From a virus (taxonomy: Duplodnaviria; Caudoviricetes), in IMG/VR virus record IMGVR_UViG_2639762835_000002: a DNA stretch of 64,000 nt. The stretch is one strand, 5' to 3'. Of the stretch, positions 1-64,000 are shown piece by piece (positions within the stretch are counted from its first letter, which is position 1; each line of letters begins with the position of its first letter). Both the position numbers and the translations under genes were made by a program. The notes under the pieces were generated by a model. The model saw nothing but the letters and a program-made list of their open reading frames with translations, was not told where the DNA came from and made no database searches.

Positions 1-280
1 CCCGAAGGAGCTCCTGCCCAGCCCGTCATAACTGAGATTGCGGGTACTACTGGGCCGCACAAAAAAACACGCGGGCGCGTGTTGTGCGCTGTGATGCTGT
101 CGGGAGACCAATCCCGGCAACGGATTTTGCCGTTGCCTGCGCAGTATCGCGCAACCAACCGCAACCATCAACCACCAATCGGCACAACCCCACCCGACCG
201 CACACAACACCAGCAGCAGGGTAGCGATTTCCGTCAGGACAGGGGATGTCTGTTTAGGCTGGGGACAAACACAGGGCTGC
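1..280. repeat. Dispersed ~280-bp repeat, copy 1 (copy 2 at ~13703-14050)
   Basis: Shared blocks such as CATAACTGAGATTGCGGGTAC, CTGGGCCGCACAAAAAAACACGC and CCAATCCCGGCAACGGATTTTGCCGTTGCC, plus weaker similarity further right. Confidence 0.9.
55..150 (-). ncRNA. C4/P4-CI-like antisense RNA, copy 1 (boundaries approximate)
   Basis: Minus strand GCAAAATCCGTTGCCGGGATTGGTCTCCCG (101-130), followed by hairpin ACACGCGCCCGCGTGT and a T7 run; typical c4/ash architecture. Confidence 0.7.
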
Positions 281-368
281 ATGAATTGTAAGAGTTGCTT
301 GACCAGACATGAAAAAGCCATGACTGGTCATGGCTTTTTTGTCCTTCCTTAAGGTTGGCTCAATCAGC

Positions 369-902
369 TTATTCGTTACCATTTGGGTCGTCGCGAGAAA
401 GAAGCCTTCCGATGACGAATACTGCGGCCAAGCCAACTAGATCTACACCGACGAGTATACCCGCAATTGTTGGATGACCTTTGTCCGCCATCCATGCAGC
501 AAAGCCAAGAACCGCAAGAACTATGGCAAATCCCATCCACTTACCTAATCGGTCGTTATTGAGGAACCCTTTGCTTAGCTCTTTGTGCTGGGCAAGCTGC
601 TCTTTCTGCATGGAATGGCGCTGAGACTGCTCTAGCTCAGCCATTCTCATAATCCGTTCTGCTGACCCAGGAAGCACTTGCTCATACTCGGCCATGGCGC
701 GAGCAGGTGGCAATGGTCCCTGATGCATTTCCATCACGACACGCTTGATGGCTGGGGACTGAACAATCCTTTCAACCAACTCAGGATCGGGGTTTTCCTG
801 AAGCTCATGTTCAAGACGGTCAACCAGTTGTTGACCGTCTTGAGTCGGAGAGGATGTGTCAGTCACTTCGTGCTCGTCATCTGCTGTGTTCTGCACAGAC
901 AT
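369..902 (-). CDS. DUF2335-like membrane protein (moron)
   Basis: GPLPP-x5-YEQVLPGSAERIMRMAELEQ motif and two C-terminal TM helices. Confidence 0.8.
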   Translation of the reverse strand: MSVQNTADDEHEVTDTSSPTQDGQQLVDRLEHELQENPDPELVERIVQSPAIKRVVMEMHQGPLPPARAMAEYEQVLPGSAERIMRMAELEQSQRHSMQKEQLAQHKELSKGFLNNDRLGKWMGFAIVLAVLGFAAWMADKGHPTIAGILVGVDLVGLAAVFVIGRLLSRDDPNGNE

Positions 903-1215
903 TTCCTTCACACTGCAGGGATTCGATGAGTTGGATCTCAACTGAGTACTTATCGAGCGATTTCTGCATATCTTGGCCGATCACGACCCAATCATTCTGC
1001 AGATTGCTGTTGTCGGTAGCACGAGGGGTTGAGTACCAAATCGTCTTCAGTGCGGCCTCCCCAGCTGCTACTTGCATAGTGGCATGCAGTTTACCTTGGT
1101 TGTACAACTTACGTTGTACCCTTGATAAGTCTTTCTTTGCGTTGCTGCTGATATCTAAGATTGAGCCAGCAGACATGAACGTGTCGGACATGAGTGCCTT
1201 CATATGTGTCTCCAT
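877..1215 (-). CDS. Hypothetical protein, upstream partner of the DUF2335 gene
   Basis: ORF overlapping the DUF2335 gene; LQNDWVVIGQDM motif; lower GC. Confidence 0.55.
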   Translation of the reverse strand: METHMKALMSDTFMSAGSILDISSNAKKDLSRVQRKLYNQGKLHATMQVAAGEAALKTIWYSTPRATDNSNLQNDWVVIGQDMQKSLDKYSVEIQLIESLQCEGNVCAEHSR

Positions 1216-1452
1216 AACTATCTTGGTGAGGTAACGGTTGAACCGTCACAGAACATGTGCCTTAAGCCTCACCAGCCAGGGACTGTGTACTAAGGTATTG
1301 AAATTCCACAGTGTTGATAGCTGCTCGTGTGGATTTCATGCGCAGTATTGCGTAACTGAACGTACCTTACAACTATATAGGCTCACAAAATGACGCTTTA
1401 AACCAATCATAGCTGGTCCACTCACACTATATATGGCCTTCATTGTTGAGGG

Positions 1453-1911
1453 TTAGAGGCACATGGCGAGATGGTTGAGAAGGACCTCTTCCAAGTCATT
1501 GAATTCTTGTTGTGTTATACCCAGCAACTCCCGCGTCGGATAGCGGATCTCGCGGCCCTTGATGCGGTCTTTGAGGCCGTATTGGTGAATGGTGGCGAGA
1601 CGATTGGCGGTGCCGACAAACTCCACCACGGCCTGTTGTTCACTGGCGCGGGCCTTGAGCCAGGCGGGGCTACTGATTTTGAAGAACATCTTGCGGCGAA
1701 GGCGGCTCCGTCCCTTCTTCAGTTTGGGCTGAGGCTTGCGCGGGGCCATGGGGTTGCCATCGGGCTGGATGTTGGCGCGGATCCGCTGGGTCTGGCTGGC
1801 GCGCAAGGCGCGGGCCATCTCGCCAGCCAACTGGCGGCGGGCGGCGGGCTCCATGCTTGCCAGCAGGCCATCGGCCCAGCTGGTCAGACGGCTCAGGTCG
1901 TCGGCGGCCAT
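1453..1911 (-). CDS. S: Virion morphogenesis / tail completion protein (P2 gpS-like)
   Basis: QRIRANIQPDGNPMAPRK and ATIHQYG motifs; follows gpR. Confidence 0.9.
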   Translation of the reverse strand: MAADDLSRLTSWADGLLASMEPAARRQLAGEMARALRASQTQRIRANIQPDGNPMAPRKPQPKLKKGRSRLRRKMFFKISSPAWLKARASEQQAVVEFVGTANRLATIHQYGLKDRIKGREIRYPTRELLGITQQEFNDLEEVLLNHLAMCL

Positions 1912-2363
1912 GGTTGATGTTCCCCGTTGATAAAGAGTTCCCAGGTGATGCCGTCGTAGGGATCGTCTGGCGGCTCTGGCAGATGCTCCCAGCCAATCCC
2001 CTGATCGCTTTGCCACACCCTGACCCGCTCGGTCAGCTTGACGGTGATGATGAGGTCCATCAGGTCGCTCGCGAGGTATTCGGCCTCGAAGGTGATGCCC
2101 TCCTTGCGCTGCTCGTCGTTGGTCATCAGCTCGGGCTGGTGTTGGCGCAACCAGGCCAGCAGCGGCACCATGATCTGATCCGGGTGGCCGGCAAAGTCCT
2201 CGATGCCGATGGTGAGGGGGTATTGCCACTCGAACGAGAGCGAGCGGGCGCCGGTGCTTTCGACGTTGCCCGGGGCGATGAAGATGTGCAGCTTGTCCGG
2301 GTTGGTCTTGAGGTGGGGCACACAGCGGGTCAGTACCTCACGGATCTGTTTTGGTTTTTCCAT
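1893..2363 (-). CDS. R: Tail completion protein (P2 gpR-like)
   Basis: MEKPKQIR...NPDKLHIFI...SLSFEWQY...WLRQHQPEL. Confidence 0.9.
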   Translation of the reverse strand: MEKPKQIREVLTRCVPHLKTNPDKLHIFIAPGNVESTGARSLSFEWQYPLTIGIEDFAGHPDQIMVPLLAWLRQHQPELMTNDEQRKEGITFEAEYLASDLMDLIITVKLTERVRVWQSDQGIGWEHLPEPPDDPYDGITWELFINGEHQPWPPTT

Positions 2364-2631
2364 ACTCCCTCCCGTTCTGATGTCGTTGTTGGCAGGCGAT
2401 GAGGCTGTCAACCTGGGCGGCGCAGTTGGCCCAGGCGGCCTCGGTCTGGGTCAACTGGTCGAGCAAGTCGCCGTTATTGGCCGGGCTGGCCGGCGGCAGT
2501 TGGCAGGGGGTCAGGCCCTGACAGGTGAGCCTGATAATCTGCGGCGCCGGTGAGGGCGGGGCGCTGGAGCAACCTGACAACAGGATCAGGCAGAGGGCGA
2601 TCAGCCCATTCCTTGAGTTCTGCATTTTCAC
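2338..2631 (-). CDS. lysC: o-spanin (LysC/Rz1-like lipoprotein)
   Basis: Lipobox LLSGC, Pro-rich, WANCAAQVD; overlaps lysB. Confidence 0.85.
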   Translation of the reverse strand: MKMQNSRNGLIALCLILLSGCSSAPPSPAPQIIRLTCQGLTPCQLPPASPANNGDLLDQLTQTEAAWANCAAQVDSLIACQQRHQNGREYGKTKTDP

Positions 2632-2947
2632 GTTTGAGCCTCTTGATGGTGTCGGCGCGGGTGGCGGCGGTCATCGACAGTTCGCCGAGCTGGCTTTGCA
2701 GTTGGGCTGCGGCTTCGGCCTGCTTGGTCAGTTCGCCGGAGAGGGTGGTGATGGTGGTGTCTTTGAGTTTTTCCCGCCGCTCGGCCTCTTTGGCCTTGTC
2801 ATCGGCGGCCTTGAGGTCGCTTTGCAGGGTGGTGACCTTACCCTTGGCGGTCGCCGCCGAGGTGGCAGACCAGCCCCAGCCGCCCAAGGTGATGGCCAAG
2901 GCGATCAGCAACCAGGTGAGGGGGGAGCGCAGGAGGTTAAGCCACAT
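2474..2947 (-). CDS. lysB: i-spanin (LysB-like)
   Basis: N-terminal TM, coiled coil, ENAELKEWADRPLPD. Confidence 0.85.
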   Translation of the reverse strand: MWLNLLRSPLTWLLIALAITLGGWGWSATSAATAKGKVTTLQSDLKAADDKAKEAERREKLKDTTITTLSGELTKQAEAAAQLQSQLGELSMTAATRADTIKRLKRENAELKEWADRPLPDPVVRLLQRPALTGAADYQAHLSGPDPLPTAAGQPGQ

Positions 2948-3758
2948 CTGCCACCTCCTGCACCTGGTATACCTTGGCAAAGTGGTCGTATGCCTTGGCC
3001 AGCTTGGTGTCGTAGTCGTTGTCTTTGTAGGCGGGGCCGTTGTAGCGGCGGGCAAAGTCGGCCCACTTGCGGCCCTGCAGGGCCTTGTGCATGGCAGCGT
3101 CTTGCTGGATGAAGCGGCACAGGGCGTTGAGGTGGTCGACCTCGCTGCGCTGCATGGCCGCCAACCAGTCGCCGGCCGAGGTAAAGCCCAGCGCCTGCCA
3201 GTGGTAGCCCATGATCTGGAACATGCCCCAGCTGGCTGACTCGATGGCGGCATCCCGATGCAGGCTGATGGCCAGTTGCAGCCGTTCCCACTCTGCCGCG
3301 CCGCCGGCATAGCCGCCGCGCTTGGGGTTGACCAGGTTGGGGTAATTGGCGGCCATCTGGTTGGCGGTGGCCTTGCCCTGGTGCTTGGTGAGCTGCTTGT
3401 AGAACACATGCCGCTCGAACAGCACCACCGGGCGCTGGTCTTGCGTGAAGCCTTCGCCGATGCTTTCGACCTGGGCAACTGTGGCCATGGTGGCAAGCGG
3501 CACGGCCAGCAGGTCAGCCCTGCTCTGCATGTGGTTGATGGTCAACTGGTTGCCGCGTTCGCTGCCGAGCAGGGCGGCCATGGTGCGCGGGCCAGCCTGA
3601 CCGATGGCGGCGATCATGTAGTCTTGCTGGAAGGCGAGCAGGGCCTGTTCGGTGGCACCGCCAAACCAGCCGTCAGGATCCACCGGATAACCGGCTTTGG
3701 TGAGGCGGCGCTGCAGATCGGCCACGGCGGTGCCGGTATCCCCTTTTTTGAGGCTCAT
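2937..3758 (-). CDS. Endolysin: peptidoglycan-binding domain + N-acetylmuramidase (DUF3380-like)
   Basis: DGWFG PG-binding motif, VESIGEGF, LFERHVF, SASWGMFQIMG, FARRYNGP. Confidence 0.92.
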   Translation of the reverse strand: MSLKKGDTGTAVADLQRRLTKAGYPVDPDGWFGGATEQALLAFQQDYMIAAIGQAGPRTMAALLGSERGNQLTINHMQSRADLLAVPLATMATVAQVESIGEGFTQDQRPVVLFERHVFYKQLTKHQGKATANQMAANYPNLVNPKRGGYAGGAAEWERLQLAISLHRDAAIESASWGMFQIMGYHWQALGFTSAGDWLAAMQRSEVDHLNALCRFIQQDAAMHKALQGRKWADFARRYNGPAYKDNDYDTKLAKAYDHFAKVYQVQEVADVA

Positions 3759-4096
3759 GGCTGGAACCTCCGGTAAATATCGCGGGCATGGGGGGTGGTT
3801 GATGGCTTGCGCCGAGGCAGCAAGTGGTACACCGAGCCATGGGTTTTGAACACGGCGCAAAGCAGGAAGACGGCGAGCCCGAAAGACGCCGGATCCGGTA
3901 CTGGAATACCTCCGAATAGAAAGCGCAGTGGGATGGAGCCTGACAGCACACAGAGCAGCCAAGCCAGCCAGGCGGGCAAGGCGCGATATTCGCCCCCCTT
4001 GCGGTCAAACAGCATGACGCGCAGGAAGATGGCGGCGCAGATCAGGGCGTAAAGGGCGGTGTAGATAAACACGCCGGTCGGACTGGTCGGGATCAT
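3755..4096 (-). CDS. Holin family protein
   Basis: Three TM helices directly upstream of the endolysin. Confidence 0.75.
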   Translation of the reverse strand: MIPTSPTGVFIYTALYALICAAIFLRVMLFDRKGGEYRALPAWLAWLLCVLSGSIPLRFLFGGIPVPDPASFGLAVFLLCAVFKTHGSVYHLLPRRKPSTTPHARDIYRRFQP

Positions 4097-4098
4097 GG

Positions 4099-4467
4099 TT
4101 ACCCCCTCCTGTTGAGCAAGATGTTTAAGAGCGTGCCGAATTCGGTGCGCATGGCGGTTTGCAGCAGGCGGACCATCAGCGCGGATGAGAGCAGCGAGCC
4201 GACTGCTTTACTGACAGTGACGCCAGCGGGTAAGGCCATTCCCAGCAGTTGGCAAGCGAGGTCAGCCATGACCAAACCGACGATAAACGAGACGACAAAC
4301 AGGGCTATTTTGCGCCATCGGCTGTGTTCTTCGGTGGCGGAGATAAACAGGACTGCGCCGGTTAATGAGGACAGCACCATGGCGGGATCAACGCCCGGCA
4401 AGGTGAACAGCAGCGCCAGACCGGTGAGGGTGCTGGTTGCTGCACTGGATGAAATCGGTTCTGGCAT
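4099..4467 (-). CDS. Putative holin
   Basis: MPEPISSS start, multiple TM helices, in the lysis cassette. Confidence 0.75.
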   Translation of the reverse strand: MPEPISSSAATSTLTGLALLFTLPGVDPAMVLSSLTGAVLFISATEEHSRWRKIALFVVSFIVGLVMADLACQLLGMALPAGVTVSKAVGSLLSSALMVRLLQTAMRTEFGTLLNILLNRRG

Positions 4468-4482
4468 CGTGCTCTCCTGTTT

Positions 4483-4713
4483 TTATCGTTTGCTGCCGTA
4501 GTGGCGAGCGGTTTGGAATTCATTGATGGTCTGGCACTCGGCGCAGCGTTCGCAGCCCCGGATCGCTTCACGGCGCGCCTGCGGGATGGGGTTTTCACAG
4601 TCGATGCAGTAGTGCGGGCCGGTGCCACTGATGCGGGCGGCATGAATGCGGGCAGCGAGTTGCTGTTCGCTGATGTCGGCCAGTCGTTCGAGTTCGTCGT
4701 CGAGGCGGCTCAT
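4483..4713 (-). CDS. TraR/DksA C4 zinc-finger protein
   Basis: CIDC-ENPIPQARR-CERCAECQ. Confidence 0.9.
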   Translation of the reverse strand: MSRLDDELERLADISEQQLAARIHAARISGTGPHYCIDCENPIPQARREAIRGCERCAECQTINEFQTARHYGSKR

Positions 4714-4715
4714 GG

Positions 4716-4919
4716 TCAGTTCCATAGCTGGATCAGCGGCTGCTCGGCCTGGGTGGGGGCCGCTGGCATTGTGATGAGGGTTCCGGTCGGGATGATGGGG
4801 CCGAGCGCGGCCAAACCGGGGTTGAGGTTGAGCACTTGCTCGGTGATGCCTGCGGTGTAGCCGTAGTGCCGGAACAGGATGAGATCGAGGGTGTCGCCCT
4901 GTTGGCTGCGCAGTTGCAT
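4716..4919 (-). CDS. X: Tail protein X (LysM-like)
   Basis: QGDTLD...NPGLA...IQLW. Confidence 0.92.
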   Translation of the reverse strand: MQLRSQQGDTLDLILFRHYGYTAGITEQVLNLNPGLAALGPIIPTGTLITMPAAPTQAEQPLIQLWN

Positions 4920-5389
4920 CAGATCAGCTCCACTGTGTTGTGGGTGGTACCGAGGATGTCGCGAATGGCAAAGCGGGCATCCCGGTAGAGGTCATCAGAG
5001 CTCACGATCTTGGCATCGGCCCCTTTGACGCCGTCACCGGTGGCGCTGTAGTCGGTGTAACGTTCCAGCAGGTTGGCGCGGGTCATGGCATAGATGGCGC
5101 GCCGGTAGCTGTACAGGTGCACCGATTCGTTGTTGATGACCTCGCTCGGGACTGCGGCCAGGGTGGTGTGGCCTTCGGCCTGACGGGCGATGCGCCACTC
5201 GGCCAGATCGCGGTTGACGCTGGTGATGGCGTCGACCACGGCATGGGTGAGGCGGGCGGTGGTGACGGTGCCATCAAGCCGGACGGTGTCGCGCAGGTCA
5301 GCCAGCGAGATCGCCGGCCAGAATGGGTTGCTGGTTATCTCCCCTTCATCTGGCGCGGTCGGTGCTGTGGCAATGAATCCGGTGCTCAT
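4919..5389 (-). CDS. L: Head completion/stabilisation protein
   Basis: FWPAISL...RLDGTVT...YRRAIY; synteny. Confidence 0.9.
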   Translation of the reverse strand: MSTGFIATAPTAPDEGEITSNPFWPAISLADLRDTVRLDGTVTTARLTHAVVDAITSVNRDLAEWRIARQAEGHTTLAAVPSEVINNESVHLYSYRRAIYAMTRANLLERYTDYSATGDGVKGADAKIVSSDDLYRDARFAIRDILGTTHNTVELI

Positions 5390-5495
5390 GGTGCTCCTGT
5401 GTTTGTTTATCCGCTGGTTGGGCGGTGGTCGGGCCGTCTGGTATGCCGCTGGCATTCGTCAGGCCCGAGCCGCCCAGGGTGCGGGGTTCGCTCGG

Positions 5496-6179
5496 TTAGC
5501 TGCCGCCGCCTTTGGCGTCGGGCTGCTGTTCTTTTTTCAGTTCACGCTCGAGGACTTCGAGCTCTTTCTTGATGCCGACCTTGTCGTGCAGTTCGATGGC
5601 GCGGCGGTAGTGCTCGGCGGCTTGCGGCTTGAGCCCTTCGGCCAGCGCGGCGCGGCCCACGGCCTTGTGCAGCTTGGCGCGCACCTGGTCGAAGATGTCG
5701 CAGCCGTGCAGCAGGGCCATGTATTGGCCCAGCAACGACAGGGAGGGGCCGGTGCCGGCCTCTTGCTGCTTGATGGAGGTGTCGGCCACCTCTTCGGCAA
5801 TCATGGTGGCGGCGGTGCGCTCGTAGCGGTCCGGGGTACTCAGGCCGTGACGGATCACGTAGTCGGCCATGGGGAATGCCCCTTCGAGATCGCCGGTATC
5901 GAGGTGCCAGAGCATGACGGTCACCAGGACGTCATCTTGTCCGCCCCGATCGGCGGCCAGCAGGCCATCAATCCAGGGTTTGTAGACGGCCAGCATGGGG
6001 CGCTTGGCGTCGATCTTGCGTTCGATGCTTTGGATGCCCTTGAGAGTGCGGCGGTGTTCGGCCAGCTGCATCAGCTGCAGCTCGTAGGCGTTGGCGCGTT
6101 GTTGGTCGAACTGAGGATTGGCCGCCCCTTGCAGGGCGGCCAGTTTGCGTTCGCGGTTGCGACGGGCAGGTGATGTCAT
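5496..6179 (-). CDS. M: Terminase small (endonuclease) subunit
   Basis: MTSPAR...LKGIQSIERK...DQVRAKLHKA. Confidence 0.92.
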   Translation of the reverse strand: MTSPARRNRERKLAALQGAANPQFDQQRANAYELQLMQLAEHRRTLKGIQSIERKIDAKRPMLAVYKPWIDGLLAADRGGQDDVLVTVMLWHLDTGDLEGAFPMADYVIRHGLSTPDRYERTAATMIAEEVADTSIKQQEAGTGPSLSLLGQYMALLHGCDIFDQVRAKLHKAVGRAALAEGLKPQAAEHYRRAIELHDKVGIKKELEVLERELKKEQQPDAKGGGS

Positions 6180-6188
6180 GTCGCCCCC

Positions 6189-7241
6189 TTAACCGCCAGC
6201 GGCCGGTTTCGGCCCGATGACGATGTTTTCAATCAGGGCGACGCAGTCGTAATCCTCTACCACGTAGGCATCGTTGGAGCTTTCGTAGTTGACGATGCGG
6301 TCGCGCTTGGGCTCTTCCTCGATATGGCGGCGGCGGGCGCCTTCCTGCCAGTAGATGGACAGATTTTCCAGCGTGGTGATGAGCATGGCGTCATCCGGGA
6401 AGAAGGGGACGCGCACGGCTTTGAGGCCGCCGATCTGCTTCTGGCTCACCAGCACCTGACCGGCCAGCTTGTCCTGGTTGTTGTCGGCGTTGTTGATGAT
6501 GGGGAAGTATTTATCGGCCAGCAGTTTGCGACCGCAGATGACCACCAGATCGGTGTCATCCTGATACCAGGGGGCGATAGACTCGTTGACGGCATCGAAC
6601 ACCAGGGCGTCGAGGTTGTGATAGTCGCCTTCTTTGGTGTCTGCGTCATTTTTCGGCTGATAGATGTAAATCTTGCCCGAGCCTTCGGCCCCTTCATCCA
6701 TCACTTTGGCCGGCGCGTCCAGGCGGATGTGTTCCAGCCAGCCGATGTTGACGTCCTGCAGCATTGGGTGGGTGGTGCGGTTGGTGTCGGGCGCCGCGCT
6801 GGTGCCGTGCCAGCCGATCATGATGCGGTCGAGCCCTTGCCGCTTGAGGATGGCGTCGCGAATGCGGGTCTGGAAGTCAGGGAACTTGGCCCAGATATCC
6901 AGCTTGTTGTAACCCAGACTGGTGTCGTAGTTGGTTTTTGCACACTCGTAGTCATGCGGATAGAGGGCGCTCGGGTCATTGGGCTCGCGGTCTTTGTCGC
7001 TGGTATTGGTGCGGCCAGCGATAGTGCTGCCGATACCGATACCCACCTTTTGCCCCTTCATCTCCGGTACCGGGATGACGTTGATCATTTGCAGGAATTC
7101 GACCGACTCCTGCATCTTGGTTTCCAGGGTCTGCTGGACGCTCGGCTGCACGTTGAACTGCACCATGGCGCTGGTGATGGCGTTGAGTTTGGCCAGTTGG
7201 CCGGTGAACGCGTTGAACTTCTGGCGGGTTTCGTTACGCAT
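6189..7241 (-). CDS. N: Major capsid protein, P2 family
   Basis: PSVQQTLE, LDRIMIGWHG, LQDVNIGWL, YESSNDAYVVED. Confidence 0.97.
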   Translation of the reverse strand: MRNETRQKFNAFTGQLAKLNAITSAMVQFNVQPSVQQTLETKMQESVEFLQMINVIPVPEMKGQKVGIGIGSTIAGRTNTSDKDREPNDPSALYPHDYECAKTNYDTSLGYNKLDIWAKFPDFQTRIRDAILKRQGLDRIMIGWHGTSAAPDTNRTTHPMLQDVNIGWLEHIRLDAPAKVMDEGAEGSGKIYIYQPKNDADTKEGDYHNLDALVFDAVNESIAPWYQDDTDLVVICGRKLLADKYFPIINNADNNQDKLAGQVLVSQKQIGGLKAVRVPFFPDDAMLITTLENLSIYWQEGARRRHIEEEPKRDRIVNYESSNDAYVVEDYDCVALIENIVIGPKPAAGG

Positions 7242-7252
7242 GGATGGGGTCC

Positions 7253-8074
7253 TTAGCAGTCGGTTTCGATGGTGGTGCCTTGGGCGCCGGTGGCGGGCTG
7301 GCGCTTGTGGCTGAAATCTTCCTGGCCTTCCAGCTGGGCGGTGAGGTCAGCCAGCGCTTTGGCGGTGGACTCCTGCTGGCTGGTCAGTTCGGTGATGGTG
7401 GTGGCCTGTGCGGTTAACTTCTTCTGCAGGTCTGCGTCGATGGTGGTCACTTCTTTGGCCACGGCTTCGACGGCCTGATGCACGTCGCTGAAGTCAGCGC
7501 CGGATTGCTTCTTGTGGGTGGAAAACATCGCGGTGACCCGTTCCATAATGCTGGGGCCTTTGTCGGCTTCGTCTTCAAACTCGATGACGGTTTCCAGCGC
7601 CTCGGTGAACAGGCACTCCTTGTACTGTTTGCGCTCGGCCAGCGGGTTGGCCGATGCCTTGCTGCAGAACTGGAGCATTTCGGTACCGAGACTGGCCGGG
7701 CTGTCGGTGACGGCCAGCCCCATCAGGTAGGCGCCTTTCTCGTTCAGGTTCGGGTGGATTTCGACAGAGGTGAACACCTTCTGACGCTTCTTGTTCAGTT
7801 CGACCAGTTCAGGGGTCGGGTCGATCTGTACGAACAGGGCCAGGCGCTTTTCACCTTCCATGTCGACCTCTTCGGTCTTGGCGGCGGTAATGTCGCCGTA
7901 CATCTTGAACTGACCGGTCGGGTCATAGCCCCGGATGTGTTCCATATTGACCCGGGCGCCATAGGTGGACTGGTTGTAGCGCTTGGCCATCTGTTCAATC
8001 CATTCGCGGGTGATGGTGCGGCCATCGGTCGTGCCCCCTTCGACGGCAACACGGAAAAATTTGGACTTAGCCAT
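7253..8074 (-). CDS. O: Capsid scaffolding protein/protease
   Basis: SKFFRVAVEGGTTDGR, YLMGLAVTDSPASLGTE. Confidence 0.95.
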   Translation of the reverse strand: MAKSKFFRVAVEGGTTDGRTITREWIEQMAKRYNQSTYGARVNMEHIRGYDPTGQFKMYGDITAAKTEEVDMEGEKRLALFVQIDPTPELVELNKKRQKVFTSVEIHPNLNEKGAYLMGLAVTDSPASLGTEMLQFCSKASANPLAERKQYKECLFTEALETVIEFEDEADKGPSIMERVTAMFSTHKKQSGADFSDVHQAVEAVAKEVTTIDADLQKKLTAQATTITELTSQQESTAKALADLTAQLEGQEDFSHKRQPATGAQGTTIETDC

Positions 8075-8223
8075 GAGCTGGGATCCCTTTGGTGATTGGG
8101 TGGTGATGTCGCGGTTATGGTCTGGGTGACAGGCGGGATCGTGCAATCAGGCGCCATTGTGTAATGGCGTTACACAATGGCGGCTGGGCGTTTGGTGTTG
8201 CCTGAGCTGGGTAGACTGGCGCC

Positions 8224-9993
8224 ATGACTACAGCACCGTTACTTTTCCCCCATATCGAACCCAGACGGCAGGCCATGCACCTGTTCTTCCAGGGCTACCC
8301 GCTCCGCGCCATTGCTGAATTGCTGCAAACGCCGGAGGGGACAGTCTCGACCTGGAAGAAGCGCGACGGCTGGGATGACATCAAACCCATTGACCGGGTC
8401 GACTTCGCCATCGAGGCGCGGATGTGCCAGCTGATCGCCAAGGAGGTGAAGAGCGGCGGCGACTTCAAGGAGATTGACCTGCTTGGCCGTCAGTTGGAGC
8501 GGATCGCCCGGGTCAACAAGTACAGCAACGGCGGTAATGAAACCGACCTGAATCCCAAGGTGGCGAACCGCAACAAGGGGCCGAAGAAGGCGCCCGAGCG
8601 CAATGTGGTCGAGCCCGATCAGCAGGAACGGTTAATCGAGCGGTTCGAGTCGACCATGTTTGGCTATCAACGCACCTGGTACGAAGCGGGCAAGCACCAC
8701 CGGATCCGCGACCTGCTCAAATCGCGCCAGATTGGGGCGACCTACTTCTTTGCCTTCGAGGCGTTCATCGACGCCCTGGTCACCGGGCGCAATCAGATTT
8801 TCATGTCAGCCAGCAAGGCGCAGGCCCATGTGTTCAAGCAGTACATCATCCAGTTTGCCAAGGATGAGGGGGTTGAGCTCAAGGGCGACCCCATGGTGCT
8901 GCCGAACGGGGCTCATATGTATTTCCTCGGCACCAACGCCCGCACCGCCCAGAGCTACCACGGCAATACCTACATGGACGAATATTTCTGGATCCATGGC
9001 TTTCTGGAGTTCCGCAAGGTCGCGTCTGGCATGGCGATGCATAAGAAGTGGCGTCAGACCTATATCTCCACGCCCTCCAGCCTCACCCATCCCGCCTATG
9101 CGTTCTGGTCCGGCGCCAACTTCAACCGGGGCAAGCCCAAGGCCGACCGGGTCGAGATAGACCTGAGCCACGCCAATCTGTCTGGCGGCAAGCTTTGCGC
9201 CGATGGCCAATGGCGGCAGATCGTCACTGTCGAGGATGCGGTGCTCGGCGGCTGCGACCTGTTCGACCTGGATCAGCTGCGCGGCGAGTACTCCGAGGAG
9301 GAATACCGCAACCTGCTGATGTGCGAGTTCATGGATGACACATCCAGCGTGTTCCCGCTCGCCACCCTGCAGCGCTGCATGGTCGACAGTTGGGAGTTGT
9401 GGGACGACTACAAGCCCTTTGCCCTGCGCCCGCTGGGTAACCGGTCTGTGTGGATCGGCTATGACCCGGCCAAGGGTGGGCAGGGCGATAGCGCAGGCTG
9501 CGCCGTGCTGGCCCCGCCTGCGGTGCCGGGCGGCAAGTTCCGGGTGCTGGAGCGCCACCGCTGGAGCGGGATGGACTTCGACGCTCAGGCGCGGGCCATC
9601 AAGGCCATGTGCGAGCGCTACAACGTGGGGTACATCGGCATCGACACCACCGGGATCGGGGAGGGTGTTTACCAGTTGGTGAAGCAGTTTTACCCGGCAG
9701 TGACAGCCATCCAGTACAGCCCGAGCGTGAAAATCCAGATGGTGATGAAGGCCCAGGATGTGATGAACAAGGGGCGGCTGGAATTTGACAGCGGGATGAC
9801 CGATCTGGCGGCCGCCTTTATGAGCATCCGCCGCGCCGTGACCGCGGGCGGCAAGATGCCCACCTTCGAGGCCAGCCGGTCAGAGGAGACCAGCCACGCC
9901 GACATTGCCTGGGCCACGATGCAGGCCCTGTTACATGAGCCGCTGGCAGGTGCCACCGGTGCCAATACCAGCATGATGGAGATTTTCGCATGA
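8224..9993 (+). CDS. P: Terminase large (ATPase) subunit
   Basis: LKSRQIGAT (Walker A), YMDEYFW (Walker B), GYDPA, HADIAWA. Confidence 0.97.
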   Translation: MTTAPLLFPHIEPRRQAMHLFFQGYPLRAIAELLQTPEGTVSTWKKRDGWDDIKPIDRVDFAIEARMCQLIAKEVKSGGDFKEIDLLGRQLERIARVNKYSNGGNETDLNPKVANRNKGPKKAPERNVVEPDQQERLIERFESTMFGYQRTWYEAGKHHRIRDLLKSRQIGATYFFAFEAFIDALVTGRNQIFMSASKAQAHVFKQYIIQFAKDEGVELKGDPMVLPNGAHMYFLGTNARTAQSYHGNTYMDEYFWIHGFLEFRKVASGMAMHKKWRQTYISTPSSLTHPAYAFWSGANFNRGKPKADRVEIDLSHANLSGGKLCADGQWRQIVTVEDAVLGGCDLFDLDQLRGEYSEEEYRNLLMCEFMDDTSSVFPLATLQRCMVDSWELWDDYKPFALRPLGNRSVWIGYDPAKGGQGDSAGCAVLAPPAVPGGKFRVLERHRWSGMDFDAQARAIKAMCERYNVGYIGIDTTGIGEGVYQLVKQFYPAVTAIQYSPSVKIQMVMKAQDVMNKGRLEFDSGMTDLAAAFMSIRRAVTAGGKMPTFEASRSEETSHADIAWATMQALLHEPLAGATGANTSMMEIFA

Positions 9994-11033
9994 GAAAGCG
10001 CCGCCCGCAGCGCCATACCTCGCCGATGACGGCGACCCAGAAACCCGGCGAGGCCATCGAGGCGTTCAGCTTTGGCGAGCCGGTGCCCGTCTTATCGCAA
10101 CGGGAAGTGTTCGACTACCTGGAGGCCATGCATAACGGCCGCTGGTACGAGCCGCCGCTCTCCCTCAATGGGCTGTCCCGGGTCTATCGGGCCGGGGTGC
10201 ATCATGCCTCGGCCATCCAGGTGAAGCGCAACATCCTGCGCTCCTGCTTCATCCCGCACCCGAAACTGAATCTGGCCGCCTTCACCGGCTTGGTGCTGGA
10301 CTACCTCATCTTCGGCAACGGCTACCTGCAGGGGGTGCAGAACCGGCTTGGCGGCGTGTTGCGCTATGACCACCTGCGTGCCAAGTACACCCGGCGCGCG
10401 CTGGATCTGAACCAGTATTGGTGGATTGCCCAACCCGGCCAGGAGCAGGCGCTGTCCGCAGGCCGGGTGGGCCATGTGATGGAGGCCGACATCAACCAGG
10501 AGATCTATGGCATCCCCGACTATGTGGGCGGGCTCAACTCCACCCTGCTCAACGAGTCGGCCACCCTGTTCCGCCGCCGCTACTACGAGAACGGCAGCCA
10601 CGCGGGCTTCATCATGCACATCACCGATGCGGTGCAGAACGAGGGGGACATCGCCAAGCTCAAAGAAGCCCTGCGCCAGAGCAAGGGTCCCGGCAACTTC
10701 CGCAACCTCTTGCTCTACACCCCGGGCGGCAGCAAGGACGGGGTCAAGCTGATCCCGGTGGCCGAGGTGGCCGCCAAGGATGACTTCCTCAGCATCAAGA
10801 ACGTGAGCCGGGATGACCAGCTCGCCAGCCACCGGGTACCGCCCCAGTTGATGGGAGTCATGCCCAACAGCACCGGCGGCTTTGGCGATGTGACCAAGGC
10901 CGCCCAGGTGTTCGACATCAACGAGATAGACAGCATCAAGGCCAGCCTGCTGGCGCTCAATGACTGGGCGGGGGAGGAGATCATCAGGTTCAATCCCTAC
11001 CGACTGTCAGATCTGACAGGGCAAGCGGCATAG
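9990..11033 (+). CDS. Q: Portal protein
   Basis: WYEPPLS, QEIYGIPDY, ESATLFRRRYYENGSHAGFI, HRVPPQLMG. Confidence 0.96.
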   Translation: MRKRRPQRHTSPMTATQKPGEAIEAFSFGEPVPVLSQREVFDYLEAMHNGRWYEPPLSLNGLSRVYRAGVHHASAIQVKRNILRSCFIPHPKLNLAAFTGLVLDYLIFGNGYLQGVQNRLGGVLRYDHLRAKYTRRALDLNQYWWIAQPGQEQALSAGRVGHVMEADINQEIYGIPDYVGGLNSTLLNESATLFRRRYYENGSHAGFIMHITDAVQNEGDIAKLKEALRQSKGPGNFRNLLLYTPGGSKDGVKLIPVAEVAAKDDFLSIKNVSRDDQLASHRVPPQLMGVMPNSTGGFGDVTKAAQVFDINEIDSIKASLLALNDWAGEEIIRFNPYRLSDLTGQAA

Positions 11034-11089
11034 GCGAGGCTAGAGTTACACCGAGCGCCTGGAGTTTGTGTGCGCCTTATGGCTTAAGA

Positions 11090-11120
11090 AAAGCCCCCTC
11101 ATTGAGGGGGCTTTGTTTTG
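11090..11120. terminator. Intrinsic terminator after the portal gene
   Basis: AAAGCCCCCTC-att-GAGGGGGCTTT hairpin followed by T-rich sequence. Confidence 0.8.
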
Positions 11121-11256
11121 TCTCTCATCTGACGGTCTGAGCACTTCGCTACTGCATCGCCCCGCTTACTGTGCCCGACATATCCCCTGATCCTCGAGCA
11201 TCGTCCCAGAGCGGCAGGCGCCGCCTGCCGACCCCTGCCAGCACCGCTGGCGCGCA

Positions 11257-11275
11257 ATCGGGACCCCGCCTCGCC
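11257..11275 (-). other. Putative P2-type cos site of prophage 1
   Basis: Minus strand GGCGAGGCGGGGTCCCGAT shares its first 12 nt with the P2 cos as recalled (GGCGAGGCGGGG...) and lies next to the portal gene. Confidence 0.75.
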
Positions 11276-11684
11276 TGCGCGCTTTATGTGTCGATTTCCA
11301 TGCGGGTGAACGATGGGGGGAGGGCAACGCCTCCCCGCGCCAGCGCTGGCCGCGCGGGGGATAACGAATCCTTTTTGCGATCCTTCACTTTCCGCCAGAT
11401 CCTTTCAGGCTCGAAGAGGTACGTCACCTAGTATAGGAGTAGAGACAACCATCATTTTGTGTGCGTTATTTGAACTATCCATCATAAACATAAAAGTCAG
11501 CACAATAGAACAGTTTTACTCACGAGAGTAATCTGCATTTTGATAACATGCTCGTATGTATCCTGATTGTCTGAAGGTAAAGTGGGTGTATCTGATTAAA
11601 GAGGCCGCAGAATGTGAGATTGCTGTTTTCTGAATGATGATTTTTTTGTAATGACGAAATATATGAAATAGGTTTATTCAATGA

Positions 11685-12779
11685 ATGAGGGTGATAAATA
11701 AAGTTATGAATGAGGAATTTATTAAAAGAGCTTCTTATATGTCAATTTGCTCTAAGGAACAAATTGACCGTATATGTTCTATAAGCTCTGCGGATGATTA
11801 TCTACTAAAGCTACGAGCTGATACTGTTCTTGATCACATGAGGATATTTCGAGTCGTTAGAAGTCACATGTTTAAGGCTGGTGACGAATGGGATTTTGAA
11901 AAGCATTTCTCCGATGAGCCGTTTAAAAATTATATAGTGGATTTACCTGATGATGACCTGACCATAGCTGAGTCGTTAACAGCAGGGCTTGTATTTTGTG
12001 ATCGTCCTAATGGTCGGATTATAAAAACTGAATTTGGTAATGTCATTACTGTTTCAGAATCATTGAGGTATTTCTTGTACTTCATGAACTTAGGTTTTCT
12101 TGATTTTGATGAAACGGAAGTGCCAATAGAAGTTAAACTTGCAGCCATTAAAATTGCTGTACGTACGATGCTACAATCTGAGGCTCTTGATTTTGATATA
12201 GATCCAAGAGGGGAGGTTCCTAGGGATGTTCATGAATTAGCAATGTATCATACCGATAGGCAGTTAGAATTTATTTGTGGACATGAGTATTCACATCATT
12301 TACTTGGTCACTTAGATGATAAAAAATTAATTGATGGTGCGTTTTTATCGGCGATTGATTCTGGTGTTGTGACACATAAATTTTTCTCATATGCACAACA
12401 AGAAGAATTGGATGCCGACTTAGATGCACTCTCTCGGCCAGTTTTAACTACTTCAGCGCGAACCGATTTGGTGAACCGAGCTTTATTTTTTTTCGTATAC
12501 TTAGATGTTTTTAATAATGCAAAAGAACAGATAGTTCCGTCAGTAGGCGTGAAAGAACACCCAGACCCTATGGATCGGTTTAACAACATTCACAATTATT
12601 ATAAGGATAAGCTAGAGCTTGATGAAGAAAATCTTGAAGTTCTATTGAAAACTGCACGAGCTATAAAGGAAACTATGTCAGAGGATATCGCATTACATTT
12701 TGAATCTTATGAGATTTATGGCTCGATATATTTAGCTGAGTGGAGAGGTCGGGTGCTTGTTGATAGGGTTGATTACTGA
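11685..12779 (+). CDS. AT-rich HEXXH metallopeptidase-like protein (Lit/U49- or M48-like)
   Basis: GHEYSHH, downstream EELDAD and HPDPMDRF motifs. Confidence 0.6.
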   Translation: MRVINKVMNEEFIKRASYMSICSKEQIDRICSISSADDYLLKLRADTVLDHMRIFRVVRSHMFKAGDEWDFEKHFSDEPFKNYIVDLPDDDLTIAESLTAGLVFCDRPNGRIIKTEFGNVITVSESLRYFLYFMNLGFLDFDETEVPIEVKLAAIKIAVRTMLQSEALDFDIDPRGEVPRDVHELAMYHTDRQLEFICGHEYSHHLLGHLDDKKLIDGAFLSAIDSGVVTHKFFSYAQQEELDADLDALSRPVLTTSARTDLVNRALFFFVYLDVFNNAKEQIVPSVGVKEHPDPMDRFNNIHNYYKDKLELDEENLEVLLKTARAIKETMSEDIALHFESYEIYGSIYLAEWRGRVLVDRVDY

Positions 12780-12968
12780 AAAACTGTTTAACTTATAACT
12801 CTCAGTATACAGTATTCATCTTAATATCTACTATGGTTGACTATTAATGGAGGGGAGATTATCCCCTTCATCTTTTATTAGCGTTACTACGAAATTATTG
12901 ATGTCATGCATGGCATGAAAAACTTGGCACTCATCACTTCTGTGAATCGTGGTAAAAACCCGGTCACA

Positions 12969-13601
12969 TTACCAACTTTTTGCTGCAGGCAGGCGGTGCA
13001 GGTGGGGGATCAGCCTGTTCCAGTCGCGGTCGCTGTGGGTGGCGCTCTGAATATGGCGGGTCTTGTCGGCCAGGATGCGCTGGGCGGCGGCCAGGGTCAT
13101 AGGGTATTCGTGGAGGATGGAGTAGTAGGTGCCGGCTTCGCGGTGCTCGGCCACCTCGAGCAGAGGATAGATGCGGCGGGCGGCGCCCATCATGTAATCG
13201 GCTGCGCGCCAGAGCCACGCCAGCGAATGCAGCTCGTCGTCGGTCAGTACAGTGAGGGGCTGCGGATGGGCGGCGGTCTCCCGGTCCAGCACATCGAGCA
13301 CCCAGCGGCGAAACTCTTTGGCCAATGCGGTGCGGGAGAACATGGCGATCAGATGGGCACCGCGCAAGGAGAAGATCCGAACCTCTTTCTCGCTGCTGCC
13401 ATTGCCGAACCCCTTGACCGTCAAATTGACGGTCAAGGTCATGCAAGGGGTAAATTCGTCCGCGTTGCGGGTGTAGATACGACTGACGGCATCTTCTCTG
13501 GCATAGCCAAGGGCTTGGGCGATCTGGGCTGCGGTCAGCCAGGGCTGGCCGTGATGGGGGATAACGGTGAACTGGGTGTCATGGAAGCGGATGCTGTTCA
13601 T
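12969..13601 (-). CDS. ant: Antirepressor, Bro-N domain + P22 Ant C-terminal-like domain
   Basis: WLTAAQIAQALGY, VRIFSLRGAHLIAMFSRT, AKEFRRWVLDVLD. Confidence 0.85.
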   Translation of the reverse strand: MNSIRFHDTQFTVIPHHGQPWLTAAQIAQALGYAREDAVSRIYTRNADEFTPCMTLTVNLTVKGFGNGSSEKEVRIFSLRGAHLIAMFSRTALAKEFRRWVLDVLDRETAAHPQPLTVLTDDELHSLAWLWRAADYMMGAARRIYPLLEVAEHREAGTYYSILHEYPMTLAAAQRILADKTRHIQSATHSDRDWNRLIPHLHRLPAAKSW

Positions 13602-13702
13602 GGCTTGGATTCCTTTGCTGTGAAGGTAATCGCCACCATCGACGCCAATCATCTGGTGACGAACTGAGCAAGGTTGGCGTACCGGCAGCAAAGACCCGGC
13701 GC

Positions 13703-14050
13703 CCCGAAGGGCCCCTGCCCAGCCCGCCATAACTGAGATTGCGGGTACAACTGGGCCGCACAAAAAAACACGCAGGCGCGTGTTGTGCGCTTCACTGAGC
13801 GGGACGCCAATCCCGGCAACGGATTTTGCCGTTGCCCGCGCAGTATCGCGCAACAGCGCGACACCAATCAACCCCAATAGTCCCCGATGCTCCCTTTTTG
13901 TCCCTTTCCGGCCCTCTGCGGCCTGCATCAGCGCTTATCAGGGAAAATCGGCACCACCACCCCGCCCAGCAGCACAACACCGCCGGCAGGGTACCGGTTC
14001 ATCACAAGGAAGGGGACGTTAGTTTCGGCAGGAAACATACACAGGGCGCC
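13703..14050. repeat. Dispersed repeat, copy 2 (ash/C4 region)
   Basis: Matches positions 1-280. Confidence 0.9.
13755..13850 (-). ncRNA. C4/P4-CI-like antisense RNA, copy 2 (boundaries approximate)
   Basis: Minus strand GCAAAATCCGTTGCCGGGATTGGCGTCCCG (13800-13829), then a hairpin and T run; a complementary target ACGCCAA lies downstream at 13674-13680, ahead of the antirepressor. Confidence 0.75.
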
Positions 14051-14071
14051 ATCGGCGCCCTTGGTCATTGG

Positions 14072-14740
14072 CTACTTGGCTCTATCGCGATCCTCAATAG
14101 CATCACGTGCACCTTGGGGCAACTTATCGAACATGGCCTCGATTTCATTTGGCCTAGTTATGAGTTCAGCAACTAAAAAGTTAATCATCTTGAACATCAT
14201 ATGTGCGATTTCTGGGGTGTCCTTTATGTTTAACTCCCCGGGATGGGCTGCGTTATTGCCAGCCACTCGACAGATATCCAATGCTCTCTGGACCTCGATA
14301 GAAACTCCTTTGGACACGAGGAACTTGATATCGTCATTGATGTTCTTACCGGAAGCTTTGAAATGGACCATCAGCTTCTGAAGGCACAACCGTAACAGGG
14401 CCGCAGCCCCCCGAGGCGAACGTCCTACGATATCCCTCGCTTCTTCATACTCGGCTTGGCAATCCTCAGGCAAGTCATGGTGCATCGGTTCAGCCAAGCT
14501 ACTATTCGGGTCAATCAAACGCTCTTGATACCAAAATGACTGCAATTGACAATGTGCACAGCTTGATGCCTCAAACTCGGAATGTTGGTAGTAGTTGCCT
14601 AAATCGAGCATTAACGTGGTCCAACTCTGAGAGGAATAAACCTGACATCGCGGGCAGTGATAATTTTTTCCATGGTATACCGGCGGGTAGTACTGAGATT
14701 TCATATGTCCATTCCATGTGTCGGATATGACAGTGTTCAT
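14072..14740 (-). CDS. DUF4145 (HEPN-superfamily) protein with an N-terminal Zn ribbon
   Basis: CPRC...CAHC; SPRGAAALLRLCLQ; RVAGNNAAHP. Confidence 0.85.
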   Translation of the reverse strand: MNTVISDTWNGHMKSQYYPPVYHGKNYHCPRCQVYSSQSWTTLMLDLGNYYQHSEFEASSCAHCQLQSFWYQERLIDPNSSLAEPMHHDLPEDCQAEYEEARDIVGRSPRGAAALLRLCLQKLMVHFKASGKNINDDIKFLVSKGVSIEVQRALDICRVAGNNAAHPGELNIKDTPEIAHMMFKMINFLVAELITRPNEIEAMFDKLPQGARDAIEDRDRAK

Positions 14741-14907
14741 CTAGGGCTTATCGCCTAGGTGTATCGTTTGGGAATTGATGGTCAGGGATAGTGGTAAGGT
14801 TGTCCACACGACACCCCATACATTTTGATCTCTCGCACGCCGAGATCGTTAAGTTAGCGTAGATGGAGCCAAACGCCGCACGGTGATCCAATTTTGGCGT
14901 CTTGCTA

Positions 14908-14927
14908 TACTGTTCATCCATACAGTA
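14908..14927. promoter_or_regulatory. LexA (SOS) box upstream of umuD
   Basis: TACTGTTCATCCATACAGTA fits CTGT-N8-ACAG. Confidence 0.9.
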
Positions 14928-14945
14928 TTTCTTGAGATTTCCAGC

Positions 14946-15368
14946 ATGTTTGCTCAACCCACCCTAGATGCCCCCTTGTTGGAGCTGCCCCTGTTCCTCT
15001 CCCCGGTGGCCTGCGGCTTTCCGTCGCCGGCGCAGGACTACACCGAGCAGACCATCGATCTCAACCAGTTGTGCGTTGCCCACCCGGCGGCCACCTACTT
15101 CGTGCGGGCGGCCGGTGACAGCATGGTCGACCACGGGATCCGCGATGGCGACTTGCTGGTCGTCGACCGCAGCCGCAAGGCGCGCCACGGCAGCGTGGTA
15201 GTCGCCGCGGTCGATGGCGAGTTCACGGTGAAGAAGCTGCAGCTTGAGCCCACAGTCGCCTTGCTCCCTGGCAACCTGGCCTATCGCCCCATCCATTTCA
15301 ACGATGGGCAGGAGCTGGAAATCTTCGGGGTGGTGGCCTTTGTCGTGCACCAGGTGGACAGCCCATGA
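14946..15368 (+). CDS. umuD: DNA polymerase V subunit UmuD
   Basis: [22 protein letters not shown]. Confidence 0.95.
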
Positions 15369-16642
15369 ACAAGCGTTGCGCCGTCGCCCTGGTCGACGTG
15401 AACAACTTCTACGCCAGTTGCGAGCGGCTGTTTCGCCCCGACTTGAAGGGGCGGCCCATCGTCGTGCTCTCCAACAACGATGGCTGCGTGGTGGCCCGTT
15501 CGGCAGAGGCCAAGGCGCTCGGCATCAAGATGGGGGTGCCTTACTTCCAGATCCGCCAGTTCTTTGAAGCCATGGGGGGCATCTGGTTCTCAAGCAACTA
15601 TGCCCTCTATGGCGATATGTCGAGCCGGGTGATGACCATTCTGGAAGGGATGGCCCCGGCGGTGGAGGTCTACAGCATCGACGAGGCCTTTATCGAGCTA
15701 AGCGAGTCCTGGGCCGGCGACCTGGTGGCCTATGGCCGCCAAGTCCGCGAGCGGGTGCTGCAGTGGACCGGGCTGGTTGTTGGGGTCGGCATTGGCCCTA
15801 CCAAGACGCTCGCCAAGCTCGCCAACTATGCCGCCAAGAAGTGGCCGGCCACGGGCGGCGTGGTGGATCTGCGTGATGAAGGGCGGCGCGCCCGGCTGAT
15901 GGCGATCACCCCGGTGGACGAGATATGGGGCATTGGTCGGCGGCTCACCGCCAAGCTGGAGGCGCAGGGCATCAAGACCGTGGCCGACCTGGTCGCCGCC
16001 GATCCCAAGGCACTGCGGCGCCGCTATGGCGTAGTGGTCGAGCGCACGGTGCAGGAGCTGCGGGGGATCCCCTGTGCCGAGCTGGAACAGGAGGCCCAGG
16101 CCAAGCAGCAGATCATCTGCTCGCGCTCGTTTGGGGAGCGCATCACCCAGATAGGCCCCATGCACCAGGCGCTGGCCGGTTACATGGAGCGGGCCGCCGA
16201 GAAGTTGCGTGGGGAGGGGATGTGCTGCCGTCATGTGACCATCTTCATTCGCACCAGCCCGTTCAGCGACCGGGAGCCCTATTACGGCAACCAAGTGAGC
16301 ACCAAGCTGGACTTACCCACTCATGATACCCGGGCCCTGCTGGCCCTGATCCCGGAACTCCTCCCTCGTATCTGGCGCGACGAGCAGCGTTATCAGAAAG
16401 GGGGCGTGATGTTGGCCGACTTCACCCCCGCCGATATGCAGCAGGGAGATCTGTTCGCCGGTGAATCGCAGGCACCGCACAGCGAGGCGCTGATGCAGGT
16501 CATCGACAAGATCAACCAGAGGCGGCTGGGGAAGGTCTACTTCGCGGCCCGCGGCCGAAACACCAAGGAGTGGATGATGAAGCGGGAGCAGTTAAGCCCC
16601 CGCTATACCACCGCGCTCGGCGAGCTGCCGGTGGTGAAGTGA
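15365..16642 (+). CDS. umuC: DNA polymerase V subunit UmuC (Y family)
   Basis: [32 protein letters not shown]. Confidence 0.97.
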
Positions 16643-16656
16643 TGATTACGGAGGGG

Positions 16657-16995
16657 TCAGTACATCCGCTCGATCTGTTTGCCAAAGCTCACCATCATCC
16701 ACCCCATCACGAAAACGCTGGCCCATGTGACGAACCCAATGAACGATTCTGGGATCATGGCTTGGATGATGGGCCACTGGTCAAACAACCCGGGTGGAGC
16801 GGGGAGTGTCGCTTTGCCATTAGTAATCGTCTGCAACATGCTATTGGTGTGCTCGATATGACGTTCATAACGGAGTGCTCTGCCGCCAAGAGCCAGTGCA
16901 GCCAAAGAGAGCATCATCAGCAGGCCACCAAAGAATTTCATCACTCCAGGTTCCATGATCAGTGAAGCAAGAAGGTCTTGCAGGCGTTCCAGCAT
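16657..16995 (-). CDS. Hypothetical two-TM membrane protein
   Basis: ORF with an RBS and two hydrophobic segments. Confidence 0.55.
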   Translation of the reverse strand: MLERLQDLLASLIMEPGVMKFFGGLLMMLSLAALALGGRALRYERHIEHTNSMLQTITNGKATLPAPPGLFDQWPIIQAMIPESFIGFVTWASVFVMGWMMVSFGKQIERMY

Positions 16996-17004
16996 GAGGT
17001 CTCC

Positions 17005-17412
17005 CTACTTCAAGATGTAACGGCCCAACGTTGATGAGACAGTCTTCTCGTATGGCCCCACCGGGATAGAAGCCCACCATGTTTCAAATGACGGGGCACC
17101 GTTCAATGCATGAGGTGCTTGTTGACTGACCACATCGTAAATGTCTCTGAAAGTGCTTTTGCTCACAGTCGTTTGTATTGGGACAAGCCAAACGTCGTAG
17201 CTGTCAGGACGCTCTTTCGCGACCAAGTCCGGTGTGGTGAAAATGCTGCCGCACTGTTCTGCCGTTTCAACTTTGTAAAATGGGGACTTTCCGAAAGCGC
17301 TTAAACATACGCCAAAGTCTTGCTGGTCCAGGCGCTCTGGCAGAAGTGTGAAGAGCAAAAGACCGGCGAGCGGCAGGAAGTAACACGAATGATAGATAAG
17401 GCGAAGCATCAA
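17005..17412 (-). CDS. Hypothetical exported or membrane-anchored protein
   Basis: N-terminal hydrophobic segment; tandem with the next gene. Confidence 0.55.
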   Translation of the reverse strand: MMLRLIYHSCYFLPLAGLLLFTLLPERLDQQDFGVCLSAFGKSPFYKVETAEQCGSIFTTPDLVAKERPDSYDVWLVPIQTTVSKSTFRDIYDVVSQQAPHALNGAPSFETWWASIPVGPYEKTVSSTLGRYILK

Positions 17413-17516
17413 GAAACCTCATATCGGCAGACAAAGATACAAACATGATATTCGGCCATAGAACCCATGCTTTCGCTATCCCCTAAACGGTTATGTGGCC
17501 GAGCCCGGTAGTAATT

Positions 17517-17855
17517 TCACCACCACTTATCTTCGTCCACTTTTTGCCAGATGGCGCGTTTGAACTCTGTATCGCTCAGATTACCTTGGCGAATCGGGGG
17601 GTCATCAATCCAGCGAGTCAAAGCACTGAACTCATCATGGGCAACCGCTGGGGAGTGATGGGTATCCGGTGAGGTCTGGTGATGTCGTCTTTGGAGTAGG
17701 CCAGACGCATAGCTACGCTCACCAGGTGTGAGCATGTTAAGCCAGTCATCAATTTCATGTTGAGGCCATTGCCGCTCGAGGATGATCCTGCAGCGGTTCT
17801 CGATGGCTTCGCTGCCGTGCACCTGGGGCGTGTAGGTAGTTTGCTTATTGCTCAT
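17517..17855 (-). CDS. Conserved hypothetical protein downstream of gpA
   Basis: Similar to 53403-53621 in prophage 2. Confidence 0.65.
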   Translation of the reverse strand: MSNKQTTYTPQVHGSEAIENRCRIILERQWPQHEIDDWLNMLTPGERSYASGLLQRRHHQTSPDTHHSPAVAHDEFSALTRWIDDPPIRQGNLSDTEFKRAIWQKVDEDKWW

Positions 17856-20238
17856 CTGCTCTTTCCTCAATCGCTAGTGCTTTGATGTGTGGCTTCATAC
17901 TGGGCAGGAACTCCCGTACCTCTTCGGGTAATGGGGGAGTGATGGCGGCATCCGTCACCCAATCGATAGACTTGTGCAGTTCGTTAAAGGCAATCTCGAA
18001 GTCAGCATCCGACAAATCGTTCCCAAACGCCAGACTCCCTCGAGTCAGGGCAGCGCTGCGCACTCGCATTCTCAGCTGTTCCTGGCGTAAAGCCTCTGCA
18101 TCGGCAAAGGCTTTTTCAACCTCAGCCTCCACTGGTGTCAGCATTTCCTTGCTGCAGTGTCCCGGCGCACTGGTTGCCCCTGGCCAGTTGCGGCTCACAA
18201 TCAGCCGATCGCCGACCAGGCGTACATACTGACCTCCGGCGTTGATGATGCTGCCGTGCTGCAACAGTGCGGCGTTGCTTTCATCAAGACCCATTCGGTT
18301 CAATTCCTTAGCCAGAGCGGATCCTTGAACCCCCGATTTGGATCCTTTCGTACAGTTATTGACAGAACTCCAAGGGGCGCAGCTGCCGCTGCTCAAGGGC
18401 AACTCGCTGCGCTCGCCTACGGCATGCTCGCGCTGCTCGCCCAAACCCGGCACTGCCCCCCCCTTGCGCACTATTTGCCAGCCTTCGGTACGGGTGACGG
18501 CCGTGGTCATGCCGATGTCGGTGATCAGCCCCAGCAGCTTGAGAACGTCTTCGCCGTATTTGTTGGCGGCTTCGTCCAGCCGCTTGGAGAGGCGGATCAG
18601 GTGTTCTTTACGGGGAGCATCGATGCCCCCCATGGCCTTGATGAAGTCGCCCCAGCGGTTGTGGTCAGCAGCGTGGCGGGCGGCTTCCAGCACGCAGTCC
18701 CACTCGATCACCTCGTCACCCAAGCGGCGCAGCTCGCGCCACACGCTCACGGCAGGGCCGCCGATCTGCTGGAACTGGCGGATGCGCCAGCAGCTGGCCC
18801 AGGCGGCCACGGCGATAGTGGTGTGGTCAATGGGGGCTTCGGCCTCGTAGTCCATCCCCACCTTGTGGCCGTCGATATTCTTGGCGATGTACTTGGCGAT
18901 ATAGCCAGTTGCGCTCCCCTCACTCTCGTCGATGAACTTCCAGTTCACCCTTGGGTTGATGGCCTTGACGACAGCCTTGTCGTTCACATCCAGCAGCCAC
19001 TTGATGCGAGGCATCTTGTTACGGGTTGTCATCTTGGCTAGGTGGTCGAGCTGGCCGCCGTTTGGCATCTTCAGTTCGCTACGATCGGTATCGGTGAAGT
19101 GATAGGTGAGCAGGGTCAGGAAGTCGCGCTGATGCTCTGGGTTGATGAACAGCAGGCAATGCCAGTGAGGGGTACCGTCGTGGTGTGGCTCCACCACCCG
19201 AAATCCGAAAGCCATGATCCCCTCGCGTGCCAGCGCGGCCCGAAAGCGGGCCCACTGTTTGCACAGCAGGCGGTTGGTGATGGTTGGGGTGCTACCGTTG
19301 AACCCCTCATTCTGATAGGTCTTTGAGCTGTCTTTGCTGCCCTGGCGCCAGGCGTGATAGCTGGAGGGAGCAGTCAGGGTCAGAAACAGGCCCAGTTTGC
19401 CCTGTTCCTGCGCCATATCCTCAAAGCCCCGCATGCGCACCATCAGCTCATGACGGCGGATCTCGGGGTTGGCCACGGATGCCATGATTGCGTCAGCCAG
19501 ATCGATCTCTTGCCCCAGCTCCTCGTTGACGGCGCTCATGCCCTCCATCCATGCCCGCTGGGCCGCCTTGCGCTGGGTGAACTCTCGCACCGCGTGGGAG
19601 CTGGCGTAGGGGCTGACCCCCTTGCGCACCTGCCCGGTGAGGATGGCGATCAGCTCGCAGTAAACTGCCCAGGCGCGGTTGATTTTGCGCCGCCACCAGG
19701 ACTCATCAAGCAGGCGTATCAGCAGACTGGCGGCGGCCCCTTCGAACTGTTCCACCTCGCCGGCCAAGTCGTCTCGTTCTTTCTGGTTCAATGGGCGGCA
19801 CAGCAAGCGCTCGACCTTGGTGCGGGGGTGGACCGGCAGGGAGGGGCAGAAATGCCACGCTTTCGCCTGTGAGCCCAGATCGGTCAGCAGCTCGGCGGCG
19901 GTGCGCTCGTTGCCCGCCGTTGTCATTAACTGTTGGCAGCGGCGGGCCCACTCGGCGGCGACCAGTTCGCGGCGCACATCGTTGCGCAGGTCGACAACCG
20001 GGATCGGGAAGCGGGCCGCTGCAGCGGCGCACACTTCAACGATACGGCGCAACCAGACATTGGCGGTCTTGGGGTTAGCGGGATAGCGGTGCAGGTAGGT
20101 TCTGGCCAGCGGCTTGGCAACGTGCCATTCGACACGGGCTAACTGCTCGGCAGCGCCTGACATGTTGATGGCATGGTGGCCCACCAGGTAGTGCTGAGGC
20201 AGCTGGATGCCCTGCAGGTTGGTGATTGCGTCATTCAT
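17845..20238 (-). CDS. A: Replication endonuclease gpA (rolling-circle initiator)
   Basis: TLTAPSSYH, RVVEPHHDGTPHWH, GYIAKYIAKNIDG, RQFQQIGG. Confidence 0.96.
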   Translation of the reverse strand: MNDAITNLQGIQLPQHYLVGHHAINMSGAAEQLARVEWHVAKPLARTYLHRYPANPKTANVWLRRIVEVCAAAAARFPIPVVDLRNDVRRELVAAEWARRCQQLMTTAGNERTAAELLTDLGSQAKAWHFCPSLPVHPRTKVERLLCRPLNQKERDDLAGEVEQFEGAAASLLIRLLDESWWRRKINRAWAVYCELIAILTGQVRKGVSPYASSHAVREFTQRKAAQRAWMEGMSAVNEELGQEIDLADAIMASVANPEIRRHELMVRMRGFEDMAQEQGKLGLFLTLTAPSSYHAWRQGSKDSSKTYQNEGFNGSTPTITNRLLCKQWARFRAALAREGIMAFGFRVVEPHHDGTPHWHCLLFINPEHQRDFLTLLTYHFTDTDRSELKMPNGGQLDHLAKMTTRNKMPRIKWLLDVNDKAVVKAINPRVNWKFIDESEGSATGYIAKYIAKNIDGHKVGMDYEAEAPIDHTTIAVAAWASCWRIRQFQQIGGPAVSVWRELRRLGDEVIEWDCVLEAARHAADHNRWGDFIKAMGGIDAPRKEHLIRLSKRLDEAANKYGEDVLKLLGLITDIGMTTAVTRTEGWQIVRKGGAVPGLGEQREHAVGERSELPLSSGSCAPWSSVNNCTKGSKSGVQGSALAKELNRMGLDESNAALLQHGSIINAGGQYVRLVGDRLIVSRNWPGATSAPGHCSKEMLTPVEAEVEKAFADAEALRQEQLRMRVRSAALTRGSLAFGNDLSDADFEIAFNELHKSIDWVTDAAITPPLPEEVREFLPSMKPHIKALAIEERADEQ

Positions 20239-21815
20239 GCAGCCACCTCCTGCGCATCTGCGCACATCTCTGGCAGGTTGGCGCGCACCAAGGCGGCAGC
20301 CAGTGGCGGGCACACGGCATTACCACAGCGGGCAACCTGCGCGGTCTTGGTGAACTTCTTGCCGTTGGCATCGTGGGCGATCACGTAGTCAGCAGGGAAA
20401 CCCTGAGCCGCAAACAACTCATGGGGCTCCAGCATCCGCATCCCGATATCGACGATCTGGTAATCCTCGCCGCGCACGGTCACCAGGCCGAACCGGTGTT
20501 TGGTGGTGACAGTTTGCAGTGGCTCATCAGCGGCATGGCCGATATTGGTGCCGTAATACTTGAGCAGGAAGGCCCGCACCTCGCCGATATGCAGCCCGCC
20601 AGCGGTGACGGTGGGCATGGGCTCGGTCACCGGCTGGCCGTGCTGGCAGGTGCCGCGTAGCTTAATCAGGTGGCTGGTGACCAGCGCGTTGTGGTCAACG
20701 GTGGTCACGGTCGGCAGCGGCTGGGTCAGCTCTGCCCCCACGACGCCGGTGTAGTGCTTGGCCAGGAACGCGGTCACCAGCTGGCTCTTATCGGCCTTGG
20801 CCATCACCGTCCCCAGCGGGTCTTCCACCGATTGACCAACCGAGTTACCGAACTGCCGGGCGATTACTGGCGCTACTAGAGCGAAGTGACCACCCTTCAC
20901 CTCTGCGCAGATGGTACGCAGAAGCTCATCAGCTGGCATATTGCGCTGATGGCTGGCGTTGGCATGTTCAGTGATGAAGGGGGCAAGTGCTGAGTTCCGG
21001 CCAATTGGCACGATGAATGGTTCGGCAGCATTGATGACGAACCTCTCCAGCCCCTTGGCAATCCGGCGCAATGTGTTCTCAGCCAGTGGCCGCTTGCGCT
21101 CGAATATCGAGGGGCACGGGATCGACCAGTCGATGATGTCAGCAGCAGTAGGCCACGGCAGCAGCTTGCCCGCCTTCACTTCGATACTGCCGGGGGCGCA
21201 GTGGGTCGGCTTGGGCCACACGATGGCGGCGCCATCCCGGCGGGCGATCAGAAACAGGCGCTTGCGGATGGTCGGGGTTCCGTAGTCACAGGCGCGCAGC
21301 TCGCGCCATTCCACCTTGTAACCTTGGCGGCGCAGGGCATTGATGAAGCTGTTGAAGGTGCGGCCCTTCTTGGCCGGGTCTGGGCGGGAGTTGCCATCAT
21401 TGTCGATCAGCAAAGGCCCCCAGGTCTGAAACTCCTCGACGTTCTCCAGCATGATCACCCGGGGGCGAATCTGGGCAGCCCAGCGCAGGGCAACCCATGC
21501 CAAGCCCCGGATCTTCTTGCTGACCGGGGTTGAACCCTTGGCCTTGGAGAAGTGCTTGCAGTCAGGCGACAGCCAGACCAGCCCGACAGGGCGACCAGCT
21601 ACCACGTCACGCGGCACGATGTCCCACACCGATTCGCAATAGTGCTCAGTGCTGGGGTGGTTGACGGTGTGCATGGCGATCGCATCCGGGTCGTGGTTGA
21701 TGGCGATTTCAGGGCTACGGCCCAGCGCCATTTCGATCCCGGTAGAGGCCCCGCCGCCGCCGGCAAAGTTGTCGACCACGATCTCGTTGAAGAGGTTGAA
21801 GTTATGCTCTTTCAT
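20235..21815 (-). CDS. Phage DNA cytosine-5 methyltransferase
   Basis: DNFAGGGG, SPDCKHFS, MLENVEEF, RKRLF, CGNAV. Confidence 0.93.
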   Translation of the reverse strand: MKEHNFNLFNEIVVDNFAGGGGASTGIEMALGRSPEIAINHDPDAIAMHTVNHPSTEHYCESVWDIVPRDVVAGRPVGLVWLSPDCKHFSKAKGSTPVSKKIRGLAWVALRWAAQIRPRVIMLENVEEFQTWGPLLIDNDGNSRPDPAKKGRTFNSFINALRRQGYKVEWRELRACDYGTPTIRKRLFLIARRDGAAIVWPKPTHCAPGSIEVKAGKLLPWPTAADIIDWSIPCPSIFERKRPLAENTLRRIAKGLERFVINAAEPFIVPIGRNSALAPFITEHANASHQRNMPADELLRTICAEVKGGHFALVAPVIARQFGNSVGQSVEDPLGTVMAKADKSQLVTAFLAKHYTGVVGAELTQPLPTVTTVDHNALVTSHLIKLRGTCQHGQPVTEPMPTVTAGGLHIGEVRAFLLKYYGTNIGHAADEPLQTVTTKHRFGLVTVRGEDYQIVDIGMRMLEPHELFAAQGFPADYVIAHDANGKKFTKTAQVARCGNAVCPPLAAALVRANLPEMCADAQEVAA

Positions 21816-22249
21816 TTGCACACCCCGCATTTGCCAACTGTGTATTCGTTCGGTTGCAGGTAGCGGCCGCACTGGGTGCAGGTCGGTACCATGTCGAGGG
21901 TTGCCAGACGATCAGACCAGCAGGTGGTCTCGCAGAAAAACAGACTGGTCATGCGGCCGCCGGACAGGATGACTGGGCGTACATGGCTGAACTCGCCGCA
22001 GCAACTGCAGAGCATCGAGGGACGAGCAGCAGGGTCAGCCTTCACCAGGGTTTCACTGGCAGCGCGGGCCAGCGGCCAGCAGCGCTCGACGCAATAGGGA
22101 TAAGATCGACGACCGTGGCGGCCAGCTACCGGCATGCACACGGCGGGCTGTTTGCACTTGGTGCAGGGCTCCAGCGTGACGGGATTGCTGTTTGCAGGGC
22201 GCACGAAGCCCAAAGCCGGGGCAAGCCCGGCTGGTATTGGATGGGTCAT
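21812..22249 (-). CDS. Cys-rich hypothetical protein
   Basis: Repeated CxxC / CxxxC motifs; overlapping start and stop codons with its neighbours. Confidence 0.65.
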   Translation of the reverse strand: MTHPIPAGLAPALGFVRPANSNPVTLEPCTKCKQPAVCMPVAGRHGRRSYPYCVERCWPLARAASETLVKADPAARPSMLCSCCGEFSHVRPVILSGGRMTSLFFCETTCWSDRLATLDMVPTCTQCGRYLQPNEYTVGKCGVCK

Positions 22250-22470
22250 TAGATGGCGCCTCCGGCATAGAGGGACTGGATTTTGCGTGATGCCTGGCGG
22301 GCTGCGAGGCGGGTTTGACGGCACAGGGTCAGATGGGTTCTGGCCGGAGTGCGCTGGCCGTGGGGGCCATCTTTGCGCAGGTCCAGCAGGTCGAGCTGCA
22401 GGCCGTGCAGGCTGGCCTCGGCGGACAGCATGTTGGTGACCCATTGGTCGATGACTTGTTGGTGGCTCAT
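22249..22470 (-). CDS. Hypothetical early protein
   Basis: Translationally coupled ORF in the early operon. Confidence 0.6.
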   Translation of the reverse strand: MSHQQVIDQWVTNMLSAEASLHGLQLDLLDLRKDGPHGQRTPARTHLTLCRQTRLAARQASRKIQSLYAGGAI

Positions 22471-22784
22471 TTGATGGTCTCCCCCAGGCCGTGTAGCGGT
22501 TCGCAGTCTGCCCACCACTCAGCGATCTCATTTGCCAGTGCCAGCTCGACGTTGGCGGTGGCCAGCCAGTACACGGCGCGGATGGCGCCCAGTGCCAGCA
22601 GCTCCTTGGTCACGTTGCGGTTGCGCTTGGCATCGCTGCCCGAGCTGGCGAACTCATCGACGGCAGCCTCCCAGTGTTTGGTCAGCTGGCTGACCGGTGC
22701 CGGTGGCTGCATATGGGCAGGGCCCGCCTCGGTGGTGCCCAGTGCGTCTTGTGGGGCTTCGAGTTCAAACAGGTCGACAGTCAT
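22467..22784 (-). CDS. Conserved hypothetical early protein
   Basis: LLALGAIRAVYWLA...WWADCEPLHG; homologous to 56136-56591. Confidence 0.75.
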   Translation of the reverse strand: MTVDLFELEAPQDALGTTEAGPAHMQPPAPVSQLTKHWEAAVDEFASSGSDAKRNRNVTKELLALGAIRAVYWLATANVELALANEIAEWWADCEPLHGLGETIK

Positions 22785-22966
22785 ACCCGTTCCCCTTTGG
22801 TGTTTAGGCATAACCAAAGTGAGCGCCAGGCATGGGCATTGACGGCATTAACCTGTGCTGCTTTATCGTCGGGTCGTTTAATGTGACGGCGACCAGCGGT
22901 GTGGGCCAGCAGGCTGTTGAGCGCCTTCACATTGCGTAGTGCGGTGGGAATCGCTACAGTTCGCAT
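22781..22966 (-). CDS. Small hypothetical early protein
   Basis: MRTVAIPTALRN resembles MATLAIPCALRN at 56851-57039. Confidence 0.6.
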   Translation of the reverse strand: MRTVAIPTALRNVKALNSLLAHTAGRRHIKRPDDKAAQVNAVNAHAWRSLWLCLNTKGERV

Positions 22967-23028
22967 ATCAGTTACCTCAGTTGCTGATGGAAACCCCGCT
23001 GGTGTTGGCGCACCAATAGCGGGGTTTT

Positions 23029-23472
23029 TTATTGCCCGTTTCCGGGCACCTTTCTCATTACCGCGATGCGGCTTTCCAATATGCCGGCCTGCTCGTTGAG
23101 CTCGGCCCGGCGCTTGTTCTCGTGCTCTACCTGTTCCCGCTCGCTGCGGGCTGGCCCCTCAATGCGGCGGGTGGAGCGGTGCCACTCACGGCGGTGCAGC
23201 ACGCCCCCATCGAATTCGTGCAACGTGGTCAGCAGTTCGCCCAGGGCGAGGCGGATCGCCTCCTGCTGGTCAAAGTCGAACTGGTCCAGCTCCTGCCCGG
23301 CGACGGTGGTTGATAGCCCGGCCGCATAACAGATGACTGCCCGGGACTTGGCCGGCAGGCGTGACCAACGGCTGGCCGCCCCATTGCGGCCAAACTGGGC
23401 GCGCATGTCTGCCAGTGCCACGTCGGCGGCGCAGGGTTGCTGAACGAGCTCGAAAATCTGTGCTGTGTTCAT
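23029..23472 (-). CDS. P2-family early protein
   Basis: Similar to 57105-57557 (ICxxA...EAIRLA). Confidence 0.7.
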   Translation of the reverse strand: MNTAQIFELVQQPCAADVALADMRAQFGRNGAASRWSRLPAKSRAVICYAAGLSTTVAGQELDQFDFDQQEAIRLALGELLTTLHEFDGGVLHRREWHRSTRRIEGPARSEREQVEHENKRRAELNEQAGILESRIAVMRKVPGNGQ

Positions 23473-23487
23473 GGGGTGGCCCTCCGG

Positions 23488-23706
23488 TTATGCCTGCAGC
23501 AGCTGGGTCAGCCAGTGCGGGCTGGGTTGTTGGCGTGGCTGGAAGCGCAGGGCACCACGGCGGCCCTGGCTGTCTTCCAGATAACTGCCATCAAAGCGGG
23601 TGGTGTTGCGCATGACCGGCTCGGCCTGCTCGCCCACGACCACGGCGCGGTTAAACAGCAGGGTGGGCAGCGGGATCAGACCCGACTGCTCGGCGCGAAG
23701 CTTCAT
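23488..23706 (-). CDS. Hypothetical early protein
   Basis: Coupled to the ogr stop codon. Confidence 0.55.
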   Translation of the reverse strand: MKLRAEQSGLIPLPTLLFNRAVVVGEQAEPVMRNTTRFDGSYLEDSQGRRGALRFQPRQQPSPHWLTQLLQA

Positions 23707-23960
23707 GCTGGCTCCTTGAGCTGGACGCTCTTTGACATGTGGGTGCCGTTCTTTCCCACGCCCTTGCAGGTCGGCAGCACGATGGCCGGATTTGGCATGG
23801 CTGATGGGCTGATAGTGCCGACAATCTCAAACGCGGCCTTGAAGGTATGCCCGCAGTCGACATTGCTGCAGGCGTAAAAGGCATGGCCTGTCAGCACGCT
23901 CATGCGGGTGGAAGTACGGGTGCTGGCACGGGCGCCGCAGTGGGGGCAAATCAATCTCAT
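23703..23960 (-). CDS. ogr: Ogr/Delta zinc-finger late-gene activator
   Basis: CPHC...RTS...CSNVDCGHTF...ISPSAMPNP. Confidence 0.9.
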   Translation of the reverse strand: MRLICPHCGARASTRTSTRMSVLTGHAFYACSNVDCGHTFKAAFEIVGTISPSAMPNPAIVLPTCKGVGKNGTHMSKSVQLKEPA

Positions 23961-23971
23961 GGTCTGGTCTC

Positions 23972-24487
23972 CTATGCGCCGAGGGCTGCGCGGGCCATAT
24001 CGGCAGCACACGCAAGACCAGGGACGGCGTGAAAGCGGTCTTCGACTTCGGTTGCCAGCAGCACAAGGTGCTCGATGCCAGCCCACAAGCCGCCGACTAC
24101 GGTGTTTCTGTTGGATTTGGTGACGCGGTCACCGGCGAGGATGGTGGTTGCCTGGGCGGTGACGCCCATGATCTGGGCGCCTGCATTGAGCGACCGCATG
24201 GCTCGGGCCTCTGGGGCGCTGGCTGTGCCGGCAGGGAGACGAACGGCAGTCAGGCCGCAATCAAACAGCAGGCCATCAAACAGGGTGTCGTTGCCGGTGG
24301 CGTGGTAGAGGGCGATCAAGTCTTGGGCAGTCAGGTTGTGCCGTTCACACGCCGGGTTGAACTTGTTGTGCAGCACATGGCTAGACATGCCGATGTCTTC
24401 CGCCAGCTGGCTGATGTTGTGCGCCTGTTTGAACAAGTCGCAGGCCACGGCAAAATGGCTGTGTGAGTGAGTGCGTTGGTTTGACAC
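23972..24487 (-). CDS. cII: Phage 186-type CII regulator
   Basis: LHNKFNP...HNLT...TLFDGLL; synteny. Confidence 0.88.
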   Translation of the reverse strand: MSNQRTHSHSHFAVACDLFKQAHNISQLAEDIGMSSHVLHNKFNPACERHNLTAQDLIALYHATGNDTLFDGLLFDCGLTAVRLPAGTASAPEARAMRSLNAGAQIMGVTAQATTILAGDRVTKSNRNTVVGGLWAGIEHLVLLATEVEDRFHAVPGLACAADMARAALGA

Positions 24488-24520
24488 TTTATCCCCTTGT
24501 GCTCAATCGCTACCGTTAGG

Positions 24521-24934
24521 TCAGGCAGCGGCACGTTGCGCTGACTTTTTGGTAGCGGCTTTGGCTACGCGGTGACTGGAGTTCTCATGCACAAACTTGA
24601 AGTAGTTCGATGGCTCCTTGGTCATTTCGCGCCAGCGCTGCAGGTTGACCCACGGCTTGTCGCCAGCGCGCAGCTTGGGAACGATGGGCAAACGGCCATC
24701 GCTGATCATGTCTTGCGCAGTGCGCAGGGGGAGGTCGAACTTGAGTTCGTCCCGCAGCATGGTGAGGAAGGCGTCCAGCGGGATGGCTGGCAGCATGGAG
24801 AGCGAAAGGCTCTGTTTGATGGTTGCCAGTTGGCGCAGCACTTCAGCCAGCGGGTCAACTTGCGGTTGAGCGTTGTCACCTAAGGGTGCGTCTTGCGCCC
24901 CATTAGGCTGTTTTTTGGTATCACGTTGCGCCAT
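24521..24934 (-). CDS. cox: Cox/Apl-like excisionase and repressor
   Basis: GRLPI...PWVNL motif; divergent from cI. Confidence 0.7.
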   Translation of the reverse strand: MAQRDTKKQPNGAQDAPLGDNAQPQVDPLAEVLRQLATIKQSLSLSMLPAIPLDAFLTMLRDELKFDLPLRTAQDMISDGRLPIVPKLRAGDKPWVNLQRWREMTKEPSNYFKFVHENSSHRVAKAATKKSAQRAAA

Positions 24935-25088
24935 ACTGCGTCCTTATCTCTCTTTTTATTACCTTTCAATGCGTTGAAACTCTTGATTTGCGATCTGTAG
25001 GTTTCAACGGGACTTGTGGGGTGAGAATATACGGCTGCGCGACATTGCGCAACCGAAAGATCTCGAAACGACCTGAGGCTTTTGTTTT

Positions 25089-25841
25089 ATGGAGATACTT
25101 AACGGGACTGCGTTTGACATGAAAGGGTTTGCGAAGCGAATGGAAGCTCTGATAGGCAGAGAGAGCTATAAGTCGTTTGCGCGCAGGGTAGGGGTCAGTG
25201 ATGCGGTTTTACGCAAGTATGTGACTGGCGAAACTATGCCTTCTGTTGGCCAGGTTTCTCAAATCTGTGGCCACGAGCCTCGGCTGTTTCTGTGGCTCTG
25301 CCTGGGTCTAGGTGAACAACCTGAACAGGTGACCGTGCTTCCTGAAGTCCCGCTCTATGCCCGGCCTGGTCATCAAGAAGAGCTCTCCGTTGGCGAAGCG
25401 TCAGCCAGCATCGACAACAGGATGCAGGATTACACCCTGGTCGACTGCTATCAGGTGTTTGCCTCTGCCGGGTTTGGGGCGACCGTCTCCGACGAACTGA
25501 AAACCGATCCCATGGCGTTTCGCACTGACTGGCTCAAGAAAGAGGGGCTGGCACCGGAACGGCTGGCGGTCATCCGTGCCAAGGGCGACAGTATGGAGCC
25601 CACCATCAGTAACAACGACATCATCCTGGTGAGCCTGTGCAACGGCGAAGCCCTGCGCGATGGCCTCTATGTGCTGCGCATCGGAGACAGCCTGCTGGTC
25701 AAACGCCTGCAATTCGATGTACTCGGCGGGATCAAAGTCATTTCAGATAATCCCGGCTATGAAACCCAGGTGGTGACTAAGGACCAGCGGGCCGATGTGC
25801 ATATCGTTGGCCGCGTGGCGTGGGCAGGTAAGAAGTTTTAA
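25089..25841 (+). CDS. cI: CI repressor, HTH + S24 autopeptidase
   Basis: ASAG cleavage site, KGDSMEP, LVKRL. Confidence 0.9.
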   Translation: MEILNGTAFDMKGFAKRMEALIGRESYKSFARRVGVSDAVLRKYVTGETMPSVGQVSQICGHEPRLFLWLCLGLGEQPEQVTVLPEVPLYARPGHQEELSVGEASASIDNRMQDYTLVDCYQVFASAGFGATVSDELKTDPMAFRTDWLKKEGLAPERLAVIRAKGDSMEPTISNNDIILVSLCNGEALRDGLYVLRIGDSLLVKRLQFDVLGGIKVISDNPGYETQVVTKDQRADVHIVGRVAWAGKKF

Positions 25842-25919
25842 TGCATTATGACGATAGCCAGAACAGCAGCTGCATATCGTGGGTGGTGTGAAGATAATCA
25901 GAAGATCAAGGCGACTTTT

Positions 25920-26306
25920 ATGTCAAAAAACATGATGTCAGATGCACTCAAGATTCGATTTGAAAAGATAACTCCTAAGGTTATCGCCGAGTACTTCTCT
26001 GATAAGGGGTTCAAACCTAAATGCTCGCAATGTGGAGCAACGAATTATGTTGCAACAACATACGAGTCTTCAGACACTGGGGTCGATGGCAGACACCATA
26101 GAATACTTGAAGCTTTTGAATGGGGTGGCGTAAACACAGAACCGCCAACTCAGCTTAAAGTCTATCCATTGATTTGCCGGAATTGCGGTACAATTTGGAA
26201 CATTGATGCCTTTCGCATTCTGGAATGGAAGGAAATCTCTGACGGGATTGAAGTTGATTCCAACGAGAGTCATGTTCTAGATGAGGATGCAGAAGAACAT
26301 GAGTAA
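25920..26306 (+). CDS. Hypothetical Zn-ribbon protein (start may be 25848)
   Basis: CSQC...CRNC; lower GC; lies between cI and int. Confidence 0.7.
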   Translation: MSKNMMSDALKIRFEKITPKVIAEYFSDKGFKPKCSQCGATNYVATTYESSDTGVDGRHHRILEAFEWGGVNTEPPTQLKVYPLICRNCGTIWNIDAFRILEWKEISDGIEVDSNESHVLDEDAEEHE

Positions 26307-26892
26307 TCAAGACGCAATCCCCATTAGTCAGGCACGCAGGCCGACTATAAGAGCCGTTGATGATATCCCCAACAATGATGGCAATGGTGGTGGAGGAGGA
26401 GGAGGAATGCTAGAAGCTCGTGTTGCTCGTCTTGAGTCTGGTGTTGAGCACATCATGAAGGATATGGTCGACGTCAAAGACTCGGTGAAAGTCCTGATGG
26501 CCGATACAACAGATATCAAGATCCGGCTGGAAAAGATGGCTGGACGACAGGATCTCTTTGAGTCAAAGCTCGATGCGATGGACAAGAAGATCGATACCAA
26601 GCTCGATGCGATGGACAAGAAGTTCGATAGCAAGCTCGATGCGATGGACAAGAAGTTCGATAGCAAGTTCGAAGCCATGGACAAGAAGTTCGATAGCAAG
26701 TTCGAAGCCATGGACAAGAAGTTCGATGCAAAGTTTGACACTACAGACAAGAAGTTTGACGGGCTCGACAAGAAATTTGCCACCAAGGAAGACCTTCAAG
26801 CTGCGCTGCACAGCCAGACCAAATGGCTAATCGTAACCATGCTTGCCCTTGTGGCCGGTGTCATAGGCTTTCTGAAGTTCGTTGGGGTATAA
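26299..26892 (+). CDS. Coiled-coil repeat protein with a C-terminal TM anchor (DUF1640/Bdr-like)
   Basis: Poly-Gly, LEARVARLE, 11-aa repeats, FATKEDL, C-terminal TM helix. Confidence 0.75.
   Translation: MSNQDAIPISQARRPTIRAVDDIPNNDGNGGGGGGGMLEARVARLESGVEHIMKDMVDVKDSVKVLMADTTDIKIRLEKMAGRQDLFESKLDAMDKKIDTKLDAMDKKFDSKLDAMDKKFDSKFEAMDKKFDSKFEAMDKKFDAKFDTTDKKFDGLDKKFATKEDLQAALHSQTKWLIVTMLALVAGVIGFLKFVGV
26566..26778 (+). repeat. Intragenic 33-bp tandem repeat (5 full units plus degenerate units)
   Basis: AAGCTCGATGCGATGGACAAGAAGTTCGATAGC units encoding KLDAMDKKFDS. Confidence 0.95.
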
Positions 26893-26901
26893 CCCATATT
26901 C

Positions 26902-26923
26902 AAAAGGCGCTAGGCGCCTTTTT
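26902..26923. terminator. Intrinsic terminator before int
   Basis: AAAAGGCGC-tag-GCGCCTTTTT. Confidence 0.75.
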
Positions 26924-26949
26924 CATTTCATCTGCTCCATTAAGCTCTT

Positions 26950-28011
26950 ATGACCGTCCGAAAACTTGATGACGGCAAGCCGTTCCCCTGGCTTGCCGAT
27001 GTCCGCCCTGGTGGTCGCAGTGGCCCACGCCCACGCAAGCGGTTTGCCACCAAGGGGGAGGCAACAGCATGGGAGCAGTGGCAGCTTGAGCAGTTCGCTG
27101 AGAAGCCATGGCTTGGTGAAGAAGATGAGCCGCTGGTAGAGCCGCCAGTTGACGCTCGCCGACTGGCCGACCTAGTTGAGCGCTGGTTTGGCCTGCATGG
27201 CCAAAGCCTGCGTGATGGAGAGCAGCGCCGATCCAAGCTGCTGCTGATTTGCGAAAGCCTGGGTAACCCACTGGCCAGCGACTTCACCGGTAATGACTTT
27301 GCCAAGTACCGAGAGGCGCGCCTGTCTGGGGCTGTGAGTGATCGGCGGGCTGCAACGCAGGATGGCAAGGGGGTGAGCGCCTCGACGGTTAACCGTGATC
27401 ACGCCTATTTACGGGCAGTGTTTAATGAGCTCAAACGGTTGGGTGAGTGGACGGCAGAAAATCCACTGGCCGGGATGCGGCTTTACCGGGTCACTGAGTC
27501 CGAACTGGCGTTTCTGTATCCTGATGAAATCAAGGCGCTGCTCGATGCCTGCGACTCATCTAGCCACGCTGACCTGGGTACCGTGGTGCGGCTCTGCTTG
27601 GCCACTGGGGCGCGGTGGGGTGAGATCCAAGACCTGACACAATCGCAAGTGGCACAGAACCGGTTGACGTTTACCCACACCAAGGGTGGCAAACGTCGAA
27701 CAGTGCCTATCAACCAGGAGCTGATCGACATAATCCCCAAGCGGCGAGGCAAGCTGTTCAGTGAGTGTTACCACCACTTTGAATCGGCGATAAATCGGGC
27801 GGGAATCCAACTACCGGCAGGGCAGAGCACCCACGTTCTGCGGCACACCTTTGCCAGTCATTTTATGATGAACGGTGGTAACATTTTGGTGTTGCAGAAG
27901 ATACTCGGGCACTCGACTATTACCATGACGATGCGCTATTCGCACTTTGCCCCAGACCACCTTGAGGATGCTTTACGGCTCAATCCACTGACGGTCAACA
28001 AACTTCGCTGA
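26950..28011 (+). CDS. int: Tyrosine integrase of prophage 1 (186/HP1 type)
   Basis: LATGARWGE, HVLRHTFASH, LGHS, MRY. Confidence 0.97.
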   Translation: MTVRKLDDGKPFPWLADVRPGGRSGPRPRKRFATKGEATAWEQWQLEQFAEKPWLGEEDEPLVEPPVDARRLADLVERWFGLHGQSLRDGEQRRSKLLLICESLGNPLASDFTGNDFAKYREARLSGAVSDRRAATQDGKGVSASTVNRDHAYLRAVFNELKRLGEWTAENPLAGMRLYRVTESELAFLYPDEIKALLDACDSSSHADLGTVVRLCLATGARWGEIQDLTQSQVAQNRLTFTHTKGGKRRTVPINQELIDIIPKRRGKLFSECYHHFESAINRAGIQLPAGQSTHVLRHTFASHFMMNGGNILVLQKILGHSTITMTMRYSHFAPDHLEDALRLNPLTVNKLR

Positions 28012-28030
28012 TGTCCACATTTTGTCCACG
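28012..28030. promoter_or_regulatory. Putative Int arm-type binding sites
   Basis: Direct repeat TGTCCACA / TGTCCACG, the reverse complement of the P2 arm consensus TGTGGACA as recalled. Confidence 0.6.
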
Positions 28031-28123
28031 CGGCCCACATAACACCGCGCACTGTTGCATAATGTCGTGCTTGTAAGTTTATGTTTTTACGTAACTTATT
28101 GTTTTTAAAGGCTGCCCATAGGC

Positions 28124-28179
28124 ATTTAAAATCCCTCGCTTTTCGAGGCGTGCCGGTTCGATTCCGGCCTCGGGCACCA
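28124..28179 (+). other. att core: duplicated 3' half of tRNA-Leu(TAA)
   Basis: ATTTAAAATCCCTCG, long variable arm, GGTTCGATTCC, GGGCACCA; the 5' half of the tRNA is absent. Confidence 0.9.
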
Positions 28180-28197
28180 TTAAAATCAAAGACTTAC

Positions 28198-28230
28198 AAA
28201 GGCCACTAGCAATAGTGGCCTTTTTGTTTT
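28198..28230 (+). terminator. Terminator after the tRNA fragment
   Basis: GGCCACTA-gcaa-TAGTGGCC followed by TTTTT. Confidence 0.85.
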
Positions 28231-28342
28231 TGGCCAAATGGCGACAGAGTTTTCAGTGATTTAGTCGAGTAGACAAGACACCGGTTTGAGAACTGTGTCT
28301 GGTAGATCATTATATCTGTACAAGGTAGCCTTGTTTTAGGGC

Positions 28343-29116
28343 TCAGGATTTCTTGGTTTCTTTGGGAACAAACAGAGTTTTATTTATCTGATCATGGCGC
28401 AAGATAGTGGTGCCATCTTCATCCCAGTATGCGCAATGGCTAGTATTACAGGCTACTTGGATCATTGGCTTGTCTTTGGTGGCTAATGTCACCTGTGCTT
28501 GATGCTTGGCAAAATATCCTTTAGCCATATGCTTTTGTTCTTCGCCTGCAGTGTCAACGCCTTGGAGAAAGGAAAACAATGCAACGGCACATACAAGAGC
28601 CGTGGGTACAGTCAGCACTGCAAATACGCCGTATAGAATAGCTATCCATTCAATCCAACTGAGGTATGGGGCTGAATCCTCCTTCGAGGGTCGCTTGCTA
28701 TCTACCCATAAAGAAACCTTGCTGCACAAATTTGGGATTAAAGTTTTTCTCCATAGTGCTTTACGCCATTTGGCTGTCATTGATGCCAGAATGAGAAGAG
28801 ACAACATTCCTACGATCACGCCCGCAGCAATGAGTATCTTGTCCTGAAGCATTCGCACTAGCGAGATGAACCCAAGCAAAATTGACTCATCAGTTGCTAG
28901 GGGGAACTGATTGTTGGTAAGACCATATGCTTCTAGATAGCCAACATGGTATGCCATACCACATAGATATATTGCAGCAGTCATCAACGGAAGAGCTGCC
29001 AGTAAATACTTTAGAAAGGGTAGTAATGAGCGGGGAGTGTTGGTTGCTCGTATTGATTGGATTTCTGAGCTCTTTGTCTTGTAAGTCAGTATTTTTTGGG
29101 CATCAGATTGGGTCAC
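28343..29116 (-). CDS. Hypothetical multi-TM membrane protein (moron)
   Basis: 257-aa lower-GC ORF with several hydrophobic helices. Confidence 0.75.
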   Translation of the reverse strand: MTQSDAQKILTYKTKSSEIQSIRATNTPRSLLPFLKYLLAALPLMTAAIYLCGMAYHVGYLEAYGLTNNQFPLATDESILLGFISLVRMLQDKILIAAGVIVGMLSLLILASMTAKWRKALWRKTLIPNLCSKVSLWVDSKRPSKEDSAPYLSWIEWIAILYGVFAVLTVPTALVCAVALFSFLQGVDTAGEEQKHMAKGYFAKHQAQVTLATKDKPMIQVACNTSHCAYWDEDGTTILRHDQINKTLFVPKETKKS

Positions 29117-29559
29117 GATAGCCTCTCTTACGTGATTTTGTAAGGTATCGTATGAGTTTCGGATATATTCGACAATCCTCTAATTGGTTCTAGCATGGAA
29201 GTTCCATACATGCTGATTGGAAGTCAGTTTGCTGCTCGAACATCAAAGCTTTTGTTCTTTTCAAAACTTCAGTTATCAGAATGCTATCCATTACTCTTAA
29301 CTATCTGACATAAAAGCATTTTAGCTGTTCCTTCGTGGCAAGATGGATCCTTCCCGATAGTTCAAATTCCCACGGAAAGTACGCCCATCCCAATACATTC
29401 AACGAGTTACGTTTTCGGCGTCACGAGTCAGAGCCCTTTCAAACTGTAAAACCCTGCAATTTCTTTCGATCCTTTCAGATCCTCACCTCGCCCGAGATCC
29501 TTTATCTGGCGCGGTCTGGGCCTATGGTTTTGCGGTAATCCACTTTTGCAAAAAATTAT

Positions 29560-29610
29560 ATTGGTGCGGCGTGCAGGCGGGAGCGGAAGAGCGCGGTTTC
29601 CGTGACGTAG
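29560..29610. other. Possible cos region of prophage 2
   Basis: GCAGGCGGGAGCGGAAGAGCGCG at the end of the tail operon, the HP1-type position; GATCCTTTCAG motifs shared with the prophage 1 cos flank. Confidence 0.4.
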
Positions 29611-29750
29611 ACGCGGCGGTGGGCGTCGCCAGCATGCGCTGGGAGGCTGTGAGCGTGCGCAGGCTTCACGTATGATGCAGCGCTGCCCGATGGCCGCCTC
29701 TTCATGCGGCGCCATTCCCTGGCCATGCTCAGGCGCTGTCAGGCAGATAG

Positions 29751-29780
29751 AAGAAGGCCCCACGGTGTGGGGCCTTCTTT
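29751..29780. terminator. Terminator of the tail operon
   Basis: AAGAAGGCCCCAC-ggt-GTGGGGCCTTCTT. Confidence 0.8.
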
Positions 29781-29790
29781 GCTTGGTGGC

Positions 29791-31400
29791 TTACTCGATG
29801 ATGGGGGATAGCTGGCCGGCCAGCTGCTTGGCCTGTTGGCCATGTCCCGTCATGGCCCCGCTGTTACCGGGGGCTGGCCCACTGCCGTGGGTGTGGCTGG
29901 CAGTGGCTGCTGCCAGCTGCTCCACCACGTTCATCAGCTGTAGCAGCAGCCGGAAGATGTTCACGCCCTCGGTCCCCATCCACGAACGGGGCGCCTCCAG
30001 GTGTTGCAGCTCGCCGGCAACCGCCCGGCGCAGCTGGCCCACCACCTCGACCAGATCCCCCGCCGTGGTCTGGTTCATGTTGCCCAGACTCCCCAGGGTG
30101 AGATCATCCCCGGCCAACAGCTCGATGGCGCCCAGCGCCTCGATGAGCTTGAACCCGCCCACCTCCTCGATGCTGTGTTGTGCCACCTGCAGCTGATACT
30201 GGCCATGTTCCCCCTGGTAGTCGTCACTCTGGTGGTGCATCTGCAGGGCGCGGTCGTGCAGACGCCGGTCGGTGTGGCGGTAGAGGTTGCCCACGGTATC
30301 GGTGCGGCTGAACACCTCGGCCCGCTGTTGCTGCAGTTGCTCGCCTGGGGCGATGTCCGGCAGGGGCCAGCCATTGCCGAGCACGGTGCGGATAAAGGGC
30401 CGGTCGGCCCGCCCAAAGGCAAATCCCAGCTCAACCAGCGTCCCCTCAAGGGGGAACTGCAGCAGGCCTTGCTCCTGCCCGCCGAACTGCACCGGCAGCG
30501 GTACAGCCCGATAAAGGGGAGCCGCCTTGTCCGGCTGGCCATCTTCGCCAAGCAGTTGCACGTCCACCGCATAGCGGGGATGGAACGGGTCATTGAGCTG
30601 GCCGGCGCTGGCCTGGTCGCTGATGGCTTCGACCCGCCCGAACTTGGGCAGGTGCATGCTGTCGGCCAGCTCGGGGAACTCCCCCTCTATCTTGCGCCGC
30701 TCTGGCGACTTGGTGGCCTTGCCCGGGGTGGCCGTGGTCAGGGTCATCTCGTCGCCCTTGAGCCGCACCCGCATCACCCGCTTGCCGTTGATGATGGCCC
30801 CGGGGCGGATGGCCGGCACCGGCGACAGCGTGAGGGTGTCGCCTGCCTGGCGACTCGACCAGGCGGGATCGAGCGTCACCTCTTTGCCTGCCCAGCGGCT
30901 GTGGGTGTGGCTGCCCACGTAGATAGCGCCATCAGGTTGCTGGTACCAGACAAAATCCGCTACTTCGAAGGCGCGGCCGGCGTTGTCGAGCAACTGATAG
31001 CCGGTGCCGGCGCTGGTGAAGTTGGGGATAGGTCGGTGTAATCGGTGCCCTGGGGCAGCAGGAAGGTGAGCCCGCATCGATCGGTTAGCCAGGCTAGCAG
31101 ACCGCGCAGGGTGGCATGCTGCTGGCTGACCGGTAGCCGAGAGCCCAAGGCCCCGGCCAGCTCGCGGCACAGCAGCTTGCTGGCACCATTGGCGGCGGGT
31201 TGTACGTCGTACACGTAGCCGGTGAACCAGCGGCGCAGGTCGCCGTTGTAGCCGGTGTCCAGCGTGAAGGTCTGTCCCTTGCGGGCCGTCCCTTCAATGG
31301 TGAGGGCCGCGCGGCCGCCGGCGTTGAGATCCAGCACCAGGTCGTGGTCTACCAGGTGCAGCGATTGGCCTGCGAGGGTCAGTGACGTCGAGAGTTTCAT
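29791..31400 (-). pseudogene. Baseplate hub/spike-like tail protein, frameshifted at ~31035
   Basis: The N-terminal frame (...PQGTDYTD) continues in another frame (RPIPNFTSAG...) and ends with an ASHTH spike-like motif. Confidence 0.8.
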
Positions 31401-31945
31401 GCCAGCATGTCATCCATCGGTTTGAGTACATAGCGCTCGAAGCCGCTCAGGTCCTGCTCGCCGCTGCCATCAGTCTTTGACCCCGGCTTGGCGGCGCTGG
31501 TGTTGGCGGTGCCCTGGCCCACGGTCGGGGTCTTCTTCGGCAGGCGCTGCTCGCGCTTCTCCGGTACCGAGTTGAACTCCTTCAGGGTGAACTGCACCTG
31601 CCAGGCCAGCAGCCCTTCCTGCTCGTTCGCGCTGATGCGGCCGGCAAACTTCGCCTGGCGCACCTTCACCGACTTGGCCAAGAGCGACCCGACTCGGTAA
31701 ACGTGGCGCTTGCCGCCGTTGCCCTTGGCGTCAGCCAGTTCAAACAGCCGGCTCAACATGCGCTCCTCCTTGAACGGGATGAGGCCGGAGATGTCGAGCT
31801 CCTTGCCCTTGGCACCCTGTTCGGCGCTGCTGGTCGAGCTGGTCTGGCCGCTCTGGTCCTTGTCCTGAAACTGCATCGATGCGGACACCCGCATCGACTT
31901 CATGATGATGGGCTCGCCATCGAGGGTCAGCATGGCTTGGCTCAT
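31397..31945 (-). CDS. Tail/baseplate protein (HP1-family)
   Basis: DQSGQTSST...EQGAKGKEL motif; synteny. Confidence 0.8.
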   Translation of the reverse strand: MSQAMLTLDGEPIIMKSMRVSASMQFQDKDQSGQTSSTSSAEQGAKGKELDISGLIPFKEERMLSRLFELADAKGNGGKRHVYRVGSLLAKSVKVRQAKFAGRISANEQEGLLAWQVQFTLKEFNSVPEKREQRLPKKTPTVGQGTANTSAAKPGSKTDGSGEQDLSGFERYVLKPMDDMLA

Positions 31946-32823
31946 GGGGTTAACTCCTGCCAGAAGGTGAGCGGGGAAGGGGAGAGCAGCAGGGCGCCGA
32001 CCGTCATGCTCATGCTGTGATCCGGGGGCGCGCTTTGCCCGAGCTGGGTGGCGAGGCTGGCCGCGTCCCCCTGACCCTGCCAGTGCCAGAGCGTGCCTGA
32101 GAGGGCCGCCAGCTGGGCCAGTGCCTTGGCCAGTGCATCGAGGCGAGCGGCGCGGCCCGTCGCCAGCCCCTGCAGCTTGGCGATCGGGGTCTGGCTATCC
32201 CGGGCCAGGCTTTCTAGTTGTGCCAGCTCTGCCCCCAGCGCCATGCGGGCCGGGCGCAGCGGAGCCCAGAGCAGCGGCTCATCGGCGCGCCAGCGCGGTA
32301 CCTTGGCCGCCGTGGGCTGGCTCATGGTGTCATTGTTGGCGCGCAGGCGCCGCAGGGTGGCGCACCACTCAGGCAGTGGCAGCAGGGCACACAGGGCTGC
32401 CAACTGCTGGGCCAGGTCATCGGCGCTGTTGCCGGTCACCAGCCAGGCGATGGCATGCAGCTGGCCAGAGGGCAGCAAAGGGTCGGCGCCATCCTGCAGC
32501 TTGGCGGCCAGGGTGGCCACCGCATTGGGGGCGGCCAGGCTGAACTGTTGGCCCTGCTGTTGGCCCACCCCGTGCTGATAGGGGGTGACGGTGAGACAGC
32601 GGCCGGTCACCAGTAACTGGTCCAGTTCGGCCCGCAGGCTGGCCAACCCGGCGGCGGCATGGCTTAACGGGTGGCGACGGTACTGAGCCCGCGCCGCCAG
32701 CCCCTGCAGGCGTCCCATGGCGTTGCTTTGGCTGGCCGGGAGTTGGCCCAGCACACCCTGGGCGCGGGTGTGCTGCGTGGCGGTGCTGACGGGCTAGTGC
32801 AGCGCCCCTTGTGACCAACTCAC
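31942..32823 (-). pseudogene. HP1-family tail protein with an in-frame TAG at codon 10
   Basis: GTG start overlaps the upstream TGA; TAG at 32794-32796; the frame then stays open to 31942. Confidence 0.65.
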
Positions 32824-33245
32824 TGCGGCGCCTTTGGCCAGCAGACCTCGGCGGGCCAGCCTTCGCTTTGGGGCAGACGGTAGAGGGTGACCCGGTAGCG
32901 CTGCCAGGCGGTGAGTTGCTGGCGTTCTGGTTCACTGATGATGCCGAGCTTGTCGGCATCCTCCAGCGGGGCCATGACGGTAGTCGCCTGTTTCAGCTTG
33001 TCACTGAGGATGGTCTGCTGTTCGGCCTCGGTCGGCAGTGGTGGCGGGAGCACCTCAATATCGCCAAACTCACCGAACACTGCTCGGCTATACAGTTCGC
33101 GGCCATGCTCTTCCGGATCATCCTTGCGGGCGGTGAACTGCACATGTTCGGGGAGGTGACTAAACAGTACATCAAGGGTGACGGACTCGGTATCTCCAGC
33201 CAAGTGGCGGGGCCTGCTGGCGTTGAGCATTTCAATTTTCATCAA
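32820..33245 (-). CDS. Tail fibre assembly chaperone
   Basis: DDPEEHGRELY, APLEDA, WQRYRVTL...WP. Confidence 0.9.
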   Translation of the reverse strand: MMKIEMLNASRPRHLAGDTESVTLDVLFSHLPEHVQFTARKDDPEEHGRELYSRAVFGEFGDIEVLPPPLPTEAEQQTILSDKLKQATTVMAPLEDADKLGIISEPERQQLTAWQRYRVTLYRLPQSEGWPAEVCWPKAPQ

Positions 33246-33257
33246 TATTTCTCCTCA

Positions 33258-35369
33258 TTACGCGATGCGAAACCACAGTGTTACCCTGGTGTCATCACCA
33301 CCACCTACGTGGCTATACCCCATGGCCTTCCAGGTGCCAGGCAACGCAACATCTTGAATGCCATCATAGGTATTTGAGGGGTTTGCTGGCCTTAAACTTG
33401 AACCCGGGATCGTGCCGGAAATGCCAATGTCGGTAGGACTTAGGTTTCTAGCAAAAACATACGTGCCAACTTGCCCCCATCCTCCCGCGACGAGATCCTG
33501 ATTGCCCTGTGCGGCAGTGTGGTTGTGGGGGTCAACGACTCGCGCACTATCCACCCTGACACCATAGGTATTCTGCCCATTCCACCCCATCAATGTGGGT
33601 TGGCTCGCGCCCCAGGTTAGTTCTGAATTCAGCGGGTTCACCGCGCGAGAACCGTCGGGTGCAATGCTGTTTGACGCATCAAAAATGGTGTGATTATTGC
33701 CATAGTTTCGCCAGGCCAACTGACCAATCACCGCCCCCTCTATGCCACTGCCTGTCCATTCACTAAGGCGCCGATAAGGTACTGCGCCGACCTCTGAGGG
33801 GGTTGGCTTGCTGGCGGTGGTGTAAACCGCATTGATCCTGACTGGCGTTGCCCCATCGGGATAAGCGGCTTGCGCCGGGCTGACGGTCGGGTCTGCGCTC
33901 ACAACATTGATGACTTGAATCGAAACGGGGTACGAATAGGGGGCGAGCTTCAACCACAGCTCAATGCGCTCCCCTTGGCGCCGGATCAAAAAGCCAACGT
34001 CATCGGGTTGCGCACCTGGCCCTAAAAAGGTGACGTTGGCCAGGTAGTCAGGCAGAGGGCCTATCCCCACATATCCACGGGATGACAGGGTCACCAGATA
34101 GTTGGGGCTATAGGGGCTGCCATAATTGGCGCCGCCGGAGACCATGGCGGAGTACAGGTTTGCGTTTTCCCCGATGTTGCTGTCCATTTCACAGAGCTTG
34201 GCATAAGCGCTGAGCGCCGGGGCATTACTGCCTGATACGCGGACAACCGGGTAAGTTGCCGATGCTCGGGCATGGGTTTTGGCCACGGCGCCCGCAGTGG
34301 CGTACTTATTGTCGCTGGTATCCGTCAGCTCTGAGGTCGCAGGCCAGTTGTTCACCTGCTCCAGGCTGATTTCGTGTTTGGTTGGCCAGCGCGTTGCCGT
34401 TTCCGGCACCGCGTCCAGATCGCCCCACTGGTGGCGGTGGCTACCATCCTTTATTTCCACCGCGATGGTGACGCCCTGGGCATCTTCCAGGATGCCCTTG
34501 CCGGTGACATCGCCGGTCAGCTCGATGGTGCGCTTGCGGCGCACGTCGGTGACGCTGCCGTCCGCATTGACGATGGCCACCTTGGCCACATGGTGCTGAT
34601 AGCCGTTGGCGTCCAGGTAGTCGGTGAGCTCTGGCACGCTTAAGCTAAGGGTGAAGTGATTCACCCAGGCATCGAGCAGAGAGCCTGCCCGGTAGATATC
34701 GAGCCAGAGCCCCACCGGCTTGGCGCCTGGAGTCACCTTTTTGACCTCGTTCAGCTCCGCCCGCAGGCCGCCCACGTAGGCCACCCCGGGCTGCACCTTG
34801 TAGACCCCCGATGCGTTGACCAGATTAAAGCCGTTGCCGTAGAAGGTGGCCGGCCCGAAGAACTGCAGCGCCTGCAAGCGCAGGTCGTCGTCCATCCCGC
34901 GCAGGCGGGCGGCATAGTCAATCTGCCAGGTGCTGGCGTCCACGTGGGTGGCGGTGGCCTCGCTTGCCCGGTCGTACTCCATCAGCATGGATTTCACCAG
35001 GCTGTTGCCGGTCTGGCCGGTGGCCTCATTGGTCTTGAGTTTGGTCTCCAGCCCCTTGTGCACAATCATCCCCACCACGCCGCTGGCCCTGTTGATGAGG
35101 TACATGGCGTTGAAGCTGAAATCGCCGACCGTGGTGTCCATCACGATGGTGTAGGCCACCGCGTCGTTGTTGATGCGCCCGCGCTGGTCCACGGTGTGGC
35201 GATGCACAATCTGGCCAGCGTCTGGCAGGCTGCCGTCCGGGTTGATGGGGGCCTCGGGATCGAGGTCCGGCACATTGGCCAGCACGAACTCATCGAGCAC
35301 CACCGGCACTTGGGTGGCGAGGCACTCCTGCCAGTAGCGGGAGAAGGCGTTGGTAATGATCTGGCTCAT
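33258..35369 (-). CDS. Tail fibre protein
   Basis: HP1/K139-type N-terminus (LDEFVLAN...VGDFSFN) and a variable C-terminus (GTWKAMG). Confidence 0.9.
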   Translation of the reverse strand: MSQIITNAFSRYWQECLATQVPVVLDEFVLANVPDLDPEAPINPDGSLPDAGQIVHRHTVDQRGRINNDAVAYTIVMDTTVGDFSFNAMYLINRASGVVGMIVHKGLETKLKTNEATGQTGNSLVKSMLMEYDRASEATATHVDASTWQIDYAARLRGMDDDLRLQALQFFGPATFYGNGFNLVNASGVYKVQPGVAYVGGLRAELNEVKKVTPGAKPVGLWLDIYRAGSLLDAWVNHFTLSLSVPELTDYLDANGYQHHVAKVAIVNADGSVTDVRRKRTIELTGDVTGKGILEDAQGVTIAVEIKDGSHRHQWGDLDAVPETATRWPTKHEISLEQVNNWPATSELTDTSDNKYATAGAVAKTHARASATYPVVRVSGSNAPALSAYAKLCEMDSNIGENANLYSAMVSGGANYGSPYSPNYLVTLSSRGYVGIGPLPDYLANVTFLGPGAQPDDVGFLIRRQGERIELWLKLAPYSYPVSIQVINVVSADPTVSPAQAAYPDGATPVRINAVYTTASKPTPSEVGAVPYRRLSEWTGSGIEGAVIGQLAWRNYGNNHTIFDASNSIAPDGSRAVNPLNSELTWGASQPTLMGWNGQNTYGVRVDSARVVDPHNHTAAQGNQDLVAGGWGQVGTYVFARNLSPTDIGISGTIPGSSLRPANPSNTYDGIQDVALPGTWKAMGYSHVGGGDDTRVTLWFRIA

Positions 35370-35953
35370 GCTGTCCTCTTGAGTGATGCGCCGAACCCCT
35401 GCTGGCTCATGTCGATGCGACCGGTGTGCAGGGTGCCGGTGACCGGGTAAACCACCTGAAAGCGATAGCGGCGGCAGGTGCGGCCATAGTGTTGAATGAG
35501 GGTTTCCATCAGTTGCTGGTTGCCGGCGATCGCGCCATCGGTCACCTCGATGGTGATGACGTCCCAGGGCGTGCCGGCCTGGCGTTCGTGGATGTCACAC
35601 CAGCCAATGTCGAGGCGCTCAAAGATGCGCTTGAAGCCGGCTACCTCGCCGGCGTCCCGGGCGTTGATGAAGGCGAACTTGACCCGCTTGCGAAACAGCG
35701 CCAGCGGTTCGCCGTTGAATCGCTTGATGTCCCGCTCCCAGGCGAGCAGGGAGAGCAGGGACTCCGAGCAGGTCAGCGGGTCTTGCTGGGCCAGCGGCAG
35801 CAGCAGCCACCCTTTGAGGCGTTGCCAGAAAGCGTTGATGCCCTTGGCCAGAAACCCCGGCTCGGCATGGGCCGGGCTGATGGTGTAACCGTCCTCCCAC
35901 CAGGGGGCGCTGGCATCGGGCAGGGTGGGGGCCTGCAGGTCGTGTTTAGTCAT
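35366..35953 (-). CDS. Baseplate wedge / tail protein (gpI-like)
   Basis: DPLTC...LLAWERDI...YGRTCRRY. Confidence 0.85.
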   Translation of the reverse strand: MTKHDLQAPTLPDASAPWWEDGYTISPAHAEPGFLAKGINAFWQRLKGWLLLPLAQQDPLTCSESLLSLLAWERDIKRFNGEPLALFRKRVKFAFINARDAGEVAGFKRIFERLDIGWCDIHERQAGTPWDVITIEVTDGAIAGNQQLMETLIQHYGRTCRRYRFQVVYPVTGTLHTGRIDMSQQGFGASLKRTA

Positions 35954-37133
35954 GCAGGGTCACCGCCAGCTTGCTCAGGCGCGGGATGGCCAACCCCGAC
36001 AGGATGTCACTCTCGCTAAAGTGCAGGCTCTGCAGCTGCGGGAACTGGCTGTGTAGCTCACGGCCCAACTGCGAGAGCGAGAAGCGCGAGCGCGGCCAGG
36101 TGCGGGTGACGCTCGGGAAGTCTGCCGACTGGCGAAACGCCGCCTTGACCAGGTTCTCGGCGCCAGTCTTGAGCCAGGCCTTCTGCTCGTCGGTGAGGTT
36201 GGCCTGTGGCCATAGCTCCAGGGTGAGGCTGTGCTGGGTTTCAGGCATGGCCATCACGAACAGGTCATCCCCATGGCCATGGTTGCCCTGGCGGCCCACG
36301 TAGTCGTTGAGCTGCTCAATCAGGCTGGCCGGGGTCGCGCCCACCTCCAGCAGGACGTAGGCATTGGCGGTGCCCGGACCCCGGGGGGCCTCATGCTCGA
36401 AGAAGATGTGATCGGCACGAATGCCCGCGACGCTGGCCAGCATCGAGCGATAGATAGCGTCGATGTGGTAGCGACCCACTGCCGAAAACTGGTTCTGGAT
36501 GCGCAGGCCGAGCGCATCGTTGCCCTCGGCATCGGCGCCCTGGGTGGTGATCCACTCCTTGTCATCGTTGCGGGCCGACAGGATGCCGGTCACTGGTTCA
36601 CTGAGCAGGTTGTAGTAACCCGGGGCCAGATTCCAGGCGGCGCCAGCGTGCTCGGCCTCGCACACCACCCGGGCGACCGCTTCGCCGGCAGGGCTTACCA
36701 CCGCCTGCAGGGGTTTGAGGCGGTAGATGGTGCCGTTGATGCGCTCGGTGGTGACCCAGATATCGGCCGGGATGGTGACGGCCTCGCTCGGGTTGGCCTT
36801 GACGAAGTTGACCAGGCCCCGGGTCCTCTGGGCGCTCTTGCGGGTCAAGTCCACATCCCAGGCCTTGAGATCGAGATAGGCATCGGTGGCGGTGGCCGCA
36901 AAGGTATTGGGCAGCACATGGCCGGCCAAGAGGGTGCGGATAAGCCACAGCGCCGGGGTGATCACCACGCTGCGCACCAGGCGCCAGAACGGGCTCACGT
37001 CGCTGTCATTGGTGATGAGCGAGCCGGCGGCCACCACCTCCTTCTTGAGCTCGGCCTCCATGGCCGCCTCGGTGGTCGGGACACCGGTCTCGGCCAGCAG
37101 GGCCATAAAGTCCACGGTTGGGCGCAGGTTCAC
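35946..37133 (-). CDS. Baseplate J-like protein
   Basis: NDSDVSPFWRL, APRGPGTANAY, HGHGDDL. Confidence 0.9.
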   Translation of the reverse strand: MNLRPTVDFMALLAETGVPTTEAAMEAELKKEVVAAGSLITNDSDVSPFWRLVRSVVITPALWLIRTLLAGHVLPNTFAATATDAYLDLKAWDVDLTRKSAQRTRGLVNFVKANPSEAVTIPADIWVTTERINGTIYRLKPLQAVVSPAGEAVARVVCEAEHAGAAWNLAPGYYNLLSEPVTGILSARNDDKEWITTQGADAEGNDALGLRIQNQFSAVGRYHIDAIYRSMLASVAGIRADHIFFEHEAPRGPGTANAYVLLEVGATPASLIEQLNDYVGRQGNHGHGDDLFVMAMPETQHSLTLELWPQANLTDEQKAWLKTGAENLVKAAFRQSADFPSVTRTWPRSRFSLSQLGRELHSQFPQLQSLHFSESDILSGLAIPRLSKLAVTLHD

Positions 37134-37453
37134 AGGGTTACCTCCAGTTCGCCGAATTCATAGGTGCGAGCGGTGACCAGCACCCGGTCGGGGGCCTCTT
37201 CACGGATCACGATGGTGCCCGGCACCAGCCGCTCGTCGTCTTCTACCAGCAGTTCAATCTCGGTCATCACATCCGCGCGCAGGGTCGGGCTGCGCTCGCC
37301 GATGAGCTTGCGGGCCAGCCCCGACTCCATGATGCGGTGCTTGATGTCCTGGCCGATGCTGTGGCGGTCCTGGGTGGTGCGCGGCTGGCCGCCGGCATCG
37401 AGTTGCCAGGCGCCGTTCACCACCAGGAGATCGATGTACTTAGGCTCACTCAT
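37130..37453 (-). CDS. DUF2590-family (gpW-like) baseplate protein
   Basis: SIGQDIKHRIMESGL, VEDDERLVPGT. Confidence 0.85.
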   Translation of the reverse strand: MSEPKYIDLLVVNGAWQLDAGGQPRTTQDRHSIGQDIKHRIMESGLARKLIGERSPTLRADVMTEIELLVEDDERLVPGTIVIREEAPDRVLVTARTYEFGELEVTL

Positions 37454-39331
37454 TACTTGGTCTCCAGCCAGGCGTTCTCGGCCATCTGCTCCGGCGTCAT
37501 CGGGTTCTGGCTGGTCATGTGCACTTCGCCGATGTGAATGGCCTTGGTCGGCTTCTGGTTGGCTGTCGTCGCGGCCGCATTGGCCTGGATCAGCTGCTGG
37601 CCAATGCCACCGGATGGGATGCTGCTCTGGCCGCCCTGGCGATAACGGGCGAGCGGGGCATTGATGTTCTCGGGGTTCGGCAGGTTGAGGTCAGGCATTG
37701 CAGAGCTGATATCCAGGTCAATCCCTGGCAATACATTGAGTTTTTCCAGTACCCATTGGATGGCTTTACCCACGGCCCAGATAGGCGATAGCAACAGCTT
37801 GAAGACTGTTCCTAGAATGGTTCCAGCTGCCTCCCCGAGTGCGATCATGTTGGTGAAGGCGCCTGAGGCTTCATTGGTTGTTCCAAGCCACTGGGCGATG
37901 ATGCCGATCAGACTCGCCATCCCAGATTACCGGCAAAATGGCGGCCCAAGGCTCGAATACGGTTGATATAGCTGGGGCCATGGCAGAGATGAGGCCGCTG
38001 AAAAATGCTTTGATGGGTTCCCACCACATCACAAGAGCTGCAATGGCAGCGACTACTGCCAGAATGGGCCACGCTAGAGCCCCGAATACGATACCCAGAC
38101 CCACGACGGCCAACTGAGCCATTCCGACGAGCAGCAACCAAGCGCCGGTAACCACTCCCAGACCGATAAAAGCCAGAGCGGCATAGCTGATCACCTTGGT
38201 GAGGTTCGGGAAGAGGTGAGTCCAGCGCAGCACATCATTGGCGCCATCGGCAAAGACGCCGACCACCGCATTGATGGCAGGCAGCACCACGCCGAAGGCG
38301 GCGGCACGGATGGCAAACCATGCTTGCGTCACCCGTTCCCACTGGTCGGTCATTGAGGCGGCCATCTGCTCGGCCTTGCCCATGCCGTGGGTGTTGGCCA
38401 GCGCATTGATGTTGGTGGCCAGCCCCTTGGTGTTGGTCATCAGCAGCTTGATCATGGCAACTGCCTCATCCGAGCCGAACGCCTTCTTGAGCTCATCCCC
38501 CTCGGCCACGCTCATGGTCTCGCCGTAACGCATCTTGAGCTTGTCCAGGATGGTCAGCACCGGCAGCATGTTGCCTGCCGAGTCGGTGAACTGCATGCCG
38601 AGCGCCTTCTGAGCGCCACCGACACCAGCCAGGAACGACTTGAACTTGGTACCAGCCTCGCCGCCACTCATGGTGGCTTGCAGTTGGCCGATCACGGCGA
38701 ACTGCTCATCCATCGAGACGCCCGCGGCGGTGGCGTTGGCACCGATCGCCCCAAAGGCATCGGCCATGCCCTGGCCAGTGGTCTTGAAAAGCTGCACCGC
38801 CAGCGCGGTCTTGCCGGCCACATTTTCGACCCAGTTGGCCTTGCCCATCTGCTTGGCCTGCTGCTCGAAGATGCCGTACATGGTGCCCATGTAGTTGGTG
38901 ATGGTGGCGGTATCGGCTTTGGTGGCCTTGGCCAGGGTGGTGGAAGCGCGGGTAAAGGCGGGCAGTTCGTTCCCCTCCAGCCCGGCGATCGCGGATTGGA
39001 TATCGTAGGAGGAGCGCACGATCTCGGTGGCCGACTCACCATACTGGATGGAGAGTTTGAGCGCCTCGCGGCCCAGCGCCCCGAGCACATCCTTTTGCAC
39101 ATCAAGGGAGGCCACTTCCGCCAGCGCCCGATCCATTTCGATGGCGGGACCTAGGGCCCCCTGGATCGCCATGACGCCGCCAGCGACGGTGGTGGCCCCC
39201 ATGGCCATGTTGCTCCAGCCCTGGCGGCCCGCCTTGCTGACCTTGTCCATCTGGGCATTGATGCCGGCAAGGGGCTTGGTGACCTGGTCAACCAACGCCA
39301 CCTGCATCATCAATTTTTCCATCCAGGCCAT
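37453..39331 (-). pseudogene. Tail tape measure protein, frameshifted at ~37920
   Basis: A TP901-type 486-aa N-terminal part breaks frame; a 155-aa C-terminal part continues in another frame. Confidence 0.8.
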
Positions 39332-39340
39332 AGGGGTCTC

Positions 39341-39789
39341 TTATCCGTTCAGTGCTTTGGCGATACCCTCGGCCACGGCGATGGCGTTGGAGTCTCGGTG
39401 GTACTTGTCTAACCAGGTAGCGCGAGCCAGGCTCTCGATGTCGTCATCCTCATGGGGCAGGTAGTAGCGTCGCAGCGCCAGCACCTGCTCCAGTTGGTTG
39501 CGCTCGATGGCCTCGGCACGCGCGGTCAGTTTTTTACGGTGATGTCCAGATCAGGGGCGAACTCTTTGTTGATGGCGCCCGCCAGCTGCAGCGCGGCACT
39601 GGGACGCTTGAGCAGCTCATCGAGGGCCTCTTTGCTATCGGTGCAGACGATCTTCTTCAGGTAGTTGTGAGCCGGCGCCACCTTGTCGCTCATCGACAGC
39701 CCGTTGATGTAGCTGTTGTAGGCCACCAGGGTGGGCGCAAAGCTGATATCGGTGCCGGCGATGGTCAGGGTGATGGTTTGTTTGTTCAT
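39341..39789 (-). CDS. Tail assembly chaperone (39526-39789) with a -1 frameshift extension to 39341
   Basis: Slippery heptamer A AAA AAC just before the stop; the -1 frame is open (LTARAEAIERNQLEQVLALRRYYLP...ALNG) directly upstream of the tape measure gene. Confidence 0.8.
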
Positions 39790-40085
39790 GGGGTGGCTTC
39801 CTCTTGGGTTATCCAGTGATTCAGGGTGTTGAGCTGGGTTTGGCAGCGGCGCAGTGCGCCCTGCAGGGTGGGGATAAAGGCCACTGCCTCGCCCCAGGTC
39901 GTGCCGTTAAATTCAGGTTCCGGGCAGTGGGGCACCAACCCGGGTGGAGGTAGCCGCTTGACCACCTGGGTTTGCACCACGGTCGTGGGCTGGCTGGAGC
40001 AGGCGCAGAGCATCGCTAGGCAGAGGCTCACGAGCGCAATCCGGGCGGTCCGCCGGCGGCGTGGCCAAGGCTTCTTGCAGTTCAT
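39786..40085 (-). CDS. o-spanin (Rz1-like lipoprotein; start uncertain)
   Basis: Lipobox LCAC, Pro-rich, overlaps the i-spanin. Confidence 0.7.
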   Translation of the reverse strand: MNCKKPWPRRRRTARIALVSLCLAMLCACSSQPTTVVQTQVVKRLPPPGLVPHCPEPEFNGTTWGEAVAFIPTLQGALRRCQTQLNTLNHWITQEEATP

Positions 40086-40344
40086 CGGCGGTTTTCCTGT
40101 TCTGGTTGTCGAGCTCGGCCAACGCCGCGTTCTGGTTGTCGAGCAGCAGACGCAACCCCTTTGCTTGCCGTTGCAGAGCCAGGAGCTCGGTCGCCTGCTG
40201 GCCGTTGGCTGTCTGCAGGTCAGTGATCGTGGTCTGCTGCGCGGTCAAGGTGCGCTGCATGTCCACCGTGTGGCGGTGGCTGACATAGAGCGCCAACACC
40301 AGCAGCAGGCCAACAATTCCCAGTACCTTGCTGATGGTGCTCAT
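39913..40344 (-). CDS. i-spanin (Rz-like)
   Basis: N-terminal TM and coiled coil, after the endolysin. Confidence 0.8.
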   Translation of the reverse strand: MSTISKVLGIVGLLLVLALYVSHRHTVDMQRTLTAQQTTITDLQTANGQQATELLALQRQAKGLRLLLDNQNAALAELDNQNRKTADELQEALATPPADRPDCAREPLPSDALRLLQPAHDRGANPGGQAATSTRVGAPLPGT

Positions 40345-40820
40345 GCTTCCACCATGGACAGCCGGGCTGGCGTACCGATCGGCAGCTCACCCACCGGCAG
40401 CGGCTCATTCAATGGCCAGCGGTAACCGGTGACGCGGGTCAGTGGAAATTCACGGATATTCACCTCATCTCCTTGGTTGCCACCCAGCACCAGTAGGTTG
40501 CCGGAGGGTGACTTGCCGACCACGAATCCCACATGGCCACCACCGTCACGGGTGAACACCACCACGCAGCCAAGCACGGGGCGATCCAGTTTCTCGCCCC
40601 AGTCCAGGTAACTCTTGGCACTCTCGAAGCGGGTCGACTGGATACCGACCCGTTCAAGGCAAGCCCCGACAAAGGCGGCGCACCACGGGGTTTCATCGTC
40701 TTTGATGCCGCCCCGCTTGATCGCCTTCCACATATCCAGGATGGCCTGGGCATGTTTGGGCCCTTTAATCTCTCTGAGGCCCAAGAACTTGCGAGCCTCT
40801 TCAATCCAGCGCAGCGCCAT
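40341..40820 (-). CDS. Endolysin, TIGR02594 / NlpC-P60-like
   Basis: DDETPWCAAFV, GGGHVGFV, LGGNQGD. Confidence 0.88.
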   Translation of the reverse strand: MALRWIEEARKFLGLREIKGPKHAQAILDMWKAIKRGGIKDDETPWCAAFVGACLERVGIQSTRFESAKSYLDWGEKLDRPVLGCVVVFTRDGGGHVGFVVGKSPSGNLLVLGGNQGDEVNIREFPLTRVTGYRWPLNEPLPVGELPIGTPARLSMVEA

Positions 40821-40821
40821 G

Positions 40822-41142
40822 TCATCCCTCCTTCTTGTTGAAAACCGTCTTTGCCCGATCGCGGATAAAGTCCATGCCGAGTAGCCCCACCATGCCGCCG
40901 ATAAAGGGGGATGCCTCATAGGGCACGCCCAGCAGGGTGGTGCCGGAGGCGGCGGCCAAGGTGATCAGGCCGCACATGGTGGATTCGATCAGGCGGCGGC
41001 GCCCGCCGCCGCCGTCATAGGTGATGCGCATAAACGAAATGCTCAGCGCCAGCAGCGCCCCGGAAACTGCGGGCCAGTTGTCCATCAGCCAGGCCAGCAG
41101 GGCGGCCCAGAGGGTGGGGTCTTTGTTTGGCATAGGGTTCAT
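40822..41142 (-). CDS. Holin, lambda S family
   Basis: MPNKDP...three TM helices...FIGGMVGLLG. Confidence 0.85.
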   Translation of the reverse strand: MNPMPNKDPTLWAALLAWLMDNWPAVSGALLALSISFMRITYDGGGGRRRLIESTMCGLITLAAASGTTLLGVPYEASPFIGGMVGLLGMDFIRDRAKTVFNKKEG

Positions 41143-41158
41143 ATCCCGTTCTCGATAC

Positions 41159-41368
41159 TTATTGGCCGCGACGCTCTGCGCGGCTCTGGCAGGGCACACA
41201 CTTGCGCACCCCTGGGACTCGCTGGCGGCGTTCCTCCGGGATCGGGTCATCGCATGCTTCGCAAAGGTGCAAGCTCTCGCCCTGGTAGTGGCTGCGGCCA
41301 AGCTGGCTATCCAGCTGGGCCGCCAGCATCCGCTCGGCGTGTTGGGTGGCGCGGTCGATCAGATCCAT
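41159..41368 (-). CDS. TraR/DksA C4 zinc-finger protein
   Basis: CEAC-DDPIPEERR-CVPCQ. Confidence 0.9.
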   Translation of the reverse strand: MDLIDRATQHAERMLAAQLDSQLGRSHYQGESLHLCEACDDPIPEERRQRVPGVRKCVPCQSRAERRGQ

Positions 41369-41371
41369 CGG

Positions 41372-41827
41372 TTAGCCCTTGAGGTGACGGGTGTCGTCAT
41401 CCGACAGGTACGGCATGCCGTTGATGTGCACGAAGTCCGGCGAGGTGACGAACCCCTTGATTTTGTGCACTCCCTTGCTGCCGCCTTTGGGATCGATATC
41501 GAGCAGGTCAGAGATCACCAGCTTCACGCCAAAGGCTTCCACCTTCATGGTCTCGTCGCCGGTGTCGGCGTAGAACAGCACATCGTCTGGCTTCATGCCG
41601 CGCCAGCTGCCCTGACGCTTGGCGCTCTCACACAGCATCTTGAAGTTCTTGGCATCGAGCTCGAACTCCAGCTCTGCGGCCACATCCCCATCGATATAGC
41701 CATCAGGGATGCCACGGGTTTGCGCCACGGCGCTGTTGTCAGTGATTGAGAGGCTGGCCTTCTCGATGTGCACCATGGTGCCCATCAGGGTGGTGTCGAA
41801 GGACTGGCCTGAAATACGGCGGGTCAT
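41372..41827 (-). CDS. Tail tube protein (DUF2597-like)
   Basis: RISGQSFD...TRGIPDG...VTSPDFVHING. Confidence 0.88.
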   Translation of the reverse strand: MTRRISGQSFDTTLMGTMVHIEKASLSITDNSAVAQTRGIPDGYIDGDVAAELEFELDAKNFKMLCESAKRQGSWRGMKPDDVLFYADTGDETMKVEAFGVKLVISDLLDIDPKGGSKGVHKIKGFVTSPDFVHINGMPYLSDDDTRHLKG

Positions 41828-41830
41828 GGG

Positions 41831-42955
41831 TTAGCCCTCCCCGTTGTTAAGGCTCAAATCGAGCATGATGTTGACGGTGATCCCTTTGGGGCAGTCCACG
41901 GTGCGCACGACCACATAGATGGAGACCAGGTTCTTGGCAGTCCACTGGATGCGGATGTCGCCATCCTTGGGGGAGGCGATGTCACCCGGGAACGGCTGGC
42001 CGTTGATGGTGATGGCGCTGGCCATCTGGCGCAGGTCCTTGCCAAAGAACATGACGGCGGCCTCGGTGCTGCCCGGGGTGGAGTTGAACGAGCGATCGCC
42101 TATGCGGGCGATGGCGCGCAGGCGCATCCAGCGGGCGACCTTGTAAGCAACACGCAGGTTTTCGATCACCTGGTAGTCGCCGCCCTCGACGTCCAGGGGG
42201 CGGCCATCGGCCCAATAGGTGCCGTCAAAGTCCGGGTACCACATCGGCACCGAGTAACGGTTGGCTTCCAGGGTCTGCAGGGTGGCCAGCTGCAGTTCGG
42301 TGCCGTCCTTGTCCTTGGGGGTCGCGCCAAGGCCGACCACAGCGCCAGTTTTCACCCGGCAAGGGCTGTCTGCGATGCTCACTGCCCGGTTGCATAGGCG
42401 GCCGGCGTAAGCCCCGATGAGGTTTGGCCACAGCTGCGGGACCAGGGAGACCGATTCAGCCGCGATGCCATTCTGCAGGGCGGCCAGCTCAGCCTCGTAT
42501 TCGCTCCAGTCCTGACCACCCTCGGCGGTGGAGACAATGCCCGGTACCGCCAGCAGCATGGCTTGCCAGCGACCCCACTTGGCGATCAGCTCTTGGTTGA
42601 GGGCGTGAGCGGCGTTGATTTTGGTCGCGTCCCACTCCTGCCCCAGCACCACGACTGCCTCGAATGACTGGGTTTTCTGGGCGGAGCGAACGGCATCCTT
42701 CCAATCCATGTCGGTCGGTAGCACAAAGGCGGCGGCCGTCCAGTTCTGGCCGGCGTTGTCGCGGGCGGCCAGCAGGTTGGTTTTCAGTTCGCTGTCAGCC
42801 TCGCCCAGCAGCGTGTCAAAGTCGGACTGGGTATTGAGCGAGAGCAGCTTGTTGGTGTTGGTCGGCGCACTGCCGATGAACAGCAGGTGACGCTCGACTT
42901 CCGTCACTGGCCCCTGCATCTGGTTCAAGTTGTTGATCTGTACATAAGGCCACAT
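41831..42955 (-). CDS. Tail sheath protein (DUF2586-like)
   Basis: MWPYVQINNLNQMQG...GRLCNRAVSIADSP. Confidence 0.9.
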   Translation of the reverse strand: MWPYVQINNLNQMQGPVTEVERHLLFIGSAPTNTNKLLSLNTQSDFDTLLGEADSELKTNLLAARDNAGQNWTAAAFVLPTDMDWKDAVRSAQKTQSFEAVVVLGQEWDATKINAAHALNQELIAKWGRWQAMLLAVPGIVSTAEGGQDWSEYEAELAALQNGIAAESVSLVPQLWPNLIGAYAGRLCNRAVSIADSPCRVKTGAVVGLGATPKDKDGTELQLATLQTLEANRYSVPMWYPDFDGTYWADGRPLDVEGGDYQVIENLRVAYKVARWMRLRAIARIGDRSFNSTPGSTEAAVMFFGKDLRQMASAITINGQPFPGDIASPKDGDIRIQWTAKNLVSIYVVVRTVDCPKGITVNIMLDLSLNNGEG

Positions 42956-42959
42956 GCCG

Positions 42960-43646
42960 TTATTTCCCCTTCATGCCTTGCTTGTTGACGTCCCAGCCGT
43001 AGTTGATGCTCTGCAGCGCACGGGCAAAGGCCTGTTCGCGCTGCTGGGTGTTGGCGCCTAGGAACGGGCGGGCTGGTAGCTGGATCTCCCAGCTCTCTTT
43101 GACCGGTTCATCTTTGAGCTTCTTGATCAGCAACCCAGCCTGGGCGTAGTTGAGGTTGCCCGTTATCCAGCCCAGCGAGGCCGAGCGGTATGAGCGCTTG
43201 CGCTTGCCCGGGCGCTTGAACCCCAGTTCCCGCAACTTGCGGGCTTGTGCCTTGCTGGCCTGCTTGTTCTTGCTGCCGTCGCTGGGGGCAATACGGCGCC
43301 GGCTGGCTGCCGTCACCTTGTAGGTGTGCCCCTTCTGGTGGGTGTTGGCGATGACCCCGGCGTGGGCGCTCATGGTGCCCTTGGTGAAGCCCAGCTCCGC
43401 CACGTCCTGACGAGGCTCGCGGATCTGCAACAGCTTGGGCAGGCCACGCAACATCTTGCGTTTGCCCCGCTTGCGCGGCGCCCACGGCTGGCCGTTGGGG
43501 TCTTGTTGCTGGCGCACGTGACGGGCAGCCAGCTTCTTCATCTCATTCGCTGCTCGCCACACCAGGCGCTTGCGCTGCTTGGGCGGCAGGGTCAGCAGGT
43601 TGAGCTGGTCTTTGCCACGACGGGTATCCAGGGTGATGGTGATCAT
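42960..43646 (-). CDS. Virion morphogenesis protein (gpS-like)
   Basis: QQDPNGQPWAPRK, LPARPFLG. Confidence 0.85.
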   Translation of the reverse strand: MITITLDTRRGKDQLNLLTLPPKQRKRLVWRAANEMKKLAARHVRQQQDPNGQPWAPRKRGKRKMLRGLPKLLQIREPRQDVAELGFTKGTMSAHAGVIANTHQKGHTYKVTAASRRRIAPSDGSKNKQASKAQARKLRELGFKRPGKRKRSYRSASLGWITGNLNYAQAGLLIKKLKDEPVKESWEIQLPARPFLGANTQQREQAFARALQSINYGWDVNKQGMKGK

Positions 43647-44166
43647 GGCTGGCCACCGATCTGGTGATGGCCGGTATCACCCACGTTCAGGTTGATATGG
43701 TCGGCCACCCAGATGTCATAGGGGGCCACGTTCCAGCGTTTGCCATCCCAGTTGATGGGGCCCTGCTCGTGCTCAACCAGGCGCAGCGGCTCGGTAAAGG
43801 GGAGCTGGATCTCGAGATCCGCGGTCTGCTCGTCATTCGGGGTGCGGCGTACTCGGGATCGGGCAACTCGTACTGCTCGCGGTAGTCGTCGTGCTCTTGC
43901 ACCCAGGCGGCGACGGTGGCCAACAGGATGGCCGGGTCGAGCTCGCGAAACGGCAACTGCTCGATGGTGAACACCGCCTGGTAGGTGAGCCAGGCCACGT
44001 TCACCCCGGTGGGGCCCATGTTCTTGGGTTCGAGCTTGATGGTGCCGTTCTCCATCCAGCTATCCAGGCGCTTGTGGCACTTGGCCGGCAATACCCGCAA
44101 CAGCTCGGCGTGGAGCGCCTGCAGGAAGTAGCCCTGGGCCTGTTGCTCGTTCATGTCGTTGCTCAT
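43643..44166 (-). pseudogene. Tail completion protein (gpR-like), frameshifted at ~43845
   Basis: After DPEYA, a shifted frame reads PNDEQTADLEIQLPFTEP...GKRW and stops at a TGA overlapping the next ATG. Confidence 0.75.
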
Positions 44167-44624
44167 ATCAGCGAGACTCCCGCCCGGCGCTTGCCCTTGA
44201 TGCTGCGCACCAGCTGCTGACTCTCTGCCAGCAGCTGGGCGCGTTGGTCTGGCGATCGCTCTACCTGGTTGTTGGCGGTCGCCCGTTCGGTGACGCTGGC
44301 AAACTCGGGTAGCAGGGCCGCCTTGGCGCGGGCAAATACGGCGGCCAGGTACTGCTCTGTCAGGGCATTGCTGCCCCCTTCCAGGCTGGGCCCGGGTACC
44401 TCGGCGGCGCTGGTGTAGCCCTTGCCCAGCAGCGTGGCCTGATGGCTCGCCAACTGCAGGTTGATTTCAGAGACGGCGGCCAGCAGGGCGGCGCCAGTGG
44501 TCTGGGTATCCAGATCGGCAGGCAGGGCGCGGCGGCGCTCGAAGTCAGCGACGGCCACATCCGGCCAGAACCCGTCATTGCGGATCGTGGCGGCGCTGTA
44601 GTCGATGTCCTTGCCTGCAAACAT
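44163..44624 (-). CDS. Head completion protein (gpL-like)
   Basis: NDGFWPD...YLAAVFARAKA. Confidence 0.88.
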   Translation of the reverse strand: MFAGKDIDYSAATIRNDGFWPDVAVADFERRRALPADLDTQTTGAALLAAVSEINLQLASHQATLLGKGYTSAAEVPGPSLEGGSNALTEQYLAAVFARAKAALLPEFASVTERATANNQVERSPDQRAQLLAESQQLVRSIKGKRRAGVSLI

Positions 44625-44738
44625 GGCGTGCCTCGCTGGTTGGTTGAAATGGGGCACCCCTGTAGCCACGCAATTGCCGCTGGGTTAGCCAGAGGCTGTC
44701 CATGGCATTCGCGCCGGGGTGCGGTGGCGCGGAGAGTC

Positions 44739-45467
44739 TTATTGCTCCGGATTCAGCGCCCGCAGGCGCATGGCAATCTTTTGGCGCAAGGTGCCGACGC
44801 CCACTTTGCCGTGCAGCTGGTCGGCCTGAGCCAGCCAGTGATCGGCTTGCTCCAGGATGGCGCTGTCCCCCACGGCGCTGGGGCGAGGTTGGCCGTCGTG
44901 GTCCCGCAACAGCAGGCAACCGGCGGCCTTGAACCACTTGGCGGTCAACCGCTCGTTGAGGCGCCAGTCATTGCGCACCTTGTCGAACACCCGGGAGAAC
45001 CAGGGCTCAACGGCATGGCCCTCGGCGGACTGCTTCTCGGCCCACTCCAGCACGGTGTCGGCCACAAAGTGGGCCCAGTCGCGCTTGATGTTGTTCGGGG
45101 TGCGTTGGCCCTGGGCAATGGCGAGCTCCGCCCAGGCAATGCCTGCATCAAAATCCCCGACGTCAAAGGCCCAGATGATGAGGCGCTGAAACAGCTCGTT
45201 CTGATAGGGCTGGCCAGACTCACTAACGGCGGCCAGATAGCGCTCCACATAGGGGCGGTACTTGGGCATCAGCTCATCGCGTTTCATATTCACCCGGTCC
45301 CCGATGCGGGCCAGCTTGCGCAGCCGGACGATGTCCTGTTCCAGGGCAACCAGTTGCAGGTGCAGGCTGTCTGCCACTGCACCGGTGGCCATGCCAGAGC
45401 AGGCGGCCTGCTCGGCCCCCTGCATGGCTTGAACGCGCTGCTTGTGACGTTGACCGGGTGAGCTCAT
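44739..45467 (-). CDS. Terminase small subunit (gpM-like)
   Basis: LMPKYRPYV, IWAFDVGD, TAKWFK. Confidence 0.88.
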   Translation of the reverse strand: MSSPGQRHKQRVQAMQGAEQAACSGMATGAVADSLHLQLVALEQDIVRLRKLARIGDRVNMKRDELMPKYRPYVERYLAAVSESGQPYQNELFQRLIIWAFDVGDFDAGIAWAELAIAQGQRTPNNIKRDWAHFVADTVLEWAEKQSAEGHAVEPWFSRVFDKVRNDWRLNERLTAKWFKAAGCLLLRDHDGQPRPSAVGDSAILEQADHWLAQADQLHGKVGVGTLRQKIAMRLRALNPEQ

Positions 45468-45470
45468 GGC

Positions 45471-46523
45471 TTAGGCCTCGGGCGCTGCCGGTGCGGCGCC
45501 GATCTCGATGTCGGCCTCTTCAAAGCCGCCATAGGCCAGGTGTTCGCCCAGGGCATAGCCTTCCATCCGCCAGTACTGGTTATCGAAGCACTTGCGATCC
45601 TGGTTATCTTCGGCTTTGCGGTTGCGTGTACCGCGCTGGGTGTAGCAGTGCAGGTTGTCCAGGGTGGTGACTACCATCCGCTTGCCCGGGAAGAAGGGCG
45701 GGATGTAGGCCTTGCGCCCGGCAATGGACTCGGCCAGCTTTTGGGCGGCGATCTGCTCACTCGGCTTGGTGGCTTCGCTGTAGAGCTTGGCTTGGGCCGC
45801 CGCCACCAGTTCGGTACCGACCAGCACTACCAAGCGCGGGTCTTGGCGGAACAGGGGATCGATGGTGGTGTTGATAAGATCGGAGGCCATCTCGTCCAGG
45901 GTCTTGTAATCGCCCTTGCCGTCCGGGTCGAAGTGGATTTTCTTGCCGGCCCCGGCCTTGATGATCTGGCTGCCTTCGTTCCACTCGCGGGCGATCTGGT
46001 GCCAACCCTTGTTGACATCTTCACCCAGCGGGTTTTTCTCCGGGTCGGTCGTCTCTTCGGCAGAGACGCCGTTCCAACCGACCCGCACAATGTCGAGGGC
46101 GAATGCGGTGTTGATGAACTCACCGACCAGGCGGATGAACTCTCCCTCGCTGCCGGCGTTGGCCCAGACACACAGGGTCGCCCAGTCGAGCGAGGCACAG
46201 GAGTCGGTCTCGGTCAGCTCGTAGGTGTTGCCATCCACGCCAACCTTGCCGTTGAAACGGCCATTTTTCTTGCGGCCGGTGAACAGCTTGCCGATGCCGA
46301 CTTGCACCACCTGGCCCTTGATCTGATCCACATCCATGCAGGTGATGAGGTTCAGGAACTCGACAGAGGCGAGCAGGCCCGCGCGCAGGCCGGTTTCTAC
46401 CGGGCCACTGATGACGCTGAACTGTTTGTCCAGCACGTTAACGGGGATGCCATAGGTCTTGGCCAGGGCAGCACTGTATTTTTCGAGGCGCTGACGGGCC
46501 TGGACGGTTAGGGTCTGACTCAC
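45471..46523 (-). CDS. Major capsid protein, P2/HP1 family
   Basis: ALDIVRVGWNG, PLGEDVNKGW, VTTLDNL. Confidence 0.95.
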   Translation of the reverse strand: MSQTLTVQARQRLEKYSAALAKTYGIPVNVLDKQFSVISGPVETGLRAGLLASVEFLNLITCMDVDQIKGQVVQVGIGKLFTGRKKNGRFNGKVGVDGNTYELTETDSCASLDWATLCVWANAGSEGEFIRLVGEFINTAFALDIVRVGWNGVSAEETTDPEKNPLGEDVNKGWHQIAREWNEGSQIIKAGAGKKIHFDPDGKGDYKTLDEMASDLINTTIDPLFRQDPRLVVLVGTELVAAAQAKLYSEATKPSEQIAAQKLAESIAGRKAYIPPFFPGKRMVVTTLDNLHCYTQRGTRNRKAEDNQDRKCFDNQYWRMEGYALGEHLAYGGFEEADIEIGAAPAAPEA

Positions 46524-46532
46524 GGTCGCTCC

Positions 46533-47375
46533 TTAATATGCGGTGGGGGTATCGTCACCGCCGAGCGCGCCCGGGCGCTGGCCCGGCACTTCAACGGAGA
46601 ACTTGTCGATCTTGGCGGTCAGTTCACTGAGCTGGGTTTGCAGCTGGTTGAACTGCTCGGTGGTGACGCCGGGCTTGTCTTCTTTTACCGGGTCGATGCC
46701 CGGGGCAGGTTCGGTCTCCGGTTTGGTTTCCAGCTTGGCGCTGAAGGCATCGATCTTGGTGCCAAGGCCTGTCAGGGCCCCCAGCATCTGATCGAACTGT
46801 TCTGGTTTCATTTCCTCATCCTCGGATTGGCTGGGGGTGGGTTGGGGGTCGTGCTCGCCATGGCTGGACAGCAGGTTGAACAGCTTTGAGAGCAGGCTGT
46901 CGGGCTTCTCGTGCTTGGGCAGCTTGAACATGGAGAGATCCAGCGGTTCGCTGGTGCCGATGGTTTGGCCCTTGCTGCTCTTGCTGAACTTGAGATGGGT
47001 GGTGCCGGTGCTGGCGGGCTGGTCGGTGACGCCCAGGCCAATCAAGTAGGTTCGACCCAGATCGGCGAACTGCTCGAACGGTTCGATGGAGCAGAACTGG
47101 TACTGGCCGCTTTGGTTCCAGTAGACGAGATCCCGGTTGGGGCAGAGGACGGCGAACAGTTTGAGCTTGCCGTCGACCTCTTCGGTCTTGAGCGCCTGCA
47201 CGGTGCCATAGCTGGACCAGCGATCGTGCTCTGGCCAGATGACGGCGGTGTAATAGGTCGGGTCGTAGGTCTCGGCCATGTCGACCAGCCAGTCGCGGGT
47301 GATGTCTCGGCCGTCCACCGCTTTGCCTTCGGTGGCGATACAGACAAAGCCAGTTCTCAAGGTTGATTCGTTCAT
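46533..47375 (-). CDS. Capsid scaffolding protein (gpO-like)
   Basis: IATEGKAVDGR, YLIGLGVTDQPASTGT. Confidence 0.93.
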   Translation of the reverse strand: MNESTLRTGFVCIATEGKAVDGRDITRDWLVDMAETYDPTYYTAVIWPEHDRWSSYGTVQALKTEEVDGKLKLFAVLCPNRDLVYWNQSGQYQFCSIEPFEQFADLGRTYLIGLGVTDQPASTGTTHLKFSKSSKGQTIGTSEPLDLSMFKLPKHEKPDSLLSKLFNLLSSHGEHDPQPTPSQSEDEEMKPEQFDQMLGALTGLGTKIDAFSAKLETKPETEPAPGIDPVKEDKPGVTTEQFNQLQTQLSELTAKIDKFSVEVPGQRPGALGGDDTPTAY

Positions 47376-47551
47376 GCCTGCTCCCAATTGATACGGGCTC
47401 AGGCTATCGGGTCGGGAAGGGGGTTTCATCCGGTTGTGTTCGGGGGGATTCGGATCCAGCGGGATATCCGAATTGCTCAGAACATCAGTGGGATAAGTGG
47501 GGGTAAGGGGCTGGCTATGATGGCGCCATCATTCATATCGATGGAGGCGCC

Positions 47552-49019
47552 GTGGCGTATCCCGAAGAGATCCGCAAGGCAGCAAAGGGACTCTACCTTA
47601 AGCGATGGACCCCCCAGGAGATCAAGGACGAACTGGGTCTGAACTCCTGCCGCATTGTCTACTACTGGGCCGAAAAGCTCGGCTGGCGGGAGCTGTTGAC
47701 CGATGAGGCGGTGGAGGATGCCATTGCCCGCCGGGTCAATGTGCTGCTGGATCGCGAGAAGAAAACCCCGGGCGAGCAGGATGAGCTGGACCGACTCATT
47801 GGCCACCATGCCAGCCTGAAAGAGAAAGCCCTCAAGTGGGCTGAACGCCAGCAGGCGCTCACCACCCGCCGCGAGAGTAGCGATGAACCCGCTGCCGAGC
47901 GGTCGCGCCGTGGCCGAGGCGGCCAAGATGGCGGCAGCAGTAAGGGGAGGGGCGGCAAGAAAGGTAAGAACCAGATCGGCCACCTGAGCGCCGACGATTT
48001 CAGCGAGTGGCTGGATCCCCAACTTCGAGCGGCTCTCCGATGTCTCCAGTGCCATGGCCACCCAAAGCCATTGGCGTAAGACCTACTTCTCGACCCCATC
48101 GAGCAAGGTGCACGAAGCGTACCGGTTCTGGACCGGGGATCGCTGGAAGGGTACTCGCCCAAGTCGGCAGGCTATCGACTTCCCTGGTGAAGACGACCTG
48201 CGCGACGGGGGCCGCATCTGTCCCGATCGGCAGTGGCGTTACGTCATCACCGTCGAGGATGCCATACGCCTGGGTTGCAACCTCATCGACATCGAGGAGC
48301 TCAAAGACGAGTACCCAGAGGAGGTGTTCGATCGCCTCTACCTGTGCCGCTTTATCGACGATGCCCTGTCGGTGTTCAAGTTCCAGGATATGGAGCGGGC
48401 GGGGGTGGATCCGACCCGGTGGGAAGACTACAAGCCCGGGCGGCCCGACCCGTTTGGCCGGCGAGAGGTGTGGCTGGGGTATGACCCAAGTCGCACCCGC
48501 GACAACGCCACCCTGGTGGTGGTCGCCCCGCCCACTGTCGCCGGCGAGCGGTTCCGGGTGCTGGAAAAGCACTACTGGCGCGGGCTTAACTTCCAGTACC
48601 AGGCGCAGGAGATCGAACGCATCGCCAAGAAGTTCCGGGTCACTTATCTGGGGGTTGATGTGTCCGGCATTGGCTCCGGGGTCTATGACCTGCTCAAGCC
48701 TGTGTTCAAAGGGGTGTGCCACCCCATCAACTACAGCATCGAGAGCAAGTCGCGGCTGGTACTCAAGATGATCGACGTGGTGGAGGCAAACCGCATCGAG
48801 TGGGACAGCTCGGACCGGGATATCCCGCTGGCGTTCCTGGCCATCAAACGCAGCACCACCGGTGGCGGCCAGATGACGTTCCGCGCCGCCCGCGACAACG
48901 TGACCGGCCACGCCGACGTGTTCTTTGCTATCGCCCACGCCGTGGCCAATGAGCCGCTCGATACCAACCGCAAACGTAAATCCAGCTGGGTCACCAGTCA
49001 GGAGAGAAAGGCAGCATGA
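47552..49019 (+). pseudogene. Terminase large subunit with an internal deletion and frameshift at ~48011-48014
   Basis: The N-terminal HTH part is fused out of frame to WIPNFERL...TYFSTPSS; the Walker A and B motifs present in prophage 1 gpP are missing. Confidence 0.9.
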
Positions 49020-50032
49020 CCAAACGACAGCAACGACCGGCCAAGACTGCCACCCCTTCTACCCGTTCTTCTGTGGTGTTCAGCATGCCGGAAGCGGTCG
49101 ACCCCACCGCCTGGATGACCGACTACACCGGGGTGTTCTACAACCCCTACGGCGAGTATTACCAGCCGCCCATCGAGCGCAAGGGGTTGGCCAAGGTGGC
49201 GCGGGCCAATGCCCACCACGGGGCCATCTTGATGGCGCGACGCAATATGGTGGCGGGGCGCTTCACCAACCAGCGCGCCACCATCACGGCGTTCGTGCAC
49301 AACTACCTGCAGTTCGGGGATGCGGGCATGCTCAAGCTGCGCAACGGCTTTGGCCAGGTGGTGGGGCTGCACCCGTTATCGAGCGTCTACCTGCGCCGGC
49401 GTGAGGATGGCTGCTTTGTGTACCTGCAGCAGCAGGGCAAGCCGAACCTGATTTACCGGCCGGAGGAGGTGATCTGGCTGGCGCAGTACGACCCAGAGCA
49501 GCAGGTCTATGGCATGCCCGATTACCTGGGCGGCCTGCAGTCGGCCCTGCTCAACCAGGACGCCACCCTGTTTCGGCGCAAATACTTCCTCAACGGCGCC
49601 CACATGGGGTTCATCTTCTACGCCACCGACCCGAATATGGACGATGACACTGAAAAAGAGATGAAGGAGATGATCGCGAGCAGCAAGGGGGTGGGGAACT
49701 TTCGCTCCATGTTCGTCAACATTCCGGACGGCAAGCCTGATGGCATCAAGCTGATCCCGGTGGGGGACATTGCGACCAAGGACGAGTTTGCCGCCATCAA
49801 GGGGATCACCGCCCAGGACGTGCTGACTAGCCACCGATTCCCGGCGGCGCTGGCCGGCATCATTCCGACCAATGGTGGGGGCGGGCTTGGAGATCCCGAG
49901 AAGTACGATGCGACCTATGCCAGAAACGAGGTGCTGCCACTGTGTGAGCTTATCCAGGATGCCATCAACAGCGCGGGACTCCCTCGCTCCCTCTGGGTCG
50001 ATTTTAGGGAGAATATCGGTGCAACTGTATAA
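49016..50032 (+). CDS. Portal protein
   Basis: QQVYGMPDY, DATLFRRKYFLNGAHMGFI, HRFP. Confidence 0.95.
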   Translation: MTKRQQRPAKTATPSTRSSVVFSMPEAVDPTAWMTDYTGVFYNPYGEYYQPPIERKGLAKVARANAHHGAILMARRNMVAGRFTNQRATITAFVHNYLQFGDAGMLKLRNGFGQVVGLHPLSSVYLRRREDGCFVYLQQQGKPNLIYRPEEVIWLAQYDPEQQVYGMPDYLGGLQSALLNQDATLFRRKYFLNGAHMGFIFYATDPNMDDDTEKEMKEMIASSKGVGNFRSMFVNIPDGKPDGIKLIPVGDIATKDEFAAIKGITAQDVLTSHRFPAALAGIIPTNGGGGLGDPEKYDATYARNEVLPLCELIQDAINSAGLPRSLWVDFRENIGATV

Positions 50033-50040
50033 ACAAACAG
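50025..50040. promoter_or_regulatory. LexA box upstream of ogr
   Basis: CTGTATAAACAAACAG fits CTGT-N8-ACAG. Confidence 0.8.
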
Positions 50041-50090
50041 TGTTCGCTGTGGCAAGATAGGCTGTTGATTTGGATAGAAAAGGGGGCGTA

Positions 50091-50342
50091 ATGCGGGTTT
50101 ATTGCAAAGTGTGTGGCCAGCGGGGCCGCATTACCAAGACCAACCGACTGAGCGATGATGTCTCGGATCTCTACTGTCAGTGCACCGATGCGGAGTGTGG
50201 CCACAGCTGGGTGGCCACCTTGTCGTTCGCCCACACCCTGAGCCCCTCGGCCAAGACTACCAACCAGCTGGTGCTGAGCTTGATGGGGTCGCTGACGCCA
50301 GAGGGGCGGCAGATGGTACTGAAAGGACTGGGGGCGCAATAG
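50091..50342 (+). CDS. ogr: Ogr/Delta zinc-finger activator
   Basis: CKVC...LYCQCTDAECGHSW...HTLSPSA. Confidence 0.92.
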   Translation: MRVYCKVCGQRGRITKTNRLSDDVSDLYCQCTDAECGHSWVATLSFAHTLSPSAKTTNQLVLSLMGSLTPEGRQMVLKGLGAQ

Positions 50343-50868
50343 CGCCCTCCGATTTTTTCTTGTTCTGGCACGATGTGGTCGTCATCAGGGCGCCCCTCGG
50401 CGCTGGTTGCTACTGTCGATCCTCTCTTCGTTCGCTCCACAAGGCTGACCTGCATCAAAAAGTGAAACAGAAATCAGCCTGATAGATAACTTTTTGCTGA
50501 CTGCAATAGTCTGCGTTTGATACCCTACTGATCTGTCATATTCACGATGCTAATGGCAGCCTAGATGATTGATGGTTACCTTTTCTTCAAGCTGGTTATA
50601 AAGCAGCGTGCAGGGAACTAAAACCCTCAGAGGTAGTTATCTTGTTTACCAGGAGACGGGATACAAGGTGATGGATACCACAGAATCTAATTGCCGGATT
50701 ATGACGAATGGTTGCACATGTTTACTGCGTGTGCCAAGCCAGTCAGCGCAGGGTTTTGAAATGTCAGTGATACTTTTAAATCGTGTTTTATATATACGAA
50801 ATAGAGTTTCGATACTATGTGGAAACTTTCCGTAAAAAACTTTTGTGCAATTTTTAAAGAGGTGGCCT

Positions 50869-51474
50869 TTGGCAAAGGAAAATAATAATTTGGCGGCTAG
50901 CTCTGCTAGAGAGAGCAAACTATTGCAAATTCGGACTGATGCTTTATCGGCTGAGTATATATATAAACATGAATTGAATAAGATATCTGTTGTTACAACC
51001 GTTATTACGGCACTAACGATTCTAGTACCTATTATAATAACTCTTGCTTTGGTTTGGGCTAAAGGTACAGGTTATGAGGAACTTCTGAATGGTGTATCTT
51101 ACATATCATCTGGTGCTTTGCTATGTCTTTCTATCTGTAGCTTAATATTCAAACTTGAGCAACGAAAAGAAGCATACTTAATTGGTAGACGTACAAACAT
51201 ATCTATTGGGAATGAAGCTCAGGAACTAATGTCTAACAGAGAGTTAGACGCGACATGGTTTTATAAGTTTGTTGCGGAGCAGGATGCGAGAGATCAAGAG
51301 AATATATCTAATATCTCTAGCTCAGTAACACAGGATGCTTACCGATATACACTCAAGAAACTTCATCCTAGTGATAGCAATGTTGTATGTCCGGTATGCT
51401 CTGCATCACCATATATTTTTTTCAAAGGTAGTTGTCAATTGTGTGGTAATACACCAGTAAATAAGGGGAAGTAA
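50869..51474 (+). CDS. Two-TM (SLATT-like) protein with a C-terminal CxxC-x11-CxxC (mobilome CxxC family-like)
   Basis: TTG start after AGAGGTGG; two TM helices; CPVC-SASPYIFFKGS-CQLC. Confidence 0.8.
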   Translation: MAKENNNLAASSARESKLLQIRTDALSAEYIYKHELNKISVVTTVITALTILVPIIITLALVWAKGTGYEELLNGVSYISSGALLCLSICSLIFKLEQRKEAYLIGRRTNISIGNEAQELMSNRELDATWFYKFVAEQDARDQENISNISSSVTQDAYRYTLKKLHPSDSNVVCPVCSASPYIFFKGSCQLCGNTPVNKGK

Positions 51475-51690
51475 ATGTCTAATAAAGAAATATTTGATAA
51501 TTGGTTTAGTGGGCTTTCAAAATCTGAGCAAGATGAAATATTAACCCATATTTTTTCTACGAAGCTCACTATTACTACTGAAGGCTTTTTTTCAGGGCCA
51601 TCAGGTAAGGCTTTAGAGAAGGGACTTTTTACTGGACCTTCTGGTTTTAGTGGTCGTCAAGTTTGTGGTGGTTGTGGTCGCCCAATATAA
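51475..51690 (+). CDS. Small hypothetical protein with a C-terminal CxxC
   Basis: Abuts the upstream stop, has an RBS; GFFSGPSG / GLFTGPSG repeat and CGGC. Confidence 0.75.
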   Translation: MSNKEIFDNWFSGLSKSEQDEILTHIFSTKLTITTEGFFSGPSGKALEKGLFTGPSGFSGRQVCGGCGRPI

Positions 51691-51693
51691 ATT

Positions 51694-51823
51694 GCATAAC
51701 AAATGTCTCAAGAGGGACTGTCAACGCGTTGTGTTTCCAGTCCCATTGAGCCGCGGTGGTTATGGCTGTTGAGTTTGAGTTTAGTGTTATGCATGTTGCC
51801 AGTCCCTTAGGTGGACGTTAACT
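51694..51823 (+). other. attC site of the Vibrio cholerae repeat (VCR) type
   Basis: GCATAAC...CTCAAGAGGGACTGTCAACGCG...TTTCCAGTCCCATTGAGCCGCGGTGGTTA...GTTTGAGTTTAGTG...CCCTTAGG...GTTAACT closely follows the VCR consensus as recalled. Confidence 0.92.
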
Positions 51824-51851
51824 CTCTTTACGTAAATATAATGAGTATATA

Positions 51852-53024
51852 ATGGTAATTACTCCAAGAGTCATATGCAAAACATGTGATACGAAACATC
51901 TTTTAAAGGTAACGATAGGACGCGAAGATAGTCAATATCATTCTTTTCCGTGTACTGAATGTGAAGAGGAAATGGAATTCGGACTTGAAAATATGTTTTC
52001 GGTTACTGATTTAAAATATAGGTATGGAAAAAACTGTAAAGAGGGTGATTTTGATTACTTTGATGCGATACAGGTTCATTTAAATCCTGATTTTGGCGTG
52101 GGACACAAAGTTGTTGAGGCTGGTGATATTTTTACGGCAACGTTGTCTAATTGCCTTGAAATGCAGCGAATGCAAGCGGAAATGGACCAGGAAATAAGAG
52201 CTGAAATTATTGAGCATCGAGTTAATTATGATAACTATAATAGTGAAAAAATGCGATTTCACTTGAAGGTTTGGTCGCTTTTAAGAAAGGGTAAAGTTGA
52301 ACTTGCGGATAAGTACATATCAAAAAACATATGTGAGTTTCAGGGGAACGCTGGAAAAGGACAGGAATATCATACTAGTGAATTCCTAAATCATATTATC
52401 GGTTCATATGGTTTGGAAATTTATGAAAGCTTAAAATCTGAGAAAGAAAAAGCAGCTTCCCTCAAAGAGCTTGTTAATTTTAGTGAAACTCAAAATGTAG
52501 ATGTATATGATATATTTGAAGAGTTTATAGAGTTGTTTAGTGAGTTTTCTCAGGTGTTTACTTACTTAAATCGCGGGATTGAAATATCAGGCAGTGTTAA
52601 AGTATCTTCGACAGACTTTAATCGTACAAAAAAACACTATAGCTCAGCATATGAAGTGTTAGCAAAGCTTCTCTATATTCCCGCAGGTATTAATAACTCT
52701 ATAGAGAGGGGGGACCCTCATAAGTTTGAACGTCTTGACTCGCTGGGTAAATATGTAAACACTGGAAATGGTGATAAATTGCGCTGTTTAAGCAACAACG
52801 TTGAATTAAATAAGCTTTCTGAGTGTTACGATAATCATTTAAGAAATGCATCATTTCATAACAATATGAATTACAGCCCTAAAAAAAATAAAATCACGTA
52901 TAAACAGAATAACGGCATAGATGTAAAAATGAACTACAAAGAATATTTAATTATGTGTGTTAAAGTGACTGAGGCTATTGCCGCTTTATCTTTGTTTAGT
53001 TTAGTTGACCTAAACGAGAGTTAA
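51852..53024 (+). CDS. Cassette protein: N-terminal Zn ribbon and C-terminal HEPN-like RxxxxH motif
   Basis: CKTC...CTEC; LRNASFH; the stop codon lies inside the inverse core site. Confidence 0.8.
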   Translation: MVITPRVICKTCDTKHLLKVTIGREDSQYHSFPCTECEEEMEFGLENMFSVTDLKYRYGKNCKEGDFDYFDAIQVHLNPDFGVGHKVVEAGDIFTATLSNCLEMQRMQAEMDQEIRAEIIEHRVNYDNYNSEKMRFHLKVWSLLRKGKVELADKYISKNICEFQGNAGKGQEYHTSEFLNHIIGSYGLEIYESLKSEKEKAASLKELVNFSETQNVDVYDIFEEFIELFSEFSQVFTYLNRGIEISGSVKVSSTDFNRTKKHYSSAYEVLAKLLYIPAGINNSIERGDPHKFERLDSLGKYVNTGNGDKLRCLSNNVELNKLSECYDNHLRNASFHNNMNYSPKKNKITYKQNNGIDVKMNYKEYLIMCVKVTEAIAALSLFSLVDLNES

Positions 53025-53138
53025 CAAACGCTATAAGGCAGAATCGCAACGCATGGTATTTTTGTCATGCGTTGATTTTGGTGATTAAAGTGGTCTGTGG
53101 AAATATTGCGTTGCTCACCATTTGAGCGGGTGTGAGGC
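53019..53138 (+). other. attC site of a second Vibrio type, degenerate
   Basis: AGTTAACAAACG...TCGCAACGCATGG...CATGCGTTG...TATTGCGTTGCTCACCA...GTGAGGC (core with GTT mutated to GTG). Confidence 0.8.
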
Positions 53139-53402
53139 CGTAAATTTCTAGCCCTTGGTACCAGAATAAAAGACTCATCGTCTGGAATTATGAACTGTGC
53201 CGCCATGCTACCACGGTGGCACAGTTCACTAATGATTTGCACGTCAAGGTCCGTTGTCCGGCTGCCCCATGATCGGTGCGCTCGGTTGAGCTGTCAGGTG
53301 CGGCTTGGACGATGACCACGGGGAGCGGGCCATCAAAAAAGTTTGCTGTCTACCATTAGAGGAAAGAAGCGGCACAGTCGGGTGGTTTACCTTTATCTGA
53401 AA

Positions 53403-53621
53403 CTAGTTTGTAACCTCGGTGGCGACGACAGACAGAGCCAGCGATTCTGAATGAGAATAGCGGTGACGCAGGATAATGCAGGCCACGGCCTGCTGTTTGC
53501 CCTTGAGCATCCCCACCCATTGACTGGTCTCGTTGGCTGGCCAGCATTGCTGGAGAATGTAGGTCACCCGATTAACCAGGCGGCGGTATTCTTCGCGGCT
53601 TACGGTCTGCATGCTGTTCAT
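53403..53621 (-). CDS. Conserved hypothetical protein downstream of gpA
   Basis: ILQQCWP...W..ML; similar to 17517-17855. Confidence 0.6.
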   Translation of the reverse strand: MNSMQTVSREEYRRLVNRVTYILQQCWPANETSQWVGMLKGKQQAVACIILRHRYSHSESLALSVVATEVTN

Positions 53622-55885
53622 ATCCACTCCTCGTTGTAGTCGCCCAGTTCTTGCTGCCAATCCTGGGTGTTAAGCTTCTCCAGTTCTGCCCACATGTGTG
53701 ACTGGTGTGGCTCCGGCAGCATCTCAATCCAACGGTGCGCCCCGGCGTGTCCTTGCACCTGGTAAACCTTGCCGCACAATTCGACAAGCATCGGCCAGTC
53801 CGGATCGCCTGCCGGTACCGCGTATTCATCTGGTTGGCCCTGTTCGGCTGGCTGTAGTCCCTCCAGTTGCAAGTCCGGCTCGCTTGGGAGCGATCTGCAC
53901 GACTGCAGCTGTCCGTTCTCCAGCCAGAGGGTGAAACCATCCGCCCTTACGCTGGCACCTGACCGTAACCGGTCGATGGAGAAGGGCGATAACCCCCATT
54001 GTTCCCTCATGATCTGGTCTGCGAAGGCATCAGGATCTGGCCGCGTACAGTTATTGTCAGAGCTCCAAGGAGCCGGGCTGTCGCCCGTCTTAACCCCAAC
54101 CCTCCAAGCCGAACCCTCGGCGGCCTTGGTGGCCTCAAAGGTACCGGCAGGCACCACTTCCCACCCAGTCAGACGAGTACGCACACCCAGTCGGGCGGTA
54201 TGTAGGCCCATCAGGCGTTTGATGTCTTCGCCGTAAGCGTTGGCCTGTTCTTCAATGAGGTGGGCCAACTTGATGGGGTGTTCGGCCCGGGTCGCCAGGG
54301 CGCCGCCCATGGCCTGCAGGTAACAGCGGAAGATGCCGTTATCCGCGGCAAAGCGGGCGGCCTCAAAGCGTGGGTCTTGCAACACAGGTTTAGGTGGGCC
54401 CACCAGATCACCATGCTTCTTGGCGTTGCTGATGCGGCGCAGCTCGCGCCACACCCCGACAGGGGCGCCGCCGATCTGTTGGAAGGTGCGGATCCCCCAC
54501 CAACTGGCCCAAGCACATGCATGCTGGGCCCCTTGATCAGCAGGAGTGTCTGACTCCTGATCACCATCTACATGCTCACCGTCGATGTTCTTGGCGATAT
54601 AGGCGGCGATGTAGCCGGTGGCGTCCCCTTTGGCCGGGTCTATCTCTTTCCAGTCAAAGCGGGGTTTGATGTTGGTGAAGGGCGGGCGCCCCTGGATCTC
54701 GCGCACCAGCTCCTGATGATCATCGGTGAGGGCATAGCGTTGCAGGGTGCTGATCACCCGCCATTTGTTGGCAGGGCGCATAAAGAGCAGCATGTGCCAG
54801 TGCGGGGTACCATCGTGATGTGGTTCGCACACCCGAAAGCCGTAGACGGGGGCATCGACCCGCTTGAGGGCGGCCCGAGTCAGGCTCCATAGCTTGGCCA
54901 GATAAGCGCAGGTTTCCCGCGGCGTTGCCCCTTCATAGCGCTTGTTCTCTACGGTCTTGCCGTCGTGCTTCTGTGTCCAGGCATGAAAGCGGGAAGGGGC
55001 CGTCCAGGTGACGAAGACCCCCACATGCCCTTGCTCTTCGGCGTAATCCTCAAAGCCGCGCATCCGCACCATCATCTCGTTGCGGCGGTTGACCGGGTTG
55101 GCGTTGCTGGCCTCCCAGCAATCCTTCATCGAGATCACCAGGTCATGCTGCTCGTTCATCACCTCAGACTCGGCCAACCAGCGCATCATGGCCCGCTTGC
55201 GCTCGCGCACCACCTTCATGGTGGCGTTCGACACATAAGCCGACACCCCCTTGCGCACCTTGCCGAGTACGATGTTGATGTGCTCCTGCAGTCGGTCCCA
55301 GGTGCGGTTGATGCGCTTTTCCCACCACTTGGCAGAGAGCAGGCGCACCATCACGCTCAGGATCCAGTTATCACGTATCTCCTCGGTTTTGAATTCGGGC
55401 AACTCCCCTATAAAGCCCCACTGGTCGGCAGGTTGGTGAATGACCTCCCATGCCAGCAGCAGATCCGGCTCATCGCCGGCTTTGATGCCCTGCTCGATGT
55501 TGTGCCAGATGGCGGCCGTCTGGTTGGCGAACTGGTGCGCCACTCGCTTACGGCTCTCTTCATCGCGCAGGGCCTGAGGGTCCACTGGCAGGGCCTGGAT
55601 AAGGCTGCGCACCAGCTTGGTCCGCTCACGAAGCCAGATGTTGCCATTGCGGGCATGGCGGGTGCTGCCATCTTTGCGGCGTCGCACGTATTGCTTGAAC
55701 AGGGTCAGGCTGAGCTGGGGGGAGAGGCCATCGAGCATTTGCACGGCCCACGCCAGATCAGATTGACCGGGTGCGCCAACGAAAGCGGCGTCAAGATTGA
55801 CGCCGGGCAGAGCATTGGAAAGGGTATCGATACGCTGCCGCAGTGTCCTTTTCGACAGCGGCAACCGGGTGGCTGTTCGACTCAT
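53618..55885 (-). CDS. A: Replication endonuclease gpA
   Basis: TWTAPSRFH, RVCEPHHDGTPHWH, GYIAAYIAKNIDG. Confidence 0.96.
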   Translation of the reverse strand: MSRTATRLPLSKRTLRQRIDTLSNALPGVNLDAAFVGAPGQSDLAWAVQMLDGLSPQLSLTLFKQYVRRRKDGSTRHARNGNIWLRERTKLVRSLIQALPVDPQALRDEESRKRVAHQFANQTAAIWHNIEQGIKAGDEPDLLLAWEVIHQPADQWGFIGELPEFKTEEIRDNWILSVMVRLLSAKWWEKRINRTWDRLQEHINIVLGKVRKGVSAYVSNATMKVVRERKRAMMRWLAESEVMNEQHDLVISMKDCWEASNANPVNRRNEMMVRMRGFEDYAEEQGHVGVFVTWTAPSRFHAWTQKHDGKTVENKRYEGATPRETCAYLAKLWSLTRAALKRVDAPVYGFRVCEPHHDGTPHWHMLLFMRPANKWRVISTLQRYALTDDHQELVREIQGRPPFTNIKPRFDWKEIDPAKGDATGYIAAYIAKNIDGEHVDGDQESDTPADQGAQHACAWASWWGIRTFQQIGGAPVGVWRELRRISNAKKHGDLVGPPKPVLQDPRFEAARFAADNGIFRCYLQAMGGALATRAEHPIKLAHLIEEQANAYGEDIKRLMGLHTARLGVRTRLTGWEVVPAGTFEATKAAEGSAWRVGVKTGDSPAPWSSDNNCTRPDPDAFADQIMREQWGLSPFSIDRLRSGASVRADGFTLWLENGQLQSCRSLPSEPDLQLEGLQPAEQGQPDEYAVPAGDPDWPMLVELCGKVYQVQGHAGAHRWIEMLPEPHQSHMWAELEKLNTQDWQQELGDYNEEWI

Positions 55886-56139
55886 TGGATGGCGGTACCA
55901 GATAGCAACGTAATGCGGGACTGGCAGCCCTGGATGCGCTGCTGCGCATGGGCTCTCATGCGGCGGGCTGCCGCGCACTGGCGCAGTAACAGCGTGATAC
56001 TGGCTCGGGGGCGAGCAGGCAGTCGGCGCGCATTGGCCAGCTCCTTCTGATAAAGACGCAGCCGCGCTGCGTCTTCCCGATAGGTCTCTTGCCAGCGGTG
56101 CATCAGGCTGGCCAGTTCCTGCTGCAGGTGATGGGTCAC
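55882..56139 (-). CDS. Hypothetical early protein
   Basis: Translationally coupled ORF. Confidence 0.6.
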   Translation of the reverse strand: MTHHLQQELASLMHRWQETYREDAARLRLYQKELANARRLPARPRASITLLLRQCAAARRMRAHAQQRIQGCQSRITLLSGTAIQ

Positions 56140-56591
56140 TGGATCACCTCACCTTGTCCGTGCAGCGGGGCGCACTCGCGCCACCACTCGCCGATTTCCC
56201 GGGCCAGGGCGGTTTCACCCTGGCCCAGTGCCAGCCAATAGACAGAGCGCACGGCCCCGAGCGCCAGCAACTCCCGGGAGATGTCTCTATCCCCCCGAAC
56301 TTCACCACCGGCGGCGATAAACTCGGCGCGGGCCGCCAGCCAGTGAGTGACCAACGGGCCATGAGTCGGGGCCATGGCTGGCCCCTCTTCGCCATCGTCC
56401 TCACCGCTGTCGTCATCCAGCAGGGCGGCCGGATTGCAGGTGGCGACCAGTTGGATCTGGATGTACTGCTGGCCGGAGTAAACCCCGCCCAGGGCGATGC
56501 GGTTATCTTCGGCGTTGGTGGCGAACATATCGGCCAGCAGCCCCTCGACGAGCTGGGGCGCCTGACGGGCAATCTTGATGGCGTCGCTCAT
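56136..56591 (-). CDS. Conserved hypothetical early protein
   Basis: Homologous to 22467-22784. Confidence 0.75.
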   Translation of the reverse strand: MSDAIKIARQAPQLVEGLLADMFATNAEDNRIALGGVYSGQQYIQIQLVATCNPAALLDDDSGEDDGEEGPAMAPTHGPLVTHWLAARAEFIAAGGEVRGDRDISRELLALGAVRSVYWLALGQGETALAREIGEWWRECAPLHGQGEVIQ

Positions 56592-56848
56592 GCCAGCACC
56601 TCCGGCGTAGCGATGCCGGTCAGCAGCCATTCGCAGTGATGTTTCATCTCCGGGTGATTGGCGATCAGCAGGAACAGGCCCCCGCCGATCTCGCGGTATC
56701 CCAGCTCGTAGTTCTTGAGCGTGGTGGCCGGAATGCCGAGCTGATCGGCAAACTTGGGGCGGCTCAGCTTCAACTGCTCCCGTAACTGGCGCAGACGCTT
56801 GGCCGCATGGTGGTTGAGCAGATTGATCTGGGTTGGTTGTGCGTTCAT
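56588..56848 (-). CDS. XRE-family HTH regulator
   Basis: LRQLRE...SRPKFADQLGIP..TLKNYELG...WLLTG. Confidence 0.85.
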   Translation of the reverse strand: MNAQPTQINLLNHHAAKRLRQLREQLKLSRPKFADQLGIPATTLKNYELGYREIGGGLFLLIANHPEMKHHCEWLLTGIATPEVLA

Positions 56849-56850
56849 GG

Positions 56851-57039
56851 TCAGGCTCCTTGTGAAAGAGTGCAGGGGTTGATGCGGCTGAACAGAGAAG
56901 CCCAAGCCAGTGCGGTGGTGCGTTCCATAAGCGCAACCCCGTCAGGGTGTTGGCTAAGACGGGTGCCATAGCGGCCCGTCAGCTTGCGTTGTTGGATGCG
57001 AAGGTTGCGCAGGGCGCAGGGGATCGCTAAAGTTGCCAT
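56851..57039 (-). CDS. Small hypothetical early protein
   Basis: RBS present; N-terminus resembles 22781-22966. Confidence 0.6.
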   Translation of the reverse strand: MATLAIPCALRNLRIQQRKLTGRYGTRLSQHPDGVALMERTTALAWASLFSRINPCTLSQGA

Positions 57040-57104
57040 GTCGACTTCCTCATACGTTGTTGATAAAGGCCCGCTTGGAGTTGCAGCTCCGTAATGCGGG
57101 CTTT

Positions 57105-57557
57105 TTACTGCCCGATGGGGCGTGGGCCTTGCCCGGTCATCTGGCTTGCCGCCAGCACGGCACGCTTCATGCGAAGCCTTGCCGCTCTCTCTTTCTTCTC
57201 CCTCTCGATATCCCCGATGGATCTGGTGCTCAGTGCCGGGTGCCAGACTTTGCTGTCACAGCCGCCGCGAAACGCTTTCTGATACTCCAGCGCGATCACC
57301 GCCAGCCTGATCGCCTCACGCTGTGCATGGGGCAGGGCCGACAGGGTGGCGGTCATCAGTTCGCCCCGCGGTTGGCGGGCGATGGCACAGATGGCGGCTT
57401 TCTTGGCCTGGCCCATCGCCAGCCAGTCGGTGTCCAGGCTGGAGCGTGTCTTGCCGAACAGATCGCGCAGCAGCAGGCAGCCGGCGGTGTTCATGGCGAT
57501 CTGTTCGGAGGGTGTCAGACCCGCCAGATTGAGTTGTTCGTGGTCGATGCGTTGCAT
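57105..57557 (-). CDS. P2-family early protein
   Basis: Similar to 23029-23472. Confidence 0.7.
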   Translation of the reverse strand: MQRIDHEQLNLAGLTPSEQIAMNTAGCLLLRDLFGKTRSSLDTDWLAMGQAKKAAICAIARQPRGELMTATLSALPHAQREAIRLAVIALEYQKAFRGGCDSKVWHPALSTRSIGDIEREKKERAARLRMKRAVLAASQMTGQGPRPIGQ

Positions 57558-57570
57558 GGTGGTTTCCCCT

Positions 57571-58092
57571 TCACATGGTCGCGGCCTGCATCAGGATGTC
57601 TGATGCACAGGCCAGGGCGGGCACCGCCTGAAAGCGGGCCTTGATGTCGTGGATCAAGATGGCGAGCGATCCCATGGCCGAGGTGGCCACGCTCACCAGG
57701 GTGTTGCGCTCCGAGCGGGTGATCCGGCCGCGGTCGGTCAGCTCCAGCGCCCGCTGGCCAATGCTGGCCACCTTGGCATTCAGATCGATCGCCTGATGGG
57801 GCAGGGAAGGGGCGCGGTCTGCCTTAGGTATGGCTACTGCAGTGAGGCCACATTCCATCAGCATGCCGTCGAACAGGGTTTCGTCCCCCTCGGTGGCGTG
57901 GTAGATGGCCACCAGATCCCGGGCGGTCAGCTGATGGGATTGCTCAGGGTTGAGCTTGTTACGCAGCATCTGCTCGTTGATGCCGGCGGCGCGGGCTACC
58001 TCGGCCAGCGAATGACTGGCGGCAAAGCGCGAACAGGCGGAATCGAAGTGCTGCAGAAAGTGCGACTGTTTGGGCATGCCTTGTTCAAACAT
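57571..58092 (-). CDS. cII: CII regulator (186 type)
   Basis: MLRNKLNPEQSHQLT...TLFDGML. Confidence 0.9.
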   Translation of the reverse strand: MFEQGMPKQSHFLQHFDSACSRFAASHSLAEVARAAGINEQMLRNKLNPEQSHQLTARDLVAIYHATEGDETLFDGMLMECGLTAVAIPKADRAPSLPHQAIDLNAKVASIGQRALELTDRGRITRSERNTLVSVATSAMGSLAILIHDIKARFQAVPALACASDILMQAATM

Positions 58093-58096
58093 GGCT

Positions 58097-58354
58097 TTAA
58101 GCCTCCTGCTTGCGCGACACTCTGGGAGTGCGCACAGGCTTGGCCGCAGGCACTGTTCCTTGTTGGTTCATGGCCTGCTGGGTGTAGAGCACCAGGTTGA
58201 TCAGCACTTTTTCAGCGCGTCCCTGTTTGGGCATGATGGGAATACGCCCGGCCCGCACGTAGTTCTCCACCGTGCGCTGGGTCAGGCCGGTACGCTCAGA
58301 GAAGCTCTCGACCGTGCAAACAGGGGTATCGATATGGATGGGGGCAAGGATCAT
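58097..58354 (-). CDS. cox: Cox/Apl-like excisionase
   Basis: TP...FSERTGL...GRIPI...VLINL. Confidence 0.8.
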   Translation of the reverse strand: MILAPIHIDTPVCTVESFSERTGLTQRTVENYVRAGRIPIMPKQGRAEKVLINLVLYTQQAMNQQGTVPAAKPVRTPRVSRKQEA

Positions 58355-58374
58355 GGGTGGTGACCTCCTGTCAG

Positions 58375-58563
58375 TTACACACGGTCTGGCGTGGTAAGGG
58401 GCTGCTCGGCTTTAAGCTTGCCGCCGGTCAGCACTTCGATCTGGTAGGCGCGGCCTTGGGGGATGGTGTCATCCCACTTACTGACTGCAACATGGGAAAT
58501 TCCAAGAGCTTTGGCTGTCGCCGTAACGGTGCCGAAGTGCTCTAGAACTGCGCTTTTCTGCAT
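58375..58563 (-). CDS. cro: Cro-like repressor (P22/N15 type)
   Basis: HFG...AKALGIS..AVSKW...IPQGRAYQIEVLTGGKLK. Confidence 0.9.
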   Translation of the reverse strand: MQKSAVLEHFGTVTATAKALGISHVAVSKWDDTIPQGRAYQIEVLTGGKLKAEQPLTTPDRV

Positions 58564-58580
58564 TTTCAAACCCTCCATTT

Positions 58581-58682
58581 GTCACCTAAGTGTCGGTGAT
58601 GGCTAAAGGTAACTTATGGGTCGAATAAGGGTCAAGAGGTTTCGTTGCTTTAGTTACCTTGCTGGGTGGTAACTTAGGTTTA
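58581..58682. promoter_or_regulatory. Putative cI/cro operator array
   Basis: Four imperfect GTAAC-N4-GTTAC palindromes at 58581, 58609, 58644 and 58669. Confidence 0.6.
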
Positions 58683-59380
58683 TGGAAACTATCAATGACC
58701 GCATATCTGCACGCAGGCGTGCGCAGAAAATGAGCCAAGATGAGCTTGCGAGGCGTATCGGGATTACTCGGGTATCGATCAGCAAGTGGGAATCTGGACT
58801 TAACCAGCCTAAGGGCCGCTATCTCAATGACTTGGCGGCTGCGCTGGGGGTAACTGTTGACTGGCTACTGACTGGCGATGGCAACTCATCAGAGCCACCT
58901 GCGACAAAGTCGATACCTGGTTACCACAACGTCGAGCCGGCTGTGATCCCGCAAGGGTCTCGGGTGCCGGTGCTGAGCTATGTGCAGGCCGGCCACTGGC
59001 ACGAGATGTGTGATCAGGCAACGGCCTTCGATGGCAATGTCGAATATGTGACGGCGGGGGTGGAAGTAGGCCCTTGTGGCTTTGGCCTCTGGCTGCGAGG
59101 CGACTCTATGTTGCCGCAGTTTAAGGAAGGGGACCTCATCATCGTTGATCCCGACGAAGCGCCCCAACCAGGGGACTACGTGGTGGCCAGTAACGGCAGC
59201 GATGAGGCCACCTTCAAGAAGTACCGGCCCCGTGGCATCGATGAGAACGGGCACGAGGTGTTTGAACTTGTCCCCCTCAATGATGACTTCCCCACCATGC
59301 ACTCCGACCGGCAGCACATCCAGATCATCGGCGTGATGGTAGAACACAGATCATTTAGAAAAAGACAAACAGGGCGCTAA
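58682..59380 (+). CDS. cI: Lambdoid CI repressor, HTH + S24 autopeptidase
   Basis: SQDELARRIG...ISKWESG, VQAG, GDSM, ATFKKY. Confidence 0.95.
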   Translation: METINDRISARRRAQKMSQDELARRIGITRVSISKWESGLNQPKGRYLNDLAAALGVTVDWLLTGDGNSSEPPATKSIPGYHNVEPAVIPQGSRVPVLSYVQAGHWHEMCDQATAFDGNVEYVTAGVEVGPCGFGLWLRGDSMLPQFKEGDLIIVDPDEAPQPGDYVVASNGSDEATFKKYRPRGIDENGHEVFELVPLNDDFPTMHSDRQHIQIIGVMVEHRSFRKRQTGR

Positions 59381-59407
59381 TGCGCCTTTTTCTATTGGGA
59401 TAAAGAG

Positions 59408-61369
59408 ATGGCCGATTTTCAATTAAATATAGACTTTAATGTTTTGAACCACCTTGGTATGGGATTATATTCCAACACTCCTGCCGTTCTTACAGAAATA
59501 ATATCAAACGCATGGGATGCTGATGCTGAGCTTGTATCAATTGATCTAGATAAAGGATCAGGAGAGGTTACTATTATTGACGATGGCAATGGAATGACTG
59601 AGTCTGAAATAGTCAATAAATTTCTAAAGGTTGGTTATGCTAGGCGGGACAGTGCATGTGGTAAAAGTGAGGTTAAAAGTAGGCAAGTAATGGGGCGAAA
59701 GGGAATCGGTAAATTAGCCATGTTCTCCCTAGCGAATAAGATACAAGTACATACAAAAAAAGACGGAGTTTGTACTGCCTTTGAAATTGATGTTGGCAAA
59801 CTGAAAGGTCATATAAAGGCAGGTACTAAATATTCTGCAACGAGGATAACCCCTTTTTTTGATGAAGAAAAAGGAACTAAAATTATATTATCTGATTTGA
59901 CAAAATCTATTAATAGAACTGAAAGTTATTTGAGAAAAAGACTTGCAAGACGATTTAGCATAATTGGAGCTGGTGATCTATTTGAAGTCGTACTCAATGG
60001 TAATCCCATCACCATGGAAGATAGAGATTACCTTGGAAATATTCAGTTTTTATGGGAGTTTGGCAACTCGAACGGAAAGGTAATGGAAGCATGTAAAAAC
60101 AAATCAAAAAGTGATACCTTAGATAATCTTGTTGTGTATGAAGAAAATAAATACTATGTGAGTGGATATATAGGTACTGTCGAACTTCCTGCGCAGCTGA
60201 AAACTGATTCTGAGACATCAAATAATACAATAACAATAATGTCGAATGGCCGTGTTTTTGAGGAGAATATTCTATCTGCATTTGATAGTGCAAGAATGTT
60301 TACCAACTATCTTGTAGGGGAAGTGGAGATGAATTTCCTCGATGATAATGAATTACCCGACATGGCTACCTCATCAAGACAGCAGCTTCAGCAAAATGAT
60401 CCACGCTATAAAGTCGTGACAGAGTTTATGAAAGCATCTTTAAACAAGATAGATAAAAAATGGGATGAGTGGAGAAGGGAAATTGGTTCAAAAGAGGTGG
60501 AAAAAGAAACGCCAATTTTAACGAGCTGGTTATCAGAATTAAAGTCTGGTGAAGAGAAGGTGGCTAGGCGACTTATTGGAAAACTAAATACTTTTCGGTT
60601 TGGTGGTTCTGAAGAAGAACAAAAAGAAACCAAGAAGGAAGTGTTAAAAAACACTCTCGTTGCTTTTGAAAAAGCTCGAATAAACAATAATTTGAGCAAG
60701 CTTGAAAATGTTGAAAGCATAGAGTCTAGTGTTTTCAGAGATATATTTGTTTCAATAGATGATATTGAGGCGAGTTTATTTTATGACATTACTTCACAAA
60801 GAATTAAAGTGATAGAACACTTCGCCAAAATTACAGAAGATAATGAGCTTGAGAAAGCCGTTCAGGAATACCTTTATAAACATCTATGGTTGCTAGATCC
60901 ATCTTGGGAGCGTGTTACTGGGTCCAGTATTATTGAGCAAACGTTGACGAATGAACTTAAGCAGATAGAGCCAGATGCAATAAAGGGTGCCAGAATTGAT
61001 ATAGCATACAAAACCATTTCAGGTAAACATATCATTATTGAAATGAAAAGACCGGGTGTGAAAGTTGATATACCTGCACTTGTAGAACAGGGGGATAAAT
61101 ATGTCAGGGCAACAGAACAATGGTATAAAAACAGCCCTAAGAGTTGCCCTTCATATGGAGTGGTCCCACCAATAGATGTAATTTTCTTATTAGGTAAAAA
61201 TGAATTTCCTAATAGAAGCGAAAAATATATTCAAGGCCAACTAGAATCTATTGGAGCAAAGATATTTACATATACTGATTTGATCACTCAGTCAAAACAA
61301 GCATACAGTGAGTATCTACATGGTCGGGAAGACATGTCTAAATTCCGGAAATTGATCGAAGAGATTTAG
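59408..61369 (+). CDS. GHKL-ATPase / PD-(D/E)xK restriction endonuclease (HgiDII/BbrUII-like)
   Basis: EIISNAWDADA, DDGNGM, GRKGIGKLA; C-terminal RIDI...IIIEMKRP. Confidence 0.85.
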   Translation: MADFQLNIDFNVLNHLGMGLYSNTPAVLTEIISNAWDADAELVSIDLDKGSGEVTIIDDGNGMTESEIVNKFLKVGYARRDSACGKSEVKSRQVMGRKGIGKLAMFSLANKIQVHTKKDGVCTAFEIDVGKLKGHIKAGTKYSATRITPFFDEEKGTKIILSDLTKSINRTESYLRKRLARRFSIIGAGDLFEVVLNGNPITMEDRDYLGNIQFLWEFGNSNGKVMEACKNKSKSDTLDNLVVYEENKYYVSGYIGTVELPAQLKTDSETSNNTITIMSNGRVFEENILSAFDSARMFTNYLVGEVEMNFLDDNELPDMATSSRQQLQQNDPRYKVVTEFMKASLNKIDKKWDEWRREIGSKEVEKETPILTSWLSELKSGEEKVARRLIGKLNTFRFGGSEEEQKETKKEVLKNTLVAFEKARINNNLSKLENVESIESSVFRDIFVSIDDIEASLFYDITSQRIKVIEHFAKITEDNELEKAVQEYLYKHLWLLDPSWERVTGSSIIEQTLTNELKQIEPDAIKGARIDIAYKTISGKHIIIEMKRPGVKVDIPALVEQGDKYVRATEQWYKNSPKSCPSYGVVPPIDVIFLLGKNEFPNRSEKYIQGQLESIGAKIFTYTDLITQSKQAYSEYLHGREDMSKFRKLIEEI

Positions 61370-62390
61370 CATGATCCAGGATTGTCATACCAACAATCTC
61401 TCCTAGCCTTACTGGCACTGCATTGCCAATCATTTTGGCAAGCGCTGCCATATCGTGTTGGGCTTCAGACGGCAGGAATTTGTAAGCCTTAGGGAACGAT
61501 TGAAGTAATGCCGCTTCTCTAAGGCTGATTCCTCTATCCTGTTCTGGATGCCCGAAACGACCGTTTCCAAAGCCAGTACATTGAGTTGTCATTGTAGGGC
61601 TGACTTTATCCCACGCCATTCTTCCATATACAGAAATGTATGTTTTTCCTGAATCTTTTCGATGGCAATCAGCTCGAAGGTGCTCTGGCCAATCTAACCA
61701 TGTACCACCTGGCTTTGAATGCTGAATTCTTTGGAGGTTAATGTCGGATAAACCTGGAGCCTTATGTAAAGGGTCTGAGCTATGCTGTTCTCCGGCTAAG
61801 AGTGTAGGCAATGAGGATATCACATCTCGTACTGTAATATAATTATCAGGAGTATGAGTTGCTTCTATGAGTTTTATATCTGAGGAACGGGCGGCAACGA
61901 GGACAAGACGCTTTCGTGACTGTGCCATTCCATAGTCAGGACAATAAACTACCTTATAATCAATGAAATAGTTATTATTTTTTAGAGTCTTAACAAAATC
62001 ATGAAAGACACTCTTGGTTAACATACCAGGAACGTTTTCCATAGTTACGTAATCGGGCCTTACCTGTTCAATTAAGGCTCCAAAACTGCCAAGTAAACCA
62101 GAACGTTCATCTTCCTGATTGTTTCTGTTTCTGGAGTATGTGGAGAATGGTTGGCATGGGGCGCAACCAGCTAACAGAGTCACCTCTGCTCCCTCAAAGT
62201 GCGTAGCAAGTTCATCTGCAGTTAGATCAGTAACGCTCTGATTAATGAACCTAGCTTTATTGTTGTGTTCATAGGCATACCTGCAGGTTTCTACGATGTC
62301 GTATCCGGCAACAACATCTATTCCGGCTCTAACGAGTCCGTGTGTTAGGCCACCTGCACCACAGAACAAATCAACAGCACGAATTGTCAA
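61338..62390 (-). CDS. DNA cytosine-5 methyltransferase, M.HgiDII-like (start approximate)
   Basis: DLFCGAGG, GCAPCQPFS, MENVP, SVYGRMAWD, GNGRFGHPEQDR, IGNAVP. Confidence 0.93.
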   Translation of the reverse strand: MTIRAVDLFCGAGGLTHGLVRAGIDVVAGYDIVETCRYAYEHNNKARFINQSVTDLTADELATHFEGAEVTLLAGCAPCQPFSTYSRNRNNQEDERSGLLGSFGALIEQVRPDYVTMENVPGMLTKSVFHDFVKTLKNNNYFIDYKVVYCPDYGMAQSRKRLVLVAARSSDIKLIEATHTPDNYITVRDVISSLPTLLAGEQHSSDPLHKAPGLSDINLQRIQHSKPGGTWLDWPEHLRADCHRKDSGKTYISVYGRMAWDKVSPTMTTQCTGFGNGRFGHPEQDRGISLREAALLQSFPKAYKFLPSEAQHDMAALAKMIGNAVPVRLGEIVGMTILDHAKSLRSISGI

Positions 62391-62520
62391 GGTCAAAACT
62401 CCAAAACTCATCTTCAAACAGCGTGCGAGTATACCAGCCTTTTTCGCTCTCATCGAGGAGCTTGTGTCACAGGCGAAGTTTATCTTGCCGAAACCAAACA
62501 CTCCCAATCTCTACTGATGG

Positions 62521-62536
62521 CTGTATATAATCACAG
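62521..62536. promoter_or_regulatory. LexA box between the methylase and the integrase
   Basis: CTGTATATAATCACAG fits CTGT-N8-ACAG, 18 nt before the int ATG. Confidence 0.85.
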
Positions 62537-62554
62537 TGGTTTGATGGAGGGATT

Positions 62555-63610
62555 ATGGCAGTAAGAAAACAGACATCCGGCAAGTGGCTTGCCGAAATCT
62601 ACCCGGAAGGGCGGCCTAGCAAGGCCAATCCCAATGCACCGCGTGTGCGCAAGCAGTTTGCCACCAAGGGCGAGGCGCTGGCGTTCGAGCGCTTCGTGCT
62701 GGACCCGGACAAGGGCAAGCCCTGGCTGGAAGGGCAGGGGGAGCCAACCGACGGCCGGCGCCTCTCCGATCTGGTTGAACTCTGGTTTGGCCGCCATGGT
62801 CAGAGCCTGCGCGATGGTGAGGCCCGCAAATCCAAGCTGCTGACAGTCTGCCACTCCTTGGGAGATCCGCTGGCGGTCAACTTCTCTGCCCGTGACTTTG
62901 CCGCCTATCGTGAAGCCCGCCTATCTGGCGACATTACCGATCGGCGTGCCATCAACCAGGAGAAGCAGGGTGTCACTCCCAACACGGTGAACCGCGAACA
63001 TGCCTACCTGCGGGCGGTATTCAACGAGCTGAAAAGGCTAGGGGAGTGGCAGGGTGAAAACCCCCTTGATGGCCTGCGGGCTTATAAGGTGGCCGAGGCT
63101 GAGCTGGCCTTTCTCTATCCCGATGAACTCAAGCGCCTGCTGACCGCCTGCGCCGAGAGCCCAAGCCCCGATCTACTGATGGTGGTGAAACTCTGCCTTG
63201 CCACTGGCGCCCGCTGGTCTGAGGTGGAAGAGCTGACCCAGTCCCAGGTATCTCCCAACCGCGTGACCTTCACCCGCACCAAGAGCAAGAAGAGCCGTAG
63301 CGTGCCCATCAGCCCCGCGCTCTATGCCCAGTTGCCGAGAAAACGTGGCCGCCTGTTCGGTGACTGCTATCGGGCCTTTGAGATGGTGGTCGAACGGGCA
63401 GGGCTGGAGCTGCCTGCCGGGCAGAATACCCACGTCCTGCGCCACACCTTCGCCAGCCACTTTATGATGAACGGCGGCAACATCCTGGTGCTGCAAAAGA
63501 TCCTCGGCCACTCCACCATCGCCATGACCATGCGCTATGCACATTTCGCCCCCGATCATCTGGAAGATGCGGTACGATTGAACCCTCTTTCTGTTTGTGG
63601 TCTAAATTGA
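62555..63610 (+). CDS. int: Tyrosine integrase of prophage 2
   Basis: LATGARWSE, HVLRHTFASH, LGHS, MRY; closely similar to 26950-28011. Confidence 0.97.
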   Translation: MAVRKQTSGKWLAEIYPEGRPSKANPNAPRVRKQFATKGEALAFERFVLDPDKGKPWLEGQGEPTDGRRLSDLVELWFGRHGQSLRDGEARKSKLLTVCHSLGDPLAVNFSARDFAAYREARLSGDITDRRAINQEKQGVTPNTVNREHAYLRAVFNELKRLGEWQGENPLDGLRAYKVAEAELAFLYPDELKRLLTACAESPSPDLLMVVKLCLATGARWSEVEELTQSQVSPNRVTFTRTKSKKSRSVPISPALYAQLPRKRGRLFGDCYRAFEMVVERAGLELPAGQNTHVLRHTFASHFMMNGGNILVLQKILGHSTIAMTMRYAHFAPDHLEDAVRLNPLSVCGLN

Positions 63611-63631
63611 ATCCGTAGAGGCAAATGGAGC

Positions 63632-64000
63632 TTGATGATGGATAGATTCCTGTCTGACATGGATTTGTGCGAGGCGCTCTCTGATCTCTTTGTCGATAAC
63701 GAGGTCGACTATGGGTACATCGCCAGAGTGGCGAGAGTCTTTCCTGTCGCTCATGTGGAGAAGGCGCTGTTCGAATGGGTGGCACCGGTGTGCTACACGA
63801 ATACACTCACTCCAGTTCCGGCCATCTGGACAGGGTTTCAACGTGACGTACTGTGGGCGGATATTCAGAACCTGATCGCAGAAGAGGAAAGGGCTGGTTT
63901 TGCCAGGAAGTTGTCCATCAAGCTCCGGCAAGTTTACCTGAGAAGGCTGTTTTCCCCTGAGTGGAGAAAGCTGTCTGCGTTGCTGGCCAGGAAGGGATGA
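63632..64000 (+). CDS. Hypothetical protein (resembles DUF7079, from memory)
   Basis: ALSDLFVDNE...EWVAPVC...WTGF motif; directly after int. Confidence 0.6.
   Translation: MMMDRFLSDMDLCEALSDLFVDNEVDYGYIARVARVFPVAHVEKALFEWVAPVCYTNTLTPVPAIWTGFQRDVLWADIQNLIAEEERAGFARKLSIKLRQVYLRRLFSPEWRKLSALLARKG

Follow-up and report, generated by a model that had tools for sequence, protein, structure and literature searches.

How do two integron cassettes come to lie in the accessory slot of a P2-like prophage, with no integrase gene beside them, and what might they do for the phage that carries them? The question is raised by 64,000 nucleotides of viral DNA (Duplodnaviria; Caudoviricetes; IMG/VR record IMGVR_UViG_2639762835_000002), analysed here at full length and called the window below. 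Our reading, which we hold at a probability of roughly 0.8, is that of a two-cassette array lacking both integrase and attI (a CALIN) in the slot of a P2-like Aeromonas prophage, with a cargo that we infer to be conflict genes.

Table 1. Features of the cassette array and of the surrounding prophage (positions in the window)
Feature	Position	Strand	Description
Portal gene, prophage B (conserved backbone)	49016..50032	+	Pfam Phage_portal 2e-12
ogr/delta-type late activator	50070..50342	+	Pfam Ogr_Delta 1e-13; terminator-like hairpin 50330-50359
Left flank of hotspot allele	50350..50842		non-coding by all tests
Cassette 1	50843..51817	+	975 bp, GC 0.38; ends at G of attC1 core
ORF1	50869..51474	+	201 aa from TTG 50869; RBS AAGAGG 50857-50862; two transmembrane helices, CxxCx(11)CxxC
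ORF2	51475..51690	+	71 aa; ATG is the codon directly after the ORF1 stop (51472-51474); ends with CGGCG
attC1	51694..51823	+	130 nt, VCR-like family; R1 97.1 bits, 19/19 model pairs standard
Cassette 2	51818..53132	+	1315 bp, GC 0.35; start TTAACTCTC complements 53016-53024
ORF3	51852..53024	+	390 aa; N-terminal CxxC..CxxC beta domain, helical middle, probable HEPN end
attC2	53019..53138	+	120 nt; slightly decayed member of a second Vibrionaceae-type family (core GTGAGGC); R1 81.9 bits
Right flank of hotspot allele	53133..53370		unique; inverted repeat 53187-53233
Small backbone ORF, downstream of gpA	53403..53660	-	85 aa; no Pfam match
gpA replication initiator	53618..55978	-	Pfam Phage_GPA 2e-87

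The cassettes and their attC sites

Judged by sequence, both members of the array, which spans 50843-53132, have the anatomy that is produced only by integron-integrase recombination, namely an attC of their own, a G|TT crossover and a complementary start. That each start is complementary to the inverse core of its own cassette had been claimed in a first-pass annotation of the window, and the claim holds for both. The first letters of cassette 2, TTAACTCTC from 51818, complement GAGAGTTAA at 53016-53024 without a mismatch, and at this junction 10 of 11 positions pair, the first nine exactly, a score of at least 10/11 being reached in 4 of 5000 shuffles. Cassette 1 begins at 50843 with TTGTGCAATTT, complementary at 10 of 11 positions to 51689-51699, a stretch that ends in the cassette's own inverse core; this is the sole site with at least nine matches between ogr and the ORF, and its score is reached by 56 of 5000 shuffles. 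The crossover between the two cassettes is G|TT. As for the ends of the reading frames, 3 nt separate the ORF2 stop codon from attC1, and the ORF3 stop codon falls within the attC2 inverse core. No plus-strand promoter upstream of cassette 1 emerged from the scan, in which counts were no higher than in shuffles. Contigs of sequencing runs, which cannot show rare forms, contained no skipping joint at any cassette boundary.

On direct reading attC1 has the inverse core GCATAAC (51694-51700) and the core G|TTAACT (51817-51823), exactly where the first-pass annotation had placed them, and attC2 has the inverse core AGTTAAC (53019-53025) and the core G|TGAGGC (53132-53138). Compared with the consensus RYYYAAC/GTTRRRY, both attC1 cores and the inverse core of attC2 agree at 6/7 positions; the attC2 core lacks the GTT triplet, having GTG where its relatives have GTT, and attC2 thus displays the feature only in part. 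A covariance model, R1, was derived from an alignment (A4) of 35 attC sites of other genomes, the window's own sites being left out, in which five of the 19 consensus pairs show compensatory changes. Searched with R1 on both strands and with filters off, the 64 kb yielded attC1 at 97.1 bits (E 6e-23), attC2 at 81.9 bits (E 5e-19) and no third site. Under R1, 16 of the 19 pairs of attC2 are standard and three are broken, one of them in the R box. As a positive control the model recovered the published arrays of Shewanella phage M16-3. Rfam gave no match in 50000-53700 at E <= 1.

Relatives of both sites are found at the ends of cassettes in plasmids of Vibrio, Shewanella and Aeromonas. On named plasmids, attC sites next to qnrVC and dfrA cassettes share 87-89% identity with attC1, and those of qnrVC-type cassettes we take to be VCR-like; for attC2 the identity is 74-81%, with the attC of dfrA31 and with that of a GNAT cassette (plasmid integron, annotated integrase). 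For example, in a V. gangliei plasmid an annotated integron integrase is followed by qnrVC7, fos and GNAT cassettes with homologous attC at the cassette ends, and such sites end cassettes also in V. fluvialis pBD146 and a Shewanella xiamenensis plasmid. From the sequence evidence as a whole, attC1 and attC2 are real attC sites; the plasmid-integron matches, the R1 scores and the junction complements together bear out the earlier claim of two true cassettes with attC of two different families.

We regard it as highly improbable that these are dispersed Vibrio-type repeats, REP-like elements or terminators, which mimic cassette architecture by coincidence. Folding by free energy alone does give attC1 a minimum that is another, non-canonical hairpin, and with the R box enforced its -11.5 kcal/mol is equalled by 8 of 200 shuffles; a terminator scan, moreover, picks out a terminator-like hairpin at 53047-53074 within attC2, the fold of which (-13.0 kcal/mol) is equalled by none of 200. 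Chance arrangement of such repeats would nevertheless leave unexplained that homologous sites end cassettes in integrase-bearing integrons, that the R/L-box helix is backed by covariation, that R1 finds 82-97 bits at these two places and nothing else in 64 kb, and that the junction complement recurs in both cassettes.

With its two attC (called by R1) in the same orientation, promoter-less ORFs and a genome without intI, the array resembles CALINs, among which two-cassette examples are the commonest size class (1362/2961; bioRxiv 10.1101/2022.09.11.507474); it differs in lying inside a prophage accessory hotspot and in having its last core decayed to GTG. Integrons and CALINs are already known in phages, in the Shewanella prophage M16-3 (Peduoviridae) and the V. 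anguillarum phage Va_90-11-286_p16 (Front Microbiol 2023, PMC9892861). Both are, like the window prophage, P2-like or temperate phages with attC arrays, and the family of attC2 is present in p16. In M16-3, however, the complete integron is found at the record's far end, past the repressor gene, and the CALIN among the tail genes, neither of them in the portal-to-replication slot that the window array occupies. The word Aeromonas occurs 0 times in PMC9892861, the supplementary tables of which may list further phages.

A variable slot in a P2-like prophage

The array occupies the ogr-gpA interval, a variable stretch (50350-53370) in an Aeromonas prophage of the phiO18P-like kind (Bielevirus, P2-like), the portal gene of which is 85% identical to those of Aeromonas phages A051 and phiO18P. 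Homology of the backbone to relatives (ogr is matched in 25 of 46 genus genomes) stops at 50347-50349 and resumes at 53370-53539 in 6 of 12 sister intervals, and at 53467 in contigs. All 12 sister intervals, ranging from 1.6 to 4.9 kb, are unrelated; 11 of them are AT-rich (GC 0.39-0.49, with one at 0.56), against a backbone of about 60% GC. The site is fixed, conserved genes border it on both sides and relatives fill it with unrelated cargo, as expected of a P2-type accessory hotspot; the earlier assignment of the array to a variable accessory interval of a P2-like prophage, some of whose sister alleles contain defence genes, is sustained.

The two flanks of the allele differ in their distribution. 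An element of the left flank (50440-50662) is repeated in other Aeromonas genomes (G001 at 78%, G024:C54 at 70%, and others; query positions 1-223), and the adjoining part, 50663-50842, is found only in the allele's own copies. Neither the search of the genus (query positions 1-220) nor that of the order sample matched the right flank to any genome but the window's own; from the sister intervals, backbone homology is picked up again beside it at 53370-53397. A contig from another study's sequencing run, under another organism label, spans 49900-53700 whole with 159 differences and 9 gaps, and other sequencing-run contigs have their break points at 50347 and 53467.

In P2 itself, accessory hotspots harbour tin, old and other anti-phage genes. 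The slot is the same here, reaching from the replication gene to the portal side, and its cargo is similarly unrelated between relatives and in some cases known defence; in these Aeromonas phages, by contrast, ogr adjoins the portal gene and an integron attI leads the cargo in half of the intervals. Seven of 42 ORFs in the sister cargo have a PADLOC match, including PD-T7-5 (6e-129), TIR (3e-48 and 1e-48), HNH (2e-23) and DEDDh (1e-32). A neighbouring prophage has PD-T7-4 in the equivalent slot, and the cassette-bearing prophage possesses a type II restriction-modification pair as well. The first-pass annotation had further envisaged a route for defence genes from cassette to phage to tRNA, for which the window offers no foothold, ARAGORN finding no tRNA in it.

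A survey of the related ogr-gpA intervals, proposed at the outset, was rewarding: beyond the unrelated cargo in 12/12, an Aeromonas-type attI is present in the hotspot of 6/12 sister prophages, counted in an unbiased set, and also in two loci, L089 and L090, that were picked for their attC matches. Stumps of intI, 25-86 aa long, lie beside the leader in L089, L090, L100, L107 and L112, and in L095 the leader overlaps a diverging intI pseudogene. The homology shared by 23 Aeromonas leaders ends at ...CACTG|TTA; leader junctions are G|TT in 19 of 26, with a degenerate T|TT in L106. R1, run with filters off over nine sister loci, added one weak attC (L050, 6172-6250, 19.6 bits). What is new here, as recognised by profile and homology, is the attI in the phage hotspot of sister prophages, with intI stumps beside some. 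The isolated Aeromonas phages phiO18P, A051 and P05B have neither attC nor attI. In the host genus, intI exceeds the cut-off in 5 of 46 genomes, one copy having two internal stops, and attI-led mini-arrays are scattered over 39 of the 46. A class 4-like chromosomal integron described in Aeromonas sp. 3925 (Microorganisms 2023, PMC10609294) shows that the genus can have integrons outside class 1 whose attI is their own and whose cassettes are of unknown function; as described, it concerns one strain and no phage link, and it is by description that we set it beside the IntI/attI of G019:C238 and L095.

Origin of the array and of its cassettes

The window was said to contain no intI, and in fact no gene in the whole genome passes the cut-off, the best TIGR02249 match scoring 80 bits against a required 265; tblastn of two IntI proteins against the window matched two phage integrases only. 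A profile of the 23 Aeromonas attI leaders, which represents the Aeromonas-type attI only, matched nothing in the window at E <= 10, and a search of the flanks by themselves with nhmmer --max was equally negative. The outer junctions of the array are T|TT on the left and G|TG on the right, neither of them attI-like. Taken with the failure to find an empty site, these junctions and the lack of attI tell against the capture in situ by an integrase that had been proposed for this array.

One form of capture would have IntI, acting in trans, insert the cassettes directly, first 1 and then 2 or both at once, at a non-classical attG in the slot. The ends of the array are exactly cassette ends, neither side bears a remnant of attI or intI, and insertion outside att sites is experimentally documented: cassettes are described as inserting at genomic attG sites of consensus G|WT and forming SALINs (bioRxiv 10.1101/2022.09.11.507474), a process which accounts for cassettes far from attI and intI in either orientation. 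Since intI is present in 5 of 46 Aeromonas genomes, a supply of IntI in trans is plausible. The left T|TT and the right G|TG, however, rebuild a target T|TG, which does not fit G|WT. Capture into attG would also require that the flanks 50350-50842 and 53133-53370 were once contiguous phage DNA, yet the joined flanks are absent from the 46 genus genomes and from the order sample, in which 50663-50842 and 53133-53352 are unmatched elsewhere, and in other samples the allele acts as one 3-kb block. We consider direct capture unlikely.

Alternatively, the array could descend from an attI-led, phage-borne integron, later inverted or rearranged, whose attI has decayed, for example by deletion of its hairpin. 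Six of the 12 sisters do have an attI at this hotspot, attI junctions with a base other than G at -1 exist (T|TT in L106), and by eye 50810-50842 might be likened to an attI core at scattered positions and in a palindrome, GGAAAcTTTCC. As a candidate attI core this stretch was rejected, the profile giving no match in window or flanks at any threshold; moreover, the array is oriented opposite to all the attI-led arrays of sister prophages, and the gpA-proximal flank, the site of attI in those sisters, is blank too. Such a history seems to us quite unlikely.

In the reading that we prefer, that of a CALIN in the prophage slot, the array would have been assembled by IntI in trans or before it reached the phage, and would now probably be largely frozen. 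Its vehicle would be the hotspot allele of 3 kb (from 50350 to about 53400), which related phages would exchange through homologous recombination in the conserved sequences on either side.

As to the source of the cassettes, the nearest protein relatives fall in the Vibrionaceae (77-86%), in keeping with the first-pass reading, those of ORF1 being in Grimontia (86%), V. vulnificus (78%) and V. parahaemolyticus (77%). Among the conditions that would have refuted the first-pass annotation was that homologues never occur as cassettes; in Pseudoalteromonas aurantia (L086) cassette 2 has a homologue that is a genuine cassette, the sole one shown to be so, and a Pseudomonas homologue (L087) is without R1-detectable attC with filters off. 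The further step of deriving the cassettes from a Vibrio superintegron is not supported. Near-identical cassettes, whether sought as DNA or as either protein, are absent from the order sample of about 400 further genomes, the exception being a split ORF3 homologue at 66-68% in one genome (G303), at whose two loci R1 found no attC. Of 46 Aeromonas genomes, 30 have the same attC families, for the most part led by an Aeromonas-type attI, and the immediate donor may therefore be an Aeromonas array.

Cargo and the wider reading

ORF1, whose longest frame starts at GTG 50845, scores 150.4 bits with NCBIfam TIGR04402 ('mobilome CxxCx(11)CxxC'; cut-off 70), its translation containing CPVC-x11-CQLC, and one source names a SLATT-type 2TM domain in it. 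Neither ORF1 nor ORF2 has a Pfam match. In PHROGs the window cargo meets only families without known function, ORF2 having a weak match alone (phrog_25760, 4e-4), and the ESM Atlas search returned only 'zinc ribbon' and SEC-C-like clusters. In ORF3 the motif RNASFH (residues 331-336) is invariant in 13/13 aligned relatives; Pfam offers only Big_8, below the cut-off (16.7 bits against 22.9, E 0.008). With the AF2 model of this protein (pLDDT 79), VIA-align ranks HEPN toxins and Csm6 at the top, as weak matches at Z 6.5-4.5 (<8), and Foldseek gives no match in the PDB at E <= 0.001. We take the end of this protein to be a probable HEPN domain.

The types of domain suggest that the cargo consists of defence genes. 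More specifically, the products would be conflict proteins of the abortive-infection or toxin type, cassette 1 encoding a membrane-acting 2TM zinc-ribbon protein with a small partner and cassette 2 a zinc-ribbon protein with a HEPN-like RNase end, and the prophage would keep them to shield its host from other phages. That the cargo is defence had also been the opinion of the first-pass annotation, which stands as regards the slot, where sister alleles hold recognisable defence genes, and goes too far as regards the three window ORFs, none of which matches a PADLOC defence family. The alternative, that the cargo is not anti-phage and serves as an addiction or toxin-antitoxin module stabilising the prophage, or as a moron of another role, draws on this same lack of PADLOC matches, on the naming of TIGR04402 by context alone ('mobilome') and on the occurrence of HEPN and 2TM proteins as toxins too. 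We think it doubtful, given the PD-T7-5, TIR and HNH defence-type genes in the same slot of sisters, PD-T7-4 in that of the neighbouring prophage, the restriction-modification pair in this one and a HEPN-only cassette of the V. cholerae integron that is reported as defence (bioRxiv 10.1101/2024.07.02.601686).

Defence systems are described from the cassettes of integrons both sedentary and chromosomal (bioRxiv 10.1101/2024.07.02.601686) and mobile (10.1101/2024.07.02.601719). Like the present cargo these are small one- or two-gene systems, one of them HEPN-only, and some have homologues in prophages; such copies are treated there as lying outside integrons, whereas here the attC are still attached in the prophage. 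The locus joins two lines of research, on phage hotspots as anti-phage depots and on integron cassettes as a defence bank, and suggests one concrete way for phages to gain candidate defence genes.

The presence of attI with cassettes in the same slot of sisters points to integron recombination as a recurrent means of stocking the hotspot. A broader picture, which we advance tentatively and at somewhat less than even odds, is that the ogr-gpA slot of Aeromonas Bielevirus-type phages may be an integron docking platform, with attI and ancestrally intI next to gpA, at which a host or plasmid expressing IntI would load, unload and shuffle small defence cassettes, to be taken by the phage into new hosts; the inverted window array, devoid of attI, and the mini-arrays would then belong to one cassette economy of phages, chromosomes and the Vibrionaceae pool. 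The genomes of Aeromonas also exhibit a feature hitherto unreported, many short arrays behind a conserved attI from which the integrase gene has been cut away. If integron recombination does stock the hotspot, loading would be site-specific, in contrast to the illegitimate or homologous exchange assumed so far; the cassettes of the slot would make a short list of candidate defence genes, here the 2TM CxxC protein with its partner and the zinc-ribbon HEPN-like protein; and cassettes would gain a transducing vehicle without a plasmid.

Two attC sites between ogr and gpA

Of the two P2-like prophages that stand in tandem in the window, the right-hand one carries the cassette array; the structural module of this prophage is 83-85% identical to those of the Aeromonas phages A051, phiO18P and P05B (Bielevirus, Peduoviridae). 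Its G+C content, about 0.60, drops to 0.33-0.40 between ogr and gpA, and the stretch is filled by three plus-strand ORFs, with a repeat of 120-130 nt after each gene set (ORF1 and ORF2 in cassette 1, ORF3 in cassette 2). A BLAST comparison of this cargo with plasmids returned 82 records (Vibrio 45, Aeromonas 8, and others), all matches falling on one or the other repeat. attC1 is 87-89% identical to sites after or before qnrVC, dfrA14 and aac(6') cassettes, while attC2 shares 74-81% identity with the site that follows dfrA31 in V. fluvialis pBD146 and resembles to a similar degree the one behind a GNAT cassette in a plasmid integron of V. gangliei, which carries an annotated integron integrase. 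The 'Vibrio' attribution derives from plasmids of named organisms and from the source organisms given for proteins.

From other genomes and plasmids, 35 attC sites of both families were aligned, leaving out those of the window. RNAalifold folds this alignment into the classical attC helix, in which R box, spacer and L box follow each other and some bases stay unpaired; the consensus comprises 19 pairs, with compensatory changes in 5. The covariance model built from it, R1, which is tuned to two attC families such that others may escape it, detects, with filters off, two sites and no others anywhere in the window (97.1 and 81.9 bits); as a positive control, it recovers the arrays already described in Shewanella phage M16-3. 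When attC1 alone is folded by free energy another hairpin is preferred, and in attC2 3 of the 19 pairs are broken and the core reads GTG, where every relative has GTT. If a cassette had once been a circle, its start would be expected to complement the stretch ending in its own inverse core, and such complementarity extends over 10 of 11 positions in both cassettes, in cassette 2 with the first 9 exact (reached by 4 of 5000 shuffles) and in cassette 1 at a level reached by 56 of 5000. Judged by sequence, attC1 and attC2 are attC sites. The cassette architecture proposed in the first-pass annotation is borne out, as is its placing of attC2 in a different attC family; the attC2 core has slightly decayed.

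Features of the two prophages and of the integron arrays (window positions unless a locus is named; L113 is a fetched locus of the window's own genome)
Feature	Position	Remarks
attC1	51694-51823	ends GCATAAC and G|TTAACT (coordinates script-read)
attC2	53019-53138	ends AGTTAAC and G|TGAGGC (coordinates script-read)
Cassette array	50843-53132	inside hotspot allele
Cassette 1	50843-51817	
Cassette 2	51818-53132	
Portal, right-hand prophage	49016-50032	
ogr, right-hand prophage	50070-50342	
gpA, right-hand prophage	53618-55978	minus strand
Repressor, right-hand prophage	58682-59380	
Integrase, right-hand prophage	62555-63610	
Capsid, left prophage	6189-7241	
Terminase, left prophage	8224-9993	
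Portal, left prophage	9990-11033	
gpA, left prophage	17845-20313	
Integrase, left prophage	26950-28011	
R1 attC sites, second array	L113 5404-5535, 7574-7703, 8325-8454	
Aeromonas-type attI, second array	L113 6985-7117	between first and second attC

The hotspot allele and its probable exchange

The accessory hotspot is a familiar concept for P2. A search with the ogr region in 46 genomes of the genus, including the window's own, matched 25, with homology ending at 50347-50349. The ogr-gpA intervals of 12 sister prophages, fetched on long contigs, measure 1.6-4.9 kb and are unrelated both mutually and to the window; 11 of the 12 are AT-rich (GC 0.39-0.49), one being at 0.56. Backbone homology restarts at 53370-53539 in the 6 sisters that have that stretch. 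These two homology edges, together with the unrelated sister intervals, delimit a hotspot allele from 50350 to about 53370, in which other DNA flanks the cassette array (about 490 nt on the left and 240 nt on the right).

The left flank includes a conserved non-coding element downstream of ogr (50440-50662) that recurs in other Aeromonas genomes, with 70-78% identity in contigs G001:C86, G024:C54 and G021:C38 and shorter matches in genomes G043, G033, G029, G028, G016 and G008; Rfam holds no family for it. The rest of both flanks was not found elsewhere in the 46 genus genomes or in the order sample, and the unique right flank contains a near-perfect inverted repeat at 53187-53233 (GAACTGTGCC..GGCACAGTTC), seen as an opposite-strand self-match.

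A contig from a public run, of another study and under another organism label, spans 49900-53700 unbroken (159 differences, 9 gaps), fragments of the two cassettes and of the two flanks occur in three further public runs, and other public-run contigs diverge exactly at 50347 and 53467. The whole-span contig and the points of divergence argue that the allele passes on, by inheritance and by exchange, as one unit together with its cassettes. Copies of the allele that are about 96% identical, from other runs, carry small insertions and one substitution at 50833, 50850 and 50851, changes that cluster just around the left cassette boundary (50833-50851).

An attI beside gpA and the origin of the array

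R1 also matches in the same hotspot of three other Aeromonas prophages (loci L055, L089 and L090), the arrays of which point toward ogr, opposite to that of the window. L089 and L090 were noticed by BLAST matches to the window's attC sites, and so chosen for attC, and are also among the loci of the ogr search. The 160-360 nt upstream of the L089 array form a repeat, the leader, found in 39 of the 46 genus genomes; R1 sites occur in 30 of these 46, and most leader copies lie just upstream of them. Aligned with each other, 23 leader copies agree up to ...ATCTAATCACTG|TTA and diverge beyond, and G|TT stands at 19 of 26 junctions. Four of the cargoes open with 11 nt whose complement, allowing 1 mismatch at most, reappears 0.6-0.9 kb downstream, where an attC begins. 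In locus L095 the leader and the beginning of a divergent integron-integrase pseudogene overlap; this pseudogene has 87% identity to an IntI that is intact in genome G019. Beside the leader elsewhere there are only intI stumps of 25-86 aa; overlap and stumps mark the leader, on sequence grounds, as an Aeromonas attI with truncated intI.

A survey of related ogr-gpA intervals for attC sites and variable cassettes, as envisaged in the first-pass annotation, shows 6 of the 12 unbiased sisters (L044, L046, L048, L050, L054, L055) to have this attI adjacent to gpA, and yields an R1 attC in L055 and variable cargo. The attI adjoins gpA also in L089, L090 and two IMG/VR contigs; it was not found in the three isolated phages phiO18P, A051 and P05B. 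Cargo behind the sister attI includes PD-T7-5 (6e-129), a TIR effector and an HNH nuclease, and 7 of 42 sister cargo ORFs have a PADLOC match. L050 4211-6313 (G024:C62) reads in the order attI, a 229-aa cassette, the PD-T7-5 cassette, the attC of which is short and weak (6172-6250, R1 19.6 bits), and ogr. PD-T7-5 in L050 is an apparent case of a known defence gene as an integron cassette inside a phage hotspot.

Many short Aeromonas arrays stand behind a conserved attI with intI reduced to a stump, and most leader copies in the genus do not adjoin gpA. A second small array in the window's own genome, outside the window (G000:C1:3814403-3817453; L113 5404-8454), lies in another AT-rich island. 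An intI over the cut-off is present in 5 of the 46 genus genomes, the copy in one being interrupted by two internal stops, and is absent from the window's own genome, extending to the entire genome the absence first remarked for the window.

The inner junction, between the two cassettes, is canonical. Three routes to the array can be ranked, the first being that a ready-made array would have been imported together with the hotspot allele. Direct insertion at a non-classical site is ranked second: insertion at attG, a genomic site other than attI, and SALINs are described in the accessible text of bioRxiv 10.1101/2022.09.11.507474 with the consensus G|WT, whereas the outer junctions here, T|TT and G|TG, fit neither this consensus nor attI, and an empty site was not found in the 46 genus genomes or the order sample. 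In third place stands the decay of an attI-led array; the Aeromonas-leader profile finds no attI in the window. As the array lacks intI and attI and one of its cores reads GTG, it is probably for the most part frozen.

Cargo and comparison with published systems

ORF1 (201 aa, taking TTG 50869 as start) matches the TIGR04402 'mobilome CxxCx(11)CxxC' protein at 150 bits (cut-off 70) and has two transmembrane helices, its best relatives being in Grimontia (86%), V. vulnificus (78%) and V. parahaemolyticus (77%). ORF2 (71 aa), the start codon of which directly follows the ORF1 stop, has no informative match in Pfam or PHROGs. The family of ORF3 (390 aa) is small, comprising 27 clusters; the best relatives come from V. 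parahaemolyticus (85%) and V. alginolyticus (73%), further ones from Grimontia, Photobacterium, Psychromonas and Pseudomonas. ORF3 has a CxxC..CxxC domain at the N-terminus and an invariant RNASFH near the end. Foldseek returned no match for its AF2 model (pLDDT 79), and an all-against-all structural search places, for residues 205-390, HEPN toxins and Csm6 at the top, with Z of 6.5-4.5, values weak for helical domains. The ORF3 homologue of Pseudoalteromonas aurantia is a true cassette, flanked in locus L086 by R1 sites (5867-5973 and 7166-7267); beside the Pseudomonas homologue R1 detects no attC. PADLOC matches none of the three window cassette ORFs, for which domain types and neighbourhood suggest a role in conflict or abortive infection.

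An AT-rich type II restriction-modification pair (59408-62507; PADLOC, REase 2e-96, C5 methylase 9e-91) between repressor and integrase of the cassette-bearing prophage looks like a second cargo slot. In the left prophage (1-28011) the portal-gpA slot contains an AT-rich 364-aa ORF without family (11685-12779), PD-T7-4 (14072-14740, 3e-89), a Bro-N/P22_AR_C gene and a umuDC-like pair; neither R1 attC nor attI was found in this prophage.

Integrons and 17 CALINs, attC arrays without integrase, are reported in phages, including a Peduoviridae prophage of Shewanella, in PMC9892861, the accessible text of which has zero mentions of Aeromonas; in that prophage, M16-3, the arrays lie elsewhere in the genome, whereas here they occupy the ogr-gpA slot. 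As far as the available portions of these sources go, one class 4-like integron is described in an Aeromonas strain (PMC10609294), and chromosomal-integron cassettes encode defence systems (bioRxiv 10.1101/2024.07.02.601686). Full-text searching of the literature turned up no further case of attI or of integron cassettes in the hotspots of P2-like phages or of Aeromonas phages. That phages carry parts of integrons, and that cassettes can be defence genes, is already known; what appears to be new is the coupling of the integron to the ogr-gpA phage slot, where half of the relatives have a dedicated attI.
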